DNA of 64,000 bases. Origin: Bacilli bacterium (lineage in GTDB: Bacteria > Bacillota_I > Bacilli_A > RFN20 > CAG-826). Within the stretch, counting starts at the first letter, position 1. Each line of letters opens with the position of its first letter. The position numbers and the translations under genes were made by a program. Where the stretch lies: the NCBI GenBank assembly GCA_045631885.1, contig JAZQVN010000039.1, forward strand, positions 12,608 through 76,607, in the 5' to 3' direction. Shown here piece after piece: positions 1-64,000 of this stretch. The notes beneath the pieces are model-generated. The model was not told the DNA's origin and did not search any database. It saw nothing but the letters and a program-made list of their open reading frames with translations.

Positions 1-618
1 TGTGACTTCTTTGCCACCTGTTTTCTCTTTATAATCGTTTTGCACATTCGCGTAAATCTTATATTCAGATTTTTGTGCTAAGATGGCTGCAACAACTGGT
101 TGAGCGAGTAAAACATAACCGGCATCTAAATCTTCAGTTAAGATTTTGTTTTTAATAGATGCTGCATCAGTTAAATAAGTGACATCTAATCCTTTATCGC
201 CATAAACATAGTTAAATAGTTTTCCAGCGACACCATTTTGTTGGAAAGCGATAACCTTATCTCCTTCAGATAATGTGCCATCACTGTCTTTTCCTGTTGA
301 TAATAAGAAGAAATTACCAAAAGTGATAGTGGCGGCGAGTTTAAATGGGGCGCTTTTATTGATTGCGGCTACTCCAGCGTTAGTTGGGGCAACAACAACA
401 TCTTTTCTTTGTGAAGTATCGGTGGATGTTAAATAAGCAATAACATTGTTCGCGTCTCCATTAACTTCTAAATGTTCAGTGTCACCTAAATATTTATAAA
501 ATGCCGTGGCTGGTGAACCCGCGGGAGTGGCTACTTGTAATTCTAGTGAATGAGAAGCGGTTCCGGAGCAGGCTGTTAAGACCATAATTGGGATAAGTGT
601 TAATAATTTTTTGTTCAT
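1..618 (-). CDS. Putative solute-binding lipoprotein, ABC-transporter substrate-binding-like. Partial: the C-terminus lies outside the window.
   Basis: The reverse-complement ORF starts with ATG (complement of 616-618) and is preceded by a GGAG RBS (complement of 631-636). The N-terminus MNKKLLTLIPIMVLTAC-SG is a lipoprotein signal with a lipobox Cys. It is missing from the ORF track because it runs off the window edge. Confidence 0.5.
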   Translation of the reverse strand, partial: MNKKLLTLIPIMVLTACSGTASHSLELQVATPAGSPATAFYKYLGDTEHLEVNGDANNVIAYLTSTDTSQRKDVVVAPTNAGVAAINKSAPFKLAATITFGNFFLLSTGKDSDGTLSEGDKVIAFQQNGVAGKLFNYVYGDKGLDVTYLTDAASIKNKILTEDLDAGYVLLAQPVVAAILAQKSEYKIYANVQNDYKEKTGGKEVT

Positions 619-677
619 ATATATGAAACTCCTTTTTCTTTGCACTAGATATTATATATAAATAAGATATAATAAAA

Positions 678-693
678 TGTGATTTGAATCACG
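678..693. promoter_or_regulatory. CRP/FNR-type box TGTGA-N6-TCACG overlapping the start of the Crp/Fnr gene.
   Basis: The sequence tgtgatttgaatcacg matches the consensus TGTGA-N6-TCACA in 9 of 10 positions. It lies immediately 5' of, and overlapping, the candidate starts at 684 and 696. Confidence 0.5.
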
Positions 694-1280
694 CTATGGG
701 AAATATATTAGAAACACTAACAAAAGAAGAAAAAAATAAGATTGAAACTAGATATCTTCAAAAAGGAGAAATCTTATTTTCTGAAGGTGATACTTGCGAG
801 CACATTGGTATCCTTGCTTCAGGAGAAATAGATATTGTCTCTTATTCATTCGGAGGTAAGGAAATTATCTATAACCATTTAACCGATGGAATGATGTTCG
901 GTAATAACTTAATCTTCTCGAGTGATCCAACATATAAAGGCTCAATTATTGCAAAAAAGGCGTCAAAACTGGCTTTAATTAATAAAAATCAATTAGTTTA
1001 CCTATTAAAAAACAACGATAACTTTTTAACTTCGTTTCTAAATTATGAGTCTGATTTGGCAAAAGAATTAAATGGCAAAATTAAGTTATTATCACTCGAT
1101 AACGCAGAAGAAAGATTCTTCTATTACCTTCACTCACAAGGTGATGAGATTCATTATCAATCAATCACAGAATTAGCCTCTCGTTTATATCTTCAAAGAG
1201 AGACGTTATCTAGACTGATATCTAAACTAATTAAAGAGAATAAGATTATCAAAGATAAACACAGCATTAAGCGAAAATAA
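684..1280 (+). CDS. Crp/Fnr-family transcriptional regulator (cNMP-binding domain plus C-terminal HTH).
   Basis: There is a cNMP-binding-like N-terminal half (FSEGDTCEHIGILASGEIDIV) and a C-terminal HTH (ITELASRLYLQRETLSRLISKLIKE). The track start is TTG at 684; ATG at 696 is the more likely start. No SD is present. Confidence 0.7.
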   Translation: MNHAMGNILETLTKEEKNKIETRYLQKGEILFSEGDTCEHIGILASGEIDIVSYSFGGKEIIYNHLTDGMMFGNNLIFSSDPTYKGSIIAKKASKLALINKNQLVYLLKNNDNFLTSFLNYESDLAKELNGKIKLLSLDNAEERFFYYLHSQGDEIHYQSITELASRLYLQRETLSRLISKLIKENKIIKDKHSIKRK

Positions 1281-1308
1281 AAGAGCGGGATTCCGCTCTT
1301 AATTTTTT
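1281..1308. terminator. Rho-independent terminator, bidirectional, between convergent genes.
   Basis: The sequence aagagcgg-gatt-ccgctctt forms an 8-bp stem. It is followed by a T-run on the plus strand and by an A-run on the other side. Confidence 0.7.
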
Positions 1309-1317
1309 GACTATTAT

Positions 1318-2022
1318 TTAGTCGTCGTCTTTGTCTTCATTGCCTCTAAAGAAATGAACAACACCATAATAAATAGGGATGGTGAGGAATAGGACCCATA
1401 ATGGGTGGAATAAATTGAAGTTAAACACCCACACGCATAGTAATAAATATAGGAAAGCGATAAAGACTGGGTAAGCAAAGATATTTGGATTTCTATTTCT
1501 AATTGCCGCAGGGATAGTTGGTAATAACGGGATTAATAAGAATAATACCCATGCTTGACCCCATAACCCTAAAAGAGAGCCTAATAATATATAAGAAATA
1601 ACTGTTCCGAAGACTGTGATAACGGAAACTAAAGCATCCACTCTATGTTTTTTACCGATTTCACGATAAGAAATATCTTTTGTACCTTCTTCATCTGTGA
1701 TCCTAATGCCTTTTTCAGAGACGTGAACTTCTTCGCCATCTTCACTATAGACGTGAACCCCATCATCATCTAAAACGACATGATCTTCTTTCTCTTCTTT
1801 TGGTGCATCTTGTTTTGGGGAAGATAAGCCCACTAATTCATCTAAAGAGATGTTATAGATTTTGGCTAATTCAATAAGGTTATCTGTGTCTGGAGAAGCT
1901 TCTCCTCTTTCCCATTTGCTAATAGCTTGACGGGAGACTTGTAATTTATCCGCTAACTCTTCTTGTGAGTAGCCGTGTTCTTTTCTCAATTCCGCGAGGC
2001 GGTTTGCTAATTCGATTGTCAT
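1318..2022 (-). CDS. XRE-family HTH protein with a C-terminal multi-TM membrane domain.
   Basis: The N-terminus LRKEHGYSQEELADKLQVSRQAISKWERG is a classic XRE HTH. The C-terminal half is hydrophobic, with 3-4 predicted TM helices. Confidence 0.7.
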   Translation of the reverse strand: MTIELANRLAELRKEHGYSQEELADKLQVSRQAISKWERGEASPDTDNLIELAKIYNISLDELVGLSSPKQDAPKEEKEDHVVLDDDGVHVYSEDGEEVHVSEKGIRITDEEGTKDISYREIGKKHRVDALVSVITVFGTVISYILLGSLLGLWGQAWVLFLLIPLLPTIPAAIRNRNPNIFAYPVFIAFLYLLLCVWVFNFNLFHPLWVLFLTIPIYYGVVHFFRGNEDKDDD

Positions 2023-2222
2023 AATACTTGACCTCCAATACTGGTATTAATTTAACGAATTTATGTAGTTGCACGCTACCAATTCTGCTTTTCATTTACG
2101 CAACTTTTGGTTGCAATACCAAAGTTATAATACATTTGCGATATCGAAAAATAAAGATGCTATATAAAATATATAGAAAGAAATAGTCTTATCATATATT
2201 ATTAATTAAGGATTTATAGAAT

Positions 2223-2768
2223 ATGGAAAAAACGATTAAAAGGATTAAATGGATATATTCCGGTGAATTATTATTAATCGCCGCGGTATTTTTAACATTT
2301 GGAATTTTAGAATTGCTTCATGTCATGAATATCTCTGACACGATGCAATTAATTTTCAAGATTGTCACCCTTGCTGGTGCGACATGGATTGTCATTGATT
2401 TTATTTGGTTAATGAAATCAGAAAAAAGACAAAAGAAAAACTGCAAGATGGATAAGATTATGATGCTCCCTGCAGCGTTATATTTCTATGTCTTTGATAT
2501 CATTGGCTTTGTTTCTCCAAGACCATATGAATATTATCAAATCGGTATTCCATTAATCTTCTTCTACATCACTTGTATTTATTCTTTCCAAGGAATCTAT
2601 CATTACTTCCATCCAGTTCCATTGGTCCAAGAGATGATTGATGAAGCGATTAAAGAACAACAGGAAAAAGAAATCGCAGAAGCAAGTATTAATAACACTC
2701 CTGAAGGTGGATTAGATAACGACACCACATCAGGGGAAACTAATGAAGATAATTCAAACGAACAATGA
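2223..2768 (+). CDS. Hypothetical integral membrane protein with an acidic C-terminal tail.
   Basis: The ORF has several hydrophobic segments and ends with a TGA stop. Confidence 0.5.
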   Translation: MEKTIKRIKWIYSGELLLIAAVFLTFGILELLHVMNISDTMQLIFKIVTLAGATWIVIDFIWLMKSEKRQKKNCKMDKIMMLPAALYFYVFDIIGFVSPRPYEYYQIGIPLIFFYITCIYSFQGIYHYFHPVPLVQEMIDEAIKEQQEKEIAEASINNTPEGGLDNDTTSGETNEDNSNEQ

Positions 2769-2832
2769 ATAAAGAATAGGCAACGTGTTTAATATGTTGC
2801 TTATTTTTTTATTTTCATAAGATAATAAAAGT

Positions 2833-5349
2833 ATGAAAAAGAAATCTTTAATTCCTTTATTGCTGTGCACAGCATTCCTTTTTGCTTGTAGTACAGGTTC
2901 AAACAATGGCTCCAATGGTGGAGGTGGAAGTGGAGGCACCTCAGGAGATGGTAGTGGCGGACAAAGCCAAGACGGTGACGGAGGTTCCGGTGGAGGCTCT
3001 GGCGAAGGTCAGGGTGGTTCCGGTTCTAGCGAAGGCCAAGGCGGAGGCTCTGGAGAAGGTCAGGGTGGTTCTGGTGGAAGCGGTGGCCAAAGTCAAGGAA
3101 GTGACACTGAACCAGAAGAAACTTTACCAGCGATTGACTATGTCAAAGTTTTCGCGGAATCCGCGAATTATTCCCATGTCTACGCTTGGATTGTAGATAA
3201 CGGCAAAACCACAGAATTAGTCGGTAAATGGCCGGGCACGAATTTGGCTTCATATGATACGACCTGGTTAACATATGATTTTGAAGGATATACCGCGCTT
3301 AATTTCATCTTTAGTAAAGGTGGAAATGGTCAAACCGCAGACTTATCAGTTAGCCATGCAGGATATTATTGGTATCAAAATGGTGAGATTTATACATCTA
3401 AACCAGGTTCATCTTCCGGAGGTGGAAGTAGTGAACCATATACCCCTCCAACCGATATTCCTCAAGGTAATTACGATATAGTGGAATCTGCGGCCACAGT
3501 AGATGATTTACCAGCGGTTAAAAACTATAACAAAGGTAGTATCGTCTCTCCATATACTGGAAGTCGTACTGACTTCAGAGATGAGAGTATTTACTTTACA
3601 ATTACAACGAGATTCTATGATGGTGATAGCTCTAACAACACAAAGTGTTGGGATGGCAGAAATAACAAGAGTGATGACCCAGCTTGGAGAGGTGATTTCA
3701 AAGGCTTAATTCAAAAGATGGATTATATTAAAGCTTTAGGTTTCACCGCGATTTGGATTACTCCAGTTGTGAAGAATGCATCCGGATATGATTATCACGG
3801 ATATCACGCGATTAACTTTAAAGAAGTCGATCCGCGTTATGAATCTGAAGATGTCGCTTTCTTAGATGTTATTAAAGAAGCTCACAAGAGAGATATGAAA
3901 ATTATTCTCGATGTCGTCTTTAACCATACCGGTAACTTTGGCGAAGAAAACTTATTCCCAATGTTCTATTACGATAGTAAAAATAACACGACGATAAATG
4001 GAATGATTCGAAATAAGAACTCTGGATTATTACCAGAAAGTTACGATACAGCGAACAATCAATACAGCATGAGAATTGATGCGATGAAAGGTAGCACTGA
4101 TGCCTATAACATCTACCATCATGAAAAGAACATGTCGTATGAACAATATATCGAACAAACAGGCCAAATGGCGGGTGATTGTGTTGACCTCAATACAGAA
4201 AATCCAACCGTCGCTAACTATTTAATTGATGCCTATGGTGATTTCATCAGATTAGGTGTTGATGCCTTTAGAATTGACACGATGAAGCACATCTCTCGTT
4301 TGACGTTCAATAACTATATTTGGCCAGGTTTATATAAGATTGCAGAAAAATGTGGAAATAATTATTTCCATATGTTTGGTGAAGTCTGTACAAGAGTGAG
4401 AGAAGTGTGGAACCACGGACAAGCTTGTGACTCCGCGCCATTCTATACTTGGAAAGAAAGTAAGACTTATGCTTGGGGAACTCGTTCAGTTAATGAAAAA
4501 TCCACATTAGATAACTGGAATGATAATGCAAATACCAATCAACCAACAAGCGACAATGCAAAGTTAAGAAATGGCTTACAATACCATAACCCAGATACTT
4601 CTAAATCAAGTGGCTGTTCCGTCATCGACTTCCCAATGCACTGGAACTTCCAATACGCAAGAGATGCTTTTGGTGTCGCGGTAGGTAATGACCAATATTA
4701 TAACGACGCGACATATAATGTTACCTATGTTGACTCTCACGACTATGGACCAGACGGTATTGAAAAAGTGAGATACAATATGGGCACAAGTGCGTGGAAA
4801 GAGAATATGTCATTAATCTTCACCTTTAGAGGTGTTCCATGTATCTATTATGGTTCCGAAGTTGAATTCCAAGCTGGAAAAACAATTGATGAAGGACCAA
4901 ACTTAGCCTTAAAAGATTCTGGTAGAGCGTACTTTGGCGATTATTTAGAAGGTACAGTAAATGCGACTGGATTTGGTAGTTATACCGCTTCTGGTAAAGT
5001 CCAAGAAACTTTAAATAGCACCTTAAGTAAACATCTCCAAATGTTAAATAAGATTAGATTAAAAGTCCCAGCCTTAAGAAGAGGACAATACACCACAAGT
5101 GGTTGCTCTGGCAGTATGTCTTATATTAGAAGATATACAGTCGGTAGTGTTGACTCTTTAGCTTGCGTTACCGTTTCTGGTAGTTCAACATTCTCTAATT
5201 TACCAAGCGGAACATATGTTGACTTAGTTTCTGGAAATAAAACCACAGTCAATAGTGGAACCCTTAATGCGAGTGTTTCTGGACAAGGTAACGTTGCTAT
5301 TTATGTCTTAGAAAATAGTTCAACTGGAACATTAAGTAAAATCAGTTAA
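2833..5349 (+). CDS. Lipoprotein alpha-amylase, GH13 family, with a Gly/Ser-rich linker and a putative starch-binding module.
   Basis: The lipobox is LLLCTAFLFAC-STGS. A low-complexity GGSGEGQGG repeat linker follows. GH13 signatures are present: DVVFNHTG, GVDAFRIDTMKHI, FGEVC and YVDSHD. An N-terminal beta-sandwich region precedes the catalytic domain. Confidence 0.85.
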   Translation: MKKKSLIPLLLCTAFLFACSTGSNNGSNGGGGSGGTSGDGSGGQSQDGDGGSGGGSGEGQGGSGSSEGQGGGSGEGQGGSGGSGGQSQGSDTEPEETLPAIDYVKVFAESANYSHVYAWIVDNGKTTELVGKWPGTNLASYDTTWLTYDFEGYTALNFIFSKGGNGQTADLSVSHAGYYWYQNGEIYTSKPGSSSGGGSSEPYTPPTDIPQGNYDIVESAATVDDLPAVKNYNKGSIVSPYTGSRTDFRDESIYFTITTRFYDGDSSNNTKCWDGRNNKSDDPAWRGDFKGLIQKMDYIKALGFTAIWITPVVKNASGYDYHGYHAINFKEVDPRYESEDVAFLDVIKEAHKRDMKIILDVVFNHTGNFGEENLFPMFYYDSKNNTTINGMIRNKNSGLLPESYDTANNQYSMRIDAMKGSTDAYNIYHHEKNMSYEQYIEQTGQMAGDCVDLNTENPTVANYLIDAYGDFIRLGVDAFRIDTMKHISRLTFNNYIWPGLYKIAEKCGNNYFHMFGEVCTRVREVWNHGQACDSAPFYTWKESKTYAWGTRSVNEKSTLDNWNDNANTNQPTSDNAKLRNGLQYHNPDTSKSSGCSVIDFPMHWNFQYARDAFGVAVGNDQYYNDATYNVTYVDSHDYGPDGIEKVRYNMGTSAWKENMSLIFTFRGVPCIYYGSEVEFQAGKTIDEGPNLALKDSGRAYFGDYLEGTVNATGFGSYTASGKVQETLNSTLSKHLQMLNKIRLKVPALRRGQYTTSGCSGSMSYIRRYTVGSVDSLACVTVSGSSTFSNLPSGTYVDLVSGNKTTVNSGTLNASVSGQGNVAIYVLENSSTGTLSKIS
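2905..3108 (+). repeat. Imperfect tandem nucleotide repeats encoding the GGSGEGQGG linker.
   Basis: The units gaaggtcagggtggttc(c/t)gg and ggtggaggctctgg recur several times. This low-complexity region is prone to slippage. Confidence 0.6.
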
Positions 5350-5365
5350 TATTTGAAAAATAATC

Positions 5366-5404
5366 AAAAAAATCCCTGTTTTGCCAGGGATTTTTCTGTT
5401 TTTT
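5366..5404. terminator. Rho-independent terminator, bidirectional, between the amylase and arcB.
   Basis: The sequence aaaaatccctg-ttttgc-cagggattttt forms an 11-bp stem and is followed by a T-run. Confidence 0.75.
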
Positions 5405-5412
5405 ACTTATTT

Positions 5413-6417
5413 TTAGAAATCCGGATGCATTGTCGCAAGCATCACTGCTTTAATCGTGTGCATACGATTTTCGGCTTCATCAAAGACTTTGGATTGAGGT
5501 CCTTCAAAGACATCTTCAGTGACTTCTAAACCGTTTAAACCAAACTTGTTATAAACTTCTAAACCAACTTTAGTTTCTAAGTTATGGAAGCTTGGTAAGC
5601 AGTGGAGGAAGATGGCTTTTGGATGTGCCATTTCCATGACGGCTTTATTGACTTGATATGGTTTTAATAAGTTGATGCGTTCCGCCCAGACTTCATCTGG
5701 TTCACCCATTGAGACCCAGACATCTGTGGTGATGACATCGCAATCACTAACACCTTCTTTAACGTCTTCTGTGAATGTTAATTTCGCGCCTGTCTCTTTC
5801 GCGATTTCTAGACATCTATTTCTTAATTCTTCATTTGGCCATAATTCTTTTGGTCCGACCATGCGGTAATCTAAACCTAACTTAGCACTTGTCACTAAAT
5901 AGGAATTACCCATGTTATATCTGCCATCCCCAAGATAAGCCATCTTGATTCCTTTAAGACGGCCTTTTTCTTCTAAGATAGTCATAAAATCAGCGAGCAT
6001 TTGAGTTGGGTGATATTGGTTAGTTAAACCGTTCCATGTTGGAACACCAGAATATTCAGCGAGACATTCCACTGTGGATTGTTCATAGCCGCGATATTCG
6101 ATGCCATCAAACATTCTACCTAACACTCTCGCGGTGTCTTTGATACTTTCTTTTTTACCCATTTGAGAACCGCTTGATCCAATATAGACTGCATTCATGC
6201 CTAAATCTGCCGCGGCAACTTCAAATGAACATCTAGTTCTAGTGGAATCTTTTTCAAATAATAAGACAACATTCTTACCTTCTAAATGACGGTGAGCGAT
6301 TCCTGCTTTCTTTTGTCTTTTGAGTTCTCTCGCTAATTCAATCAAATATAAGATTTCTTCAGGAGTATAATCTAACAAAGTTAAAAATCTTGTTTGGGCT
6401 AATTTCATATTAATCAA
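5413..6417 (-). CDS. arcB: Ornithine carbamoyltransferase.
   Basis: It has the STRTRCSFE carbamoyl-phosphate-binding motif and the HCLP motif. It overlaps the upstream arcA by 8 nt, which implies translational coupling. Confidence 0.9.
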
Positions 6418-7627
6418 CGTCCTCTCTTTCTAAAGGCATACACATACATCTTGGTCCCCCTCTTCCACGTGATAATTCACTAGATGGGATTTCAAATACT
6501 TCAACACCATAACTTCTTAATATTGCATTCGTGGTGTCATTTCTTTCATAAGCAATCACTTTTCCCGGAGCGATAGCGATGGTATTACTACCATCAGACC
6601 ATTGTTCTCTATCCGCGGTCACTCGATCTTCTCCTCCACATGGGATGAGAATGACATCTTGATGAATGTATTTTTCTAAAATAGTTTTTAATTCTTCTTT
6701 ACTCTCATTAACAATTAATTTGTTATCACCTTTTTGAATTTCAATAATTCTTAATGATTCATAACATTCTTTATGAATAGTGAATTTATTGAAGTCAACT
6801 TGAGTAAATATCGTATCTAAGTGCATAAAGGTTCTCGCTTTAGGAATTGATAAGACGACGATATTTTCAAAAGTTGTTTGTTCATTAAAGAAGATATTCT
6901 TCGCAAGTCTTTCTATCGCAATAGGAGTGGTTCTTTGAGAGGCTCCAATGATGAGAGTTTTATGGTTTAAAACCATAATATCTCCACCTTCGATGCTCTT
7001 AACTTCGTTTCTGTTATAGAAGAGCTTGTTATTTTTATAAACAGGATGATATTTGAAGATATATTCTCCGAATATTGTTTCTCTACTTCTCGTCACTGAG
7101 AACATGCTGTTAAGGGAGATACCATCACCAATCGAGGCAAATGGATCTCTCTGAAAATATAAATTTGGCATTGGGTCTGTCGCGAACTGCTTATCATCAA
7201 TTAAGTCTCTTAATGTTCTAATTTTCCAATCTGGTAAATCGGTTTTCTTAATACCAGCGATAGCCTTTAAGACCATTGTTCTCGTATCTTTAATTTCATT
7301 AAGATATTCTAAAACGACTTCGGATAATGTCGTGGAGTTGATATTTGCGTCTTTAACAAATTGTTGAATAAACTCTTTTTTCACTTCTTCACTTATATCA
7401 AGTGCTTCAACGACTAAATCGACGAGATAGACTACTTTCACTCCGTTATCGATAAATGTTTTCGCGAAAGTTTGATGTTCTTTCTTCGCTAGTGGAAGCC
7501 ATGGGATATCATCGAAAAGCAAATCGTCTAAATGTTTAGGTGTTAAATTATGAATCTCATTTCCTGGTTCGTGAATTAAAACGGTTTTAAGTTTACCGAT
7601 TTCACTATAAACGTTGATTTTACTCAT
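6410..7627 (-). CDS. arcA: Arginine deiminase.
   Basis: The N-terminus [22 protein letters not shown] and the overall length and composition are typical of arginine deiminase. The catalytic Cys lies near the C-terminus (GGPRCMCMP). Confidence 0.85.
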
Positions 7628-8717
7628 GAGTTACCCCCTCTGTGACTAGTTCTTTATTTTTCTTTTCCATTTTCGCGTCATAAACGCCAGATAAGATGAT
7701 TGATAATGTAATGATTATGCCTCCAGCAACAACGTTCCAAGAGAATTCTTCCATATGGAAGATGATACTTGTTAATGTTGCAACCACCGCGGACATTGGC
7801 ATTAAGACCGCGCAAGTAACCGCGGAAACGTTTTTAATTGAAATAGTTCTTAATACCCAACACACTGCGGTGCAAGCGACACCTAAGAAGATGAGAATTA
7901 AGATATGTTGCCACTGCCAAGAGAAGTGGAGATTGTGTTCAAATGGAATGGCATAAGCAAAGCTCATAACTGTCAAAACGATTAATTGGATAAAAACATA
8001 AACCCAAGAATCTTTGTTTTTGGCAAATACTTTAGTAAAGGCAATATCAATACCAAAGAATAGACCACCGATACAAGATAAGATATCTCCACTAGTTGGA
8101 GAAGAGAATAACGCGGTGAAATCCCAACCATTTCCACATAAGACGAATGAACCAAATACACACGCGAGTGATGCGATAATTGTCACTAGTGTTGGTTTTT
8201 CTCTCACTAATAAAAACATACAGATTGGAACCGCGATACAAGAGAAACTTTCTAAGAAAGTATTTTTTGCTGGAGTAGTGGAATCTAAACCGATGAATTG
8301 CAATAAGTATGCTGCACCTAAAATAAGACCCGCAAGGATACAAATCCAATAGGATTGTTTAACTTCTTCTTTTGATTTGCCTAAAAGAAGTAAGAATAAA
8401 ACGAGTAATAATAAGGCGGCGATACCTCTGATCATCGTATCTAATCCTGGAACGACTGATAAACTAGCGACAAAAGCTAAACAAGAGATGACGCCGATTG
8501 GAACGCATACCCAATAACTCTTTGATAATTTCTTAAAACCACCTGTCACCAAGATGACGAAAAACATCGCGAAACAAGAAAGTAAACCTCTTATCGCAAC
8601 TAATAGGGCTGGAGAGTATAAGTTGTTGTCAAAAAGATATTTGCTGATAACTGGTGCAATACCCCAGAGAATGACAACTAATATCAACGCTAATAATGAC
8701 AAAATTTTCTTGCTCAT
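7620..8717 (-). CDS. DMT/EamA-like 10-TM transporter, co-oriented with and overlapping arcA.
   Basis: The protein is highly hydrophobic with about 10 TM helices. It has a duplicated 5-TM architecture and an N-terminal segment resembling EamA. It is not a canonical ArcD (APC family). Confidence 0.5.
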   Translation of the reverse strand: MSKKILSLLALILVVILWGIAPVISKYLFDNNLYSPALLVAIRGLLSCFAMFFVILVTGGFKKLSKSYWVCVPIGVISCLAFVASLSVVPGLDTMIRGIAALLLLVLFLLLLGKSKEEVKQSYWICILAGLILGAAYLLQFIGLDSTTPAKNTFLESFSCIAVPICMFLLVREKPTLVTIIASLACVFGSFVLCGNGWDFTALFSSPTSGDILSCIGGLFFGIDIAFTKVFAKNKDSWVYVFIQLIVLTVMSFAYAIPFEHNLHFSWQWQHILILIFLGVACTAVCWVLRTISIKNVSAVTCAVLMPMSAVVATLTSIIFHMEEFSWNVVAGGIIITLSIILSGVYDAKMEKKNKELVTEGVTHE

Positions 8718-8880
8718 AATGAAAAGCCATATATTAGTTTACACTAATAGGATTTTTTGACCACCCCCAAATTAATATTTCGTTCTTTTAAGAAGAAAAC
8801 TCTTCTATTTACTCTTATAAAAAATAATGGTGACTATGTTAAGTTTGGTTTACAATCGATATATTATGATTAATTTTTTG

Positions 8881-8909
8881 TTGACATAGTCTTATATATA
8901 TTTAAAATG
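8881..8909 (+). promoter_or_regulatory. Candidate sigma70-type promoter, TTGACA-16-TAAAAT.
   Basis: The -35 element ttgaca is at 8881-8886 and the -10 element taaaat at 8903-8908. Confidence 0.4.
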
Positions 8910-8911
8910 AT

Positions 8912-8935
8912 AACGATTGCAACTAACGATTGCAG
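8912..8935. promoter_or_regulatory. Direct repeat AACGATTGCA x2 (spaced 4 nt) between the promoter and the RBS of HTH-glmM.
   Basis: The sequence aacgattgca-acta-acgattgca is a candidate operator. Each copy contains the palindromic core TTGCAA. Confidence 0.4.
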
Positions 8936-8945
8936 GAGGAAAATT

Positions 8946-10583
8946 ATGACATTAGGTGAAAAGATTGCTCACTTACGAATAGTGAATGGCATGTCACAAG
9001 AAAAACTGGCGGGCTTATTAAATGTCTCTCGTCAATCAATCTCCAAATGGGAAAGCGATGAATCTCAACCACAAATTGAAAACATCTTAGAAATCGCTCA
9101 ATTATTCCAAATTACTACTGATGAATTATTAAACGATCAAATCGTTATTCATAGAGGTAAGAAATTAATCCCGAGTATCGGAGAAGATATTAAAACTAAA
9201 TATTTCGGCACAGATGGCTTTAGAGGCGAAGCCAATGTCGTCTTGACCGCAGATCATGCTTATAAAATCGGTAGATTCTTAGGTTGGTTCTATGGTAACC
9301 CAGAATATAACTGCCAAAAACCAGGTTATAGACCAAAGGTTGTTATTGGTAAAGATACACGTAGATCATCATATATGCTTGAATACGCGGTGGCTGCTGG
9401 TTTAGCGGCTTCTGGCGCGGATGTCTCATTACTTCACGTTACTACAACCCCATCAGTCTCTTATATCGTGAGACAAGATGCTTTCGACTGTGGTGTCATG
9501 ATTACCGCATCTCATAATCCTTTCTATGATAATGGTATTAAAGTTATCAATGGTGAAGGTGAAAAATTAGAAGATAGCGTCGCAGTTCTTATCGAAGCTT
9601 ATCTCGATGGTGAATTAAAGAAATTAGGTATAGAAGGCGATGACTTACCATTCGCCACAAAAGATAGAATTGGTAGTATCACTGATTACTCTTCAGGTAG
9701 AAATAGATACGTTGCTTATTTAATCTCCTTAGCCAAACATTCAATGAAGGGATTAAGAATTGGCTTAGACTCCGCCAATGGTGCATCCTGGATGATTGCG
9801 AAAAATGTCTTTGATGCCTTAGGCGCACAAACATATGTTATCAATAATAATCCAGACGGCTTAAATATCAATGTCAACGCTGGTAGCACACATATTGATA
9901 TCTTATGTAAATATGTTAAAGAAAATAATTTAGACTTCGGCTTTGCCTTCGATGGTGACTCTGATAGATGTATCGCTGTTGATGAAAACGGTAAAGAAGT
10001 CGATGGTGATAAAATCATGTACTTATTAGCCCTCAAGTTAAAATCAGAAGGCGCATTAGAAAAAGATACATTAGTCACCACAATTATGTCTAACTCAGGA
10101 TTATTCAAAGCGTGTAAACAAGTTGGCATTAAAACAGTTCAAACTAAAGTTGGTGATAGATTCGTTTATGAAAGAATGCAAAACGAAGGTTATTCCATCG
10201 GTGGAGAACAATCCGGTCATATTATCATTAAGAAATACGCCACAACAGGTGACGGCATCTTAACCGCGATTATGGTTACAGAAGAAATCTTAGAAAGAAA
10301 AGAAAAATTATCTAAGTTAGTCGCTCCTGTTAAATTATTACCACAAAAGTTAAAGAATGTCAGAGTAACCAATAAAGCCGCGGTTATGGATGATGAAGTG
10401 GTCAAAGCGAAATTCCAAGAAGTCAACGAAGAAATCGGTGACAATGGTCGTGCCTTATTAAGACAATCTGGCACAGAACCAGTTGTGAGAATTATGCTTG
10501 AATGTCCAACCATCAAAGAATGTGATGACTATATTGAAAGAATTTATAACGTCATCAAGAAGAGAGGTTACGTCTGTGAATAA
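8946..10583 (+). CDS. glmM: Phosphoglucosamine mutase with an N-terminal XRE-type HTH domain (fusion).
   Basis: The RBS AGGAGG sits upstream of ATG at 8946. The HTH is LRIVNGMSQEKLAGLLNVSRQSISKWESD. The phosphohexomutase motifs are TASHNP (phosphoserine loop), FDGDSDR (metal-binding) and GGEQSGH (sugar loop, GlmM-type). Confidence 0.8.
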   Translation: MTLGEKIAHLRIVNGMSQEKLAGLLNVSRQSISKWESDESQPQIENILEIAQLFQITTDELLNDQIVIHRGKKLIPSIGEDIKTKYFGTDGFRGEANVVLTADHAYKIGRFLGWFYGNPEYNCQKPGYRPKVVIGKDTRRSSYMLEYAVAAGLAASGADVSLLHVTTTPSVSYIVRQDAFDCGVMITASHNPFYDNGIKVINGEGEKLEDSVAVLIEAYLDGELKKLGIEGDDLPFATKDRIGSITDYSSGRNRYVAYLISLAKHSMKGLRIGLDSANGASWMIAKNVFDALGAQTYVINNNPDGLNINVNAGSTHIDILCKYVKENNLDFGFAFDGDSDRCIAVDENGKEVDGDKIMYLLALKLKSEGALEKDTLVTTIMSNSGLFKACKQVGIKTVQTKVGDRFVYERMQNEGYSIGGEQSGHIIIKKYATTGDGILTAIMVTEEILERKEKLSKLVAPVKLLPQKLKNVRVTNKAAVMDDEVVKAKFQEVNEEIGDNGRALLRQSGTEPVVRIMLECPTIKECDDYIERIYNVIKKRGYVCE

Positions 10584-11244
10584 GTTAAATATTAAGACCA
10601 AGGAATTATTTGAAGAATGTCCAATTCCATTTCTTAAAGAAGCGTTCGAGAACGCTGAATATCCTTGGCAAATCCTTCCTCAAATTAAAGAAATAATTAA
10701 AAAACAAATCGAATTAGGTGTTCCTGGATATACAGAAATTGAACCAGGTGTCTACGTCGGAGAGAATGTTAAAATCGCTAAAACAGCGACAATCGAAGCT
10801 CCAGTTATCATCGGTAGCGGTACAGAACTTAGACCAGGTGCTTACCTTAGAGGTAATGTCATCATCGGTGAAAACTGTGTCGTTGGTAACTCATCAGAAT
10901 TAAAGAATTCTATTCTCTTATATCATGTGCAAGTGCCACATTATAACTATGTTGGTGACTCCATCTTAGGTAGCCATTCTCATATGGGTGCGGGATCCAT
11001 CTGTTCTAATTTAAAATCAGATGGTAAGAATATCTTCGTCCATGGTGATAGAGAATATGAAACAGGTTTAAGAAAGATTGGCGCGATTTTAGGGGACCAC
11101 GCGGATATCGGATGTGGTAGTGTTCTTAACCCAGGCACAATCATCGGCAAGAACACCCAAGTTTATCCTCTCAGTATGTTAAGAGGATGTTTCCCAGAAA
11201 ACTCCATTGTTAAATCACAAAACAATGTTGTTGATAAAAAATAA
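10576..11244 (+). CDS. Hexapeptide-repeat (left-handed beta-helix) acetyltransferase, GlmU C-terminal-like; possible glucosamine-1-P N-acetyltransferase.
   Basis: There are hexapeptide repeats (VYVGENVKIAKTATIEAPVIIGSGTELRPGAYLRGNVIIGENCVVGN). The likely start is GTG at 10576, overlapping the glmM stop. The track ORF from 10498 is an out-of-frame extension inside glmM. Confidence 0.55.
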   Translation: MNKLNIKTKELFEECPIPFLKEAFENAEYPWQILPQIKEIIKKQIELGVPGYTEIEPGVYVGENVKIAKTATIEAPVIIGSGTELRPGAYLRGNVIIGENCVVGNSSELKNSILLYHVQVPHYNYVGDSILGSHSHMGAGSICSNLKSDGKNIFVHGDREYETGLRKIGAILGDHADIGCGSVLNPGTIIGKNTQVYPLSMLRGCFPENSIVKSQNNVVDKK

Positions 11245-11263
11245 GAAAGAAGGAAAAACAAAT

Positions 11264-11986
11264 ATGAAAGTCGTCGTCGGAAACGAACAAGAAATCAGCA
11301 GATTAATCGCTGAAGAATTTATCAAACAAGTTAACGCTAAACCAAACAGTGTCCTCGGTTTAGCCACAGGTACGTCCCCATTAGGTGTTTACGCTAACTT
11401 AGTCAAAGCGAACAAAGAAGGAAGAGTCTCCTTCAAAGATGTCGCTACATTCAACTTAGATGAATACATCGGTTTAGAAGGTACACACAATCAATCTTAT
11501 CGTTACTTCATGAATGACAATTTATTCAATCATATCGATATCGATAAGAATAGAACACACGTCTTAAAAGGTGTTGGTGATTATGTTGCTTATATGAACC
11601 AATATGATGATGAAATCGCTTCCTTTGGTGGTATCGATTTACAAATCTTAGGTATCGGTAGTGATGGCCACATCGCCTTCAACGAACCAGGCACACCATT
11701 TGATTCTTTAACACATATCGCTGACTTAACAGAAAGCACCATTAGAGATAACTCCCGTTTATTTAATGACATTTCTGAAGTTCCTACTAAAGCAGTTACA
11801 ATGGGCTTAAAGAGCATCATGAACGCGAGAAAAATCGTCTTAATCGCGACAGGCAAAAATAAAGCCAAAGCTATTAAAGATTTATTAACTGGTCCAAAGA
11901 CAGAAGATGTCCCATGCTCCATCCTCCAAGATCACCCAGATTGCACAATCTATGTGGATGAAGATGCATATAGCTTAGTTAAATAA
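11264..11986 (+). CDS. nagB: Glucosamine-6-phosphate deaminase.
   Basis: The motifs MKVVV...GLATGTSP, FNLDEYIGL and GIGSDGHIAFNEPG are present. ATG at 11264 is the likely start. Confidence 0.85.
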   Translation: MKVVVGNEQEISRLIAEEFIKQVNAKPNSVLGLATGTSPLGVYANLVKANKEGRVSFKDVATFNLDEYIGLEGTHNQSYRYFMNDNLFNHIDIDKNRTHVLKGVGDYVAYMNQYDDEIASFGGIDLQILGIGSDGHIAFNEPGTPFDSLTHIADLTESTIRDNSRLFNDISEVPTKAVTMGLKSIMNARKIVLIATGKNKAKAIKDLLTGPKTEDVPCSILQDHPDCTIYVDEDAYSLVK

Positions 11987-12021
11987 GTAAAGTCCTTCCA
12001 ATATAAAAGAGGTCCGAATTA

Positions 12022-12675
12022 TTAACGGATCTCTTTTTCTAACTCTCTCATCGTTATATTTTTAATGTCTTTATTTTCACTTACTCTTCTACACAGTTCT
12101 TCTAACTTATCGTAAGTGTTATTAACTTCAAAATCATAAGCGTGAGAGACAAAGACAAATAGTTTTGCGTTAGGGTCATTAACAAATTCATCAAATCGAT
12201 TAAGTGCATCATTAACATCTAAAGATGTTATTTTGACATGATGTATATCAGGGAATTGATAAGATGTATCGATTTCAGATATACGGATAACTTTGATATT
12301 GTGAAGATGTTTAATAACATCAATACATCTTTCTTCTAAATCATGAAATGGAAAAGCAAATGTATTTATTTCTTGATGGAAGATATTTTCTAAGTTAAGG
12401 ATATCTTGTCCGACTTCATAAACGATATGTTCCCCTGAACACATGGTGAGATGTGGGTGAGTTAATGAATGACTCGCAACTTCATGACCTTTATATAAAT
12501 TGACATTATCTTTTAAAGTTAATCTTTCAATCGGTTTATCATTTAAATACCAAACGAAATCATCTAATCCGGAATTGAGATTAAATGTTCCTTTGATGTG
12601 ATATTTATTGAAAATATCTATGACTTTATTGTCATAGATAGTTCCATCATCAATTGAGAAGATAAAATATTTCAT
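12022..12675 (-). CDS. Polysaccharide deacetylase (NodB homology, CE4 family).
   Basis: The FSIDDG motif with Asp-Asp and the His-His motif HSLTHPHL are present. Confidence 0.75.
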   Translation of the reverse strand: MKYFIFSIDDGTIYDNKVIDIFNKYHIKGTFNLNSGLDDFVWYLNDKPIERLTLKDNVNLYKGHEVASHSLTHPHLTMCSGEHIVYEVGQDILNLENIFHQEINTFAFPFHDLEERCIDVIKHLHNIKVIRISEIDTSYQFPDIHHVKITSLDVNDALNRFDEFVNDPNAKLFVFVSHAYDFEVNNTYDKLEELCRRVSENKDIKNITMRELEKEIR

Positions 12676-13238
12676 TATTTTAATTTAAGTCCAACTTTAA
12701 ATGCGTCAGCGACATCTTCATTATAAGCGACGTATTTTAAACTAATCGTGTCAAAAGCGATTGGTTGAAGTTTCTTTGTATCAATCTTGCCATTTGTTAA
12801 TACTTTTTCATCAACAGAGATGTTAATGATTTCTCCGATTAATGTGCCGCCTTCACCAGGATTACCATCTAATGAGATTAATTTACATTCTAGTGTAAAT
12901 GGGAATTCTTTAAATAAAGGAGCGTTTACCTTCTCTGATTTAATTGGATGTAAACCGGCTTTTTCGAGTTTGTCTGGTTCTTTTTCTTGAGAGACTAAGC
13001 CGACATAGTCACATTGTGTGACTGTATCTTTTGTGCCAACAGAGACGGTAAAAGCACCTGATTTTCTAATATTATCAGTGGTGATATGTCCACCTAGAGA
13101 AATAGTAATTTGACCATAATCATAAATACTTCCCCACGCGGCGTTCATCGCGTTGGCTTTGCCATTTTCATCATAACTACCAATGATTAAAACAGGCATT
13201 GGTAATAACCAAGTTTGTTTTCCAAAATCTTTTCTCAT
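12675..13238 (-). CDS. Flavin reductase-like / flavoredoxin family protein (FMN-binding split barrel).
   Basis: The N-terminus LLPMPVLIIGSYDENGKANAMNAAWGS is typical of the flavin-reductase-like domain. Confidence 0.65.
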   Translation of the reverse strand: MRKDFGKQTWLLPMPVLIIGSYDENGKANAMNAAWGSIYDYGQITISLGGHITTDNIRKSGAFTVSVGTKDTVTQCDYVGLVSQEKEPDKLEKAGLHPIKSEKVNAPLFKEFPFTLECKLISLDGNPGEGGTLIGEIINISVDEKVLTNGKIDTKKLQPIAFDTISLKYVAYNEDVADAFKVGLKLK

Positions 13239-13258
13239 AAGAAAGCTCCTAAATAAAG

Positions 13259-14188
13259 TTATTTATCTTGTTCGTTATTTTGATTAGTTGAAGTTTCTTC
13301 TTCAACTTTTTGCTTTTCTATCTCTTCTTTATCCTTTTTATCTTTGATTTCGTTATAGAAGTTAACGATAACACTGGTGATAACTGCGACAACAATTAAA
13401 CCATAGACACCTAAGATAACGGAAAGGATTCTTGATATTATACCTGTAACTGAGAAGTCACCTAAACCAATCGTAGTGACAATCGCGAATGAATACCATA
13501 AACCATCACCGAATGATGGGATGCCATCTTCCATAATGGCAAAATAGAAAGAACAGGCGACCATTAAGACCACTAAGCCGTATAAAATTTCAAAGGCATA
13601 GGTCTTTTTCATAATTTTGATGATGCCTTTTAATTTCATTCTTGAGAATGCAAATGCAAGAGTGTCAAATAAGGCAAGGATCATGATAACCATGATGCAA
13701 GACGCCATGGCGATAAGTAATAAATCTGGATCGTCAAGAATAAACAAAGGAACGACAGCGAATATTAGTCCTACCGCCGCGAGGAACATATTACAAATCC
13801 AGTTAAAGACTTTGTTTTTAATAATAGCGATGCAAATTCTATTCGCGACAATCGTGAAGAAATAAATTGAACAAATAATACAATATGTAACTGCGTTTTC
13901 TTCTAAAATAAATACGAGTATTGCTAAGGCTAAATAAATTGCCACAAATACTATATTTTTGATTAAAGCTAGTTTGCTGTGGTCCACTTTATGAGCTTTG
14001 ACCGCTAAAGGGATTCTTGATAAGGATAAGAAGAGGAACATAAAACCAAAGGAAATCTTAGTTCCTCCGCCTTCACCAATCGCGCCACTTAAGGAGAATA
14101 AAGCAAAAACTAAAACACCTACGGTGATAGAACTCGAAATGATTGGATAAATAATTCTTCTCATCTCATCGGTAATTCTTAAGCGCAT
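13259..14188 (-). CDS. Ion-channel membrane protein (potassium-channel-like pore, TTIGLGD).
   Basis: It is a multi-TM protein. The pore-loop-like GLWYSFAIVTTIGLGDF is followed by a TM helix. Confidence 0.55.
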   Translation of the reverse strand: MRLRITDEMRRIIYPIISSSITVGVLVFALFSLSGAIGEGGGTKISFGFMFLFLSLSRIPLAVKAHKVDHSKLALIKNIVFVAIYLALAILVFILEENAVTYCIICSIYFFTIVANRICIAIIKNKVFNWICNMFLAAVGLIFAVVPLFILDDPDLLLIAMASCIMVIMILALFDTLAFAFSRMKLKGIIKIMKKTYAFEILYGLVVLMVACSFYFAIMEDGIPSFGDGLWYSFAIVTTIGLGDFSVTGIISRILSVILGVYGLIVVAVITSVIVNFYNEIKDKKDKEEIEKQKVEEETSTNQNNEQDK

Positions 14189-14271
14189 TGTACTTATCTC
14201 CTTATTTCTTATTTAGGATACCATTATTTTATACAAAAATGAAAAAGAATAAACAACCTCTAATAATTTCC

Positions 14272-14286
14272 TTCCTATAATAGGAA
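14272..14286. promoter_or_regulatory. 15-bp palindrome TTCCTATAATAGGAA containing a TATAAT -10-like hexamer, upstream of the HAD lipoprotein gene.
   Basis: It is a perfect inverted repeat centred on TATAAT, 38 nt upstream of ATG at 14324. Confidence 0.35.
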
Positions 14287-14323
14287 AAATTGGTATTATA
14301 TTTGTTGTGGAGGGTGAAAGCCT

Positions 14324-15373
14324 ATGAAAAAGAATATATTCCTATTTGTCACATTGTTATCAACCGCGTTATCAGTCGCTGGTTGTAATTCTAATAACAA
14401 AGCCTATTTCAAATTGTGGAATGAATGTAATGCCTTAACGACATTGAAGAATTATGTTGAAGATGTCACTAACAAGAAATCCCCAAATTACATCCCAGTG
14501 GAAGATCGAATTGCCACATTTGATATGGATGGCACATTCATCGGAGAATTATATCCTACTTACTTTGAATATAATTTATTAGAATACCGCGCTTTAGATG
14601 ATGAAACATACACAACAAAAGACCCTAGTGTTGTGGAAGCTGCGCAAAACATTAGAGACTTTGTTAGAGATGGCGTCAAATTACCAAGTGGATTTGATAT
14701 GATTCACGCGAGAGCGGCAGCGAAAGCCTATGCTGGAATGAGCGTCGCAGAATTTGATAAATACGTTAAAGACTATGCACAAAAAACACCATTTGGTTTT
14801 GAAGGTATGACATATGCTACTAGCTTCTATAAACCAATGTTAGAAGTATTTGATTATCTAAAAGATAATGACTTCACATATTATGTTGTTTCTGGTTCTG
14901 ATAGATTTATCTGCCGTGCGCTTGTAGATTCTTTAGGAATTCCTACGAATAGAGTTATTGGTATGGATGTTGTTCTTAAATCTTCTGAGCAAGGTGATGA
15001 AGACGGCGTTAATTACACGATGGACAGAACCGAACAATTAATTAGAACCGATGAGCTAATTATTAAAAATTTGAAGACCAATAAAGTCAAACAAATCTCT
15101 CAAGAAATTGGTAAAGTTCCTGTCTTATCATTTGGTAACAGTAGTGGTGACTGTGCTATGCACAACTATTGCTTAGGAAATAAACAATATAAAACCGAAG
15201 CTTTCATGCTTGTCGCTGATGATAATGAAAGAGATCACGCTGACTTAGAAGAAGGCGAAAGAAGAAGATCAACATGGGTCGATCCAAAGAATAACTACAC
15301 TGTTATTTCAATGAAAAATGACTTCAAAACTATCTATGGTGACGGAGTTAAAAAAGTCGATTTCCCATTCTAA
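14324..15373 (+). CDS. HAD-superfamily hydrolase lipoprotein (secreted acid-phosphatase-like).
   Basis: The lipobox is LSVAGC-NSN. HAD motif I is FDMDGTF. A GGAGGG RBS precedes the start. Confidence 0.65.
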   Translation: MKKNIFLFVTLLSTALSVAGCNSNNKAYFKLWNECNALTTLKNYVEDVTNKKSPNYIPVEDRIATFDMDGTFIGELYPTYFEYNLLEYRALDDETYTTKDPSVVEAAQNIRDFVRDGVKLPSGFDMIHARAAAKAYAGMSVAEFDKYVKDYAQKTPFGFEGMTYATSFYKPMLEVFDYLKDNDFTYYVVSGSDRFICRALVDSLGIPTNRVIGMDVVLKSSEQGDEDGVNYTMDRTEQLIRTDELIIKNLKTNKVKQISQEIGKVPVLSFGNSSGDCAMHNYCLGNKQYKTEAFMLVADDNERDHADLEEGERRRSTWVDPKNNYTVISMKNDFKTIYGDGVKKVDFPF

Positions 15374-15439
15374 ACAATTTATCCTATATTGATAATAAAA
15401 TTGACCGTCAAAAATAAATAAAGGCGGTCTTTTTTTGTT

Positions 15440-15456
15440 AACATCTTAAAGATGTT
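15440..15456. promoter_or_regulatory. 17-bp perfect palindrome AACATCTTAAAGATGTT immediately upstream of the -35 of the PPTase-NRPS operon.
   Basis: It is an inverted repeat with 8-bp arms around a central A. It is a candidate operator or activator site. Confidence 0.45.
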
Positions 15457-15459
15457 TCC

Positions 15460-15488
15460 TTGAATATAAAGAAAATACATAATACAAT
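15460..15488 (+). promoter_or_regulatory. Candidate promoter TTGAAT-17-TACAAT for the NRPS operon (near-leaderless).
   Basis: The -35 is at 15460-15465 and the -10 at 15483-15488. The predicted TSS is about 15495, only 3 nt before ATG 15498. There is no SD. Confidence 0.4.
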
Positions 15489-15497
15489 TTTTTTATC

Positions 15498-16103
15498 ATG
15501 GATAAAATAAACCTTTATGTAGTGGACACTAGAAAACATACTTTTAGTGAACTTTTGTCGTACACCAAAATTAGTGACGAAGATTTAAAAACTTTAGACA
15601 AATTTCGCGTTTTAGAAGTGAAAAAAGAGAAGTTAGCATCTCTATATTTTAAACGTAAATATGTCGGAGAGTTTTCAATTAATGAAGACGGTAAACCCGT
15701 CTCTAAAAACTTGTTTTTCAATATCTCTCACTCCAAAGGAGTGGTGGTTATCGCTATCTCCAAGGAACACGAAATAGGTGTAGATATTGAAGTGATTAAA
15801 TCTAAAGACGAAGATTTAGTGAAATATGTCAGTAGTGAAGAAGAATATAAATTCATTAAAACCGAATTTGACTTTCTTTCTATTTGGACTAATAAAGAAT
15901 CTTTAGTCAAATGTTTAGGCACAGGCATTAAAAGCGATATTAAAAGTATTCCCGCTTTACCATTAAATGGTAAAAAGGAATTTAAAGGTGAAACATATTT
16001 TAGCAAGATAACTAAAGTTAATGATTCGATCATATCAATCACTATTAAAGATAAAAATGATTTTGACTTCGATTTAGTAATGGAGGAAGTTCATTATGAT
16101 TAA
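15498..16103 (+). CDS. 4'-phosphopantetheinyl transferase (Sfp-type).
   Basis: The motifs ISHSKG...GVDIE and FSIWTNKESLVKCLGTG (W/FxxKEA/SxxK) are present. It overlaps the NRPS start by 8 nt. Confidence 0.85.
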   Translation: MDKINLYVVDTRKHTFSELLSYTKISDEDLKTLDKFRVLEVKKEKLASLYFKRKYVGEFSINEDGKPVSKNLFFNISHSKGVVVIAISKEHEIGVDIEVIKSKDEDLVKYVSSEEEYKFIKTEFDFLSIWTNKESLVKCLGTGIKSDIKSIPALPLNGKKEFKGETYFSKITKVNDSIISITIKDKNDFDFDLVMEEVHYD

Positions 16104-19100
16104 AAAATCACCATTAAGTAAAAGTGAAGAAGGATTATATGTCTCTTCGTTAAATGGCGGAGATGCGTATAATCTCGCTAACACGATTAATCTTGGGAAA
16201 GACTTTACTGTCGAGCAAGTTCAAGAGGCTTTAAATAAAGTTGCTCTTGCTCATCCTTATTTGTTCACCATCTTAGGAGTGGACGAAGAAGGCAACATCT
16301 ATAAAGAACTAAAAGTCCAAGATATCAAACTCGAAGTTAAAGAAGTCAAAGAGCTTAAAATTGAATCACTTCCATATGAATTAACTAACTCTCCTTTATA
16401 TAGATTTAATCTATATAAACTAGATGGAAACTTGATTTTCTATTTTGATTTCCATCACTTGATTATGGATGGAACATCTTTAAAGATTTTTATTGATGAT
16501 TTCTTCCTCGCTTTAGAAGGTAAAGAGCTAGTTAAAGAAAGTAGTGATGCTTTCGATTTTGCGAATAAAGAAATTGAAATTAGAAATAGCGATGTCTATC
16601 AACAAGACAAAGCTTATTACGATAATCTTCTTTCTGGTGTAGAGACTGACTCCACACTCGTGGAAGATAAAGTTGAAGAAGCGGTTAGCTATGATAACAT
16701 CAGAGTCCCTTTAAAGATTAAAAATGACGAGGTGAAAAAACTCACCTCTAAAGAAGGAGTTAAAACTTCAACATTCTTCCTTGCAGCTTTTTCCTATTTA
16801 TTAACCAAGATAAATATGGAAAATGAAGCATTGTTCCTCACTGTTAATAACGGAAGAAATAAAGATGTCCTTCATTCTTTTGGTAGCTATGTTAAAACAT
16901 ATCCTTTATATATTTCATATCAAGATGATGAATCTGTTAGTGATTTATTAAAGAGAGTTAACGAACAAAACATTAATAATGTTTCCCATAATTCTTATTC
17001 ATTTATGGAATTATCCAAAGATTTAGGAATCGCTCCTAATATCTTATTTGCCTATCAAGGTGATTATTTCTATAAAGGAATGCTTAACGGTAAAGAAGTT
17101 ATTGTTAATCCATTATTAAGAAAAGATGGCAAAGAAAAACTCAGCATCGAATTACATAGATGTAATAATGATTTCATTATTTGGGTTGAATACCGTAGTG
17201 ATTTGTATAACAAAGAAACAATGGAACATCTTATTAAGATGTATGATTTAGCGTTAAAAGAATTACTAACTAAAGAAAAGATTATCGATATCTCCCTAGT
17301 GGATGATGAAGAAGAGAGATTATTAGAATCCTTCAATATAATTGATGCGCCTTATATTGAACCAAATAAGACAATCTTAGATGACTTTAATGAAGCGGTG
17401 AAGGAATTCCCAGATCACACCGCGGTGGTATTTAAAGATCGTCGTTACACATATAAAGAAGTCGATGTTATCACAAATAGAATTGCTAACCAATTAATTA
17501 AAATGGGGGCTCAAAAAGAAAAAGTCGTTTCTATTTTAATCAATAAATCTGAATATATTGTTCTAGCATCTCTTGCAGTTATTAAATCTGGCGCGGCCTA
17601 TCAACCGTTAGATCCATCTTATCCACAAGAAAGATTGAACTTCATGGTCAACGACTCCAAAGCCATCATCTTAATTAGAGATGATAATTTAGAAGGTCTA
17701 ATTACTGAATTTAAAGGACAAGAATTATTAGTCTCATCATTATTATCATTTAAAGATGATAGTGAGATTAAATCTAAACCAGCAAAAGATGATTTATTCA
17801 TCATGCTTTATACTTCTGGTTCTACTGGGATTCCGAAAGGTGTCCAATTAGAACACGGTAACATCTTTGCCTTTGTGAGATATTATCGCCAAGAATTTAA
17901 GATTAATGAGAATAGCAGAATCACCGCTTACGCGTCATATGGTTTTGATGCGGATATGATGGACTTATATCCTACTATTACAAGTGGTGCAACTTTATAT
18001 ATCATCCCTGATGAAATGAGATTAAATCTCGTTGAGTTAGGTGAATACTTTAATGAAAACGGTATCACTCAAGCATTTATTACCACCCAAGTTGGTCGAC
18101 AATTCGCCAGTGAAATCGAAATTAAAACTTTAAAACATTTCCTTGTCGGAGGAGAAAAACTCGTTCCAATGAATCCTCCAAAAGGATATAACTTCTATAA
18201 CGTTTATGGTCCAACCGAAGGTACGGTTTACTGCACCCAACAAATCGTTGATAAGCTCTATAATAGAGTCCCGATTGGTAAATCTTTAAGTGACTATAAA
18301 GTTTATGTTTTAGATAAAAACAAGAAGAGATTACCAGTCTTAGTAAGTGGCGAACTTTATATCTCTGGACCTCAAGTTGCGAGAGGCTATTTAAATAGAG
18401 AAAAAGAGAATACGGAAGCCTTCCTTAAAAACTGGTTCACAGATGAAAAAGACTATCAAAGGCTCTATAAAACTGGCGATATTGTAAGATTTTTACCTGA
18501 TGGCACAATTGACTTTATCGGTAGAAAAGATGGCCAAGTTAAGATTAGAGGATTCCGTGTCGAATTATCCGAAGTCGAAAGAATTATTCGTGAATTTAAA
18601 GATATTAAAGACGCGACAGTCAAAGACTTTACTGACCCAAGCGGAGTCAAATATATATGCGCTTATATCGTGAGTGATAAGAAGATTAATGTCGATGAAT
18701 TAAACGAGTTTATCTTATCCAAAAAACCTCCATATATGGTTCCGGCATACACAATGCAAATCGATAAGATTCCTCTTAACCAAAACCAAAAAGTGAATAA
18801 GAGAGCTTTACCAGAACCAGAACTCAAAGTGGAAGAAAAGATCGCTCCAAGAAATGAAACTGAGCAAGCCATTTTTGATATTGTTAAAGATGTCGTTGGA
18901 CACGATCAATTCGGTGTCACCAATGATTTATTTGAAATTGGTTTAACCTCAGTTTCCTCAATCAGATTAACGATTCTTCTTTCTAAGAAGTTTGATAAAA
19001 CCGTCGAAAACGCGGATTTAAAAGATAACTCCACGGTTGAGGGTTTAGCCAAATTTTTAGTTAATAAAGAAGAAGATAAGACTTATGAAATCTTAAAAGA

Positions 19101-22100
19101 ATACCCAATTAGTAAAACTCAAGAAGGTATCTTCGTTGAATGTGTTTCTAAAGTCGATTCGACAACATATAACATTCCATTCTTATTCAAATTAGATAAG
19201 AACATCGATATCAATAAATTAAAAGAATGCTTATTAAAAGTTATTGATAACCACGAATATATCAAGACCACTTTATTTATGAACGAAGATGGTGATATTA
19301 GAGCGAGAAGAGAAAACGTTCCAAGCGTGGTCACAATTATCGAAGGTGAAATTAATAAAGATAAATTAATTAGACCATTTAAGATTTTAGATAATCCTTT
19401 ATATCGTGTTGAGATTTATAAAGGCAAACAAGATAACTACTTATTCTTAGATTTACATCACATTATTTGTGATGGTACTTCTGAAGCCGTTATCTTATCT
19501 GATTTAAATAAAGCCTATCATAATGAAGAATTAGTGAAAGAAGAATTCACAGGCTTTGAAGTGGCTTTAAAAGAAAAAGAAGACTTAGCTAGTGACAAAT
19601 TAGAAAAAGCGAAATCGTTCTATCAAGGTGTCTTAAAAGATATTGATGGTGAATACGTTTTAAGAAAAGATTTAAAGACCAGCAAAGAAAGTAAACTTAA
19701 ATCAATTGATTATCCATTAGATATTGACATGGGTAAACTTAATGCCTTTATCAAAGATAACAAGTTAACATTTAACGCTTTCTTTAACTTTGCATTTGCT
19801 TTCTCATTATCAAAATTCATTTATCGTAATGATAGCTTATACACAACGATTTATAGTGGAAGAAATTCTTCTAAATTAGCTAATACTGTTTCTATGTTAG
19901 TTAAGACTCTTCCTGTTTATATCAAATATGAAGAAGAAGACAAAGTCTTAAATAAATTAAAAGAAACAAAAGATTTATTAGAGGGATTAGAAGAAAACGA
20001 TTTATATTCATTCGCGGATATCGTTAATGATTATGGCATTAACGCAGATATGATGTTTGCCTATCAAGGTGATGATTTCCATTTCGATTCTATCGGAGGA
20101 TATCCAGTTGAAGCGGTCTTAATGGAAAGCGATGATGCAAAGAGTGATTTCTCGATCGACGTTTTCTTAGAAAACGGCAAATATCGTATCCATTATGAAT
20201 ATGATGAAAGTTTATATAACGAAAACACCATCGCGTCATTTGAACGCTTATATCAATTAGTCCTTAATGAATTACTAATTAAGTCACAAATTAAAGACAT
20301 TAATTTATTAAGTGATGTTGATAGAAAGTTATATGAAGAATTTAATGATACTGAAGAAGATATTCCAAATATTACCTTCAATAAACACATTGAAAGACAA
20401 GCAAGAGAAAACCCAGATAAAGTCGCGGTTATTGCGAAAAATGGTAGATACACTTATAGAGACTTTAACGCTGCGGCGAATAAAGTCGCTCATAGTTTAG
20501 TTGATAAAGGTGTCAAATTAGCAGACCCAATCGTTATGCTAATGCCTCGTATTGCGGAAGCTTATGTTGTTAGACAAGGTATCATCAAGAGTGGTGGCGC
20601 ATTTGTTCCAGTTGATCCTAAATATCCAGATGATCGTGTTGAATATATCATCACTGACTCTGGTTCAAAGATTTTAATTTCTACGAAAGAAGTTATTGAA
20701 TCTAAGAAAGAATTAATTAAAAAGACTGGTATCATCGCTTTAGATGTCTTTGATTTACTTAAGAGTGACAAAGTCGATAATTTAGATTTAGATATTCCTC
20801 AATCCTCCATGTGCTATGTCATTTACACATCGGGTAGTACAGGAAAACCAAAAGGCGTGATGATTTCTCATCGTAACTTAGTTAACTATGTGACTGATGG
20901 TAAGAATTACGCGACAGAAGAATATCGCATGATTAAAGGTGGCGCGGTCGGCTGTTCCTTTGCCTCATTATCATTTGATGCTTCTTTACAAGAAGAATGT
21001 ATCGTTTTATCACATGGCTTCACCGCGGTTATCGCTAGTGAAGAAGAGATTGAAAACCCATTATTATTAGCCAAAACATTAAAAGAAAATAAAGTAAACA
21101 TTATGTTTATGACTCCATCATTTGTCTCTAACTTATTAGACATTGATGAATTTGTGGATGCATTAAAGAACTTCCAAGTTCTTGATATGGGCGCGGAAGT
21201 TGTCCCGATTGAATTATGTAATCGCTTAAGAGAATTAGGCGTCACCGCGGTTATTAATAATGGTTATGGTCCAACAGAAACCACGATCACTGCGACATAT
21301 TCCACAGTGAAAGATGAATATATGACAATCGGTAAACCAATTGCAAATATCAAAGCTTACCTATTAGATAAGGCGGGTCATATCTTACCAATTAATGCGA
21401 TTGGTGATTTAACTCTCGCAGGCGAGGCCACGGGTATTGGTTATTTAGGTATGCCAGAAAAGACAAAGCAAAGCTTTATTGAACTAAACGGCATGCGTGC
21501 ATATCGTTCAGGTGACTTAGCGAGATATAACTCCGAAGGCAATATTGAATTCTTCGGTAGATTAGATAATCAAGTTAAGTTAAGAGGATTACGTGTTGAA
21601 CTAGATGAAATTGAAAAAGTTCTTAACTCTTATCCAAGTGTGAAGAGAAGTATCATCTTAGTGAAAACTAATCCAGTTGATGGAGATTATCTCGCTGCGT
21701 ATTTTGTGGCCTCGACGATGATTGATAAAGATGATTTAACCGCGCATATGGCGAAATCATTAACTCCTTATATGATTCCAAAGGTGATGATGCAATTAGA
21801 TAAATTCCCATTAACACCAAACGGAAAGATTGATAAGAAAGCCCTTCCAGAAATTGAAGTGAAAGCTTCTAATAAAGTTAGAAAAGAAGCGACTAATGAA
21901 TTAGAAAAACAATTAGTGAAATTATTCTCTAAAGCATTAGGTCAAGAAAATATTGGTATTGATGAAGACTTCTTTGAATTAGGCGGGACCTCATTAAGTG
22001 CCTCTAAGATTGCGATGCTTGCATTAAATGCAAACTTACCAATTTCTTATGGCGATGTCTTTGAATATCCAAGCGTTTTAGAAATGGAAGCCCATATTAA

Positions 22101-23325
22101 ATCATTAAATAACGAAGTGGTTGAAGAAGTTACTGAAGAAGTTAATCTCGATAATAGTGGACTTGCATCCCTTAAAGAAAATGTTGTCGCGAACGTCAAT
22201 GAAGTATGTATTGAAAAAGACTTCGATAACGTCTTATTAACAGGTTCCACTGGCTTCTTAGGAATCCATATCTTAAAAGAATTAATTAATCAAAAGAAAC
22301 ATGTTATCGCTTTAATTAGAGGCGGTAAACTCAATCCGCTTGATCGTTTACAAGGTTTACTCGCGTATTATTTTGATTCTCCATTAGATGAAGAAGTGAA
22401 AGAATATGTGACAGTTGTAGACGGTGATGTCACTGATGAAACATTATATGATAAACTCAAAGAGTTTAAGTTTGATTTAATCATTAACTCCGCAGCGATT
22501 GTTAAACACTTCTCTAATGATGACATTATTGAAAGAGTTAATGTCGGTGGTGTGAAAAACTTAATTGAAATTGCCAAGAAGAAAAATGTCAGATTGGTGC
22601 AAATCTCCACATTATCTGTCGCTGGTGAAAATATCGATGATAAGTTCGATGCGACATTTAGAATGAAAGAGAATATGTTAGACTTTGGTCAAGATGTCTC
22701 AAATAAATATGTCCATTCTAAATTCAATGCAGAAAAAGCGATATTAGAGGCGTGCCTTGATGGATTAGACGGCAAAGTCATCCGTGTTGGTAACTTAATG
22801 AGTAGAAATAGCGATGGTGAATTCCAAGCTAACTCTATTACTAACGGTTTCATGAGAGATTTAAAAGGATATGTTGCTTTACATAAATTCCCAGTTAACT
22901 CCATGGATGTTGAAATCGACTTCTCCCCAATTGATGAAGTCGCAAAAACCATTATCTTATTATCCAAAACTGATAAGAAATTTACTGTCTTCCATTCAGC
23001 GAACTCACACATGGTTCAAATGGGTGACATCATTTATGTCTTAAATGAATTAGGATTCGAAATTGAAGTAGTCAGTGATGATGACTTCTTGAAGTCAATG
23101 AAAGAAATGATGATGGATGAAAGTAAGAGTATGTTAGTCTCATCATTAATCTCATATTCATCAAGTGATATGCATACGCATTCATTCATCCTTTCTGATA
23201 ATGAATTCACTAATAAAGCTTTATATCATTTGAGTTATAAATGGCCAATTACCGATTATCAATATTTAAGAAAGGCGATTGAATCACTTGATACATTAGG
23301 ATTCTTTGATAGGACGGACTTATGA
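16096..23325 (+). CDS. Two-module nonribosomal peptide synthetase, C-A-T-C-A-T-R, with a terminal thioester reductase.
   Basis: Module 1 has a C domain (HHLIMDGTS), an A domain (LYTSGSTGIPKGV, YGPTEGT, YKTGDIVRF) and a T domain. Module 2 has a C domain (HHIICDGTS), an A domain (YTSGSTGKPKGV, YGPTETT) and a T domain (FFELGGTSLSA). The R domain is an NAD(P)-binding Rossmann fold (LLTGSTGFLGIHIL). The stop is TGA. Confidence 0.9.
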   Translation: MIKKSPLSKSEEGLYVSSLNGGDAYNLANTINLGKDFTVEQVQEALNKVALAHPYLFTILGVDEEGNIYKELKVQDIKLEVKEVKELKIESLPYELTNSPLYRFNLYKLDGNLIFYFDFHHLIMDGTSLKIFIDDFFLALEGKELVKESSDAFDFANKEIEIRNSDVYQQDKAYYDNLLSGVETDSTLVEDKVEEAVSYDNIRVPLKIKNDEVKKLTSKEGVKTSTFFLAAFSYLLTKINMENEALFLTVNNGRNKDVLHSFGSYVKTYPLYISYQDDESVSDLLKRVNEQNINNVSHNSYSFMELSKDLGIAPNILFAYQGDYFYKGMLNGKEVIVNPLLRKDGKEKLSIELHRCNNDFIIWVEYRSDLYNKETMEHLIKMYDLALKELLTKEKIIDISLVDDEEERLLESFNIIDAPYIEPNKTILDDFNEAVKEFPDHTAVVFKDRRYTYKEVDVITNRIANQLIKMGAQKEKVVSILINKSEYIVLASLAVIKSGAAYQPLDPSYPQERLNFMVNDSKAIILIRDDNLEGLITEFKGQELLVSSLLSFKDDSEIKSKPAKDDLFIMLYTSGSTGIPKGVQLEHGNIFAFVRYYRQEFKINENSRITAYASYGFDADMMDLYPTITSGATLYIIPDEMRLNLVELGEYFNENGITQAFITTQVGRQFASEIEIKTLKHFLVGGEKLVPMNPPKGYNFYNVYGPTEGTVYCTQQIVDKLYNRVPIGKSLSDYKVYVLDKNKKRLPVLVSGELYISGPQVARGYLNREKENTEAFLKNWFTDEKDYQRLYKTGDIVRFLPDGTIDFIGRKDGQVKIRGFRVELSEVERIIREFKDIKDATVKDFTDPSGVKYICAYIVSDKKINVDELNEFILSKKPPYMVPAYTMQIDKIPLNQNQKVNKRALPEPELKVEEKIAPRNETEQAIFDIVKDVVGHDQFGVTNDLFEIGLTSVSSIRLTILLSKKFDKTVENADLKDNSTVEGLAKFLVNKEEDKTYEILKEYPISKTQEGIFVECVSKVDSTTYNIPFLFKLDKNIDINKLKECLLKVIDNHEYIKTTLFMNEDGDIRARRENVPSVVTIIEGEINKDKLIRPFKILDNPLYRVEIYKGKQDNYLFLDLHHIICDGTSEAVILSDLNKAYHNEELVKEEFTGFEVALKEKEDLASDKLEKAKSFYQGVLKDIDGEYVLRKDLKTSKESKLKSIDYPLDIDMGKLNAFIKDNKLTFNAFFNFAFAFSLSKFIYRNDSLYTTIYSGRNSSKLANTVSMLVKTLPVYIKYEEEDKVLNKLKETKDLLEGLEENDLYSFADIVNDYGINADMMFAYQGDDFHFDSIGGYPVEAVLMESDDAKSDFSIDVFLENGKYRIHYEYDESLYNENTIASFERLYQLVLNELLIKSQIKDINLLSDVDRKLYEEFNDTEEDIPNITFNKHIERQARENPDKVAVIAKNGRYTYRDFNAAANKVAHSLVDKGVKLADPIVMLMPRIAEAYVVRQGIIKSGGAFVPVDPKYPDDRVEYIITDSGSKILISTKEVIESKKELIKKTGIIALDVFDLLKSDKVDNLDLDIPQSSMCYVIYTSGSTGKPKGVMISHRNLVNYVTDGKNYATEEYRMIKGGAVGCSFASLSFDASLQEECIVLSHGFTAVIASEEEIENPLLLAKTLKENKVNIMFMTPSFVSNLLDIDEFVDALKNFQVLDMGAEVVPIELCNRLRELGVTAVINNGYGPTETTITATYSTVKDEYMTIGKPIANIKAYLLDKAGHILPINAIGDLTLAGEATGIGYLGMPEKTKQSFIELNGMRAYRSGDLARYNSEGNIEFFGRLDNQVKLRGLRVELDEIEKVLNSYPSVKRSIILVKTNPVDGDYLAAYFVASTMIDKDDLTAHMAKSLTPYMIPKVMMQLDKFPLTPNGKIDKKALPEIEVKASNKVRKEATNELEKQLVKLFSKALGQENIGIDEDFFELGGTSLSASKIAMLALNANLPISYGDVFEYPSVLEMEAHIKSLNNEVVEEVTEEVNLDNSGLASLKENVVANVNEVCIEKDFDNVLLTGSTGFLGIHILKELINQKKHVIALIRGGKLNPLDRLQGLLAYYFDSPLDEEVKEYVTVVDGDVTDETLYDKLKEFKFDLIINSAAIVKHFSNDDIIERVNVGGVKNLIEIAKKKNVRLVQISTLSVAGENIDDKFDATFRMKENMLDFGQDVSNKYVHSKFNAEKAILEACLDGLDGKVIRVGNLMSRNSDGEFQANSITNGFMRDLKGYVALHKFPVNSMDVEIDFSPIDEVAKTIILLSKTDKKFTVFHSANSHMVQMGDIIYVLNELGFEIEVVSDDDFLKSMKEMMMDESKSMLVSSLISYSSSDMHTHSFILSDNEFTNKALYHLSYKWPITDYQYLRKAIESLDTLGFFDRTDL

Positions 23326-25103
23326 GTTTAAAAAGAAATTCCAAATTAATTGATCGTAAATTCATCCAATATTTGATTCCTTCAATATTGATGATTTTTG
23401 CGATGCAGTTTGGCTCATTAGTCGATGGCATTTTTGTTGGTAACTTTATCGGTAGTGATGCCTTAAGTGCGACAGCCTTAGTTATACCAATTTTATATAT
23501 TATCCAAATCCCTGGATTCGCTCTCGGAGTGGGTGGATCAATTGTCGTCGCTAATTTGTTAGGAAAAAGAGATGTCGATAAATCGAAAAAAGTATTTACG
23601 ATGTGCTTTATCCTCGGCATGGGTTTATCAAGTATATTCGCAATTCTCTCGTTCTTTGTTTCTGAACCTTTGGCAAGATTGTTTGGAGATACATTGCTCG
23701 GGTATTGTACAGATTATGTCTTTATCTACTTATTAACTGACCCAATTATCGCTGCAGCGTTATTAATTGGTTCATTTATGGCGGTTGATAATAATCCAAA
23801 ACTATCTTCTATCTTCTTTATCGTCGCTAATGTCGCAAAAGTCGGTTTAGAAATCTTATTCATCCATCAAGATTTATTAAATTGGGGGATGAAAGGAGCG
23901 GCTTTCTCTACCGCGGCAGGTTATCTCGTAGGCATGATTACCGTGATATTCTATATCTTTAGCAAAGAGAGACACCTCGGATTCACATTTAAACTACGTG
24001 AAAATGGCTTCAAAGAAACATTTAAAGCGAGTAGCACATCCGCGCTTAATCTTTTATTAACAGCGATCCAGATGTTAATCGTCAATATTGTCATTGGTCA
24101 AGTCATCACATCGATGAGAGATTTAAATGCTTATGGATTAGTGGCTAATATGGTCTTTGTTTTTGACTTATTATGTGGTGGTGTGCAAAACGTAATTCCA
24201 AATATTTGTGGGATTTTTTACGGGGAAAAAGATTACTATTCACTTAAAAGCGTTACGAGAAAAATATATTTAATCAACATAATTTTGACAGCGTTTATTA
24301 CCGCGGCAATTGCGATATTCCCGAACATTTACGCGGTGGCGTTTGGCTATAATGACTTCACCGATTTTAACCAAGTTGCTTTATTTATAAGAATCTATTT
24401 AATCTCATTTATCCCATATGAAATTAATAAGTTCTCGATGAATTATTACCCCACAGTGGATAAGAACGTGCCATCTCTTGTTACTGTTTTACTAAGAGAG
24501 GCAATCATCGTTTTACCTGTTACATTAGTCTTATTAAACGTTTATGGATTAATGGGTTATTGCGCAGCTTGTGCGATTACAGAAGCATCCACAGTCATCA
24601 TCACTTATATTTTTATTTACATTTATCAAAAGGTGAAAAAGAAAGGCACACGTGGCATCTTCATGATGGAAGATTTATCATTTGAATCATTTGATGTTTC
24701 TTTAACTAATGAAATGGAAAACGCCTCAGTGATTTCTGAAGACTTAACTGATTTTGCTTTATCAAAGAATGTTCCTAATAGAGAAAGTCAATTAATTGGT
24801 TTAGCTAGTGAAGAGATGGTGGCTAACATTGTCACATTTGGTTATAAACGCAAAAAGAGAAACTATATTGACGTTAGTTTAAAGGTCAACGAAGACACAT
24901 TAATCTTAAGAATTAGAGATGATGGAGTGCCTTTTGATCCGACTAAATATGAATTCGATAATACCGAGGATTATTCCACAAGTGGAATCGAATTAATGAA
25001 AAACATTACTGATAAAATGACGTATATGCGTATACTTAATTTAAACAACACGATTTTTGAAATCAAATATAAGGGAGGTTTGGAAAATGGAAATCCTAAT
25101 TAA
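23322..25103 (+). CDS. MATE-family efflux transporter fused to a C-terminal GHKL (RsbW/SpoIIAB-like) anti-sigma-kinase domain.
   Basis: The MATE N-terminus (LIDRKFIQYLIPSIL...) has about 12 TM helices. The C-terminal ~140 aa have an N-box-like EEMVANIVTFGY and a G1-box-like LRIRDDGVPFD. The ATGA overlap with the NRPS stop implies coupling. Confidence 0.7.
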   Translation: MSLKRNSKLIDRKFIQYLIPSILMIFAMQFGSLVDGIFVGNFIGSDALSATALVIPILYIIQIPGFALGVGGSIVVANLLGKRDVDKSKKVFTMCFILGMGLSSIFAILSFFVSEPLARLFGDTLLGYCTDYVFIYLLTDPIIAAALLIGSFMAVDNNPKLSSIFFIVANVAKVGLEILFIHQDLLNWGMKGAAFSTAAGYLVGMITVIFYIFSKERHLGFTFKLRENGFKETFKASSTSALNLLLTAIQMLIVNIVIGQVITSMRDLNAYGLVANMVFVFDLLCGGVQNVIPNICGIFYGEKDYYSLKSVTRKIYLINIILTAFITAAIAIFPNIYAVAFGYNDFTDFNQVALFIRIYLISFIPYEINKFSMNYYPTVDKNVPSLVTVLLREAIIVLPVTLVLLNVYGLMGYCAACAITEASTVIITYIFIYIYQKVKKKGTRGIFMMEDLSFESFDVSLTNEMENASVISEDLTDFALSKNVPNRESQLIGLASEEMVANIVTFGYKRKKRNYIDVSLKVNEDTLILRIRDDGVPFDPTKYEFDNTEDYSTSGIELMKNITDKMTYMRILNLNNTIFEIKYKGGLENGNPN

Positions 25104-25383
25104 ACACGAAGATGCGATGATCATCTCCTTAAAAGGTAGATTAGATACAGTCACATCAGTCGAATTTCAAAAAGCAGTCGCTGAAGAAGAAATCAAAGAA
25201 TCTTTAGTCATCGTTGACGCGAAAGAATTAGAGTATATTTCTTCTGCCGGCTTACGCGCTTTATTATCACTTAAAAAACAATTAGTCCCAGAGGGCAAAG
25301 GTTTAGAAATCCATAATCTTAACCCTGTTTGCCAAGAAGTGTTCAAAGTCACAGGCTTTAACAATATTTTAACCGTTAAATAA
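25087..25383 (+). CDS. STAS-domain protein (anti-sigma-factor antagonist, SpoIIAA/RsbV-like).
   Basis: A GGAGG RBS precedes the start. The conserved phosphorylatable region is YISSAGLRALLSL. It is about 100 aa long. Confidence 0.75.
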   Translation: MEILIKHEDAMIISLKGRLDTVTSVEFQKAVAEEEIKESLVIVDAKELEYISSAGLRALLSLKKQLVPEGKGLEIHNLNPVCQEVFKVTGFNNILTVK

Positions 25384-25385
25384 TT

Positions 25386-27506
25386 ATGAAAGTTTCTATC
25401 AGGGTCAAAATAGTTGCTCTAGGTGCGATTATTTCCGCTTTAACAATGGCGGTTTCTTTGTTCGTGAGTGATTATCTCTTCCGCATGAATAGTCAAAATG
25501 AACTTTTAGATAATGTTTATTTATGGCTTGATAGTTTAGAAGATGATTATCTTAATCATGAATATAGCGAAACTTATCGCGCGAGAGTGGAAGATACTTA
25601 TAACTATGTTAATGATATTTATAAAACTGGCGTTGAAGACCCTGAAGAATTTGAAAGCTTTGACGCGAAAAAACAATATTTTAAAAATAGATACAAATGG
25701 GTGTACACAATCGATGGCATAGGTATGTATTGGCAAAGTGAAGAAGAAAGAACATTTAGAGCTAATTATGACGATTTGTCAGAAACATTAAGAAACGCCG
25801 CGGTCGGCAAAAATGCTGCCAGTGTCTACTTAGTTTATTTCGATGATACGAATAATCAGATGATCTTCCTCGCGGATGATTCATCCTATATCGCAAATTA
25901 TAAATTTGAATATCATTTACCTGGTTCTCATGTCACAGTCACAAATAGACCACAAAAAGAAGAAAAGCATTATTCGTTTAACTATAACGGTCTCATGACA
26001 AAATGTATCCCAATTGGAACCCCGGCAAATAGCGACGACACAATCGCTTATATCATGATAGAGTACAATTTTGATGCGATTGATGCTGAAGCAAGAACAA
26101 TATTCTTACTTGAGTTATTGACCCTATCATTAACATATATTGTTTTATTAGTAATGTTCTTTATTTTATCTCATTTCATGGTGACAAGAAACGTCATCAA
26201 ATTATCCAAATCATCCCAAAAATTTACTGATAGTTTAAAGAGCAAAAAAGAACTAGTCGTGGAAGATCCACATATTAAATCGAGAGACGAAATTAGAGAC
26301 TTGTCTAACTCTTTCGTTGCGTTAGAAAATGAAATTATCAACTATGTTGATATCATTACTAAAGAAGCGCAAGAAAAAGAAAAATTCAACGCTGAACTTT
26401 CTATCGCTAGCAAGATTCAACTAGACTCATTACCAAATTCTAATTACGCAGATAAGAACCTTAACTTAAAAGCGTTTATTAAGACCGCGAAAGAAGTCGG
26501 TGGTGATTTCTATGATTATTTCTATTTGAACGATAATCAATTGCTCATCACAATATGTGACGTCTCTGGTAAAGGCGTCCCAGCGGCCTTATTTATGATG
26601 AAAGGTAAGGAATTAATTAAATCATTTATTAAAACTGATTCATCATTGCCGGATGCGATTTATAAAGCAAATAACGAATTAGTAAAGAATAATTATGAAA
26701 ACTTATTCATCACTGCGTTTGTCGCGATTATTGATTTTGCTAAACACGAAATTAAATACGTTAACGCGGGTCATGAAAAACCATATTTGTTAACTAATGG
26801 TGAAGTTGAGAAGTTAGATGGCATTTCTAACTTTGTTCTAGGTGGAGAAAGTGGCTTCCCATATGTTGAAGAAAAACATTCATTTAACCCAGGAGATAGA
26901 ATCTTCTTATTTACTGATGGATTAAATGAAGCGATTAACTCTAAAGAAGAAGAATTCTCTTATTCCAGAATAGAAGAAGTCTTAAAAGATAATATCAACT
27001 CATCCATTAATGAAATCATTGAAAATATGAACATCGCGCATAACAAGTTCGTCGCTGGAGAAGATGTCTTTGATGATGTTACGATGTTATTAATTGAAGC
27101 CAGTAAAAACGAACTGCACCTTTCTTATCAAAATGAAGATGTGACAATCATCGAACAAATCGTTGACCAATTCGAGAAAACATTCGCTGGTTTATCCGCG
27201 AAAGTTAAATCAGAAGTTGGCATCATTATTGATGAGATTGTGAATAACATTATCTCTTATTCCGAAGTGGAGAATCTCGAGTTAGATATTGATTTCAAAC
27301 TTGAAAAAAATGAATTAGTCATTATCTTTAAAGATAATGGTAAGAAATTTGATCCATTACAAAAAGAAGATAAATATTTAGAAGAATATAGCGATGATAT
27401 TGAAACCGGTGGCTTTGGCATTGGCTTAGTTAAAACATTATCTACTTCACAAAAATACGAATATAAAAATAAACGCAACATCTTAATGATTAGAAAAGAT
27501 ATCTAA
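25386..27506 (+). CDS. PP2C-type (SpoIIE/RsbU-like) phosphatase with an N-terminal membrane/sensor region and a C-terminal GHKL kinase-like domain.
   Basis: There is an N-terminal TM helix and a central TM helix. The PP2C core is GGDFYDYFYL...ICDVSGKGVPAALFM...FTDGLNEA. The C-terminal DEIVNNIISYS...IIFKDNGKKFDP resembles an RsbW-like ATPase. Confidence 0.7.
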   Translation: MKVSIRVKIVALGAIISALTMAVSLFVSDYLFRMNSQNELLDNVYLWLDSLEDDYLNHEYSETYRARVEDTYNYVNDIYKTGVEDPEEFESFDAKKQYFKNRYKWVYTIDGIGMYWQSEEERTFRANYDDLSETLRNAAVGKNAASVYLVYFDDTNNQMIFLADDSSYIANYKFEYHLPGSHVTVTNRPQKEEKHYSFNYNGLMTKCIPIGTPANSDDTIAYIMIEYNFDAIDAEARTIFLLELLTLSLTYIVLLVMFFILSHFMVTRNVIKLSKSSQKFTDSLKSKKELVVEDPHIKSRDEIRDLSNSFVALENEIINYVDIITKEAQEKEKFNAELSIASKIQLDSLPNSNYADKNLNLKAFIKTAKEVGGDFYDYFYLNDNQLLITICDVSGKGVPAALFMMKGKELIKSFIKTDSSLPDAIYKANNELVKNNYENLFITAFVAIIDFAKHEIKYVNAGHEKPYLLTNGEVEKLDGISNFVLGGESGFPYVEEKHSFNPGDRIFLFTDGLNEAINSKEEEFSYSRIEEVLKDNINSSINEIIENMNIAHNKFVAGEDVFDDVTMLLIEASKNELHLSYQNEDVTIIEQIVDQFEKTFAGLSAKVKSEVGIIIDEIVNNIISYSEVENLELDIDFKLEKNELVIIFKDNGKKFDPLQKEDKYLEEYSDDIETGGFGIGLVKTLSTSQKYEYKNKRNILMIRKDI

Positions 27507-27507
27507 T

Positions 27508-29952
27508 ATGAAAGCTAAACACACCGACTATTCTTTAAACCTCATTGACCAATTAACTTTAGAAGAGAAGATTGCTTTAGTCGCGGGGCATGATTTCATG
27601 TACACGAACGCTATACCGAGATTTAACATACCTTCAATTAGGATGAGTGATGGCCCTCATGGTTTAAGAGTGCAAGAACCAGGCGCGATTGAAGTGACTG
27701 GCACATCTATCGCAACATGCTTTCCAACTGCAGGGGCAACTTCTAATAGCTTTAACCCTGAACTATTAAAAGAAATGGGAATAGCGATGGGAGAAGAAGC
27801 TAGATACTACGGCATCGACATCATCTTAGGACCTGGAGCTAATATTAAAAGAAATCCATTGTGTGGTCGTAATTTCGAATATTTCAGTGAAGATCCTTTC
27901 CTCGCTGGTAGATTAGGGGCAAAAGAAGTTGAAGGCATTCAATCCCAAGGGATTGGAACATCTTTAAAACACTTTGCATTTAACGGTGAAGAAAACCATC
28001 GTTTCATGGGTAATTCTATTGTCGATATGCGCGCAGCGAGAGAAATCTATTTAAGACAATTTGAATATATTATTAAAAACGCCCATCCAGAAACAGTGAT
28101 GAACGCATATAACAAAGTGAATAACTTCTATTGCAGTGAAAGTAAATGGTTATTAACTGATGTCTTAAGAACTGATTGGGGCTTTGATGGTTTGGTCATG
28201 ACTGACTGGGGCGCGACCCACGACAGAATCGGAGCGATTAAAGCCGGAAACGATTTAGAGATGCCAGGCGACACAGTTATCTGCCGTAAATGGATTTTTG
28301 ATGCGATTAATAACGGTGAATTAGATATCAAAGAATTAGATGAAAGAGTCTTAACAGTTCTCGATTTAGTTTCTAAACATATTAATAAAAACAAATTAGA
28401 AGAATTAGACTGGGACAAACATCATGATTTAGCAAGAAGAATTGCGGAAGAATCCGCGGTCCTTCTTAAAAACAACGGTTTATTACCTTTAAATAAAGAA
28501 GAAAGACTTTGTATTGTTGGAGAATTATTCTCCAAGATGAGATATCAAGGCGCAGGTTCTTCGATGATCACATCGAGTAAATTAACAACATGCAAAGACG
28601 CCTTTGATAACCACGAAATTAATTACGTGTTTTTCAAAGGATATAAAGATAGTGAAAAAGAACCATCCGAAGCCTTACTTAAAGAAGCGGTGGAGGGTTC
28701 AAAAGAATTTGATAAAGTTATCGTCTTTATTGGTTTAACTGACTATGAAGAAACAGAAGGCGGAGATAGAGATACGATGGCGTTACCGAGTAATCAATTA
28801 GCCTTAATTGATGCCTTACTTGAAAATAACAAAAAAGTCATCGTTGTCTTAGCGGGTGGTTCAGTAGTAGAACTTCCTTTCGCTGATAAAGTCGAAAGCA
28901 TCCTCCATATGTTCTTACCAGGACAAAATGGTGGAGAAGCTACTTATAACATCTTATTCGGTAATGTTAACCCAAGTGGTAGACTCTCTGAGACTTGGCC
29001 AATTAGTTATCAAGACGTTCCATTTGGTGATGAATTCGGTAATAGAAAGAACCTACCATATAAAGAATCAATCTATGTCGGATATCGTTATTATCTAACG
29101 ATGAATAAAGAAGTAAGATATCCATTTGGTTATGGTCTATCATACACAACATTCGATTATAGTGGGTTAGAACTAAAAGAAGAGAAAGAGAAGATTAAAG
29201 TCAGCTTAACGGTGAAGAATACAGGTAAAGTTGATGGAAAAGAAACTGTCCAAATCTACGTTAAAGGTCCAGAAAGTAGTTTCTTTAAGCCATTAAGAGA
29301 ATTAAAAGGTTTCACAAAAGTATTTTTAAAGGCCGGACAATCTCAAAAAGTCGAAGTTGTTATCAGTAAAGATGATCTTAAATATTGGAACGTAAAAGAC
29401 AATGAATTCTCCTTAGAAAAAGGCGAATATGTCTTCCAAGTCTGCCGTAACTCAAGAGACATCGCCTTAGAAAGTAAATTAACTCTTGATGGAGAGAATC
29501 TTGATAATATTTACGAAAAAGATGTGCAAATTGCGTATAAAAACTTTGAAATAGATAATTTAATCTTTGAAAAGTTATATGGTGATAAGATTCCAGAAGA
29601 TCCAAATACCAAACCGATTACACTTGAAAGTAGGTTCGATGAACTAAAGCAAACATTTATGGGTAGAATCTTATTTAAAGCTGTCGTTGGTGCTATGGGC
29701 AAAGATATGAAGAAAGCGAAAAAACTCCCTGAAGGAAGCGAAAGAGATAACCGCTTAAAATCAGCGATGGCGATGCAAAAAATGATGTTGACAAACTCCT
29801 TAATAACGATGTCTATGTCAGCGGGAACAATGTTCCCTTATAACCTTGCTGAAGGATTCAAGGAATTAGCGAATGGTCATATATTTAAAGGTATCGGTCA
29901 TATGATGAAAAAGGTTAAAGCTCCTAAATTACCAATTAATAAAAAGAAATAG
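27508..29952 (+). CDS. GH3 beta-glucosidase (BglX-like) with an FnIII-like domain and an unusual ~120-aa basic C-terminal extension.
   Basis: The GH3 N-domain motifs are RMSDGPHGLR, GFDGLVMTDWGA and KHFAFNGEE. The C-domain and FnIII-like region follow. The basic tail (KKAKKLPEGSERDN...KKVKAPKLPINKKK) is not typical of GH3. Confidence 0.8.
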   Translation: MKAKHTDYSLNLIDQLTLEEKIALVAGHDFMYTNAIPRFNIPSIRMSDGPHGLRVQEPGAIEVTGTSIATCFPTAGATSNSFNPELLKEMGIAMGEEARYYGIDIILGPGANIKRNPLCGRNFEYFSEDPFLAGRLGAKEVEGIQSQGIGTSLKHFAFNGEENHRFMGNSIVDMRAAREIYLRQFEYIIKNAHPETVMNAYNKVNNFYCSESKWLLTDVLRTDWGFDGLVMTDWGATHDRIGAIKAGNDLEMPGDTVICRKWIFDAINNGELDIKELDERVLTVLDLVSKHINKNKLEELDWDKHHDLARRIAEESAVLLKNNGLLPLNKEERLCIVGELFSKMRYQGAGSSMITSSKLTTCKDAFDNHEINYVFFKGYKDSEKEPSEALLKEAVEGSKEFDKVIVFIGLTDYEETEGGDRDTMALPSNQLALIDALLENNKKVIVVLAGGSVVELPFADKVESILHMFLPGQNGGEATYNILFGNVNPSGRLSETWPISYQDVPFGDEFGNRKNLPYKESIYVGYRYYLTMNKEVRYPFGYGLSYTTFDYSGLELKEEKEKIKVSLTVKNTGKVDGKETVQIYVKGPESSFFKPLRELKGFTKVFLKAGQSQKVEVVISKDDLKYWNVKDNEFSLEKGEYVFQVCRNSRDIALESKLTLDGENLDNIYEKDVQIAYKNFEIDNLIFEKLYGDKIPEDPNTKPITLESRFDELKQTFMGRILFKAVVGAMGKDMKKAKKLPEGSERDNRLKSAMAMQKMMLTNSLITMSMSAGTMFPYNLAEGFKELANGHIFKGIGHMMKKVKAPKLPINKKK

Positions 29953-29964
29953 AAGTTTTCCTTA

Positions 29965-30255
29965 TTGTTGGCTTTTGATATGGCGAATACTAAGCAACAT
30001 AATCCATATAAACATTTAGTGGACGTCTATTCTGTTTCCAAGACTGACCCGATTAATCCAGCGTTATTAAAAGAGTGTTTGGAACTCTACGCTGAAGAAG
30101 AAAATAAAGGACGAGAAGAATTATTATTTGATAAATATCATTATGTCTATCAAATACCGAAAGATAAGAAGTTCTCTAGAGGTTTTATATTCTCCGCTAT
30201 ACAAGCTGGATATAACGTTGATGATCAAGAAATGATTAAAGAAGTCAACGCTTAG
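29965..30255 (+). CDS. Hypothetical small protein.
   Basis: The ORF lies tightly downstream of the GH3 gene. No domain was recognised. Confidence 0.35.
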   Translation: MLAFDMANTKQHNPYKHLVDVYSVSKTDPINPALLKECLELYAEEENKGREELLFDKYHYVYQIPKDKKFSRGFIFSAIQAGYNVDDQEMIKEVNA

Positions 30256-30299
30256 TTAAAGCGTTGTAATCTTAATTCTTAATATATAAAATATTAGAT

Positions 30300-31562
30300 A
30301 TGAGTATAAATGTTATATTCAATATTACTGTGTGTCTTGTTGGCATCATCTTTTTGACTATCCATGCAGTTGATACAGGACTTAAAAAGAATAAAAGAAA
30401 AGATGAAATTAATTTATTAATCTTCATCATTTTTACAATTGTCCACTTCGCTACATATTTAACATTTACTGTTATCAAAATGTATTACACCAGTGATCCA
30501 TTTATCATTGGCTTCTATACAACGTTCTATATCATGAATAATGTTGAGCTCATTTTGCTCTTCATATATACGATTTCATATGTCTCGATTAGTAAGAAAG
30601 TCAAAACAATCACATCAATAATCAATTTCAGCATATTTGGTATTTATGTACTTTTAGACATTATCAACATTTTTACCCATATGTTCTTCTCCGCGGAAAA
30701 TGGTGTATATGTGAGAAGCCCAGGTATGCTTTTCTCCCAAACTTATCAATTCATTGCTTTCATCATCGTTTTCATATTGACAGTGTTTAATAAGAAACTT
30801 AATAAAACCGAGAAAATTGCTTACTCATTATATTGTGTGTTGCCATTTATCGCGATTATCATCCAAAACTTATTACCAGGATACGCGATTGCTTATTTCT
30901 CAGTTATCATTTCAATCGAAATCTTGTTCTTGTTTGTTAACGTGAAGAAAAACCTCGAGTTAGTTAATGAAGAAAAGAAGAGCAGAGAAACGGAAATTAA
31001 ACTCATGATGTCACAGATTCAACCGCACTTCATTTATAACACACTTTCGTCAATTTCTACGCTTATTGAAATCAATCCAAAAAAAGCTCAAGAAGCCCTT
31101 GATACATTTACTGAGTATTTAAGAGCAAATCTTTCATCTTTATCAAAAACAGGACTCATTAATTTTGAAGATGAATTAAGACATATTGTGACTTATATCT
31201 CTTTAGAAAAAATTAGATTTGAGGAGAGATTGAATGTAGTTTTTGATGTAAAAGTCACAGATTTTCTTGTTCCTCCTCTTAGCATTCAACCGATCGTTGA
31301 GAACTCTGTTAAACATGGTATTTTACAGAAAATTGAAGGTGGAACAATTTCGATTAAAACATATGAAACTAACGACGCATACTTCGTTGAAATTGCGGAT
31401 GATGGAGTGGGTTTTGATATTGATAAAATTAACCTCACTTCTGGTGACCATATCGGTATCAATAATGTCCGTTATCGCTTGTCTACAATGTGCAATGGTG
31501 AGATGCATATCGATAGTGAAATTGATAAAGGCACTAAGATAGTAGTAAAATTATATAAGTAG
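30300..31562 (+). CDS. Sensor histidine kinase, LytS/YehU-like (His_kinase plus HATPase_c), with a polytopic N-terminus.
   Basis: There are about 6 TM helices. The phosphoacceptor region is QIQPHFIYNTLSSIST. The ATPase G-boxes are IADDGVGFD and GIGINNV. Confidence 0.8.
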   Translation: MSINVIFNITVCLVGIIFLTIHAVDTGLKKNKRKDEINLLIFIIFTIVHFATYLTFTVIKMYYTSDPFIIGFYTTFYIMNNVELILLFIYTISYVSISKKVKTITSIINFSIFGIYVLLDIINIFTHMFFSAENGVYVRSPGMLFSQTYQFIAFIIVFILTVFNKKLNKTEKIAYSLYCVLPFIAIIIQNLLPGYAIAYFSVIISIEILFLFVNVKKNLELVNEEKKSRETEIKLMMSQIQPHFIYNTLSSISTLIEINPKKAQEALDTFTEYLRANLSSLSKTGLINFEDELRHIVTYISLEKIRFEERLNVVFDVKVTDFLVPPLSIQPIVENSVKHGILQKIEGGTISIKTYETNDAYFVEIADDGVGFDIDKINLTSGDHIGINNVRYRLSTMCNGEMHIDSEIDKGTKIVVKLYK

Positions 31563-31563
31563 T

Positions 31564-32331
31564 ATGAAAGTATTATTAGTTGATGATGAAAAGCTCCAAT
31601 TAACAAGACTAGAATCCTCTGTTAAGAAGGTTTTAACTGATGCAGAGCTATTTTGTTATACCAATCCTATCGCAGCGATAGAAGAAAATAAGAATAATAA
31701 GTTCGACATCGCCTTTTTAGATATCGAAATGCCAAAACTAAATGGTGTTACCTTAGCGAAAATGCTCAAAGGTACTAATCCTTTAATAAATATTATCTTT
31801 GTTACCGCTTATGATAAGTTCGCTTTAGAAGCAATGCGTATACGCGCGAGTGGATTTGTCACAAAACCAGTCAACGAAGATAAAGTTCGCGAAGAAATCG
31901 AAGCGTTACGTTATCCAATTGGTATGAAACAAGAGAAAAAGATCCAAATTAAGTGCTTTGGTAACTTTGAAGTGTTCCATAATGGCGAACCAGTTCAATT
32001 CTTATATCGTAAATCAAAAGAATTATTCGCTTATCTAGTCGATAGAGAAGGTTCAGCGGTCAACATCAACGAACTGAACGCTGTTCTTTGGGAAGAAGAT
32101 CACAAATCATACCTCAGGAATCTCATCAGTGATATCCAAAAGACACTCAAGAGTCTCGACGCTAGTGAAGTATTCATCAAGAAGCACAATGAATGCTACA
32201 TTGACGTCAACACAATCGATTGCGACGCCTATGAATACAAGAGAAATAACCCTGAAGCGGTAAGGATGTACCGTGGAGAGTATATGGAACAGTATTCTTG
32301 GCCAATGTTTAATGCTGACGACGAGTATTAG
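31564..32331 (+). CDS. Response regulator: receiver domain plus a C-terminal winged-helix (OmpR/SARP-like) DNA-binding domain.
   Basis: The receiver features are LLVDDE, DIAFLDIEMP and FVTAYD. The C-terminus is FGNFEVFHNGEPVQF...ELFAYL...LW. Confidence 0.7.
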   Translation: MKVLLVDDEKLQLTRLESSVKKVLTDAELFCYTNPIAAIEENKNNKFDIAFLDIEMPKLNGVTLAKMLKGTNPLINIIFVTAYDKFALEAMRIRASGFVTKPVNEDKVREEIEALRYPIGMKQEKKIQIKCFGNFEVFHNGEPVQFLYRKSKELFAYLVDREGSAVNINELNAVLWEEDHKSYLRNLISDIQKTLKSLDASEVFIKKHNECYIDVNTIDCDAYEYKRNNPEAVRMYRGEYMEQYSWPMFNADDEY

Positions 32332-32363
32332 AAGGCCTTTACAGTTGTCTGAGAAGTAAATTT

Positions 32364-32385
32364 GGACTTTTAAAGTCCTTTTTTT
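32364..32385 (+). terminator. Rho-independent terminator after the response regulator.
   Basis: A ggacttt/aaagtcc hairpin is followed by TTTTTTT. Confidence 0.65.
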
Positions 32386-32400
32386 GTCGGTAAAATAGTA

Positions 32401-32448
32401 TGTGACAAATTCTGACGTGATTTTGACTCTGTGACACTTCTGTGGCAC
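32401..32448. promoter_or_regulatory. Cluster of TGTGACA/TGTGGCAC half-sites (tgtgacaaa, tgtgacact, tgtggcact).
   Basis: The same composite motif recurs at 51728-51744 and 54370-54387, upstream of other genes. Confidence 0.4.
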
Positions 32449-32483
32449 TCATAATGTTATTATGATGTCGGACAAAAATGACC

Positions 32484-32604
32484 CGTGGCAAAGTAGATAA
32501 TTAAGCCACGAAATCCCTATATTAGTTACTATGTAACTAAATGTAGCAAATTGATCAATATAGACTTTTTCGAGAAAGTCATTAACATATCAAGCATTGT
32601 TAAT
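32484..32604. promoter_or_regulatory. Inverted-repeat-rich intergenic segment upstream of the T4SS-like operon; candidate oriT or regulatory region.
   Basis: Five palindromic elements are clustered here: (i) cgtggc-N15-gccacg at 32484-32510; (ii) TTAGTTAC-tat-GTAACTAA at 32522-32540; (iii) the palindrome ATTGATCAAT at 32550-32559; (iv) GACTTT-N5-AAAGTC at 32564-32580; (v) ATTAACA-N10-TGTTAAT at 32581-32604. Confidence 0.4.
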
Positions 32605-32725
32605 TGAAAAACGAATTAAAAGCCTGTATTTATGTCATTTCCAAAAAAGGACTTGACAAATGTAAAGCCCAATACACCAATTAGACGTATAGTCAATTGA
32701 GAGAGGCGAGGAGCAAAACAAGCGA

Positions 32726-34318
32726 ATGAAGCACAAATTGATCAGAGGACTAATCGCATTATCCATGTTATTTGGTTCTTTTGTTGTTGCCGCTTGTAGC
32801 CGTTCCAAGACCATCTCCGGTATTCATATGAGTAACGAGGAAAGAGTGGATGTTCCTTTTGGTAATTTCTCATATGAAGGCGTCAAAGTGACTGTTGATT
32901 ATGTCGGTGGTGATCATACCGAAATCAATCTAGAAGAAAATATGATTCCCGAAATAGAAAGATTGAAGTTCTACAAGATTGGTGAGCAAGATGTCAAAGT
33001 CACTTTCCGTGATAAATTCAACACCATCATGAAGATTAATGTCGCCCTTAATAAATTTAACGATATCTATGCACTTAATGGTTATGAATGCGTTTATGAT
33101 GGTTTACCACATCAAGTAGCGTTAAATCATGAACTACCAGAAGGTGCGACTATTACTTATCCAAGAGGAAATACATTTACTAACGCTGGCACATACCAAA
33201 TCATCGGCGTTATTGAAAAATATGGTTATGAATCTAAAACATTACAAGCGACATTAAATATTCTTCCTGCACAAAGAGATGCAAGTGGTATTGTTTTCCA
33301 AGATAAAACAGTTACATATGATGGAGAACAACAAACAATTGAAGCTACTGGTGTCCCAGAAGGTATCGAAGTCACATATGACGCGTATAATTACACAACG
33401 GGCACGAGAATTAATAGAGTAGTTAGCGCGGGCACATATAAGATTGTTGCCCACTTTAACGATGCGAATTCCAATTATGAAAAGATTCCTGATAAAGAAG
33501 CGATTTTGACAATTGAAAAAGCTACATATGATTTATCAACAATTAAAGTCCCAGATCACGTCAAAGAATACGATGGTGAAGATTATACACCTGTATTAAT
33601 GAATAAAGATAAATTACCTAGAGGTGTCTCGGTAACATTTAAAATCTTAAATAAAGATGGCATCGAAGTAATTACTAACGCGAATGTTGGTGTTTATACA
33701 ATTGTCGCCCATTTTGATGATTACGATAAAAATAACTATAACGAAATCGAAGATATGACAGGAACCCTTACGGTTACTAAAAGAGTAATCAAAGTGGAAA
33801 ATGTCGTCGTATTTAATAGTGCATCGTTTACATTTGATGAAGACGCTCATAGTATTGAAGTCACAAATCTTCCAGCGGGCGTCACAGTAGAATATGAAAA
33901 TAATGGACAAGTATACGCTGGCGAATATGCAGTTAAAGCGAAATTCTCCGCTATTAATGATTATGAAACAGTAGATGTTAGTGAAATATCTGCTTATCTC
34001 ATCATCACTAGAACAGAAGATAGAAGAACAGTCAAAGTTTATAACGACGCAACTCAAGAATACGACAAGGATTTTTCTTCAGAAAACATCTCGATTGTTG
34101 ATGGTAAAGCTGTTGTTAGCGGTTTTGATGATAGTGTCTTTGTCGTCGATGTGATTAATTTCTCAAATCTTGAAGATGGCACATTAGTCAAGGTAGAAAA
34201 CTTTGTAGACGGAACAACATACGCCTACACAGTGACCTTTAGTTATATAGATGAAAGAATGAATTATAGTGTAATTTTAGCGGCTTGTACCGGTGAATTT
34301 ACTTATCACGCAGCATAG
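32726..34318 (+). CDS. Surface lipoprotein with tandem repeated beta-sandwich (MBG/YDG-like) domains.
   Basis: The lipobox is VVAAC-SRS. A GAGGAG RBS precedes the start. Repeated ~80-aa units occur (TYDGEQQTIEATGVPEGIEVTYD...YKIVAHFND; TYDLSTIKVPDHVKEYDGEDY...YTIVAHFDD; FTFDEDAHSIEVTNLPAGVTVEY...YAVKAKFS). Confidence 0.65.
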   Translation: MKHKLIRGLIALSMLFGSFVVAACSRSKTISGIHMSNEERVDVPFGNFSYEGVKVTVDYVGGDHTEINLEENMIPEIERLKFYKIGEQDVKVTFRDKFNTIMKINVALNKFNDIYALNGYECVYDGLPHQVALNHELPEGATITYPRGNTFTNAGTYQIIGVIEKYGYESKTLQATLNILPAQRDASGIVFQDKTVTYDGEQQTIEATGVPEGIEVTYDAYNYTTGTRINRVVSAGTYKIVAHFNDANSNYEKIPDKEAILTIEKATYDLSTIKVPDHVKEYDGEDYTPVLMNKDKLPRGVSVTFKILNKDGIEVITNANVGVYTIVAHFDDYDKNNYNEIEDMTGTLTVTKRVIKVENVVVFNSASFTFDEDAHSIEVTNLPAGVTVEYENNGQVYAGEYAVKAKFSAINDYETVDVSEISAYLIITRTEDRRTVKVYNDATQEYDKDFSSENISIVDGKAVVSGFDDSVFVVDVINFSNLEDGTLVKVENFVDGTTYAYTVTFSYIDERMNYSVILAACTGEFTYHAA

Positions 34319-34331
34319 GGGGGCGAAGACA

Positions 34332-36698
34332 ATGAAGAAAATAGTGGTATTTTACATCGTAATCGCTATCTCGCTCGCTGTGAGTGCTGCCTTTACTATC
34401 GCTCTAGGAGTCAATGGTTTATTTAACGACCTTGAAGGAAATTTCCAAATTGTTACGTTAATTAGTTTTGCTCTTTTCCATTTTGTTACGACATTTTTAT
34501 TCTGTTCAGTCGTGGCATCTCATAAGTTTGCAAGTGGCAAGCCACAAGAAGTTTTATTCGTTATTTCTGCAATTTTATTAATTAGTGAAATTATCAGTTA
34601 TCTTATCTTTTCCTTAATTGATTGTGGTTTTGAGTTCGTCTCTTTAGACTGGATCGGAACATTTGTGAATATGGGTCATTCTTGGGTTTATTACTTAACA
34701 TTAGGCATAGTTTTCTTGGCCTTATTCTCGTTATATATTTTCGTGTTAAATAAAAATTTCATCGCGGTTTTGTCGACAAAAGATTCAAAATTGAAACAAG
34801 TTAAAGACGCGAATTTAGAAAATTCTCGTTGGATGAACGACAAAGAAAAGAAGTCGTTATTTAAATATCATCGTTTCAGTGAATTAGGCGAAGTCACAAA
34901 AGACGGCGTTCCTGTTGTGGCGACATTAGATAAAAACGGAAAAGATATGGAAGTCGCGTTCAATTCACCATGTCACTCCATCATCATTGGTTCCACTGGT
35001 TCTGGTAAAACCACAACATTTGTTTCCCCAATGATTCAGTTATTAGCCTCCACAAAAGCGGGCTCATCAATGGTTATCACCGATCCAAAAGGTGAACTAT
35101 TTATGCTCCATTCTCAATTATTAAAAGATAAAGGATACGATGTTAAAGTCATCGACTTACGTGATACATATTCTTCTTATCGTTGGAATCCATTAGATAG
35201 CATTTGGGATAACTTTGAAGAATATAAAAACGCCCACACAAAGGCTTATAAGAGAACAGGTGATATTTTAGCTAGTGGGTTAAAGTTAGATGAAGAAGTT
35301 TACGATGCTTCTGAAGTCAGTACTTGGTATGAATTTGACGGTAAAGCCTATGTTCAATATCAAAAATTAATTAACGCGATTAAGATTTATAAAAAGAAAA
35401 TATATGACGAAGTCTATGAAGACTTAAATGACTTAGTCACCGTTTTAATTCCAGTTGAAAATGAAAAAGATCCTCTTTGGGAAAAAGGGGCTCGTTCGAT
35501 CACTTTAGCGGTTCTTCTTGCTATGTTAGAAGACTCCTTAGATGACAACAACAATATGACCAAAGAGAAATTCAATTTCTTTAACTTAACCAAAATCTTA
35601 CAAAACTCCACGAAAGATTATGAAGATTTAAGAAATTATTTTAAAGGTAGAGATGTTTTATCTAGAGCTGCTTCTTTATCTAAACAAGTCTGTGACGCCG
35701 CTCAATCAACACGTGCATCATATATGTCTATCGTTTATGACAAGTTGATGTTATTTAACGATGCTGGTGTTTGTGCTTTAACAAGCGAATCTGAATTCTC
35801 CGCTGATGCTTTAGCGGAACACCCAACTGCCTTATTCTTAAAGATTCCTGATGAAAAAGATACCAGACATAACCTTGCCGCTATCTTTATCCTTAATATT
35901 TATAAGACATTAATTAAAGTCGCATCCGCGAGAGAAGAATTATCTCTTCCACGAAACGTCTATTTCATCATGGATGAATTCGGCAATATGCCAAAGATTT
36001 CTAAATTCGATAAGTTCATTACCGTCGGTCGTAGTAGAAAGATTTGGTTCACCATGATTATTCAATCATACGCTCAACTTAATAATGTTTATGGCGATAA
36101 TGTCGCTGATATTATCAAAGGTAACTGTGGTATCAAGATGTTTATCGGTTCTAACGATATGCAAACATGTAAAGAATATAGTGAATTATGCGGTAACATT
36201 ACCGTTGCAACTACATCAACATCCGCATCCGCGCATAGCGATGTTAATTATTCCACATCTTATCAAGTAAGACCATTAATTTATCCTTCTGAATTACAAA
36301 GATTAAATCACCCAGGAGATATTGGTCATAGTATCATCGTTACCTTTGGTAACTATCCATTAAAAACGTATTTTACTCCATCTTTCAAAGTGCCTTTATA
36401 CAAGACTGGTGAGATGGATTCTAGTGAACTTCAAGACCGCTTATTTAACGAAGCTGAGATTTTCTATAACATCAGAATTAGAAATAATCGCGTTTTAGAA
36501 AAGAAGAATGATGCACCTGTTAAAGAAGCTCCGAAAAAAGGTGGTAAGAAAGTCAATAAAGCAAGTGATTTAACTGAAGCTGAAATCCTTGAGCTTTTCA
36601 CCGAATATCAAGCAGAACATCCAGATATCACAATTAAAGAGTTCCGCGAGATGCTAAAAAACGGTGAAATTGACCTCGGAAAAGGAGGCGATAAATAG
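34332..36698 (+). CDS. Type IV coupling protein (VirD4/TraG/TcpA-like ATPase) with an N-terminal TM anchor.
   Basis: There are 3-4 N-terminal TM helices. Walker A is IIIGSTGSGKTTT and Walker B is YFIMDEFGNM. ATG at 34332 is the likely start; the track ORF begins earlier, in an overlap with the upstream gene. Confidence 0.75.
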   Translation: MKKIVVFYIVIAISLAVSAAFTIALGVNGLFNDLEGNFQIVTLISFALFHFVTTFLFCSVVASHKFASGKPQEVLFVISAILLISEIISYLIFSLIDCGFEFVSLDWIGTFVNMGHSWVYYLTLGIVFLALFSLYIFVLNKNFIAVLSTKDSKLKQVKDANLENSRWMNDKEKKSLFKYHRFSELGEVTKDGVPVVATLDKNGKDMEVAFNSPCHSIIIGSTGSGKTTTFVSPMIQLLASTKAGSSMVITDPKGELFMLHSQLLKDKGYDVKVIDLRDTYSSYRWNPLDSIWDNFEEYKNAHTKAYKRTGDILASGLKLDEEVYDASEVSTWYEFDGKAYVQYQKLINAIKIYKKKIYDEVYEDLNDLVTVLIPVENEKDPLWEKGARSITLAVLLAMLEDSLDDNNNMTKEKFNFFNLTKILQNSTKDYEDLRNYFKGRDVLSRAASLSKQVCDAAQSTRASYMSIVYDKLMLFNDAGVCALTSESEFSADALAEHPTALFLKIPDEKDTRHNLAAIFILNIYKTLIKVASAREELSLPRNVYFIMDEFGNMPKISKFDKFITVGRSRKIWFTMIIQSYAQLNNVYGDNVADIIKGNCGIKMFIGSNDMQTCKEYSELCGNITVATTSTSASAHSDVNYSTSYQVRPLIYPSELQRLNHPGDIGHSIIVTFGNYPLKTYFTPSFKVPLYKTGEMDSSELQDRLFNEAEIFYNIRIRNNRVLEKKNDAPVKEAPKKGGKKVNKASDLTEAEILELFTEYQAEHPDITIKEFREMLKNGEIDLGKGGDK

Positions 36699-36700
36699 AT

Positions 36701-39700
36701 ATGAAGAAACGTTTCTGGACTTATTTGAAATGCATTTTAGCAGGAATATTATTTATCCCTGGCCTTTTAATGATGATTAAAGACATACCTGTTATCGCTA
36801 CAAGAGCGGATGGTGTTAGTGTCTATTTTGAAAAAACTAGATATGAAGCGGATAACGCTAACTTAGTCTATGCAAAATTAATCGCTGAAGGTGATCAAGG
36901 TGATGAAGTAACAGTTTCATATAAAACTAGTAGTGGAACTGGTATTGAAAATATCGATTACGCTGGTGCTTCTAACACGATTACATTAAAAATTCCTGCA
37001 AGTAGAAAAGCGGAATACACCGTTTCAATTAAATGTTTAAACGATGCAAATAATAGAGAGAAATTAAGAATTTATGAAGTCAACTCTTTATATGGTCGTT
37101 ATTTCAATTTAAAAATCACAAGCGTCTCCGCGGGAGCCTCTATTGGAACTAATTCAAGTTGTAAATGTTATTTACCATATAACTATAAAGTTGAAGGTAT
37201 GTCTAGCACCAATTCCACGACAGGTAGAATAACCGCTTATCTTAAAGATGAATATAAAATGCAATCTCTTTTTAACAGCGGTATCGATGACTTAGACGGT
37301 AAATCAACATGGAAAACTTGGAAAAAAGGTATGTCTTTCAACAATGAAACATCTCAACGTTGGATTAATGCTTTTATTAACCAAAACATCGCCGATGCTT
37401 ATGCATCTTTCCTCGTCAAAAGCATTGATGACAGTACATGGCAATCTAGCACAGACATCCATGTTCTCGCTGGTAATAAACAATTCACTGAGAATTATGA
37501 AAGATCAAAAGATTGCCCTGGCTTATATTTATATTTCACTGTTGACCCAGATAAAAAAGGTGGATATCGCTGCGACTATAACGCGATGAAATATATTTCT
37601 AATGATAAAAACCCAACCAAAGAAGAAGATAGATTAGTTAACGTCAGCAACCGTTATAAAATCGGAGAACATAAAAATATATGTTGGATTACAGATAAAG
37701 ATACATGGTACGCGTCTAATAACTCGGTTGTCGAAAGTGCTTTCTACAAAATCAAACCATATAATGGAATTTTAGATCAAGGTATCGCTTTCTATAACGG
37801 TAACAAAGAGTATGATAGAGAAATCGATGACGTTTGGATGTTCTTATATCTTTACGATAGTACCGCACCAAAAATCGTCAATAAATACGCTGAATTTGAT
37901 GATGAAACTCAACAAATGCGTTTCTATGTTCGTTTTAACGAACCAGTTTATTCCGCTAAAACAGGCTCTGCAAAAATCAAAATCAACGATTTGGTCACTG
38001 ATTACTGGGCTACATATACTGAAGGTAATTTTTCTGACACATTAGTTTATTCACTTCCATTAGATACATTCGCTGCAAGAATTGATAAAGTCGGTATTCA
38101 ATTACCAACAGATCAAGATATTGGTGATATGGCATATCACCTTAGTAGTGATCGTAGGGTTAGTTGCAATTACTATTCTAAAACTACATCAGATCCAGAC
38201 TTTGATCCTTTGAGCATTACTTCCGGTTATGTTGATTTAAGCCGTCCAAATTTAGCAGCTGATATTTCTGATTCTGGTGGTAAACCAAGAAATCTTTATA
38301 ACATCGTCTTATCCGCGAATAATGGAACAACTTTTACCGAAGGTGTAGTCCATTACACATGGAGTAAACAAGAAGACATCGGTGATGAAAATGATGTACA
38401 GTTATATAACCATCACCACACTTTAAGAGATGAAGAAATGGGTTCATTTACTGTCACCCTTGCTAAAGACGCGAGTGAAGGAATTGATGGTGGTGATTAT
38501 TATCTCCACGCTTTAGCGGTATCTAATCACGGCTTTTCTCGACCCGCTCGATTTGGTCCATATCGATTAGATGGAGACGCTCCTGTTATTGAAAAACTCA
38601 CTCCAGAAGTGTCCGAACCAAATGGTTTAAAAACTAAAACATATAAAATAAAAGTTAATAATAAAGAATTAGGAACTGATATGAAGAACATTTCATTACA
38701 GTTCAAATATTCCGATCCTTTAGGTGCGAAGAAAACTGCGACTTTAGATCTCATGAAAGACGGGGTTAGAAGGGCGGGTGTGGACGCTGATGAAAGCGAT
38801 CCAACCGCAGTCGTTTATAAATATATTTCTAATATTGATAGTACTCCTGCGGTAGTAGATCTTTATGGTCTAGACACAGAATTCATTCCTGGATTAATGG
38901 ATGGCCGTTCTAGAATGAGTGCAGAAGTAACGTATATCGTCGAAGATGAAGCGGGCAACAAAGCTTCAACTGAACCGACATATCTCGTTTATGATATTAG
39001 AGAATTATTTGAAGTCGATGTCGATACGCCAGATAATTATGACCCAGTCGTCGATGCACGTTTTTCTGATGTTGAAGATGATGTTTATAACATCACATCT
39101 CCATCCGATACAAAAGGTTTAACATTTACAGTTACAGAAGATGATATCAAAGATTCAATTGCGGATGGTGCGAAATTGTCAGTTGTTCTTAATGATAAAA
39201 CAGTCATCGAAGCACCAGATCTTGCTTACTCTGTGACTTTAGCGGGGTTAGAACCAGGTCATTATGATGCAGTCTGCCGAGTCAGTGGACACACTTCTGG
39301 TGGAGATGTCGATATGGTTTCTAAAACCTATAGCTTCTATCTCACAGATAATTTCACCGACTCAACAGTTAATAAAGAAAACACCGAAGGCAACTTAGTT
39401 TTAACTAACCACGTTTTTACCCTTTCTAGCTCGAAATATTATTATTACAACGCGAGCAAAACCATGGTTAGTAACCATTTATATGGTGCGACACTCAATC
39501 CTTCCACTGATAGATATGATGGCGGTTCTGCCAATCCGACATTCTCCAGTAGTGTTGAAGCGAAGAAATATGTCAGATTCATGGAATATCAAGACCTCTA
39601 TCTATTAAGAGTTACCGAAACAATCGCTAGCTTCTTAAATGGTGGTAGTGGTTCCACGATTTATGTGAAAGCAAACGGTGAAACAAAAACCGCTCAAGAG

Positions 39701-42700
39701 GGCCAATTATGGGTCAGATATAAGAGAAATACTTGGACCACAACTTCAGAAGCGAGTGGCTGGGCTTTCTATTATTACAGTAATGGCAACCTTGAAGATG
39801 GTATTAATATCAATGCCTTATCTCCAAATTTAAATAGCGCGATGGATGCGGTTGTTAACCGTATTGTTAGCGCGGGTGAAGATACATATTTAGTAAGAGA
39901 AGAAGATCTCAATTCTAAAACAGGCGCCCCACATCTTAACGAAGCACAAATGCACGTTTATGAAGAAACTGCAAGTGTCAGTAAATCAGGAACTAATTAT
40001 GTGACCAATCCTACTTATGCAGGCGATCCAAAATTATATGTCAACAATGTTGAAGTTGATGACGTTGAATATCCACTCGCCACAAATATGCCAATCACAT
40101 TTGATCCATCATCAGTCGTTTATTATCAATATGCCGAAGGTGATTGGAATAGATTGAGATTTGAAGACGGACAGACATTTAGAAACGTTTTAACTTCTCC
40201 TGGCATCTATCACATTCGTGAATTTGGTGAAGGTGGCGTTTCTGATTATTCATTCTATCTAGATCCAAAATTACCATTAATTAACGCGACCATGAATAAA
40301 GGTATCGCTGGTTCTGAACAAGATATCGTCATCAACCAAAATGTCGATGACAACACTGATAGAAATATTACTTGTAAAAACATCGTCTTTAATTCGATGG
40401 AAGATATCGACCCATATGCTTATGTCGCTATCTATTCATATCCAAATAATGTTTTACAAAAAGTTTTATATAAAGAAGATATCGCTAATTACATGATTTC
40501 CGATGGCAATTATTATGTGCAAATCGGTGATAGATCAGGTAATGTCATTACTTACGTTGTACAAACTTCAAGTTCCGATCTCACTTTATCAGTGGAAGAA
40601 AACGAATCAAAAACCGCTGTATTTGTAAATACAAATAGAGATGAATCAGAAATCTATTCGTTTGAAGTTTATTTAAACGAAGTATTGATTGATAACGAAT
40701 ATGCGAGTAGAAAAGTCTATCGTGAATCTGGCTGCTACCGCGTTGAAGTAACTGATATTTACGGTAATAGCGTTTACGAAACACTCGTTCACTCTTCTCC
40801 ATCTCCAGATATCACTTGGTATTATCTCAATGATAATGGTGGTTATTCTATTTACGATGAAAATAAACCAGTGAAGATGATCTTAAAAGATGATCCTTCT
40901 GGTGCGAGAACGACAAACGTTTATACATCCACTCATGTCAGATTGTTATTTACAAATAATAGTTATAACGATAGCCCAGTTAGATTTGAATTAACTGGTA
41001 TTGATTCAAGTGAGTATTACTATAACGAAACAACAGGTTTACTCTCAATCAACTCCTTGTCTAGCTGGTCATTAAGAGTGTGGTTTGAAGACGCTCCAGA
41101 TAACGATCATTATTACGTCTGTCAAATCGATAACACCCCACCAGATATCTCCACTTCATTTGTTGGTACAGCATTCTATCAATATTACGAAATGGATGGA
41201 GATAAAGTCATCGAAACTTCATCATTTGACGTGATGGATTTCAGCAAATATCAAGTCGGTGATGTTTTGACAGTCGACACGTTAAGATATGTGACAAATA
41301 ACTCCACAACATTAACTTTTGATAACGGTAGTGTTATCTGTGGTAGTCATATCGTTATCACAATTAGCGACCCATCAGGAGTTTCATCAAATTATTCAGT
41401 GATGAAAAACGGTCAACAAATTCAAGTGGCGATGGATAAGAATCAATTATTATTAATGGATTATGGTTCATATGTCATTACTGTTTCTGATGCTTTAGGT
41501 AATACCACTGTATTTACATTTATCAATGTCAAAGATAGCACTTCAATCGGAACGATTGATGGAAATATCATCGAAGAAGATACATTGATTTATGGTCATG
41601 ATGATTTAACTATTACCTCTTTATATAGTGGTGCGGAAACTATCTTAGTCAAAGCCGAAAATCAAACCTATACTTATGAATTTAATTTCGATGGCACAAC
41701 TCTCACATATGGCCAATACTTCTATAGACAAGATAAATATGAGGATGAAGAAAGCGTCATCCACAATATCGATTATGCAGCTTATCAAGTAGCGACTGGC
41801 TTTGCTTTAAATATCAATGAAGTAAAAAGAGATAATTGGTATCCAGTTATTACCCATTCTAAATTCATCATTTATGCGATGATTAATGAAAATGGTTTAG
41901 CTTGTTACCGCGTTACTCCAACCGGAGATGACCCAGTTTATACCGAAACATATCTCTATGTTGGTAATAACAAAGTCCCTTCTAGATTTATCGCTGAATT
42001 ATCAAAAGATTCTCCAGATATCACTTTAGTATCAGGAGAAAAAGAAGTCATTCAAACTCCTGGATTGAATTACATTTATATCGCTGATGATTTAACCATT
42101 AAAGCGGCTTCAATCGATTCTTCAATTACCAAAATTGAATACGCATATAATCAAAAATCCGCGGACTTCGATGATTTCAAAGTCATTTATGATGGTGAAT
42201 TATCCGAATTTAAAGGTACAGAAAACGGTTTCTATCAAATCGTTGTCACCAATAAATACAACAACAAAACGACTTATACACTTTATAAGATTACCGCGTA
42301 TGGTTCTGTTGTGAATTGCTATTTCTTAGATGGAAATCAAGTGACATTCTATCAAAACGAAGGAACAATTCGCGCGAATCAATCCATTGAATTAATGGTT
42401 TATAGCGAAAATGTCACCTTCATCGTTAATGGCGACACTACGACAGGTGTTGTTGAAGACGGTATGACTTTCTTAGAAATCACTAGAGAAGGTACATATC
42501 ACGTTGAAGTTATCGGTGCGAATGGCATCCGTGAAGATTTCAACTTTGAAATCAAACAAGATGAATCCTTCTTATATGATGAAGAATGGATTACAGGTTA
42601 TAACACCGAAGCTTTACTCGCTGATCAATCATATACAAACACTTTGTGTTCCGTTGAATTAGATGACGATGTAGTCTTTATCGATATGCTCGTTAACGAT

Positions 42701-44173
42701 GAAATCTATGTGAAGCTATATGATGATGTCACAGAAGATAAATTAAACGACCCAGAATTATTAAAAGAAATTATCGGTAGCTATGGCGTTGGTAAATACG
42801 AAATCAGCTTTAGAAATCAATATGGTGATTTAGTGAAGAAGACAGTTCATTTCAACGATGTTCCTTCTCTCACATTACAAAGAATCACGACAACAAACTC
42901 CGGAACAGTTGAAGATTACGATTTAGAGTTTGCCATTGAAAAAGATTTCTATTCTAACTACATCATGATTTTCTCCACGGATAGCACTCATTACATCTTC
43001 AAAATTAATGGTGATGAATATCGTTTAGATGAACCAAAACAAATTGGTTTTACCAATATCAGCGGAACTGGTTCATTGCCTCCATATGAAATTGAATATC
43101 TCGATGAATATGGTAATCACATTTATTTCACTGCAATTCTCTATAGAGAAGAAGTCGAAATTGATACCACAGCGATGAACACAATTCTCGTCGGAGACAC
43201 ACTATACACAAAAGATGATGTGAAGATCACCTTTGGTGAAGGCTTAAAAGCCACATATAGTGTCGATGGTGGACAAGAAAAAGAATACTTCTCAGGCGAT
43301 ACATATTACGCGGATGGAACTTATACTTTCACCGTGAGAGACATCGCGGGAAATAGAACTTTCTACACAGTCGTTCATAAGAGCGTTAACCATTACACAA
43401 TTAATAACACTTCCACAGGTGAAGAAGTCATGATGGGTGGAGTGGTTAATGATGGCAGTGTTTCATTTCACCCAACCGATGGTTCTAGTATCATCCTCGC
43501 TTTCAGAAACGGTGAATTACTTGGCGAAATCAACAGTAATACATTCTCCGTAACTGGCCATTACGAAATCTTAATTGAAGACGTCATTGGCAATAGATCT
43601 TATGAAGAATTCTACATTATCAATAACGAATTATGTAAATTCGATTACTCCGCACCTTATGGATATACAGTGACTGAAGTGTGGCGTATCAAACCAGATG
43701 GCGCAAGAGAGCTCACAAATATCAAAGGTGATTCCATCTCATTATCTGAAGATGGCAATTACGTTGTTGTTGTTACCGGAAAAGAAACAACAACAACATA
43801 CAATTTCACAATTGGAATTAGTAACGTCAAGCCAACAGCGACCTTAGTCGGAGTTGAAGATAATGGCGTCACCGCGAAAGACGTCACATTCACCGGCTTA
43901 AGATCTGGCGATGTCGTGAAAATCTATAGAGATGGTGTCTTAATTAGCACAACCACCATCACATTATCATCTGACTATCCAACAATTGATGTCGGTGGTA
44001 AATATCGTGTAGTTATTACAAACGTCCAAGGTGTGGAAGTTGAGTATAACTTCACAAGAAAAGTCGTAACTAATACCGCAGGTAGCGTGTTTATCATGAT
44101 TGCTTGTGGTTTAGCGATAACTGGTATTGGTATTGGTCTTTTATACCATACTAAGTTAAAAACTGATGATTAA
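36701..44173 (+). CDS. Giant (2490-aa) surface protein with an N-terminal signal/TM and a C-terminal TM anchor; many beta-rich repeat modules.
   Basis: The N-terminus is MKKRFWTYLKCILAGILFIPGLLMMI. The C-terminus is FIMIACGLAITGIGIGLLYH-TKLKTDD. The protein is Thr/Ser/Tyr/Asn-rich with repetitive beta-strand-like modules. No catalytic motif was recognised. Confidence 0.6.
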   Translation: MKKRFWTYLKCILAGILFIPGLLMMIKDIPVIATRADGVSVYFEKTRYEADNANLVYAKLIAEGDQGDEVTVSYKTSSGTGIENIDYAGASNTITLKIPASRKAEYTVSIKCLNDANNREKLRIYEVNSLYGRYFNLKITSVSAGASIGTNSSCKCYLPYNYKVEGMSSTNSTTGRITAYLKDEYKMQSLFNSGIDDLDGKSTWKTWKKGMSFNNETSQRWINAFINQNIADAYASFLVKSIDDSTWQSSTDIHVLAGNKQFTENYERSKDCPGLYLYFTVDPDKKGGYRCDYNAMKYISNDKNPTKEEDRLVNVSNRYKIGEHKNICWITDKDTWYASNNSVVESAFYKIKPYNGILDQGIAFYNGNKEYDREIDDVWMFLYLYDSTAPKIVNKYAEFDDETQQMRFYVRFNEPVYSAKTGSAKIKINDLVTDYWATYTEGNFSDTLVYSLPLDTFAARIDKVGIQLPTDQDIGDMAYHLSSDRRVSCNYYSKTTSDPDFDPLSITSGYVDLSRPNLAADISDSGGKPRNLYNIVLSANNGTTFTEGVVHYTWSKQEDIGDENDVQLYNHHHTLRDEEMGSFTVTLAKDASEGIDGGDYYLHALAVSNHGFSRPARFGPYRLDGDAPVIEKLTPEVSEPNGLKTKTYKIKVNNKELGTDMKNISLQFKYSDPLGAKKTATLDLMKDGVRRAGVDADESDPTAVVYKYISNIDSTPAVVDLYGLDTEFIPGLMDGRSRMSAEVTYIVEDEAGNKASTEPTYLVYDIRELFEVDVDTPDNYDPVVDARFSDVEDDVYNITSPSDTKGLTFTVTEDDIKDSIADGAKLSVVLNDKTVIEAPDLAYSVTLAGLEPGHYDAVCRVSGHTSGGDVDMVSKTYSFYLTDNFTDSTVNKENTEGNLVLTNHVFTLSSSKYYYYNASKTMVSNHLYGATLNPSTDRYDGGSANPTFSSSVEAKKYVRFMEYQDLYLLRVTETIASFLNGGSGSTIYVKANGETKTAQEGQLWVRYKRNTWTTTSEASGWAFYYYSNGNLEDGININALSPNLNSAMDAVVNRIVSAGEDTYLVREEDLNSKTGAPHLNEAQMHVYEETASVSKSGTNYVTNPTYAGDPKLYVNNVEVDDVEYPLATNMPITFDPSSVVYYQYAEGDWNRLRFEDGQTFRNVLTSPGIYHIREFGEGGVSDYSFYLDPKLPLINATMNKGIAGSEQDIVINQNVDDNTDRNITCKNIVFNSMEDIDPYAYVAIYSYPNNVLQKVLYKEDIANYMISDGNYYVQIGDRSGNVITYVVQTSSSDLTLSVEENESKTAVFVNTNRDESEIYSFEVYLNEVLIDNEYASRKVYRESGCYRVEVTDIYGNSVYETLVHSSPSPDITWYYLNDNGGYSIYDENKPVKMILKDDPSGARTTNVYTSTHVRLLFTNNSYNDSPVRFELTGIDSSEYYYNETTGLLSINSLSSWSLRVWFEDAPDNDHYYVCQIDNTPPDISTSFVGTAFYQYYEMDGDKVIETSSFDVMDFSKYQVGDVLTVDTLRYVTNNSTTLTFDNGSVICGSHIVITISDPSGVSSNYSVMKNGQQIQVAMDKNQLLLMDYGSYVITVSDALGNTTVFTFINVKDSTSIGTIDGNIIEEDTLIYGHDDLTITSLYSGAETILVKAENQTYTYEFNFDGTTLTYGQYFYRQDKYEDEESVIHNIDYAAYQVATGFALNINEVKRDNWYPVITHSKFIIYAMINENGLACYRVTPTGDDPVYTETYLYVGNNKVPSRFIAELSKDSPDITLVSGEKEVIQTPGLNYIYIADDLTIKAASIDSSITKIEYAYNQKSADFDDFKVIYDGELSEFKGTENGFYQIVVTNKYNNKTTYTLYKITAYGSVVNCYFLDGNQVTFYQNEGTIRANQSIELMVYSENVTFIVNGDTTTGVVEDGMTFLEITREGTYHVEVIGANGIREDFNFEIKQDESFLYDEEWITGYNTEALLADQSYTNTLCSVELDDDVVFIDMLVNDEIYVKLYDDVTEDKLNDPELLKEIIGSYGVGKYEISFRNQYGDLVKKTVHFNDVPSLTLQRITTTNSGTVEDYDLEFAIEKDFYSNYIMIFSTDSTHYIFKINGDEYRLDEPKQIGFTNISGTGSLPPYEIEYLDEYGNHIYFTAILYREEVEIDTTAMNTILVGDTLYTKDDVKITFGEGLKATYSVDGGQEKEYFSGDTYYADGTYTFTVRDIAGNRTFYTVVHKSVNHYTINNTSTGEEVMMGGVVNDGSVSFHPTDGSSIILAFRNGELLGEINSNTFSVTGHYEILIEDVIGNRSYEEFYIINNELCKFDYSAPYGYTVTEVWRIKPDGARELTNIKGDSISLSEDGNYVVVVTGKETTTTYNFTIGISNVKPTATLVGVEDNGVTAKDVTFTGLRSGDVVKIYRDGVLISTTTITLSSDYPTIDVGGKYRVVITNVQGVEVEYNFTRKVVTNTAGSVFIMIACGLAITGIGIGLLYHTKLKTDD

Positions 44174-44214
44174 TCATCAATCGTAAAAGACAAGTAGTAA
44201 AAGGAGGCAAGATT

Positions 44215-44523
44215 ATGCAAAACATTATCTTAGCAATGTCTGAAAAGGATCTTAACGATATCGTTAAACCTCTTCTTGAAGTATTGAAGGTTTTAGTTCC
44301 AGTACTTCTCACACTCGTCGGAGCTTTAGGCGCCGTATGGGTTATTTTCCTTGGCATTAAATACGCCAAAGCGGAAGAACCACAAGAACACGAAAAGGCA
44401 AGAAACGCTTTAAAGAATGCGATTATTGGCTTCGTCCTTATCTTCGTTCTTTTAGTCGCTTTACAAGCCGGTGTTACCATCTTCTCAAGCTGGTATAAGA
44501 ACTACGATTTCCCAGTGGCATAG
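44215..44523 (+). CDS. Small two-TM membrane protein (pilin/VirB2/TrbC-like candidate).
   Basis: It has an AGGAGG RBS and is 102 aa long. It has two hydrophobic helices separated by a charged loop, a size and topology typical of T4SS pilin-like subunits. Confidence 0.45.
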   Translation: MQNIILAMSEKDLNDIVKPLLEVLKVLVPVLLTLVGALGAVWVIFLGIKYAKAEEPQEHEKARNALKNAIIGFVLIFVLLVALQAGVTIFSSWYKNYDFPVA

Positions 44524-44542
44524 TTTTTGATTCAGTAATTTT

Positions 44543-45232
44543 ATGGCGGGTAAACATCATCTTTTCAAGTTACCTTTACTTCTCTTTTCCATGTCGCTTA
44601 CCGCGTGTGGAATGGATTTAGGAACGTTTTCTGAATCGGATGATCTAAGTGTTTACTACGATGCCTTTGGCGATTTAGAGGGATTATATGATGGTGGTGA
44701 TGAGTCTTATGATTTTGAAGATTCATTATTCAATGAATACACATTAGAAAAGTTCGAATGGGAAGATAGCGGTGACGCTGTCGAAAGTCAAGAATACCTC
44801 TATTTAATCATTCCGTTTAAAGAAGATTTGACTATTGAAACCTTAGCGTTCTTCATCTATACAGACGTCAATGTGGCCATTGAACTAAATTTCTTCTATT
44901 ACGCCCCAGATGCATCTCGCCCTTCAAAAATCAGATACTTAACTTCTCCAACCGAGGAGTATAACGATGATACTGAACAATATGAGCCAATCGAATACGA
45001 TGACCCAGATGTTTCTACATCAATATGTACGATTAAAGGAAATATCGTCAAAGAAGAATGGAATAGTTTTGCTTGCGAAGGATTTAATCAACCTGATTAT
45101 GATGATGGCTGTCTACACGCACAAGATGATGGATATCTCTATATCAGAATGGAGAATAATTCCGGTTTTAATACCGAAACAATGACACATTTCTCATTTA
45201 AGTTTATTAATTTTATAATCCGCGCAATCTAG
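44543..45232 (+). CDS. Acidic lipoprotein, hypothetical (T4SS-cluster associated).
   Basis: The lipobox is MSLTAC-GMD. The protein is very D/E/Y-rich. Confidence 0.5.
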   Translation: MAGKHHLFKLPLLLFSMSLTACGMDLGTFSESDDLSVYYDAFGDLEGLYDGGDESYDFEDSLFNEYTLEKFEWEDSGDAVESQEYLYLIIPFKEDLTIETLAFFIYTDVNVAIELNFFYYAPDASRPSKIRYLTSPTEEYNDDTEQYEPIEYDDPDVSTSICTIKGNIVKEEWNSFACEGFNQPDYDDGCLHAQDDGYLYIRMENNSGFNTETMTHFSFKFINFIIRAI

Positions 45233-45244
45233 AAAGGAGATTAT

Positions 45245-46663
45245 ATGTCGAGTTTATTTAGTTGGGTTTGGGACCTATTATATGGAATCAGCAAATCAAT
45301 GTACGCGATTATTGATAATCTTTTGAAGTGCGCGAATATGTTATGTGGCATTGTGCCAATCACTTACGAAGGAGCGGATACGGATTTCTTATCTTTCCTA
45401 TTAAGGAATAAGAATATCGCTTTCGCCTTTGCGGGTTCAGTTCTCATTTCTATCGTTTTAGTCTTACTATTTTCGGTCATCATGATTATGAGAACTATCG
45501 CAAGCGAGAAAGTGGAAAAAACTCCAACGCAAATCGCTGTGCAAGTCGCAAAAACTCTTCTCACATTCTTATTTATCCCCGCTGCGATGGTCGTCTTAAT
45601 TTCATTCACTAACGCACTAATGCAAATTCTCTATCAAGCCACATCGGCTAATTCACCAGATGGTATTGGTAGATTCTTAGCTGGTGCCTTTGGTCAAAAC
45701 GCTTTAAAGAGTGGCGTTGATCCAGACTTCTATCTCGATGAGAATTTTAAATACTGGAGCACATCAAATGTCAAAGGCTATTTAGATTTATCTGATTACG
45801 ATTATTTCTTCAGCTGGTTAGCTAGCATTGTCATCTTAATCGCTATCGGTATCACATTACTCATGTTCGTTGACCGTGCGTTTGCAATCGTTATTCTCTT
45901 TATCTTTGCTCCTATTTCATTATCAACATCTATCGTTGATGATGGGGCAAGGTTCAAATTATGGAGAGAGCAATTCCTAGTTAAATTCTTAACAGGATAT
46001 GGCTGTATTATCGGTATTAACATCTATGCTTTAGTTGTCGCTGCAGTAACCGCAGATGGATTAGTCTTCTTCCCAGATAGCGTTATTTTAAATAACTTAA
46101 TGAAGATTTTAATCATCGGTGGTGGTGGCGTATCACTACAAAAATTAATGGCCTTAGTTGGTAACTTAATCGCTCAAGGAGCGGGTAGTAATGAAATGAG
46201 AGATAGCGCGATGGCGGCAGGAACCTTTTCTCGAGCTGCGATGGGCGCTGCGATGATGCCATTTAAAGCTGCAAAAGGCTTATTCAGTGCGACAAGAAGT
46301 GCGATTAACTTCGGTAATGACGTCTCTCACCATGGTGCAGGTACCGCAATCGGTCGTCGACTCGGTTTTAAAACTGAAAGAGATTACGCGATTGAAGAAG
46401 GTAGATTTAAACGCGGTGGCGGAGCAGGCGCAGGAAACCATATGGCTGGTGTCGCTAACAGTATGTTAGGTGCTGGTAATAAAAACGCTGCTAACGCAAT
46501 TAATAACAATAATGGCGGAAATAATGGCGGCGGTAATAACAATAATGGCGGCGGCGGTAATAACAATAAAGGTGGAAGTGGTAATAACCATCCAAATCCA
46601 GGCAGTAATATGATTAGTAACGCTGTCAATAGTGCTTTAAATAAGGGAGGAGATAAGAAATGA
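45245..46663 (+). CDS. Polytopic membrane protein, VirB6/TrbL-like candidate, with a C-terminal Gly/Asn-rich low-complexity tail.
   Basis: It has an AGGAGA RBS and about 6-7 TM helices. The tail is NNNNGGNNGGGNNNNGGGGNNNKGGSGNN. Confidence 0.5.
   Translation: MSSLFSWVWDLLYGISKSMYAIIDNLLKCANMLCGIVPITYEGADTDFLSFLLRNKNIAFAFAGSVLISIVLVLLFSVIMIMRTIASEKVEKTPTQIAVQVAKTLLTFLFIPAAMVVLISFTNALMQILYQATSANSPDGIGRFLAGAFGQNALKSGVDPDFYLDENFKYWSTSNVKGYLDLSDYDYFFSWLASIVILIAIGITLLMFVDRAFAIVILFIFAPISLSTSIVDDGARFKLWREQFLVKFLTGYGCIIGINIYALVVAAVTADGLVFFPDSVILNNLMKILIIGGGGVSLQKLMALVGNLIAQGAGSNEMRDSAMAAGTFSRAAMGAAMMPFKAAKGLFSATRSAINFGNDVSHHGAGTAIGRRLGFKTERDYAIEEGRFKRGGGAGAGNHMAGVANSMLGAGNKNAANAINNNNGGNNGGGNNNNGGGGNNNKGGSGNNHPNPGSNMISNAVNSALNKGGDKK
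46486..46600 (+). repeat. Simple-sequence tandem repeat (aataacaataatggcggcgg-like units) encoding the N/G tail.
   Basis: The units aataacaataatggcggaaataatggcggcggtaataacaataatggcggcggcggtaataacaataaaggtgg are seen directly. The length is potentially variable by slippage. Confidence 0.55.

Positions 46664-64000: not shown

Follow-up and report, generated by a model that had tools for sequence, protein, structure and literature searches.

The window analysed here is a stretch of 64 kb (64,000 nucleotides) of DNA from a Bacilli bacterium. It contains an uninterrupted gene (ORF 8946-10583, forward strand), which encodes a protein of 545 amino acids composed of an XRE/Cro-type helix-turn-helix (HTH) domain, a linker and a complete phosphoglucosamine mutase (GlmM). 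The features discussed below are:

2100-2114, no strand: second, perfect copy of the palindrome, GCAACTTTTGGTTGC (motif search; kept in orthologues)
8837-8854, no strand: distal palindrome TGTTAAGTTTGGTTTACA, 1 mismatch from the consensus TGYAAA-N6-TTTRCA (comparative)
8881-8908, forward: putative sigma-70-type promoter, TTGACA (8881-8886), 16-nt spacer, TAAAAT (8903-8908) (consensus match)
8911-8934, no strand: candidate proximal operator, two copies of TAACGATTGCA (repeat search; palindrome in L002-L005, conserved in L102)
8934-8939, forward: ribosome binding site (RBS) AGGAGG, 6 nt before ATG 8946 (sequence)
8946-9140, forward: XRE/Cro-C1-type HTH, residues 1-65 (HTH_3 match, model, dN/dS)
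9141-9197, forward: linker, residues 66-84 (model and alignment)
9198-10583, forward: complete GlmM, four domains (Pfam, NCBIfam, fold)
10576-11244, forward: left-handed beta-helix (hexapeptide) acetyltransferase (Hexapep 1.8e-19; TIGR03992)
11264-11986, forward: nagB, glucosamine-6-phosphate deaminase, third gene of the putative operon (TIGR00502)

A single open frame (8907-10583 in the ORF listing) covers the fused gene, and its start is ATG 8946, 6 nt past AGGAGG. The N-terminus MT[IL]GEK at this position is common to all homologues, and this conservation supports the start codon. At the canonical GlmM N-terminus inside the fused gene both a start codon and an RBS are absent; the canonical start M(G)KYFGTDG has become xKYFGTDG in the fused proteins. 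The linker had 14-25 aa of variable sequence in 56 fused proteins. An internal translation start giving free GlmM was rejected, as the junction contains no conserved Met or RBS. A sequence-only reading of this DNA had proposed that an XRE HTH of approximately 65 aa is fused to a complete GlmM, that translation starts at 8946 and not internally after the HTH, and that a frameshift or stop between the two parts would speak against the fusion. The assembled sequence agreed with this proposal: the HTH (residues 1-65) and the mutase lie in one frame with no stop or frameshift between them, and both were matched in Pfam and NCBIfam.

The N-terminal domain belongs to the XRE/Cro-C1 family, as both the gathering score of HTH_3 was exceeded and the five-helix fold was found. 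HTH_3 (PF01381) matched residues 13-61 in Pfam (E = 2.7e-13, 50.2 bits, cut-off 23), and the AF2 model contained helices at 3-13, 18-25, 29-36, 44-53 and 58-62 (pLDDT 82-93). The recognition helix was VSRQSISKWE, and the nearest solved relatives were ImmR and the P22 C2 repressor. The dN/dS of the HTH in the window's clade was 0.07-0.35; the domain is kept under purifying selection throughout this clade. The linker, with pLDDT of about 42-62 in the model, is predicted to be flexible. We observed no hint of allosteric coupling in this flexible, poorly conserved segment.

The remaining part of the protein had the four-domain architecture, the score, the catalytic loops and the fold of GlmM. PGM_PMM_I-IV were detected at residues 85-535 (Pfam, E = 8.5e-36 to 1.7e-16), and NCBIfam TIGR01455 (glmM) gave 496.4 bits, above the equivalog cut-off of 447.55. 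The loops were assessed as (T/S)ASHNP for phosphoserine, DGDxDR for metal, GEQSGH for sugar and RxSGTEPxxR for phosphate, and the translation contained TASHNP (S189), DGDSDR (D336/338/340), GEQSGH (421-425) and RQSGTEPVVR (506-515). The B. subtilis GlmM 7ojr was matched with E = 6e-125, and TM-scores to solved bacterial GlmM chains (ranks 1-5; 7ojr, 3pdk, 6gyz), normalised to the target length, were 0.84-0.93. The AF2 model of the fused protein had a pLDDT of 81, and the enzyme part was 58-59% identical to unfused GlmM representatives. We infer from these motifs and scores that the GlmM part is a catalytically competent housekeeping-type mutase (GlcN-6-P to GlcN-1-P).

The same reading had correctly placed an overlapping hexapeptide acetyltransferase and then nagB downstream of glmM. 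The GTG start of the acetyltransferase gene overlaps the glmM stop by 8 nt, which suggests translational coupling of the two genes. The protein matched TIGR03992 over model positions 211-391 (8.5e-45), resembling in sequence the C-terminal (GlcN-1-P acetyltransferase) half of archaeal-type GlmU, and nagB reached 274 bits with TIGR00502 (cut-off 237). An acetyltransferase gene of this kind lies behind approximately 50 of the 57 fused glmM genes, and some unfused glmM genes are followed by it too; nagB was found downstream in roughly half of the fused loci. We detected no glmS ribozyme (RF00234) or other Rfam element in the window. Three fused loci (L002, L023, L051) include glmS, there without a ribozyme, while a ribozyme was present in the unfused L064, which suggests a functional analogy of the fused protein to the glmS ribozyme.

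The putative promoter matched the consensus at 11 of 12 positions, the best in 8650-12100, and the predicted transcription start lies near 8915. The sequence-only reading had described two direct repeat copies between the promoter and the RBS, and they are exact, past the -10 element and before the RBS. The decamer AACGATTGCA was found at 8912-8921 and 8925-8934, and the repeat search extended it to the 11-nt TAACGATTGCA at 8911-8921 and 8924-8934, with a period of 13 bp. On the predicted transcript the segment would span approximately +1 to +20, directly next to the RBS. It contains TTGCA-N8-TTGCA (8917-8934) and GCAAC-N5-ATTGC (8919-8933), a 1-mismatch version of the conserved palindrome GCAAC-N5-GTTGC.

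The decamer itself was not over-represented in the window (5 observed at ≤1 mismatch, 6.2 expected), and a third exact copy lies at 45883 on the reverse strand, in apparent coding sequence. The paired core TTGCA-N8-TTGCA occurred in the 64 kb solely at this site (0.19 expected). A chance origin of the repeat was rejected on the rarity of the paired cores and on the comparative data, not on the decamer count. We also considered a CcpA cre site, since ATGATAACGATTGCA is one mismatch from WTGNAANCGNWNNCW. This candidate was set aside, as the second copy does not fit and L002-L005 do not keep the TG...CG frame.

The sister species L002-L005 carry the perfect palindrome GCAAC-N5-GTTGC at the orthologous position. 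We rejected a tandem direct repeat as a distinct kind of operator, because the sister species have perfect inverted repeats and TTGCAA is self-complementary. A tandem and an inverted description both fit the window, since TTGCAA reads the same on either strand and the cores have a 13-bp spacing in each case. The tandem repeat thus appears to be the form that a conserved palindromic operator, TTGCAACY-N3-RGTTGCAA, takes in this species.

Next, we compared the regions upstream of fused and unfused glmM genes (320 bp upstream of the gene, ≤1 mismatch). The palindrome GCAAC-N5-GTTGC was present in 47 of 56 fused loci and in 0 of 19 unfused ones (Fisher p = 2.4e-11; the fused loci share ancestry, so they are not independent events), and its background was 0.018 per kb over 846 kb. 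In the conservation profile the arms had 1.5-2.5 bits, and the spacer and flanks about 0. At roughly 60% protein identity, we read this arms-only conservation as a footprint of selection. The comparison (47/56 against 0/19, and L002-L005) thus strongly supported the idea of the sequence-only reading that the fused HTH has its autoregulatory operator in this repeat, except that the unit is inverted and not tandem.

The distal palindrome (8837-8854) is centred approximately 70 bp upstream of the predicted transcription start. TGYAAA-N6-TTTRCA at ≤1 mismatch was found in 26 of 56 fused loci and in none of the 19 unfused loci. In 19 of 40 clostridial loci its distance from the main palindrome was fixed at 73-77 bp, compared with 0.8% of background windows. 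Since this site accompanies the fusion in two classes, it is probably part of the same system. We rejected TnrA/GlnR, Rex and CRP-type identities of the distal palindrome, as their spacings do not fit. In Clostridia the main palindrome is upstream of the gene-nearest promoter, and next to the -35 element there is a second, degenerate site; by analogy with lambda CI at OR2, this geometry would also be compatible with activation.

The fusion is shared by two Firmicutes classes, with more than 240 protein clusters and at least 57 species-level genomes containing it. The N-terminal extension, which the sequence-only reading had asked to be checked in homologues, is therefore present in them. All of the 120 best 90%-clusters carried the HTH and PGM domains, and at least 120 further clusters with both were found in Acutalibacteraceae. 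Among the 80 species-level loci kept, the match started at query residues 1-9, inside the HTH, in 57. Clustering at 50% was uninformative for the spread of the fusion, as the fused proteins collapse there into clusters represented by unfused GlmM. The hosts are Acutalibacteraceae, Oscillospiraceae, Ruminococcus and an uncultured Bacilli-like rumen clade. The proteins are annotated simply as phosphoglucosamine mutase and are abundant in gut/rumen Firmicutes. Our search of the literature for the fusion, for GlmM with XRE or for the motif found nothing relevant. A DNA-binding metabolic enzyme of this kind, which had been called unusual, is unusual in the literature in this sense, but not in nature.

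Three unfused genes (L055, L058, L059) nest among the fused genes in the tree; L059 retains a relic start, MTTGEK. The motifs were absent from all three, and in these genes loss of the HTH apparently goes with loss of the sites. Taken from the comparison, the candidate operators appear conserved, position-specific and co-inherited with the HTH. They flank the promoter of the protein's own glmM/acetyltransferase/nagB (or glmS) operon. What is expected in silico of a cognate operator of XRE/Cro-C1 factors was observed in the motif count, in the profile confined to the arms and in genes with the same recognition helix.

These results suggest that the protein is probably a bifunctional enzyme-repressor ("trigger enzyme") which autoregulates glmM, the GlcN-1-P acetyltransferase-like gene and nagB. 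It joins a DNA-binding domain and an intact enzyme domain, competent as judged from its motifs, in one polypeptide, as do trigger enzymes of the NadR, BirA and PutA type. Bacterial GlmM forms domain-1 dimers. The GlmM body would thus supply dimerisation, with the phage-repressor-like HTH hanging at the N-terminus on a flexible tether of about 20 aa. Two HTHs would bind the TG(C/T)AA half-sites, which are palindromic around the protein's own promoter. Occupied proximal (8911-8934) and distal (8837-8854) sites would repress transcription of the operon, that is, negative autoregulation, and a DNA loop may aid repression. GlcN-6-P, GlcN-1-P or the phospho-enzyme state may modulate the repression. 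Two observations count against this model in the window: the proximal mismatch falls on a highly conserved arm position (ATTGC for GTTGC), and the distal and proximal sites are separated by approximately 80 bp, which does not correspond to a whole number of helical turns.

We also propose, far more tentatively, a metabolite-responsive trigger enzyme. Active-site occupancy or phospho-state (GlcN-6-P, GlcN-1-P, GlcN-1,6-bisP) would determine whether the tethered HTH pair binds a loop-forming control region of three operators, and the protein would replace the glmS ribozyme as the feedback sensor of cell-wall precursor supply in a large block of gut/rumen Firmicutes, controlling glmS in the same operon in some species. 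This is possible, though we would not expect it.

Many one-component regulators use former enzyme folds. The fused protein could accordingly be a sensor-only paralogue, whose GlmM body serves for ligand binding and dimerisation while another glmM performs catalysis, as in BzdR, where an XRE HTH is joined to a shikimate-kinase-like domain that acts as ligand sensor and not as pathway enzyme (PMC3602430). No second glmM was found within the 64-kb window, and the survey covers this window, so there is room for one elsewhere. We consider this reading unlikely. The motifs TASHNP, DGDSDR, GEQSGH and RQSGTEPVVR were invariant across 34 fused homologues and the TIGR01455 cut-off was passed. Where dS was measurable, the dN/dS of GlmM (about 0.05-0.14) was lower than that of the HTH. 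Fused genes interleave in the tree with unfused, presumably housekeeping, glmM genes, and the glmM-acetyltransferase synteny is the same in both.

The palindromes could instead be read by another XRE protein, with the fused HTH binding elsewhere or having another role. The candidate in the window is the divergent gene 1318-2022 (reverse strand), which encodes an XRE-HTH membrane protein. The perfect palindrome GCAACTTTTGGTTGC lies 78 bp upstream of it, its recognition helix is VSRQAISKWE, near-identical to that of the fused protein, and its HTH is 47% identical to the fused HTH over 62 aa. This site would belong to the same operator family, cross-talk is possible, and the protein could occupy the glmM sites too. 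The palindrome was found 60-130 bp upstream of non-GlmM XRE genes with SRQA[VI]SKWE (1318-2022 in the window, L081-84, L086) and was absent before the genes of XRE proteins with other recognition helices; the motif therefore seems generic for the SRQxxSKWE subtype of HTH. This fits another reader, and it also links the HTH type to the motif independently of glmM, in favour of the main reading. Against another reader, no gene but the fused HTH itself is consistently inherited together with the palindromes near glmM in two classes, and the loss of the HTH coincides with the loss of the sites. The upstream neighbours of fused loci vary from locus to locus, and an extra HTH was found in only one of them (L024). 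A regulator encoded by its own gene upstream was rejected as well, on account of the varying neighbours and because unfused glmM has no split HTH gene beside it. We regard control by another XRE protein as improbable, and autoregulation by the fused protein as the better reading of the palindromes.

The operon could also be a decaying relic, horizontally transferred from Clostridia, in which the operator is eroding, the HTH has ceased to regulate glmM in this lineage and the repeat is a functionless recent 13-bp tandem duplication. The window's clade nests inside the clostridial fused genes in the tree, the 11-nt direct identity resembles a local duplication, and the proximal palindrome, imperfect in the window, is gone in L001, L007-L012 and L103-105. 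Autoregulation through the proximal site is therefore not universal in this clade. The purifying selection on the HTH across the clade is at odds with decay. The distal palindrome was recognisable in 14 of 17 loci of the clade, window included (≤1 mismatch, or by reading the sequence for L102-L105); L007, L010 and L011 have it only as 2-mismatch matches. In L102, a 97%-identical relative, the TTGCA cores and the distal arms are kept while the surrounding intergenic bases and the distal spacer have changed. We give this explanation little credence. An artefact, with a small XRE gene joined to glmM through a frameshift, a missed stop or chimeric assembly, is a general possibility in metagenome-derived sequence only, and it is effectively refuted by the continuous frame, by the missing start codon and RBS at the canonical GlmM N-terminus and by the recurrence of this architecture in hundreds of assemblies made independently in different studies and from different hosts.

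The proposed enzyme-repressor can be compared with known systems. NadR of Salmonella and E. coli, a classic trigger enzyme, combines a Cro/C1-type HTH with NMN adenylyltransferase and ribosylnicotinamide kinase, and represses its own pathway via a palindromic operator with NAD as corepressor. The fused GlmM likewise has an N-terminal Cro/C1-type HTH, a pathway enzyme and a putative palindromic operator. In contrast to NadR, Pfam and NCBIfam detected only PGM/PMM-family and HTH domains here, with no NMNAT or kinase domains, and the pathway is that of UDP-GlcNAc and not of NAD. The resemblance is one of design, not of family membership.

Phage-type repressors (lambda CI, 434, P22 C2, ICEBs1 ImmR) recognise palindromes of 15-19 bp, use several operators round a promoter and are autoregulated; they dimerise via their own C-terminal domains and control lysogeny. 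They include the closest solved relatives of the HTH (7t8i, 1adr, 3jxb), but the partner domain here is a metabolic enzyme and the target would be a housekeeping operon. Feedback at the GlcN-6-P node, where the fused protein would also act, is exerted by the glmS ribozyme, an RNA device, and by NagR/NagC, which are proteins of the GntR or ROK type. None of them is the pathway enzyme itself.

RbkR is an archaeal riboflavin kinase/regulator with a different DNA-binding domain (PMC5397151). As in BzdR and RbkR, a linker connects enzyme and DNA-binding domain in the fused protein, and the HTH superfamily is shared with BzdR; unlike BzdR, the fused protein retains every GlmM catalytic motif. The canonical GlmM of Firmicutes (B. 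subtilis 7OJR, B. anthracis 3PDK, S. aureus 6GYZ) has the same four-domain fold and the same loops at 44-47% identity, and it has a known second role in inhibiting the c-di-AMP cyclase CdaA (PDB titles 7olh/7ojs/9g69). It differs in its operon, cdaA-cdaR-glmM against glmM-acetyltransferase-nagB here, and none of the solved GlmM structures matched, nor any GlmM description found, had an N-terminal DNA-binding domain.

If this interpretation is true, the fusion would be a widespread natural addition to the short list of XRE-HTH enzyme fusions, and the motif TTGCAAC-N5-GTTGCAA would be assigned to SRQxxSKWE, a very common HTH subtype of Firmicutes for which we found no published operator.

In practical terms, a transcription-factor domain is hidden in hundreds of database entries that bear only the name "phosphoglucosamine mutase". 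GlmM opens the route to UDP-GlcNAc and thereby to peptidoglycan and other polymers of the envelope. The known controls of this node are mainly RNA-based (glmS ribozyme, GlmY/Z) or act via separate repressors. In summary, a DNA-binding GlmM would be a new, direct protein-level feedback on the synthesis of envelope precursors, operating in abundant and poorly studied Firmicutes of the gut and rumen.

We analyzed the frame, start and neighbourhood of the fused gene at 8946-10583. A single open frame (8907-10583) gives a 545-aa product in which an XRE HTH is joined to GlmM, as the sequence-only reading had claimed. ATG 8946 lies 6 nt behind AGGAGG, and every homologue begins there with MT[IL]GEK; this is the start that makes biological sense. 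The database copy of this protein, P0391 (558 aa), is 13 codons too long because its start was placed at ATG 8907, within the -10/operator region; homologues and ribosome binding site both show ATG 8946 to be the true start. In the Pfam search HTH_3 covered residues 13-61 (E = 2.7e-13), and the PGM/PMM domains, all four of them present, spanned residues 85-535. The NCBIfam equivalog for glmM (TIGR01455) scored 496 bits (cut-off 447.55), in agreement with a complete enzyme. The overlapping hexapeptide acetyltransferase and nagB that the sequence-only reading had placed downstream were found:

10576-11244, hexapeptide-repeat acetyltransferase, GTG start overlapping the glmM stop
11264-11986, nagB, third, after the acetyltransferase gene

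The acetyltransferase product aligned with archaeal-type GlmU over its acetyltransferase half (TIGR03992 positions 211-391, 8.5e-45). No second glmM was detected within the 64-kb window. An arginine deiminase pathway cluster (5413-8717, minus strand) is transcribed divergently from HTH-glmM. It is listed here with two other genes of the window:

684-1280, plus strand, Crp/Fnr-type regulator with a cNMP-binding domain and HTH_Crp_2
2833-5349, plus strand, predicted lipoprotein alpha-amylase, 838 aa, carrying a CBM26 module for starch binding and a long linker of low complexity, rich in Gly/Ser
5413-6417, minus strand, ornithine carbamoyltransferase of the cluster
6410-7627, minus strand, arginine deiminase of the cluster
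7620-8717, minus strand, EamA-family transporter of the cluster

In relatives with an 86-88% identical HTH-GlmM the upstream neighbour is not the EamA transporter; it is a gene of the UDP-glucose/GDP-mannose dehydrogenase family. The product of such a gene at locus L103 (1-479) gave a faint HTH_3 match.

The N-terminal extension was present in homologues. HTH and PGM domains occurred together in 120 of the 120 best 90%-identity clusters (82-97% identity to the window protein), and in another 120 clusters from a search begun with a clostridial member. Among the 80 best loci on one-genome-per-species contigs, 57 matched from query residues 1-9 and hence included the HTH. Twelve of these were rumen MAGs labelled Bacilli or Erysipelotrichaceae (70-82% identity, the window's clade); the remaining ones were Clostridia (57-65% identity), namely Acutalibacteraceae, Oscillospiraceae, Ruminococcus, Christensenellaceae and one Lachnospiraceae. 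Where the source annotation named these proteins at all, it was only as "phosphoglucosamine mutase". The fusion is genuine, ancient and widespread.

Alignment of 56 fused proteins revealed a highly conserved HTH (MTIGEKI..LR....SQE.LA..L.VSRQS[VI]SKWE...PQIDK...L..LF....D.LL), followed by a linker variable in length (14-25 aa) and in sequence. None of the alignment positions at the usual GlmM start held a conserved Met, which rules out internal initiation of a free GlmM. Within the window's clade, dN/dS values of 0.07-0.35 place the HTH under purifying selection. The AlphaFold2 model of the window protein (mean pLDDT 81) begins with a confidently predicted five-helix HTH (residues 1-62, pLDDT 82-93) and continues through a linker of low confidence into a GlmM body. 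Target-normalised TM-scores of this body were 0.84-0.93 against the GlmMs of B. subtilis, B. anthracis and S. aureus. The closest solved HTHs were those of ICEBs1 ImmR and the P22 C2 repressor, and the fusion was absent from solved structures. These results show a single conserved polypeptide whose XRE HTH is intact and kept by purifying selection and whose GlmM is intact as well.

Judged by its sequence, the enzyme moiety is an ordinary GlmM. The catalytic loops TASHNP, DGDSDR, GEQSGH and RQSGTEPVVR were invariant in 34 fused proteins of both clades, and clustering at 50% placed fused proteins under unfused representatives (58-59% identical). In a neighbour-joining tree of the mutase part, nearly all fused genes fell into a single group within the GlmMs of Clostridia. 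Nesting of the window's clade in that group suggests horizontal transfer into its lineage. Unfused genes L055, L058 and L059 were scattered among the fused ones. The GlmM of L059 (5700-5830) begins MTTGEKTSALHQPTGAAKYFGTDG, i.e. MTTGEKTSAL...KYFGTDG; since the first HTH codons are kept, this start is a relic of an HTH lost through internal deletion. Because some unfused genes also have the acetyltransferase partner, this pairing is older than the fusion. About half of the fused loci have nagB downstream, and L023 and L051 have glmS there.

The best promoter match of the region (TTGACA at 8881, 16-nt spacer, TAAAAT ending at 8908; 11/12) precedes the repeat, which lies between promoter and ribosome binding site as described earlier. 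Its two copies match exactly and extend a little further than first described (TAACGATTGCA at 8911-8921 and 8924-8934, 13-bp period). TTGCA-N8-TTGCA occurs only here in 64 kb (0.19 expected). Its description as a tandem repeat holds, and an inverted repeat fits equally well, because TTGCAA is self-complementary and the cores start 13 bp apart. Aligned upstream regions of fused genes yielded the palindrome GCAAC-N5-GTTGC (extended consensus tTTGCAACY-N3-RGTTGCAAAA), whose TTGCAA cores have the same 13-bp spacing. Sister-species loci L002-L005 carry a perfect palindrome exactly at the position of the window repeat, just before the ribosome binding site. The window version, GCAAC-TAACG-ATTGC, has one mismatch, at a highly conserved arm position. 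In L102 (protein 97% identical) the cores were kept and adjacent intergenic bases changed; several members of the window's clade have lost the proximal site altogether.

The repeat had been proposed as the operator of the fused HTH, and the distribution of the palindrome favours this. With at most one mismatch and within 320 bp upstream, the palindrome was found at 47 of 56 fused glmM genes and at none of the 19 that are unfused (Fisher p = 2.4e-11, with fused genes sharing ancestry), and elsewhere at 0.018 per kb in 846 kb of locus sequence. Because of that shared ancestry, the conservation profile is the stronger argument: across 42 clostridial loci, whose proteins are about 60% identical, information content was 1.5-2.5 bits at the ten arm positions and about 0 bits in spacer and flanks.

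Two further palindromes were observed. A degenerate one, TTCAAnG-N4-GTTGS, lies about 21 bp downstream of the main one and abuts the -35 hexamer. A distal one, TGYAAA-N6-TTTRCA, shares the half-site TG(C/T)AA with the main palindrome and has a spacer one base longer. In the window it is:

8837-8854, distal palindrome TGTTAAGTTTGGTTTACA

The distal site (at most one mismatch) was present in 26/56 fused and 0/19 unfused loci. In 19/40 clostridial loci (control windows 0.8%) it preceded the main palindrome by 73-77 bp, close to seven helical turns. It was recognisable in 14/17 loci of the window's clade, counting the window itself, with only 2-mismatch matches in L007, L010 and L011; in L102 the arms were kept and the spacer was not. 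The distance to the proximal site in the window is about 80 bp, out of helical phase. L103 has a recognisable distal operator and no recognisable proximal one. Both sites are gone from the unfused genes that nest among fused ones, and the operators upstream of L059 have decayed to one GGTTGC half-site. These comparisons show conserved, position-specific palindromes bracketing the HTH-glmM promoter.

The only perfect palindrome in the window (GCAACTTTTGGTTGC, 2100-2114) sits between two divergent genes. On one side is a gene for a 181-aa membrane protein (2223-2768); on the other, with the palindrome 78 bp upstream of it, is another XRE gene:

1318-2022, minus strand, XRE HTH protein, 234 aa (HTH_3 1.7e-21), hydrophobic C-terminal half reading as transmembrane segments

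Its recognition helix, VSRQAISKWE, is nearly identical to that of HTH-GlmM, and its metagenomic orthologues retain the motif. A metagenome scan for its relatives returned various types of XRE gene. Where helix 3 read SRQA[VI]SKWE (L081-84, L086), GCAAC-N5-GTTGC with 0-1 mismatch stood 60-130 bp upstream of the gene's own start; genes with a different recognition helix (L088/89, L096-L101) lacked it. This independently supports the reading of this motif by HTHs with this recognition helix. Two single cases agree with this: the symmetric variant GCTAC-N5-GTAGC at an XRE gene with SRQAIGKWE (L095, about 930-1070), and TGTAA-N8-TTACA at both operator positions of a fused GlmM with VSRQTINKWE (L006, 2431-2524). 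Here helix and operator possibly co-vary. The 1318-2022 product may be a membrane-tethered autoregulator with the operator specificity of HTH-GlmM and, encoded 7 kb away, might compete for its sites.

For autoregulation by HTH-GlmM we propose the following. Solved bacterial GlmMs dimerise through domain 1 (3PDK, 7OJR). By analogy, the GlmM body would do the same and bring a pair of HTHs on flexible tethers to half-sites spaced by 13 bp. As the window proximal site covers about positions +1 to +20 of the transcript as predicted, binding there would keep glmM, the acetyltransferase-like gene and nagB from being transcribed and so give negative autoregulation. The distal site could help by stabilising a DNA loop. 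Long flexible tethers would explain the tolerated N5/N6 spacings and the imperfect symmetry of the window site; in the variable linker no allosteric path is obvious by which substrate or phospho-state might modulate binding. In Clostridia the promoter closest to the gene lies downstream of the main site, and the second site abuts the -35 element, a geometry compatible with repression or CI-like activation.

We found no match to Rfam families in the window. A glmS ribozyme precedes glmS in unfused L064 (8187-8353; RF00234, 63.8 bits), and none was present in the three of three fused loci with a visible glmS (L023 8287-8307, L051 8260-8273, L002 1210-1213). In two of these glmS is inside the HTH-glmM operon, 12-20 nt behind the acetyltransferase gene. 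These very small numbers suggest that protein-based control by HTH-GlmM replaces the ribozyme.

By every sequence and fold test applied, HTH-GlmM belongs to the GlmM and XRE-HTH families. NadR combines an XRE HTH with NAD-salvage enzymes and so shares the joining of this kind of HTH to an enzyme; its enzyme domains are unrelated, and HTH-GlmM is therefore not a member of that family. HTH-GlmM also resembles RbkR (PMC5397151) and BzdR, an XRE HTH with a shikimate-kinase-like sensor (PMC3602430). A literature search retrieved no paper on an HTH-GlmM fusion or on the operator GCAAC-N5-GTTGC.

In summary, by analogy with NadR, BirA and PutA, HTH-GlmM would be a "trigger enzyme" by design, and these results indicate that the fusion is real, widespread and unannotated.

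Follow-up and report, generated by a model that had tools for sequence, protein, structure and literature searches.

The window analysed here (64-kb; 64,000 nucleotides, the whole stretch of DNA presented) holds five consecutive genes on the forward strand, which form a putative operon in the order 4'-phosphopantetheinyl transferase (PPTase), nonribosomal peptide synthetase (NRPS), MATE-kinase fusion, STAS protein and membrane PP2C-kinase. The features of the locus are given below, with amino acid (aa) positions of domains counted along the NRPS.

15460 to 15488, + strand: promoter-like site TTGAAT-17-TACAAT from a consensus scan, 10 nt upstream of the PPTase start
15498 to 16103, + strand: Sfp-type PPTase, 201 aa (Pfam ACPS 4e-10; IGVDIE, WTNKESLVK)
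16096 to 23325, + strand: dimodular NRPS, C-A-T-C-A-T-R, 2409 aa (Pfam, NCBIfam, motifs)
16096 to 17355, + strand: C1, N-terminal condensation domain, aa 1-420 (HHLIMDG at aa 120)
17383 to 18810, + strand: A1 adenylation domain, aa 430-905 (TIGR01733 5e-109; code DAMFLGVVYK)
18853 to 19065, + strand: T1 carrier domain, aa 920-990 (Pfam PP-binding; Ser952 in GLTS)
19093 to 20325, + strand: C2 condensation domain, aa 1000-1410 (Pfam Condensation 1001-1410; HHIICDG at aa 1121)
20392 to 21828, + strand: A2 adenylation domain, aa 1433-1911 (TIGR01733 4e-105; code DAQFDGGITK)
21883 to 22095, + strand: T2 carrier domain, aa 1930-2000 (PP-binding; Ser1966 in GGTS)
22231 to 23325, + strand: terminal thioester reductase (R), aa 2046-2409 (TIGR01746 1.5e-42; TGSTGFLG, Thr2172, Tyr2205, Lys2209)
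23322 to 25103, + strand: MATE transporter (about 11 predicted transmembrane (TM) segments) fused to a C-terminal RsbW-like HATPase_c_2 kinase, 593 aa
25087 to 25383, + strand: STAS anti-sigma-factor antagonist, 98 aa from the ATG at 25087 (Pfam STAS 3.6e-14)
25386 to 27506, + strand: membrane sensor with PP2C phosphatase and HATPase_c_2 kinase (Pfam SpoIIE 1e-39, HATPase_c_2 2e-13)
30300 to 32331, + strand: LytS-type histidine kinase and LytR/BtsR-like response regulator (Pfam His_kinase/HATPase_c, Response_reg; BtsR/LytR matches)
32364 to 32378: terminator-like site after the LytS/LytR pair

The first two reading frames (15498-16103, 201 aa, and 16096-23325, 2409 aa, both on the + strand) agree exactly with the coordinates given in an earlier note on this DNA, and NCBI contains a protein identical to the 2409-aa NRPS (P0001). 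Pfam detects two AMP-binding (1e-146), two Condensation (1.5e-91) and two PP-binding (9e-19) domains as well as one NAD_binding_4 domain (1.8e-32) in this protein. A piecewise NCBIfam scan and the motif positions place the domains collinearly on one polypeptide, and together with the Pfam matches they confirm the order C-A-T-C-A-T-R that had been read from core motifs. The motifs expected of functional adenylation domains are all present in A1 and A2: the translation contains the A3 motif TSGSTG(I/K)PKG at aa 573 and 1578, the A5 motif YGPTE at aa 704 and 1724, and the A10 Lys at aa 899 and 1911. The region is AT-rich, as had been remarked, with a GC content of 0.32-0.35 that matches its surroundings.

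Sfp-type PPTases have about 200-230 aa, are two-lobed and carry the motifs GxD(I/V)E and W(S/T)xKE(S/A)xxK. With 201 aa, IGVDIE and WTNKESLVK, the Pfam ACPS match and matches to the Sfp-group NCBIfam models AusB (1e-18), AcpT and HetI, all under their equivalog cut-offs, the product of the first gene agrees with the dedicated Sfp-type PPTase proposed before. Of the 34 close-clade loci whose upstream sequence is available, 27 have the PPTase gene immediately before the NRPS gene. In this operon the end of the PPTase gene overlaps the start of the NRPS gene by 8 nt (ATGATTAA), with GGAGGA located 8 nt upstream, which supports the suggested translational coupling of the two genes. The stop codon TGA of the NRPS in turn overlaps the ATG of the next gene (ATGA). 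Promoter-like sites are no commoner than in shuffles of this AT-rich region, and the site at 15460 to 15488 is a consensus match only.

The earlier note had let the cluster end at 23325. However, three further genes that are conserved with the NRPS follow downstream. Thirty close-clade loci extend downstream of the NRPS, and 29 of them keep the MATE-kinase fusion (Pfam MatE 4e-25, HATPase_c_2 1.4e-11; NCBIfam MATE and RsbW/SpoIIAB) at full length; Clostridia relatives have it as well. The STAS gene, whose mechanical reading frame starts at TTG 25057 and for which the ribosome binding site GGGAGG was read, is kept downstream in about 24 of the 30 loci. Its product has an ISSAGL phospho-serine motif and reaches 57.6 bits against TIGR00377 (cut-off 53.45). 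The PP2C-kinase, whose gene is conserved downstream of the NRPS in relatives, has a predicted topology of one TM stretch (aa 1-20), an outside loop of about 215 aa and a second TM stretch (aa 236-272), with the PP2C phosphatase at aa 383-571 and the HATPase_c_2 kinase at aa 584-704. All five genes are collinear in more than 20 loci. A partner-switching gene set is present together in these genes, namely a STAS protein with a phosphorylatable Ser motif, a PP2C phosphatase and two HATPase_c_2 domains, and domain scans found no sigma-factor domain in any reading frame from 12 to 34 kb.

The LytS-type kinase and the LytR/BtsR-like regulator are possible accessory regulators outside this core; both occur near the NRPS, on either side, in six relatives, and the regulator alone in two more. 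An upstream HAD-like gene, flavin reductase and deacetylase, and a downstream GH3 gene, were ruled out as members of the cluster, as their adjacency to the NRPS is not conserved. Further along the window, 9 kb downstream, there is a conjugation-like region. Rfam and tRNA scans of the 64-kb window found nothing.

More than 110 full-length relatives of the NRPS were found at 54-88% identity, almost all of them in ruminant-gut MAGs labeled Erysipelotrichaceae, Bacilli or Acholeplasmatales. At a minimum of 60% identity, the gene is present in 38 species-level genomes, and the family comprises more than 110 protein clusters. NRPSs are therefore common in this lineage, and the view that the organism would be an unusual host for one was wrong. 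Clostridia relatives at 35-50% identity share the domain architecture and also have the MATE fusion. Across an alignment of 113 family proteins, the catalytic residues of C1, C2, T1, T2, A1, A2 and R are invariant (T1 Ser952 and the C2 motif each in 113/113), and dN/dS is 0.01-0.2 in every NRPS domain over dozens of species. A pseudogene or an assembly artefact was ruled out, since the catalytic residues are kept and dN/dS indicates purifying selection. The genes flanking the cluster are not syntenic between relatives. A literature search on rumen NRPSs in RFN20 or Erysipelotrichaceae retrieved nothing specific to the cluster. As NRPSs are the commonest BGC class in rumen genomes (PMC8241843), the existence of the cluster is no surprise; it is a fairly ordinary addition to the known kind of gut peptide-aldehyde cluster, and its source is a large, uncultured and unstudied rumen group.

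Among the curated NCBIfam families, AusA is the best match for every piece of the NRPS and AusB for the PPTase. The NRPS pieces score 48-350 bits each against AusA (349 and 335 for the A pieces; equivalog cut-off of NF047350, 2500 bits for the whole protein) and the PPTase scores 67 bits against AusB (NF047349, cut-off 225 bits), so that by sequence comparison the two proteins are homologues and not orthologues of AusA and AusB. The claimed homology to reductive-release dipeptide synthetases holds for every domain, including the reductase (AusA-R, 1e-37 in PDB). Whole-length collinearity, a terminal thioester reductase and an adjacent Sfp-type PPTase are shared with the AusA/AusB system (PznA) of Staphylococcus aureus. 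In contrast, the specificity codes differ, the MATE-kinase, STAS and PP2C genes are additional here, and a rumen anaerobe is the host. Release from AusA yields a dipeptide aldehyde (PMC8210680), and the AusA products, the aureusimines, are non-acylated pyrazinones (PMC8210680, PMC12153313).

In Methanobrevibacter ruminantium M1, mru0068 encodes two C-A-T modules with a thioester reductase, and the genes around it specify serine phosphatases, an anti-sigma antagonist and a MatE pump (PMC2812497); by this description, mru0068 resembles our locus in its accessory set, its C-A-T-C-A-T-R order and its rumen habitat. A structure from mru0351 of the same organism (Mru_0351 PCP-R, 6VTJ) is nearest to the R domain described here. 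M. ruminantium differs in being an archaeal host, and mru0351 in having four modules; no product is known for the Methanobrevibacter NRPS enzymes (PMC8024701). The accessory genes further resemble RsbU/RsbV/RsbW-type modules and SypE/SypA-like kinase-phosphatase pairs in combining a STAS protein bearing a phospho-serine motif, a PP2C phosphatase and HATPase_c_2 kinases, whereas this operon is without a sigma factor and its kinase domains are fused, one to the MATE transporter and the second to the phosphatase. A family of dipeptide aldehyde NRPSs from the human gut (Guo et al. 2017) reportedly counts 47 clusters. According to secondary descriptions, this family and the ruminopeptin synthetase RupA of Ruminococcus bromii (Schneider and Balskus 2018) share with our locus a dimodular NRPS, reductive release and gut anaerobes as hosts, and their products are sometimes N-acylated (PMC12327764, PMC8518294, PMC8210680). 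The clade studied here, in contrast to this human-gut kind, consists of Bacilli-labeled MAGs from the ruminant gut. The same literature describes related gut clusters as leading to dipeptide aldehydes that inhibit proteases, some of them stabilized by an N-acyl tail (PMC8210680, PMC12327764, PMC8518294).

The specificity codes of both adenylation domains were extracted by alignment to GrsA-PheA with validated residue numbering. The A1 code, DAMFLGVVYK, is hydrophobic and variable, with 38 hydrophobic variants across the family, and it is identical in 8 of 10 positions to the Ile code DGFFLGVVYK. By inference, the residue loaded by A1 is hydrophobic or branched and differs between species. The polar/acidic A2 code, DAQFDGGITK, is identical in 110 of the 113 family proteins and in all close-clade loci, and it differs from the last-module codes of Clostridia relatives, e.g., DMKNLGTVSK in a Ruminococcus MAG. 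A2 would select one fixed amino acid, which is probably polar or charged. Comparison of A2 with the PDB returned generic A-domain matches of about equal scores, none of them substrate-informative, and a literature search found no match for either code.

We propose, with somewhat more confidence than doubt, that the five-gene operon makes an N-acyl dipeptide aldehyde, which is exported, tied to a signal and a likely reversible covalent inhibitor of proteases in the rumen. The PPTase would turn both carrier domains into the holo form, after which A1 and A2 would load the variable and the fixed residue, respectively. Through C1, residue 1 would most likely receive an acyl group drawn from primary metabolism, and C2 would make the peptide bond. 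The NAD(P)H-dependent terminal reductase would then free the thioester, most likely as the N-acyl dipeptide aldehyde, and the fused MATE pump would export it. The STAS/PP2C/RsbW-like kinase set may couple production or export to an outside signal. In the rumen community, the product likely serves as a reversible covalent protease inhibitor, as judged from the characterized relatives.

N-acylation was predicted before from a starter C domain at the N-terminus. C1 indeed stands ahead of the first A domain and has its HHxxxDG active site intact; the second His and the Asp of this motif are invariant in 113/113 family proteins, and C1 is under purifying selection (dN/dS 0.05-0.2). N-acylation is therefore favored on sequence grounds, and C1, conserved and constrained as it is, is a candidate for the starter-C subtype. 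The best PDB matches of C1 are elongation C domains of LgrA and TycC (1e-18 to 1e-16), and 8F7F, stand-alone 461-aa surfactin synthetase chains that we regard as a starter C domain, matches at 4e-9; by these non-discriminating comparisons, C1 is no closer to known starter than to elongation C domains. The two types were likewise not separated by a search of a 1.84-billion-protein library, in which multi-module proteins dominate the ranking, or by BLAST against the C domains located after the acyl-loading modules of three-module relatives. It is possible, if rather unlikely, that C1 is unused for acylation and that a free-amine dipeptide aldehyde cyclises spontaneously to a dihydropyrazinone/pyrazinone, as with AusA. 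AusA, with its non-acylated products, is the best curated family per domain, and its model spans the region that aligns weakly with C1. C1 is also the least conserved NRPS domain (mean pairwise identity 0.51), and no acyl-activating enzyme or ACP adjoins the cluster conservedly when the flanking genes of relatives are compared. However, starter C domains normally take acyl-CoA or acyl-ACP from primary metabolism, so that missing donor genes say little. The invariant active site and the low dN/dS would be unexpected for a vestigial domain, and C1 is well conserved here, whereas the N-terminal C-like region of AusA matches it weakly (47.6 bits). Further, many Clostridia relatives have an extra N-terminal A-T module with an A domain without Asp235; such domains load non-amino-acids, and N-capping is therefore a trait of the wider family. 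As N-acylation blocks pyrazinone formation, the LC-MS search for pyrazinones suggested in the earlier note contradicts its own prediction of acylation; one excludes the other.

The release of an aldehyde is likewise weighed against another outcome. The R domain, an SDR-type reductase, contains TGSTGFLG at aa 2049 as its TGxxGxxG NAD(P)H site, Thr2172 and YVHSK at 2205 (Tyr2205/Lys2209); the Thr/Tyr/Lys triad, on which the earlier prediction depended, is thus intact, and together with the Gly motif it is invariant in 113/113 family proteins and aligns to the AusA-R and Mru_0351 structures. The closest PDB entry is 6VTJ (Mru_0351 PCP-R; 1e-66, 229 bits), and MxaA matches at 6e-17 with 65 bits. 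Terminal R domains of the same fold, such as MxaA, give alcohols elsewhere, and neither sequence nor structure yet tells two-electron from four-electron reduction (PMC8024701). A four-electron reduction to an (N-acyl) dipeptide alcohol, which would have no reactive protease warhead, nevertheless appears improbable: the R domain is closer in sequence to aldehyde-forming AusA-R (4F6C, 1e-37, 133 bits) than to MxaA, with a score twice that for MxaA, and characterized gut relatives release aldehydes (PMC12327764, PMC8210680). We give hardly any credence to the idea that the locus is decaying or was transferred recently and, as a relic, makes no product. The non-syntenic flanking genes and the nearby conjugation-like region would fit it, but the 7.2-kb reading frame is uninterrupted with all catalytic residues intact, selection is strongly purifying over dozens of species, and the GC content is that of the surroundings.

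If the operon does make an N-acyl dipeptide aldehyde, it would join one of the few groups of natural products of the microbiome for which an activity relevant to the host is defined, as gut dipeptide aldehydes inhibit proteases. The same chemistry is probably widespread in this uncultured rumen lineage (about 38 species-level genomes). With one residue position fixed and the other variable, the product is a clear target for discovery, be it synthesis-first or in a heterologous host. As the nearest solved relative and the accessory genes are common to the M. ruminantium NRPSs, one product solved would inform the other, and the link to M. ruminantium is relevant to rumen ecology and methane work.

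More speculatively, and with low confidence, the MATE::RsbW-like kinase, the STAS protein and the PP2C::kinase together might be a sigma-factor-independent partner switch that acts after translation on the exporter or the synthetase and that moved with the NRPS family among Bacilli, Clostridia and Methanobrevibacter. In this joint reading, the A2 pocket would select a basic or amide P1 residue, giving a leupeptin-like N-acyl-X-argininal or -glutaminal, and the makers would probably be peptidoglycan-deficient rumen bacteria.

A wall-less, peptidoglycan-deficient host, of the kind that Bacilli such as RFN20 CAG-826/CAG-288 or Acholeplasmatales represent, is plausible. The 64-kb window contains no mur or PBP genes, and TGA is used as a stop codon, so that the organism does not use code 4. 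Surface proteins encoded in the window end with a TM segment and a basic tail and are without LPxTG, in agreement with the reported loss of sortase in RFN20 (PMC10868615).

The NRPS locus is solidly real. Both ORFs lie where the earlier note had placed them, in exact agreement with the mechanical ORF list:

15498-16103, + strand: Sfp-type PPTase, 201 aa
16096-23325, + strand: NRPS, 2409 aa

By Pfam, the large ORF contains two Condensation, two AMP-binding (plus AMP-binding_C) and two PP-binding domains and one NAD_binding_4/Epimerase domain (E-values 1e-14 to 1e-146), and the small ORF an ACPS domain. An NCBIfam scan of the NRPS cut into seven pieces gave the order C-A-T-C-A-T-R, with both A pieces passing the TIGR01733 cut-off and the C-terminal piece matching the thioester reductase model TIGR01746 (1.5e-42). 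The core motifs read from the translation agree, and the domain order claimed earlier stands: HHLIMDG and HHIICDG in the C domains, A3, A5, A7, A8 and A10 in the A domains of the first and second modules (A1 and A2), two carrier serines, and TGSTGFLG, Thr2172 and Tyr2205-x3-Lys2209 in the terminal reductase (R). Thus, neither a missing reductase triad nor defective A domains, which the earlier note would have counted against its reading, is found. The PPTase carries the Sfp-type motifs IGVDIE and WTNKESLVK, and among curated models (NCBIfam) it matches AusB, AcpT and HetI best. At its stop the gene overlaps the start of the NRPS, which is preceded by a GGAGGA ribosome-binding site; this bears out the proposed translational coupling.

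Searching proteins with the NRPS as query turned up a single identical NCBI entry and, at 54-88% identity, over 110 full-length relatives of 2400-2420 aa. An alignment of 113 of these relatives shows no variation at the catalytic His and Asp of the first C domain (C1), anywhere in the HHxxxDG of the second (C2), at either carrier serine or either A10 lysine, at the reductase glycines or in the Thr/Tyr/Lys triad. Divergence between members is highest in C1 (mean pairwise identity 0.51 versus 0.63-0.73 elsewhere). Since its dN/dS is 0.05-0.2 (Nei-Gojobori, close pairs; 0.01-0.1 for most other domains), C1 is constrained and not vestigial. A dead locus is effectively excluded.

Scanning one genome per GTDB species yielded 64 NRPS loci, 38 of them at ≥60% identity and all of these in MAGs from the gut of cattle, sheep, goat, deer and buffalo (top locus RUG14596, 82% identity). 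Their labels are mostly Erysipelotrichaceae, Bacilli, Bacillales or Acholeplasmatales, and Clostridia-type in four. At 35-50% identity, the loci come from Clostridia MAGs (Lachnospiraceae, Ruminococcus, Eubacterium and others). This lineage thus commonly carries an NRPS, and the view of an unusual host has to be given up; this agrees with the published finding that no BGC class is larger in rumen genomes than that of NRPS clusters (PMC8241843).

The Stachelhaus codes, which the earlier note had proposed to extract, were obtained by alignment to GrsA-PheA, whose own code (DAWTIAAICK) was recovered at the canonical positions. A1 reads DAMFLGVVYK, close to the Ile code DGFFLGVVYK; across the family the A1 code takes 38 forms, always hydrophobic (DAMFxGxxxK), and a branched-chain or hydrophobic residue is the likely substrate. 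The A2 code, DAQFDGGITK, is shared by 110 of the 113 proteins and by all close loci, and the string has no occurrence in the searchable literature. Its residues Gln239, Asp299, Gly301, Gly322 and Thr331 point to a deep A2 pocket of polar/acidic character, into which a basic or amide side chain would fit. Last-module codes in the Clostridia relatives differ, for example DVQFYGGVFK, DVIKIGSVSK and, in a Ruminococcus MAG, DMKNLGTVSK, whose Lys would fit an acidic residue.

The cluster extends beyond 23325, the end of the coordinates given earlier. When the proteins encoded around the NRPS in the window were compared with every locus by tblastn, the genes upstream of the PPTase and a downstream GH3 gene showed no conservation beside the NRPS; three tightly packed downstream genes were conserved in the same order, extending the cluster to 27506. 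Farther downstream lies a regulatory pair:

23322-25103: MATE transporter with a C-terminal RsbW-like HATPase_c_2 kinase domain; start overlaps the NRPS stop
25087-25383: STAS anti-sigma antagonist (TIGR00377 above cut-off; ISSAGL motif)
25386-27506: PP2C phosphatase with a second HATPase_c_2 domain; N-terminally, two membrane helices around a loop of ~215 aa
30300-32331: LytS-type kinase and LytR/BtsR-type regulator

Of the 30 close loci with downstream sequence, 29 have the MATE fusion at full length. It also occurs in the Clostridia relatives, which have the same accessory genes in shuffled order, so that the set accompanies the NRPS in Clostridia MAGs as well as in those with a Bacilli label. 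It is not obligatory, because one locus at 71% identity (L002, RUG11814) has none of the MATE, STAS and PP2C genes in 10 kb of downstream sequence; a PPTase is also absent from the 750 nt upstream of that NRPS. The LytS-type kinase and the LytR/BtsR-type regulator occur together near the NRPS in six relatives, and the regulator alone in two more. Domain searches found no sigma factor in the window's operon or close to it.

Among curated families, AusA scores highest for each of the NRPS pieces and AusB for the PPTase. The scores of both are far below the equivalog cut-offs, and we therefore regard the NRPS as a homologue, not an orthologue, of the aureusimine synthetase. The best solved match of the R domain is 6VTJ (1e-66), the PCP-R didomain of M. 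ruminantium Mru_0351. A different NRPS of Methanobrevibacter ruminantium, the C-A-T-C-A-T-R enzyme mru0068, is flanked by two serine phosphatases, an anti-sigma antagonist and a MatE pump (Leahy et al. 2010; PMC2812497), which by this published description is the same accessory set as in the window. According to secondary sources, similar gut clusters release protease-inhibiting dipeptide aldehydes, some with an N-acyl tail (PMC8210680, PMC12327764, PMC8518294); ruminopeptin from Ruminococcus bromii, also per secondary sources, is an N-acylated Leu-Glu aldehyde.

Whether the product is N-acylated decides its final form. If the amine were left free, the dipeptide aldehyde would become a pyrazinone. 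The similarity of C1 to known starter C domains is no greater than to elongation C domains (PDB, library and BLAST comparisons), and the AusA model, too, covers an N-terminal region, of weak similarity, although its aureusimine products are unacylated; both points speak against acylation. We nevertheless consider the free-amine route rather unlikely and N-acylation probable, because C1 is N-terminal, has an active site preserved in every member and evolves under purifying selection, and because relatives use dedicated acyl-type loading modules. Many Clostridia relatives are three-module proteins with an extra N-terminal A-T, the A domain of which lacks Asp235, the residue that binds the alpha-amino group. 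Such a first A domain is seen in the three- or four-module Clostridia loci L022, L024, L035, L043-L051, L056 and L058 (first-A codes, e.g., IASFSGTFLK and VAVYLAMGIK), and its lack of Asp235 suggests a dedicated loader of a non-amino-acid (acyl or keto-acid) starter. N-capping would thus be a trait of the wider family. N-acylation makes pyrazinone cyclisation impossible, and the relevant product would be a linear N-acyl aldehyde, not the pyrazinone of the earlier note. Release as an alcohol appears less likely still; after 6VTJ, the aldehyde-forming AusA-R (1e-37) precedes the alcohol-forming MxaA (6e-17) among the structure matches of the R domain.

We propose that the PPTase most likely primes the two T domains and that C1 most likely acylates the hydrophobic residue loaded by A1. 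C2 would then couple the acylated residue to the fixed A2 residue, R would release the N-acyl dipeptide aldehyde, and the fused MATE pump would export it. The STAS/PP2C/kinase set may link production or export to an external cue, with the membrane phosphatase as sensor. By analogy with the gut clusters, the product may act as a protease inhibitor. Of modest interest are the clade-wide fixed P1 position, the tie to the uncharacterised NRPSs of methanogens and the partner-switch genes with their transporter fusion.

No peptidoglycan genes were found within the 64-kb window. Its large surface proteins have a C-terminal hydrophobic membrane helix and a basic tail, with no LPxTG:

2833-5349: surface protein, helix and basic tail
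36701-44173: surface protein (2490 aa), helix and basic tail
60373-61794: surface protein, helix and basic tail
61816-63399: surface protein, helix and basic tail

Several exported proteins, an amylase among them, have lipoprotein-type N-termini. [quoted passage not shown] A wall-less host is plausible on the basis of a 64-kb window, which is too short to show that a pathway is absent. Three of 40 ORFs end in TGA; the NRPS is one of them and stops there at the same C-terminus as its homologues. The standard bacterial code therefore applies. The window contains no tRNA genes and no Rfam families at the gathering threshold.

On the minus strand, 5413-8717 holds arcA and arcB with an EamA-family transporter. 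The arginine deiminase pathway supplies energy and is typical of fermenters, Mollicutes-like ones among them; the named close relatives of the window's arginine deiminase are "Bacilli bacterium" MAGs only. Downstream of the NRPS cluster, at a distance of 9 kb, the block 32726-50871 resembles a conjugation or type IV secretion region and is a possible integrative element. Besides the 2490-aa surface protein, an MBG-domain lipoprotein and several ORFs without family match, it includes:

34293-36698: VirD4/TraG coupling protein
46660-49323: TraG/VirB4-like P-loop ATPase

One ORF (8907-10583) has an unusual fusion of an N-terminal HTH_3 to a complete four-domain PGM_PMM (phosphoglucomutase/phosphomannomutase-family) enzyme, and next downstream come genes for a hexapeptide transferase and a NagB-like protein. 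Another histidine kinase of the LytS type, the second in the window, is encoded at 56817-58703 (minus strand), together with a response regulator in which HTH_3 is N-terminal to the receiver, an uncommon order.

Follow-up and report, generated by a model that had tools for sequence, protein, structure and literature searches.

A conserved partner-switch-like unit with a MATE exporter fused to an anti-sigma-type GHKL domain in two-module NRPS clusters

Partner switching is known chiefly as a way of controlling sigma factors. The Bacillus systems SpoIIAB-SpoIIAA-SpoIIE and RsbW-RsbV-RsbU/P provide the closest solved structures for the GHKL and STAS domains described here, and the locus shares with them a GHKL domain of the RsbW/SpoIIAB fold, a STAS protein whose Ser is conserved and a phosphatase of the PP2C family, which in SpoIIE is membrane-bound, as it is here. 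Partner switches without a sigma factor are also known, among them HsbR/HsbA, SypE/SypA and Rv1364c. Proteins that fuse PP2C and GHKL domains, with or without STAS, such as Rv1364c of M. tuberculosis, HsbR, CrsR and SypE, are cytoplasmic and carry PAS or receiver input domains. A STAS domain is already known to contact a membrane transporter and modulate it in two systems, SLC26/SulP, in which STAS is fused to the transporter, and MlaB-MlaFEDB, in which MlaB binds the ABC ATPase MlaF; neither has a kinase/phosphatase switch or a GHKL receiver. Finally, SiaABCD of Pseudomonas aeruginosa is a partner switch that acts on a non-sigma target (PMC7647112, PMC8457831).

Using sequence analysis, structure prediction and comparative genomics, we identified a conserved unit composed of a MATE-fused GHKL domain, a single-domain STAS protein, a membrane PP2C phosphatase with a putative Cache-like domain and a canonical RsbW-type kinase, embedded in two-module, reductase-terminated NRPS clusters. 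In contrast to the Bacillus switches, the unit lacks a sigma factor and contains not one GHKL domain but two. The first, covalently joined to the transporter, has no G2 box, and the second is fused to the phosphatase or encoded beside it. Unlike in the cytoplasmic fusion proteins, the input domain is a putative two-pass membrane Cache-like sensor, and none of those proteins is known to be paired with a transporter bearing a second GHKL domain. The SulP and Mla arrangements are mirrored, with GHKL on the transporter and STAS free. The new feature is the transporter-fused GHKL domain, sigma-less switching being already known, and no description of a MATE::GHKL partner-switch arrangement was found in the searchable literature. 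The reading we favor, to which we give an even chance, is a sigma-independent, SiaABC-like partner switch built around the NRPS-associated exporter, in which STAS would dock on the GHKL domain of the exporter and gate export.

We analyzed the whole 64,000-nt stretch of DNA (the window), in which the genes from the PPTase to the PP2C protein all lie on the plus strand. The conserved block opens with a 4'-phosphopantetheinyl transferase (PPTase) gene (15498..16103; Pfam ACPS, E = 4e-10); in many related loci, a homologue precedes or follows the NRPS/MATE pair. It is followed by a two-module NRPS gene (16096..23325) of the AusA/dipeptide-aldehyde type with the architecture C-A-T-C-A-T-R. Its Pfam content comprises two Condensation, two AMP-binding and two PP-binding domains together with NAD_binding_4, the terminal reductase, and its top NCBIfam model was AusA at 1121 bits, under the 2500-bit cut-off of that model. 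The product is probably a reactive peptide aldehyde. Those relatives of such clusters that have been characterized produce dipeptide aldehydes with inhibitory activity against host proteases. Dipeptide-aldehyde NRPS clusters have been published from gut Clostridia (Guo et al. 2017; Schneider & Balskus 2018; both as cited in PMC8518294 and PMC12327764), and the link to them rests on the NRPS architecture, the AusA model match and these secondary citations.

The genes of the block are tightly spaced. The NRPS stop codon overlaps the MATE start codon (ATGA), the STAS ATG lies 17 nt within the 3' end of the MATE gene and is preceded at a distance of 8 nt by the Shine-Dalgarno sequence AAGGGAGG, and only 2 nt separate the STAS stop codon from the PP2C ATG. 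A terminator scan of the plus strand returned few terminator-like sites, none of them at a gene junction. The overlap, the spacing and the terminator-free junctions agree with the preliminary description of this DNA, made from the sequence alone, which had placed the three genes in the same operon as the PPTase and NRPS genes and directly behind them. The closest relatives of the locus are rumen Erysipelotrichaceae MAGs.

Two neighboring elements were also considered. A GH3 glycosidase gene (27508-29952) abuts the PP2C gene and was excluded from the module because related loci lack it. Further downstream, a LytS-type histidine kinase and response regulator (30300..32331, plus strand; Pfam His_kinase + HATPase_c and Response_reg) may be a transcriptional regulator of the cluster. 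Homologous pairs flank the NRPS block in four related loci (including the locus L004) and are missing from most others, and membership of this pair in the module is uncertain.

The exporter is encoded by a single ORF of 593 aa (23322-25103) that matches both MatE and HATPase_c_2. The MatE match (E = 4.3e-25) falls in two stretches, and the two repeats give the 12 transmembrane helices of the MATE family (PF01554, MOP superfamily) in a membrane domain spanning aa 1-445 (23322..24656). The C-terminal domain (aa 455-582; 24684..25067) is a GHKL domain of the SpoIIAB/RsbW type, matching HATPase_c_2 (PF13581) over aa 463-569 with E = 1.4e-11 and 45 bits against a cut-off of 27.4, which places it in the anti-sigma-factor subclass of the Bergerat ATP-binding fold. 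The profile search thus bears out the GHKL fold that the preliminary description had proposed for this extension, including its RsbW/SpoIIAB-like N- and G1-boxes, and Pfam likewise recovered MatE, STAS and SpoIIE where that description had located them.

In the AF2 model, both domains fold as one protein (pTM 0.90) with a linker of 15 residues, which is consistent with a GHKL domain held in a fixed position relative to the membrane domain. When the full model was compared with the PDB using Foldseek, the best 50 matches were all MATE/MOP transporters. The PDB chain of the colibactin MATE transporter ClbM, 431 residues long, aligns to the membrane domain only. To our knowledge, ClbM lacks a regulatory C-terminal domain, and a dedicated regulatory domain on the cytoplasmic side is not known to us from any MATE transporter. 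From its adjacency to the NRPS gene, we assume that the NRPS product is the substrate of this putative efflux pump.

A fusion of this kind could in principle arise when assembly or gene calling merges two separate genes, one for a MATE transporter and one RsbW-like, and a frameshift between the two had been named in the preliminary description as a concern. The ORF is, however, continuous in the window and yields one protein in the structural model. More than 120 independent protein clusters (90% identity) from many assemblies contain it as a single ORF too, and so do complete or isolate genomes. Both Pfam domains were present in one protein in all of the best 120 homologous clusters and in 61 of 66 distant representatives (20-54% identity), and a scan with a 12-sequence alignment as query detected a relative in 222 species genomes, which belong to Erysipelotrichaceae, Clostridia and Negativicutes. 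This recurrence across clusters, distant representatives, species genomes and isolates refutes an artefact, the chance of which we regard as negligible.

To characterize the genomic context of these fusions, we examined the related loci. As the preliminary description had suggested searching for, MatE-HATPase_c_2 fusions do lie near NRPS genes, nearly always immediately 3' of one with the C-A-T-C-A-T-R architecture: in at least 72 of 81 loci, an NRPS ORF runs up to the MATE start. Genes for STAS and PP2C were both present in 37 of the 45 fully flanked loci and neither ever occurred alone, and STAS was found immediately 3' of the MATE gene and overlapping it in 37 of 63 loci. The kinase domain varies in its attachment. 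It is fused to PP2C in some lineages, is a separate gene of 124-147 aa in loci of Ruminococcaceae, Selenomonadaceae and Lachnospiraceae, and is fused to the exporter in P0127, a MATE-GHKL-GHKL protein whose second GHKL domain is of the stand-alone-kinase type; another protein, P0384, has the order STAS-PP2C-GHKL. A mirror-tree analysis of 36 loci indicated that all domains are co-inherited (r = 0.73-0.94), and the partial correlations of the distance matrices were weak (STAS with MATE-GHKL, 0.15; STAS with kinase, 0.23; MATE-GHKL with kinase, 0.31) and did not discriminate between candidate partners. Taken together, comparative genomics strongly supports MATE::GHKL, STAS, PP2C and the kinase as a functional unit.

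In eight of the 45 fully flanked loci, neither STAS nor PP2C was found within 10 kb, and the motifs of the MATE-borne GHKL domain were all intact. Coupling is therefore not obligatory in cis, and either the GHKL domain functions independently of a cis-encoded STAS or its partners are encoded elsewhere in the genome. In one alternative reading, the domain works independently of the adjacent STAS/PP2C/kinase trio: it might be a dimerization or ATP-sensing module that ties export to the energy state, and the trio would have another target, for example the NRPS, the PPTase or a more distant one. Besides these eight loci, all with MATE::GHKL and NRPS, this reading can draw on the link of MATE::GHKL to the NRPS being tighter than that to STAS/PP2C, and on locus L004, where a STAS, STAS-APH and PP2C-GHKL trio without a MATE gene lies beside a radical-SAM/C39 exporter cluster. 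However, the domain belongs to the SpoIIAB/RsbW/SiaB class, whose characterized members bind a STAS-type partner, the STAS gene so often overlaps the MATE gene, and in P0127 a stand-alone-type kinase is fused straight to MATE::GHKL. We therefore consider an independent role rather unlikely.

The STAS gene (25087..25383) encodes a single-domain protein of 98 aa of the RsbV/SpoIIAA type (Pfam STAS, PF01740, E = 2.7e-14), found directly behind the exporter gene as originally described. It scored 57.6 bits with the NCBIfam model ant_ant_sig, over the cut-off of 53.45, and profile matches to SpoIIAA, RsbV and TM1442 ranged from 1e-11 to 1e-16 in E-value. PDB matches included 4HYL, SpoIIAA (1TH8_B) and RsbV (6M36_B), with the Ser aligned; there was also a sequence match to the MlaB-type STAS 7CH8 and a weak match to the NCBIfam mlaB model. 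In SpoIIAA (DSSGL), the phosphorylated residue is Ser58; its counterpart in the alignment is Ser53 (nt 25243-25245), which lies in a YISSAGLR motif. Among 73 homologues, both Ser, the Ala and the Leu of this motif were conserved in at least 95%, and the Tyr, Ile and Gly in at least 80%. Ser53 is the predicted phosphorylatable residue and occupies the classical SpoIIAA position, in contrast to SiaC, in which the phosphorylation site is Thr68.

The PP2C protein of 706 aa (25386-27506; Pfam SpoIIE and HATPase_c_2) was divided into three parts, in line with the membrane sensor, phosphatase and second fused GHKL domain noted previously. The sensor half (25386..26420) contains hydrophobic segments within aa 1-32 (TM1) and 236-271 (TM2) that bracket an outside domain of about 200 aa (aa ~33-235), a putative Cache/PDC-like domain, and includes HAMP-like helices that reach to aa 345. 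The SpoIIE-family Ser/Thr phosphatase domain (aa 383-571; 26532..27098; E = 1.1e-39) carries GGDFYD, DVSGKG, TDGLNE and FDD, which are conserved in 63 homologues and can be read as the metal-binding motifs of PP2C (PF07228). Its nearest solved structures were Rv1364c, the two-component response regulator chains 3ES2/3EQ2 (RssB by NCBIfam) and SpoIIE. The second GHKL domain (aa 584-704; 27135..27497; HATPase_c_2, E = 2e-13) is of the RsbW type, with RsbW 6M36 as its top PDB match. The top NCBIfam match of the entire protein was SiaA, at 50.9 bits against a cut-off of 700, and the protein is therefore not a SiaA orthologue. Neither the window nor the recurrent families of related loci contained a GGDEF gene. 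The effector of SiaABCD is a diguanylate cyclase without a GHKL domain, whereas the presumed effector here is a MATE exporter with its own GHKL docking domain. On this comparison, the unit appears to share the logic of SiaABCD but neither orthology nor a diguanylate-cyclase effector.

The two GHKL domains are not equivalent in their motifs. The MATE-borne domain keeps the N-box EExxxN and the G1 box RDDGxPFDP, which align with those of SpoIIAB; E497, E498, N502, D533 and F538 were at least 90% conserved across 66 diverse fusions, and G535 was invariant in a subset of 12 sequences. At the G2 position, SGIEL replaces the SGMGF of SpoIIAB and the GGLGL of RsbW, leaving no GxG, and the only remaining Gly is variable. 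The PP2C-linked domain has a canonical G2 box, GGFGIG; across 46 fused homologues and 14 that stand alone, it is conserved as GGfGi. The glycine-rich G2 box is expected to be necessary for ATP-lid function in GHKL enzymes. Lacking it, the MATE-borne domain more likely serves in docking than as the principal kinase, and the PP2C-linked domain is likely to be the STAS kinase.

The near-invariance of the N-box Glu/Asn and the G1 Asp-Gly, on the other hand, suggests that the MATE-borne domain still binds and perhaps hydrolyzes ATP, and it could therefore be a real kinase, which counts against a purely docking role. It would then be the STAS kinase proper, an RsbW analogue under the control of transport or substrate load, with the exporter acting as a sensor ("transceptor"); STAS, together with the PP2C-GHKL protein, itself like an RsbU-RsbT pair, would pass the signal on to a target away from the exporter, for example NRPS activity or some distant regulator. 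Beyond the near-invariant Glu498, Asn502 and RDDG, the active kinases SpoIIAB and RsbW share its fold, the domain is the slowest-evolving regulatory domain (mean p-distance 0.475 versus 0.675 for the other GHKL domain), and its motifs stay intact at loci without STAS and PP2C. Nevertheless, it is the PP2C-linked domain that retains the G2 box, and second MATE paralogues in Lachnospiraceae have lost the N-box Asn and the G1 Asp-Asp as well while keeping the domain. No conserved downstream output gene was observed among the flanking ORFs of related loci, and in Rv1364c, HsbR and SypE both fused activities are generally known to target one STAS. We consider a kinase-bearing sensor exporter unlikely.

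To determine whether the switch could act on a sigma factor, we searched for sigma genes. None turned up when ORFs of 100 aa or longer from the window were scanned, as the preliminary description had also concluded for the vicinity. Among 195 non-redundant flanking ORFs of related loci, taken mostly from incomplete MAGs, there were two sigma factors, both ECF-type (L069, L082) and one of them on the opposite strand; recurrent sigma factors and other conserved output genes were both absent from this set. We accordingly rejected a nearby sigma factor as the switched partner. The exporter could still be a membrane-anchored anti-sigma factor for a distant sigma-B/F-type sigma factor, with STAS as the anti-anti-sigma factor, in which case the module would control transcription, perhaps of its own cluster. 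The fold and the closest sequence models are indeed those of the anti-sigma factors SpoIIAB, RsbW and UsfX, and the three classical components of a partner switch are all present; set against the results of both sigma searches, we find this explanation quite improbable. Kinase, STAS and PP2C thus occur without the sigma factor of a canonical partner switch, and the RsbW/SpoIIAB-type GHKL domain has no cognate sigma factor in the window and no recurrent one in related loci. The system would work in the manner of a partner switch, yet is not a canonical member.

We infer that phospho-controlled gating of the exporter through STAS binding is the most economical reading. An extracellular ligand sensed by the Cache-like domain would set the balance between PP2C and the canonical kinase, and this balance would decide whether STAS Ser53 is phosphorylated, in the way that SiaA/SiaB act on SiaC and RsbU/RsbW on RsbV. 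Unphosphorylated STAS would dock on the GHKL domain of the exporter, as SpoIIAA does on SpoIIAB, and docking would alter the conformation or oligomeric state of the MATE transporter, switching export of the NRPS product post-translationally. The MATE-borne domain would mainly be a nucleotide-binding docking domain, a pseudokinase or weak kinase, and the sequence is compatible with either activation or inhibition by STAS. An outside signal would thereby probably control export of the peptide product without a change in gene expression. In a more elaborate form, which we put forward tentatively and at somewhat less than even chance, the phospho-STAS switch gates the exporter via this built-in anti-sigma-fold pseudokinase and the canonical kinase may also pair with the degenerate GHKL domain as an RsbW-like heterodimer. 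The tandem arrangement of P0127 suggests such pairing; if it occurs, the entire sensor/phosphatase/kinase machine would sit on the exporter.

Cultured carriers of the unit include Petralouisia muris, Eubacterium plexicaudatum ASF492, Eubacterium sp. 14-2 and Enterocloster bolteae, and the hypothesis is directly testable. The identity of the signal might aid in eliciting the products of these clusters. If gating of the exporter is confirmed, partner switching would be extended to the direct control of a transporter, and MATE pumps would gain a previously undescribed regulatory mechanism. In hundreds of gut and rumen Firmicutes, the module would then serve as a signal-controlled release valve for protease-inhibiting peptide aldehydes, and could time their release through an extracellular ligand sensed by its fast-evolving Cache-like domain.

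The NRPS block of the window opens with a PPTase gene (15498-16103), which lies upstream of the genes for the synthetase and the MATE exporter. According to Pfam, the 2409-aa NRPS (16096-23325) contains Condensation, AMP-binding and PP-binding domains, each in two copies, and a terminal NAD_binding_4 reductase; its top NCBIfam model was the aureusimine synthetase AusA, with a score under the model cut-off. The 593-aa exporter (23322-25103) matched both MatE (E = 4.3e-25, in two stretches) and HATPase_c_2 (aa 463-569, E = 1.4e-11, scoring 45 bits where the gathering score is 27.4) within a single ORF. It is followed by a 98-aa STAS protein (25087-25383, E = 2.7e-14) and a 706-aa protein (25386-27506) in which a SpoIIE/PP2C phosphatase (aa 383-571, E = 1.1e-39) is joined to a second HATPase_c_2 domain (aa 584-704, E = 2e-13). 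The preliminary description, which placed a MATE transporter with a C-terminal GHKL domain, a STAS protein and a PP2C-GHKL protein directly behind the PPTase and NRPS, was correct in each of these respects.

The NRPS stop codon overlaps the MATE start (ATGA), the STAS ATG lies 17 nt within the MATE 3' end with a strong Shine-Dalgarno sequence (AAGGGAGG) ahead of it, and 2 nt separate the STAS stop from the PP2C ATG. Terminator-like sites on the + strand were few, and a scan of that strand found none at any gene junction. Because the genes are so tightly packed, we infer that the NRPS, MATE, STAS and PP2C genes are co-transcribed, in agreement with the operon proposed earlier. A GH3 glycosidase gene (27508-29952) starts 1 nt past the PP2C stop and also appears co-transcribed; it was rejected as a member of the block, not being present in the related loci examined.

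Next to the block, at 30300-32331, are genes for a histidine kinase of the LytS type (PF06580) and for a response regulator with no Pfam match over its C-terminal ~130 aa. Similar pairs stand beside the NRPS block in several related loci (L004 60-2131, L010, L012 14225-16300 and L034 7105-9100), upstream of it in some loci and downstream in others, and may be the transcriptional regulators of the cluster. The block also adjoins a putative integrative conjugative element (32726-50871), with a T4SS coupling-protein gene at 34293-36698, a gene for a TraG-like P-loop ATPase at 46660-49323 and, between the two, an ORF of 2490 aa (36701-44173) that matches Calx-beta/BiPBP_C weakly. Elsewhere in the window, a 558-aa ORF (8907-10583) combines an N-terminal HTH_3 domain (aa 26-74) with a complete phosphoglucomutase, which is either an unusual fusion or the product of an over-extended start codon. 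The - strand at 56817-58703 encodes another histidine kinase of the LytS type together with its partner, an HTH_3-receiver response regulator, in which the N-terminal HTH represents an unusual domain order.

The MATE-GHKL fusion is real. A word-indexed search found 455 relatives, and in all of the best 120 clusters (62-100% identity) both Pfam domains lay in one protein of ~580-593 aa. An exhaustive HMMER search of 1.84 billion cluster representatives with the C-terminal 150 residues gave 2174 matches at E <=1e-3 and 216 at <=1e-10; among the top 150, 61 were proteins of 540-620 aa matched at approximately residues 450-590. When 66 distant relatives (20-54% identity to the query) were aligned, MatE was present in 66 and HATPase_c_2 in 61, and the possibility of an assembly or gene-calling artefact, raised as a check on the original proposal, is refuted. 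When 185,579 species were scanned, each represented by a single genome, 222 genomes encoded a relative, including MAGs of rumen Erysipelotrichaceae, Bacilli and Acholeplasmatales as well as members of Christensenella, Ruminococcus, Oscillospiraceae, Lachnospiraceae and Selenomonadaceae. Cultured carriers include Petralouisia muris, Eubacterium sp. 14-2, Enterocloster bolteae, bacterium D16-51 and Eubacterium plexicaudatum ASF492. NCBI labels these proteins 'ATP-binding protein' or 'hypothetical protein', and one JGI annotation, 'Na+-driven multidrug efflux pump/anti-sigma regulatory factor (Ser/Thr protein kinase)', noticed both halves.

To compare gene content, ORFs were called in 84 non-duplicate loci and classified by iterated HMMs seeded with the window proteins. 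Among the 81 loci with upstream DNA, an NRPS ORF of ~2400-3000 aa ended at the start of the fusion gene in at least 72, and an NRPS was found anywhere in the locus in 77, the clear exceptions being L053, L077, L081 and L082. STAS and PP2C were both present in 37 of the 45 loci with full 10-kb flanks and both missing from eight, and none of these loci carried one without the other; STAS lay directly 3' of MATE in 37 of the 63 loci whose downstream DNA extends for 3 kb or more. The conserved gene set consists of PPTase, NRPS, MATE-GHKL, STAS, PP2C and kinase, and the flanks outside this block vary between loci. The linkage of the fusion to the module is strong, and the preliminary interpretation, in which STAS binding would gate the exporter or another target, is supported in part. 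It is quite unlikely that the MATE-borne GHKL domain is independent of the STAS/PP2C/kinase trio, a reading that draws on its intact GHKL motifs in the eight 'orphan' loci.

No DNA-binding or other output protein was conserved alongside the module genes and, kinase aside, only the exporter of the conserved set has a domain of the STAS-partner class. As first noted, no sigma factor was present among the scanned ORFs of >=100 aa across the 64-kb window, nor was there a recurrent sigma-factor family among 195 non-redundant unassigned flanking ORFs of the related loci. The only sigma-factor ORFs near any of the 84 loci were two ECF-type ORFs of 173-174 aa (L069 15671-16192; L082 5214-5738, - strand), both of them next to an ORF for a possible anti-sigma factor. 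Since a sigma factor is missing, the system is not a canonical partner switch; a role for the fusion as a membrane-anchored anti-sigma factor to a distal sigma factor is very unlikely.

The AlphaFold2 model of the whole fusion (pLDDT 92.8, pTM 0.90) shows an all-helical region at aa 8-439, the MATE 12-helix bundle, followed by a 15-residue linker and a beta-alpha-alpha-beta-beta-lid-alpha-beta-beta domain at aa 455-582. GHKL domains of the related loci (90 MATE-borne, 46 PP2C-fused and 14 stand-alone) were aligned with SpoIIAB and RsbW. The MATE-borne domains retain the N-box EExxxN (E497, E498 and N502 >=90% conserved) and the G1 box RDDGxPF[D/N]P, both reported earlier, and their G2 glycine box is shrunk to 'sGIxL', with a lone Gly that varies among homologues. 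The PP2C-linked and stand-alone domains have a canonical G2 box (GGfGi or pGGLGiy). In Lachnospiraceae, a second MATE-GHKL paralogue (L065, L073, L075 and L078, e.g. L078 12842-14626) retains the domain, with the N-box Asn and the G1 Asp-Asp gone as well (RYSGKEFNP). These motifs point to the PP2C-linked GHKL as the working kinase and to a mainly binding role for the transporter GHKL. The nearly invariant N-box and G1 box would fit a true kinase on the exporter, with the exporter as sensor, a reading that must also explain the shrunken G2 box and that we regard as unlikely.

STAS Ser53, within YISSAGLR, aligned with the phosphorylated Ser58 of SpoIIAA, and 73 homologues show strong conservation of this motif. 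We take GGDFYD, DVSGKG, TDGLNE and FDD, all conserved in 63 homologues, to be the PP2C metal-binding motifs. Judging from these residues, both proteins look functional. The nearest solved PP2C structure to the window phosphatase is Rv1364c. Of all parts of the system, the sensor region evolves fastest (mean p-distance 0.76); among the regulatory domains, the MATE GHKL changes most slowly (0.475).

PP2C and kinase form a single protein in Erysipelotrichaceae-type loci and two genes in Ruminococcaceae, Selenomonadaceae and Lachnospiraceae loci, where a GHKL protein of 124-147 aa stands beside a ~640-aa sensor-PP2C, an arrangement confirmed by Pfam in P. muris. One protein (P0384, 819 aa) is a STAS-PP2C-GHKL protein in a single ORF, whose junction may reflect read-through of the STAS stop codon. 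Another (P0127, 786 aa) is a MATE-GHKL-GHKL protein, whose second GHKL has a canonical G2 box and belongs to the stand-alone-kinase type. These tandem domains suggest that the transporter's degenerate GHKL and the canonical kinase could act as an RsbW-like heterodimer; the pair gave the highest partial correlation, yet a weak one (0.31).

Several loci depart from the common layout. In the four Lachnospiraceae loci with the second paralogue, genes for an acyl-amido synthetase of the GH3 family (PF03321) and for a glyoxalase-like protein lie between module genes. The variant of Eubacterium sp. 14-2 (L081 8477-17700), with no NRPS within 10 kb and hydrogenase genes upstream, runs DUF3089, MATE-GHKL, PPTase, STAS, GH3-family synthetase, methyltransferase, PP2C and stand-alone GHKL. 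In L020/L021 (12030-13925), which have no STAS or PP2C, the product of the gene 3' of the fusion is 631 aa long and matches nothing in Pfam. Another set of three genes resembling a partner switch, this one lacking a MATE, is found in several loci (L004 14358-17688, the same in L005; L019 16210-; L031 3-2700; L049 2131-5500): a small STAS, a 384-390-aa fusion of STAS to an aminoglycoside-phosphotransferase-type kinase (APH), and a 620-aa PP2C-GHKL. In L004 it adjoins a radical-SAM/SPASM gene and a C39-peptidase ABC exporter, resembling a RiPP cluster.

Sigma-less partner switches, fused PP2C-kinase proteins, STAS domains that contact transporters (SulP/SLC26, MlaB) and MATE exporters within NRPS/PKS clusters (ClbM) are all known, and the MATE, HATPase_c_2, STAS and SpoIIE domains are each bona fide members of their own families. 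Our literature search found no published description of a MATE exporter fused to an anti-sigma-fold GHKL domain with cognate STAS, PP2C and kinase. What we could not find described is this fusion with its partner set, conserved across three Firmicutes classes and tied to one NRPS cluster type. A tie to published gut dipeptide-aldehyde clusters is suggested by the NRPS architecture, the AusA-model match and secondary citations (PMC8518294, PMC12327764).

In SiaABCD, the phosphorylation of SiaC is set by the SiaA phosphatase and the SiaB kinase, and SiaC controls an enzyme (PMC7647112, PMC8457831). The regulatory logic is the same as that proposed here, although the window system is not orthologous (50.9 bits versus a 700-bit cut-off); Rv1364c-type fused PP2C-kinase regulators are a second analogue. 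By this analogy, and with about even confidence, we propose a SiaABCD-like switch acting on the exporter. A Cache-like domain would sense an outside ligand, the PP2C and the canonical kinase would set the phospho-state of STAS Ser53, and unphosphorylated STAS would dock on the exporter GHKL domain and thereby alter transport.

What the first reader, a model, noticed from the sequence alone, without database searches (positions are those of the whole stretch)
36701..44173. A 2490-aa membrane-anchored surface giant inside the T4SS-like operon.
The protein has an N-terminal signal or TM helix and a C-terminal TM helix with a basic stop-transfer. Between them lie about 2400 aa of Thr/Ser/Tyr/Asn-rich beta-type repeat modules with no catalytic motif. 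It sits between the coupling protein and the pilin-like gene. This is reminiscent of the adhesin or aggregation substances of Gram-positive conjugation, or of CDS14-type surface lipoproteins of mycoplasma ICEs. It could mediate mating-pair or target-cell contact. A two-ended membrane anchor is unusual.
Basis: partly seen in the sequence, partly recalled or inferred. Interest (0 to 1): 0.55.

Follow-up and report, generated by a model that had tools for sequence, protein, structure and literature searches.

The report
Giant surface arm of minimal T4SS
This real 2490-residue gene encodes a long, membrane-anchored surface fibre that always travels with a stripped-down, mycoplasma-type type IV secretion machine in uncultured gut and rumen bacteria, and is most likely the arm that machine uses to grip another cell.

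Summary
The ORF 36701..44173 (+) is real and intact. I recovered 170 complete homologues, median length 2509 aa. None is in a cultured organism, a PLSDB plasmid or an IMG/VR contig.

It is gene 3 of a tight 8-gene operon: lipoprotein with MBG domain, VirD4, giant, VirB2-like pilin, small lipoprotein, VirB6-like membrane protein, VirB4, soluble 511-aa protein. The synteny is essentially absolute, whether loci were seeded on the giant (25/25 and 23/23) or on VirB4 (22/23).

The "two-ended anchor" is not supported. The N-terminus is a cleavable signal peptide, with a near-invariant Ala at -1. The mature protein therefore has one C-terminal TM helix and an 8-residue cytoplasmic tail.

Anatomy:
- an N-terminal Calx-beta domain;
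- a lectin-like jelly-roll;
- Ig-like modules;
- a family-private alpha/beta domain with no structural relative;
- a stalk of constant length (1365 ± 40 aa);
- a highly conserved GxxxG TM helix and YHTKLKTD tail.

Best reading: it is the contact or adhesion arm of this T4SS. Its closest positional and topological analogue is the Spiroplasma ScARP/SkARP1 adhesin, not mycoplasma CDS14, and there is no sequence homology to either. No relaxase or integrase lies nearby, so conjugation itself is unproven. It is a new protein family in a known functional niche.

The parts
36681..36688 (+). Shine-Dalgarno AAAGGAGG for the giant gene
   Evidence: Read directly from the sequence. It lies 12 nt upstream of the ATG at 36701. 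The alternative start at codon 24 has no such sequence.
36701..44173 (+). Giant ORF, 2490 aa plus stop codon
   Evidence: Homologues are full length.
36701..36808 (+). Signal peptide, residues 1-36, predicted cleavage after A36
   Evidence: Hydrophobic segment at residues 5-34. Homologue N-termini look like signal peptides. A36 is at least 90 % conserved. Cleavage itself is inferred, not shown.
36809..37135 (+). Calx-beta domain at the N-terminal (distal) tip, residues 37 to about 145
   Evidence: Pfam Calx-beta 4.7e-5, below cut-off. It matches in 14 of 18 family members, best 1.1e-6. The family profile hits the NCX1 Ca-binding domain 3us9 at E 5.9e-5.
37136..37876 (+). Jelly-roll / ConA-like beta-sandwich, residues 146-392, candidate ligand-binding head
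   Evidence: AF2 model with pLDDT 86 and pTM 0.84. Foldseek gives weak hits (E 6e-4 to 4e-2, TM about 0.3) to GH32 C-terminal sandwiches, legume lectins/ConA, the lectin-bearing S. sanguinis PilC, and jelly-roll capsid proteins. No sequence hit in PDB.
37877..39397 (+). Residues 393-899: beta-rich modules not recognised by Pfam, and the most variable part (631-880 at 34 % pairwise identity, with indels)
   Evidence: Only faint Big_3_2, Big_13 and HYR matches.
39398..40045 (+). Domain D, residues about 900-1115: family-private alpha/beta domain and the best-conserved globular part (56 % pairwise identity)
   Evidence: AF2 model with pLDDT 81 and pTM 0.80. No Foldseek hit below E=1 in PDB, and none below 0.1 in BFVD. 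The profile search of 1.84e9 proteins gave 119 hits, all at E<=1e-10 and all within this family.
40046..44050 (+). Stalk, residues 1116-2450: roughly 15 divergent Ig-like beta modules (BiPBP_C-like; DxxGN strand motif), of constant length across the family
   Evidence: hhalign finds internal repeats. BiPBP_C matches at 1883-1948 and, on consensus segments, at about 1290-1360 and 1545-1610. The length from domain D to the C-terminus is 1365 aa median, sd 40, in 170 proteins.
44051..44170 (+). Juxtamembrane FTRKxIxN motif, TM helix 2460-2482 with S2462 and G2475xxxG2479, and cytoplasmic tail YHTKLKTDD
   Evidence: Column counts in 45 sequences: F2451, R2453, S2462 and L2480 in 45/45, G2479 in 44/45, G2475 in 43/45. 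This segment shows 61 % pairwise identity, the highest of any region.
32726..34318 (+). First gene of the operon: 530-aa surface lipoprotein with an MBG_3 domain (lipobox VAAC)
   Evidence: Pfam MBG_3 2.9e-10. Lipobox seen and conserved in 21 of 28 homologues. Present upstream of the giant in 23 of 25 loci.
34293..36698 (+). VirD4-type coupling protein, 801 aa, about 4 N-terminal TM segments
   Evidence: Present upstream of the giant in 25 of 25 loci.
44215..44523 (+). VirB2-like pilin (Mbov_0395 family), 102 aa, 2 TM segments
   Evidence: Present in 23 of 23 loci.
44543..45232 (+). 229-aa acidic lipoprotein (lipobox LTAC), no known family
   Evidence: Found in 28 loci by ORF clustering.
45245..46663 (+). 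Polytopic membrane protein (Mbov_0396 / MMCAP2_0566 family), VirB6-like
   Evidence: Present in 23 of 23 loci.
46660..49323 (+). VirB4 ATPase (NCBIfam VirB4_plasma, Mbov_0397 family) with an N-terminal TM region
   Evidence: Present in 23 of 23 loci.
49336..50871 (+). Last gene of the operon: soluble 511-aa protein of unknown family with an acidic C-terminal tail; a paralogue lies at 51791-53311
   Evidence: It follows VirB4 in most loci.
32364..32378 (+). Terminator-like hairpin plus T-run upstream of the operon
   Evidence: consensus scan only.
50890..50905 (+). Terminator-like hairpin plus T-run after the last operon gene
   Evidence: consensus scan only.
30300..32331 (+). LytS-type histidine kinase and response regulator immediately upstream, conserved next to the cassette in many loci
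   Evidence: Pfam. Response-regulator homologues in 14 loci and kinase homologues in 9.

Best explanation
The gene encodes a type I membrane protein.

Export and topology (inferred). A Sec signal peptide is removed after A36. About 2420 residues lie outside the cell, one C-terminal helix spans the membrane, and 8 residues (HTKLKTDD) stay in the cytoplasm.

Anatomy (shown by models and profiles). The ectodomain is a fibre with these parts:
- a distal head made of a Calx-beta domain and a lectin-like jelly-roll;
- a variable set of beta modules;
- a family-private alpha/beta domain (D);
- a stalk of about 15 Ig-like modules whose length is fixed across the family.

Linkage (shown). The protein is an obligatory, co-transcribed and co-inherited accessory of a minimal mollicute-type type IV secretion system comprising VirD4, a VirB2-like pilin, a VirB6-like protein and VirB4.

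Mechanism (inferred).
- The head binds a surface ligand, probably a glycan, on a partner or target cell.
- The stalk sets the working distance.
- The conserved GxxxG helix and cytoplasmic tail dock the fibre to the membrane components of the secretion machine, so that contact is made where the channel is.
- It therefore does the job that PrgB-type adhesins, TIE-pLS20, mycoplasma CDS14 or F-plasmid mating-pair stabilisation do elsewhere.

Unknown. What the machine then moves, DNA or protein, is not known.
For: Reality and conservation:
- About 83 full-length homologues at 39-51 % identity.
- 170 complete members with few indels.

Operon:
- Gaps or overlaps between the 8 genes range from -26 to +41 nt.
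- Terminator-like hairpins bracket the operon.

Obligate linkage:
- In giant-seeded loci, VirD4 is present in 25/25, and pilin, VirB6-like protein and VirB4 in 23/23.
- In independently VirB4-seeded metagenome loci, 22/23 carry the giant. 0/15 loci with distant VirB4 do.

Topology:
- Only two hydrophobic segments.
- Signal-peptide-like N-termini with a near-invariant A at -1.

Head:
- Calx-beta domain.
- Jelly-roll with lectin-like fold neighbours.

Fixed stalk, variable head:
- The part after domain D is 1365 ± 40 aa, while the part before it ranges from 63 to 3769 aa.
- The head shows 34-41 % pairwise identity, against 54-61 % for the membrane-proximal part.

Docking:
- TM and tail are the most conserved segment, with a GxxxG motif.
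- The YHTKLKTD motif is unique to this protein in the window.

Precedent:
- In Spiroplasma pSKU146 the adhesin SkARP1 has a signal peptide, a C-terminal TM helix and a short tail. It sits directly upstream of the same pilin / Mbov_0396 / VirB4 genes (PMC2386487).
- Adhesins inside conjugation operons are needed for mating in pLS20 (PMC8092201), R27 (PMC6764697) and mycoplasma ICEA (PMC6030558).
Against: - No binding activity or ligand has been shown. The lectin-like assignment rests on weak Foldseek hits (TM about 0.3).
- Adhesins usually vary in repeat number and evolve fast. This one has a rigidly conserved length and domain order, which fits a structural machine part at least as well.
- Domain D, the most conserved extracellular domain, has no assigned role in this model.
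- No relaxase, integrase, oriT or transposase was found within 32 kb upstream or 13 kb downstream. 'Mating' is therefore an assumption.
- Docking to the T4SS through the TM helix and tail is pure inference.
- Signal-peptide cleavage was not predicted with a dedicated tool.
- ScARPs, the closest positional analogue, are known for host-cell adhesion, not for conjugation.
Confidence: 0.55

Rival explanations
1. It is a structural part of the secretion apparatus rather than an adhesin. It would be an extracellular scaffold, ruler or sheath of fixed length. Several copies, packed through the GxxxG helices around the VirB6-like channel, would support or guide the short pilin fibre. This would replace the missing VirB7/9/10-type core and any wall-spanning parts.
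For: - Rigid conservation of length and domain order, with a stalk of 1365 ± 40 aa in 170 proteins.
- The membrane-proximal third, TM helix and tail are the most conserved regions.
- The private domain D is invariant in position.
- Co-occurrence with this VirB4 clade is absolute.
- The cassette has no VirB8, VirB9, VirB10 or hydrolase homologue.
Against: - The N-terminal part is free to vary from 63 to 3769 aa. A distal Calx-beta plus jelly-roll head looks like a binding module.
- Related mollicute and Spiroplasma T4SS work with the same pilin/VirB6/VirB4 core without any such giant. It is therefore not needed for the channel itself.
- The two readings are not exclusive.
Confidence: 0.22
2. 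It is a general host- or substrate-binding adhesin (gut mucosa, plant fibre, other microbes). It would merely be co-regulated or hitch-hiking with the T4SS genes, as Spiroplasma ScARPs serve insect-cell adhesion, and would have no role in secretion or transfer.
For: - ScARPs, encoded next to the same T4SS genes, mediate adhesion to and entry into insect cells (PMC2386487, PMC3485318).
- The operon also starts with an MBG-domain lipoprotein typical of host adhesins.
- All hosts are gut or rumen organisms.
Against: - The gene sits between VirD4 and the pilin, with a 2-nt gap upstream and a 41-nt gap downstream.
- This position is kept in every locus across hosts as distant as Bacilli and Christensenellales-like Clostridia.
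- Such stability is not expected for an unrelated passenger.
- The family never occurs outside this context in the loci examined.
Confidence: 0.15
3. It is an assembly or annotation artefact: a fusion of several genes, or a pseudogene.
For: - None was found.
- The only annotation problem is that the database start (M24) cuts off the signal peptide.
Against: - 170 complete homologues of matching length come from independent assemblies (ENA, JGI, NCBI, Logan).
- There is no internal stop.
- Conservation is uniform along the whole length.
Confidence: 0.01

Closest known systems
Spiroplasma ScARP / SkARP1 adhesins (DUF3688; S. citri pSci plasmids, S. kunkelii pSKU146)
   Same: - Both have a cleaved signal peptide, a large repeat-containing ectodomain, a single C-terminal TM helix and a short cytoplasmic tail (PMC2386487).
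- Both genes lie directly upstream of the Mbov_0395-type pilin, Mbov_0396-type membrane protein and Mbov_0397-type VirB4.
- Both come from a lineage that anchors surface proteins without a wall.
   Different: - ScARPs are 683-865 aa, against 2490 aa here.
- There is no sequence or profile similarity: BLASTP E>=0.2, hhalign probability 0.2 %.
- The giant has no sarpin repeats and no DUF3688 match.
- ScARPs are plasmid-borne and multi-copy, with demonstrated insect-cell adhesion. The giant is chromosomal and single-copy, with unknown ligand.
- VirD4 lies downstream in pSKU146 but upstream here.
Mycoplasma ICE CDS14 surface lipoprotein (ICEA of M. agalactiae)
   Same: - Both are surface proteins encoded with a mollicute-type T4SS.
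- CDS14 is essential for conjugation and thought to initiate donor-recipient contact (PMC6030558), which is the role proposed here.
   Different: - CDS14 is a lipoprotein, while the giant has no lipobox.
- CDS14 is much smaller.
- CDS14 lies after CDS19/cdsE, not between the coupling protein and the pilin (PMC6030558).
- ICEA carries a DDE recombinase and other ICE genes that are absent here.
- The cassette's own lipoproteins (32726-34318 and 44543-45232) are closer in anchor type.
Adhesins of Gram-positive conjugation operons: PrgB/aggregation substance (pCF10), TIE-pLS20, and the Ig-like RSP of IncHI R27
   Same: - Each is a large surface protein encoded inside the transfer operon, with an N-terminal adhesive domain followed by a stalk of beta domains.
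- Each promotes mating-pair formation (PMC8092201, PMC6764697). The PrgB comparison rests on my own knowledge.
   Different: - No homology was found to any Pfam adhesin, thioester, Cna or AgI/II domain.
- The giant has no LPXTG motif.
- It is anchored by a conserved TM helix and tail instead of wall linkage or secretion.
- It is two to three times larger.
- The stalk length is invariant.
- DNA transfer by this system is unproven.
Giant TM-anchored fibrillar surface proteins of Firmicutes (e.g. S. aureus Ebh; from my own knowledge)
   Same: Both have a signal peptide, a very long array of small domains and a C-terminal membrane anchor with a charged tail.
   Different: - Ebh-type proteins are built from many near-identical repeats, vary in length, and are not linked to a secretion machine.
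- This family has individually conserved, highly divergent modules and a private central domain.

Membership tests
Mollicute-type minimal T4SS (Mbov_0395/0396/0397 set) - applies to the operon | VirB4 of the VirB4_plasma / Mbov_0397 equivalog | tested here: met
   NCBIfam NF045975 scored 591.6 bits against a cut-off of 590, so it only just passes. The closest plasmid relatives are Spiroplasma plasmids at 25-28 % identity.
Mollicute-type minimal T4SS (Mbov_0395/0396/0397 set) - applies to the operon | Mbov_0395 pilin-like protein and Mbov_0396 polytopic membrane protein adjacent to VirB4 | tested here: met
   NF045849 scored 49 bits against a cut-off of 40. NF045889 scored 102 against 70, and NF045848 scored 135 against 90. 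The gene order pilin - (lipoprotein) - TM protein - VirB4 matches L044 and L045.
Integrative conjugative element (ICE) | Integrase or DDE recombinase, relaxase, and element boundaries (attachment repeats, tRNA) | tested here: not met
   No such Pfam domain occurs in any ORF of at least 100 aa in the 64-kb window. There is no tRNA. The flanks are housekeeping genes. No shared mobility gene appears in the 10-kb flanks of about 40 loci. A novel relaxase cannot be excluded.
Mycoplasma ICE CDS14-type surface lipoprotein | Lipoprotein signal peptide with lipobox cysteine | tested here: not met
   The N-terminus is MKKRFWTYLKCILAG..., where C11 is preceded by K. No conserved Cys occurs in homologue signal peptides.
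Mycoplasma ICE CDS14-type surface lipoprotein | Sequence similarity to CDS14 | tested here: inconclusive
   The giant has no NCBIfam hit of any kind.
Spiroplasma ScARP/SkARP (DUF3688) | Signal peptide, C-terminal TM helix, short cytoplasmic tail, and a gene next to the T4SS genes | tested here: met
   PMC2386487.
Spiroplasma ScARP/SkARP (DUF3688) | Sequence homology (DUF3688, sarpin repeats, conserved central region) | tested here: not met
   No DUF3688 match in Pfam at E<=1. BLASTP E>=0.2. hhalign probability 0.2 %.
Gram-positive aggregation substance / LPXTG conjugation adhesins (PrgB type) | LPXTG sorting signal before the C-terminal hydrophobic segment | tested here: not met
   The sequence before the TM helix is EYNFTRKVVTNTAGS. 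There is no LPXTG-like motif, and the FTRKxIxN motif is conserved instead.
Gram-positive aggregation substance / LPXTG conjugation adhesins (PrgB type) | Homologous adhesin domains (AgI/II-type, thioester, Cna-B) | tested here: not met
   None was found in the query or in 18 family members.
Fibrillar adhesin (architectural class) | Distal adhesive domain | tested here: inconclusive
   The Calx-beta domain is supported. The jelly-roll has only weak lectin-like fold neighbours. No binding data exist.
Fibrillar adhesin (architectural class) | Stalk of repeated beta-sandwich domains plus a cell-surface anchor | tested here: met
   Profile-level repeats and BiPBP_C-like Ig modules. C-terminal TM anchor. 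The modules are unusually divergent and fixed in number.

The most novel reading that the evidence does not exclude
The cassette may not be a conjugation system at all. It could be a chromosomally fixed, relaxase-less, contact-dependent protein-delivery machine of uncultured, small-genome gut and rumen Bacilli and Clostridia.

In this reading the giant is a fixed-length tether that holds a target cell, bacterial or host, at the right distance. The VirD4-dependent substrates would be the cassette-linked family of soluble proteins. These have variable N-terminal parts, share a ~190-aa C-terminal module and end in a Glu/Asp-rich tail (window 49336-50871 and 51791-53311).

That would be the first effector-translocating T4SS with a dedicated giant adhesin in the Firmicutes/mollicute lineage.
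Probability: 0.15. Interest if true: 0.8.

Novelty: new variant of a known kind. Interest (0 to 1): 0.5.

Why it matters
Contact formation is the least understood step of type IV secretion in bacteria without an outer membrane.

This is a large, previously undescribed protein family: 119 clusters at 50 % identity, with no Pfam or NCBIfam model and no solved relative for its central domain. It is linked to one T4SS clade as tightly as the ATPases are. That makes it a clean candidate for the contact device of a minimal T4SS.

The invariant stalk length and the conserved TM helix and tail give testable hypotheses about how an adhesin is coupled to the channel.

The hosts are abundant but uncultured gut and rumen lineages, including Ca. 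Enteromonas (which I believe belongs to the RFN20 lineage), Acholeplasmatales and Christensenellales-like MAGs. The system could shape gene flow or cell-cell interactions in those communities.

If the system turns out to deliver proteins rather than DNA, it would extend effector-type T4SS to this lineage.

Tried and rejected
1. Assembly or fusion artefact. Rejected.
2. Simple tandem-repeat protein. Rejected: there are no DNA tandem repeats and repeats appear only at profile level.
3. Homology to SkARP1. Rejected.
4. Known fold for domain D.
   - The PDB profile search found nothing.
   - Foldseek against PDB and BFVD found nothing.
5. Domain D in other protein families. The exhaustive profile search found it only in this family.
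6. Plasmid or phage carriage. The giant is absent from PLSDB and IMG/VR.
7. An ADP-ribosyltransferase hint in one post-VirB4 protein of L001 (E 0.0016). Only 1 of 13 family members shows it, so I treat it as chance.
8. Function of the 511-aa protein. No Pfam, NCBIfam or PDB hit and no named homologue.
9. Extra domains in the larger variants (3532 and 4164 aa). No Pfam domain.
10. Pfam assignment of the modules using family consensus segments. Only sub-threshold BiPBP_C, Big_3_2, Big_13 and HYR matches.
11. Searching the jelly-roll alignment (A3) with the search for homologous proteins. It returned nothing, not even the family itself, so it is uninformative.
12. Identifying the source genome through P0001. 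Not on record.
Full report

The window holds an ATG-initiated ORF at 36701..44173 on the + strand, encoding 2490 aa. The DNA is about 35 % G+C. In such AT-rich DNA stop codons are frequent, so an open frame of this size cannot arise by chance.

A strong Shine-Dalgarno sequence (AAAGGAGG, 36681-36688) precedes the ATG. The stop codon of the upstream gene lies at 36696-36698. A database entry for the same protein (P0001, 2467 aa) starts at codon 24, where there is no ribosome-binding site, and so cuts off the signal peptide.

Hydropathy shows exactly two hydrophobic segments, residues 5-34 and 2455-2484. The composition is T 9.1, D 8.3, V 7.9, S 7.9, Y 7.6, N 7.0 %, and the net charge is -157.

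The neighbours are as described:
- Upstream is a VirD4-type coupling protein (Pfam T4SS-DNA_transf 8.8e-55).
- Downstream is a 102-aa T4SS pilin (Pfam 2.1e-9; NCBIfam Mbov_0395 family, above cut-off).

**2. It is not an artefact: it belongs to a large family.**

A search of 5.8 billion proteins returned about 83 full-length homologues of 2450-2575 aa. They show 39-51 % identity over 98-100 % of the query, and a few more distant ones were also found.

A 45-sequence alignment shows 41 % mean column identity with very few gaps along the whole length.

An exhaustive HMMER profile search used the central domain against 1.84 billion cluster representatives. It gave 119 hits, all at E<=1e-10 and none weaker. 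Nearly all hits are proteins of 2350-2760 aa with the domain at the same relative position.

Pooling the recovered sequences gives 170 complete-looking members with a median length of 2509 aa.

The named sources are all metagenome-assembled genomes from gut and rumen. They include Candidatus Enteromonas, Acholeplasmatales, 'Erysipelotrichaceae' and Bacilli. They also include a more distant branch in Christensenellales-like Clostridia (Ca. Coproplasma, Ca. Scatosoma).

The family is absent from PLSDB plasmids and from IMG/VR.

**3. Context: one operon, one cassette.**

Eight + strand genes run from 32726 to 50871. Intergenic distances range from -26 to +41 nt. Terminator-like hairpins at 32364 and 50890 bracket them (consensus scan only).

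| # | Coordinates | Product | Evidence |
|---|---|---|---|
| i | 32726-34318 | 530-aa protein with MBG_3 domain and lipobox (VAAC) | |
| ii | 34293-36698 | VirD4 | |
| iii | 36701-44173 | the giant | |
| iv | 44215-44523 | pilin | |
| v | 44543-45232 | 229-aa acidic protein with lipobox (LTAC) | |
| vi | 45245-46663 | polytopic Mbov_0396/MMCAP2_0566-family protein (VirB6-like) | |
| vii | 46660-49323 | VirB4; passes the NCBIfam VirB4_plasma cut-off (591.6 against 590 bits) | |
| viii | 49336-50871 | soluble 511-aa protein of unknown family | |

A LytS-type histidine kinase and a response regulator lie just upstream. They recur next to the cassette in many loci.

Synteny was tested from two independent starting points.
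- **Seeded on the giant** (43 loci): VirD4 is upstream in 25/25 loci with enough sequence, and the MBG lipoprotein in 23/25. Pilin, VirB6-like protein and VirB4 are downstream in 23/23.
- **Seeded on VirB4** (metagenome contigs): 22 of 23 loci with VirB4 at >=49 % identity and enough upstream sequence carry the giant, including every locus with VirB4 at >=60 % identity. The single exception, at 49 %, is a differently organised T4SS. None of 15 loci with distant VirB4 (<45 %) has the giant.

The ATPases are 58-81 % identical between loci, whereas the giant is 24-49 % identical. This is expected for an exposed protein that co-evolves with a conserved motor.

**4. Is the cassette a mobile element?**

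Nothing in the 64-kb window says so. There is no integrase, transposase, relaxase or replication protein, and no tRNA.

The flanks are ordinary metabolism: an arginine deiminase and an ornithine carbamoyltransferase, an amylase, phosphoglucomutase, NagB, an NRPS and a GH3 enzyme.

No mobility gene is shared among the 10-kb flanks of about 40 loci.

The distribution across two bacterial classes is patchy, which suggests past transfer. A present-day self-transmissible ICE is not supported. DNA conjugation is therefore an assumption, not a result.

**5. Anatomy of the protein.**

*Signal peptide.* All homologues begin with a K/R-rich stretch, a hydrophobic core, and a small residue before the mature end. 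A36 is conserved in at least 90 % of sequences. The first folded domain starts within a few residues of it. I infer cleavage by signal peptidase I. The mature protein would then have one anchor, not two.

*Residues 37 to about 145: Calx-beta domain.*
- Pfam is sub-threshold in the query.
- It recurs in 14/18 members.
- The family profile hits the Ca-binding domain of NCX1 in PDB at E 5.9e-5.

*Residues 146-392: domain B.* AlphaFold2 with a 21-sequence alignment gives a confident, mainly beta model (pLDDT 86, pTM 0.84). Foldseek neighbours are weak but coherent (E 6e-4 to 4e-2, TM about 0.3). They are GH32 C-terminal sandwiches, legume lectins and concanavalin A, the lectin-bearing PilC of S. 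sanguinis, BC2L-C, and jelly-roll capsid proteins. I read this as a ConA-like jelly-roll, lectin-like in shape only.

*Residues 393-899.* These are beta-rich modules that Pfam does not recognise. This is the most variable region: 631-880 shows 34 % pairwise identity, with indels.

*Residues about 900-1115: domain D.* This is the best-conserved globular part, at 56 % pairwise identity. AlphaFold2 gives an alpha/beta fold (pLDDT 81, pTM 0.80). It has no Foldseek neighbour below E=1 in PDB or below 0.1 among viral models, and no PDB sequence relative. It occurs in no protein outside this family.

*Residues 1116-2450: stalk.*
- Profile-profile comparison of 100-residue alignment windows detects a recurring ~70-80-aa module at 1290-1366, 1540-1616, 1888-1955, 2157-2235, 2237-2317 and 2398-2452, with probabilities of 85-97 %.
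- The same module gives sub-threshold BiPBP_C (Ig-like) matches in 13/18 members and on consensus segments.
- A DxxGN strand motif recurs seven times.
- There are no DNA tandem repeats.

*Residues 2451-2490.*
- An external FTRKxIxN motif: F2451 and R2453 are present in 45/45 sequences.
- A TM helix with S2462 (45/45), G2475xxxG2479 (43/45 and 44/45) and L2480 (45/45).
- A cytoplasmic tail Y-H-T-K-L-K-T-D.

This segment is the most conserved of all, at 61 % pairwise identity. Two other surface proteins in the window also end in a TM helix plus a basic tail. C-terminal TM anchoring is therefore routine in this organism, but the YHTKLKTD motif is unique to the giant.

**6. A telling regularity.**

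In the 170 complete family members, the distance from the end of domain D to the C-terminus is 1365 aa at the median. The standard deviation is 40, and the 5-95 % range is 1333-1430.

The part before D, by contrast, ranges from 63 to 3769 aa, with a standard deviation of 306. Variants of 3084-5403 aa are expanded mainly at the N-terminus.

So the family keeps a constant membrane-proximal stalk plus domain D, and lets the distal end change. If each ~88-aa module spans about 4 nm, the stalk would reach roughly 55-60 nm. This is inference, not measurement.

**7. Mechanism.**

*What is shown:*
- The protein is real.
- It has a predicted export signal and a single C-terminal TM helix.
- It is co-transcribed with a minimal mollicute-type T4SS and obligatorily linked to it.
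- It has a modular fibre architecture with a variable distal head and an invariant proximal part.

*What is inferred:*
- The head binds a ligand on another cell.
- The stalk sets the distance.
- The GxxxG helix and tail dock the fibre to the membrane parts of the machine.

I give this reading 0.55.

The main rival, at 0.22, is that it is a structural scaffold or ruler of the apparatus. That would explain the rigid length conservation and domain D better. However, related Spiroplasma and Mycoplasma systems use the same pilin/VirB6/VirB4 core without any giant. The two readings can also coexist.

A T4SS-independent host adhesin gets 0.15. It is hard to reconcile with a position between VirD4 and the pilin that never changes.

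**8. Comparison with known systems.**

*Spiroplasma ScARP/SkARP1.* This is the closest positional and topological analogue. In pSKU146 the 865-aa DUF3688 protein lies directly upstream of the Mbov_0395 pilin, Mbov_0396 protein and Mbov_0397 VirB4. It has a signal peptide, a C-terminal TM helix at 800-828 and a cytoplasmic tail. ScARPs are described as cleaved, C-terminally anchored surface proteins with repeats (PMC2386487). There is no homology: BLASTP E>=0.2 and hhalign probability 0.2 %.

*Mycoplasma CDS14.* It is a lipoprotein essential for ICEA transfer, and neighbouring cells can complement it (PMC6030558). The giant is not a lipoprotein and sits elsewhere in the gene order. The two lipoproteins of the cassette, whose lipoboxes are conserved in 21/28 and 23/28 homologues, are closer in anchor type.

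*Gram-positive and IncHI conjugation adhesins.* TIE-pLS20 (PMC8092201), RSP of R27 (PMC6764697) and PrgB (my own knowledge) share the logic of 'adhesin inside the transfer operon'. They share no domain, no anchor type and no size class with the giant.

**9. Novelty and verdict.**

The functional niche, a T4SS-associated contact protein, is known. The protein family is new and broad, and it has several unusual features:
- a private central fold;
- an invariant stalk length;
- a conserved TM helix and tail;
- strict linkage to a chromosomal, apparently relaxase-less mollicute-type T4SS in uncultured gut lineages.

I classify it as a new variant of a known kind and score interest at 0.5.

The most novel reading not excluded is that the cassette delivers proteins rather than DNA. 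The cassette-linked soluble proteins would be the substrates. They share a C-terminal ~190-aa module, and 22 of 22 end in an acidic tail. I put this at about 0.15.

Noticed in passing
window 49336-50871 and 51791-53311; L001, L003, L011, L012, L014-L017, L025 flanks: A family of soluble ~500-aa proteins (17 ORFs in 13 loci, two in the window) usually follows VirB4. Nine further proteins of 356-895 aa in the same loci share only its C-terminal ~190-aa module. All 22 end in an acidic low-complexity tail, with 9-15 D/E among the last 40 residues. There is no Pfam, NCBIfam or PDB match. The pattern resembles secretion substrates with a common recognition domain.
   Followed up: partly
window 32726-34318 and 44543-45232: Two lipoproteins belong to the cassette. 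One is an MBG_3-domain protein whose length varies from 466 to 1845 aa between loci. The other is a small acidic protein with a conserved C-x-DLG-x-F motif after the lipobox. Lipoboxes are conserved in 21/28 and 23/28 homologues.
   Followed up: partly
window 36701-36769: The database version of this protein (P0001, 2467 aa) starts at codon 24 and lacks the signal peptide. The SD sequence and the homologues support the longer form.
   Followed up: yes
window 30300-32331 (+) and 56817-58703 (-): There are two paralogous LytS-type histidine kinase and response regulator pairs. The upstream pair is conserved next to the cassette in many loci and may control it. The regulator of the second pair carries an N-terminal HTH_3 domain.
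   Followed up: no
L045 (M. hyopneumoniae NZ_LR214993.1, 58453-68100): A module of DprA, Mbov_0395 pilin, Mbov_0396, VirB4 and Mbov_0399, without VirD4, is embedded among housekeeping genes (eno, serS, rpsT, aspS). It is a chromosomally fixed T4SS core next to a DNA-uptake gene. The record is labelled a plasmid, but at 268 kb and full of housekeeping genes it looks chromosomal.
   Followed up: no
window 60373-61794 and 61816-63399: Two further surface proteins carry Listeria-Bacteroides repeats and Chlamydia PMP repeats. Both end in a TM helix plus a basic tail rather than LPXTG, and a PrsW protease gene lies upstream. This suggests sortase-independent anchoring is the rule in this organism.
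   Followed up: partly
window 15498-25103: A PPTase gene is followed by a 2409-aa NRPS with a C-terminal reductase domain. Next come a MatE-HATPase fusion and a SpoIIE-HATPase protein, together forming a small secondary-metabolite locus just upstream of the T4SS region.
   Followed up: no
window 55845-56741; L001 25399-26364: Fic-domain proteins lie a few kb downstream of the cassette, both in the window and in a distant relative. This may be coincidence or a link to the system.
   Followed up: no
L036, L042: Cassette-bearing contigs are assigned to 'Elusimicrobiaceae bacterium' and 'Parabacteroides distasonis' bins from one study. This is most likely mis-binning, but horizontal transfer is not excluded.
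   Followed up: no
P0095, P0105, P0106, P0107 (family members of 3532-5403 aa): Some lineages carry N-terminal expansions of 1000-2900 aa ahead of domain D, while the stalk length stays constant. The two that were scanned (P0105 and P0107) have no Pfam domain in the extra part.
   Followed up: partly
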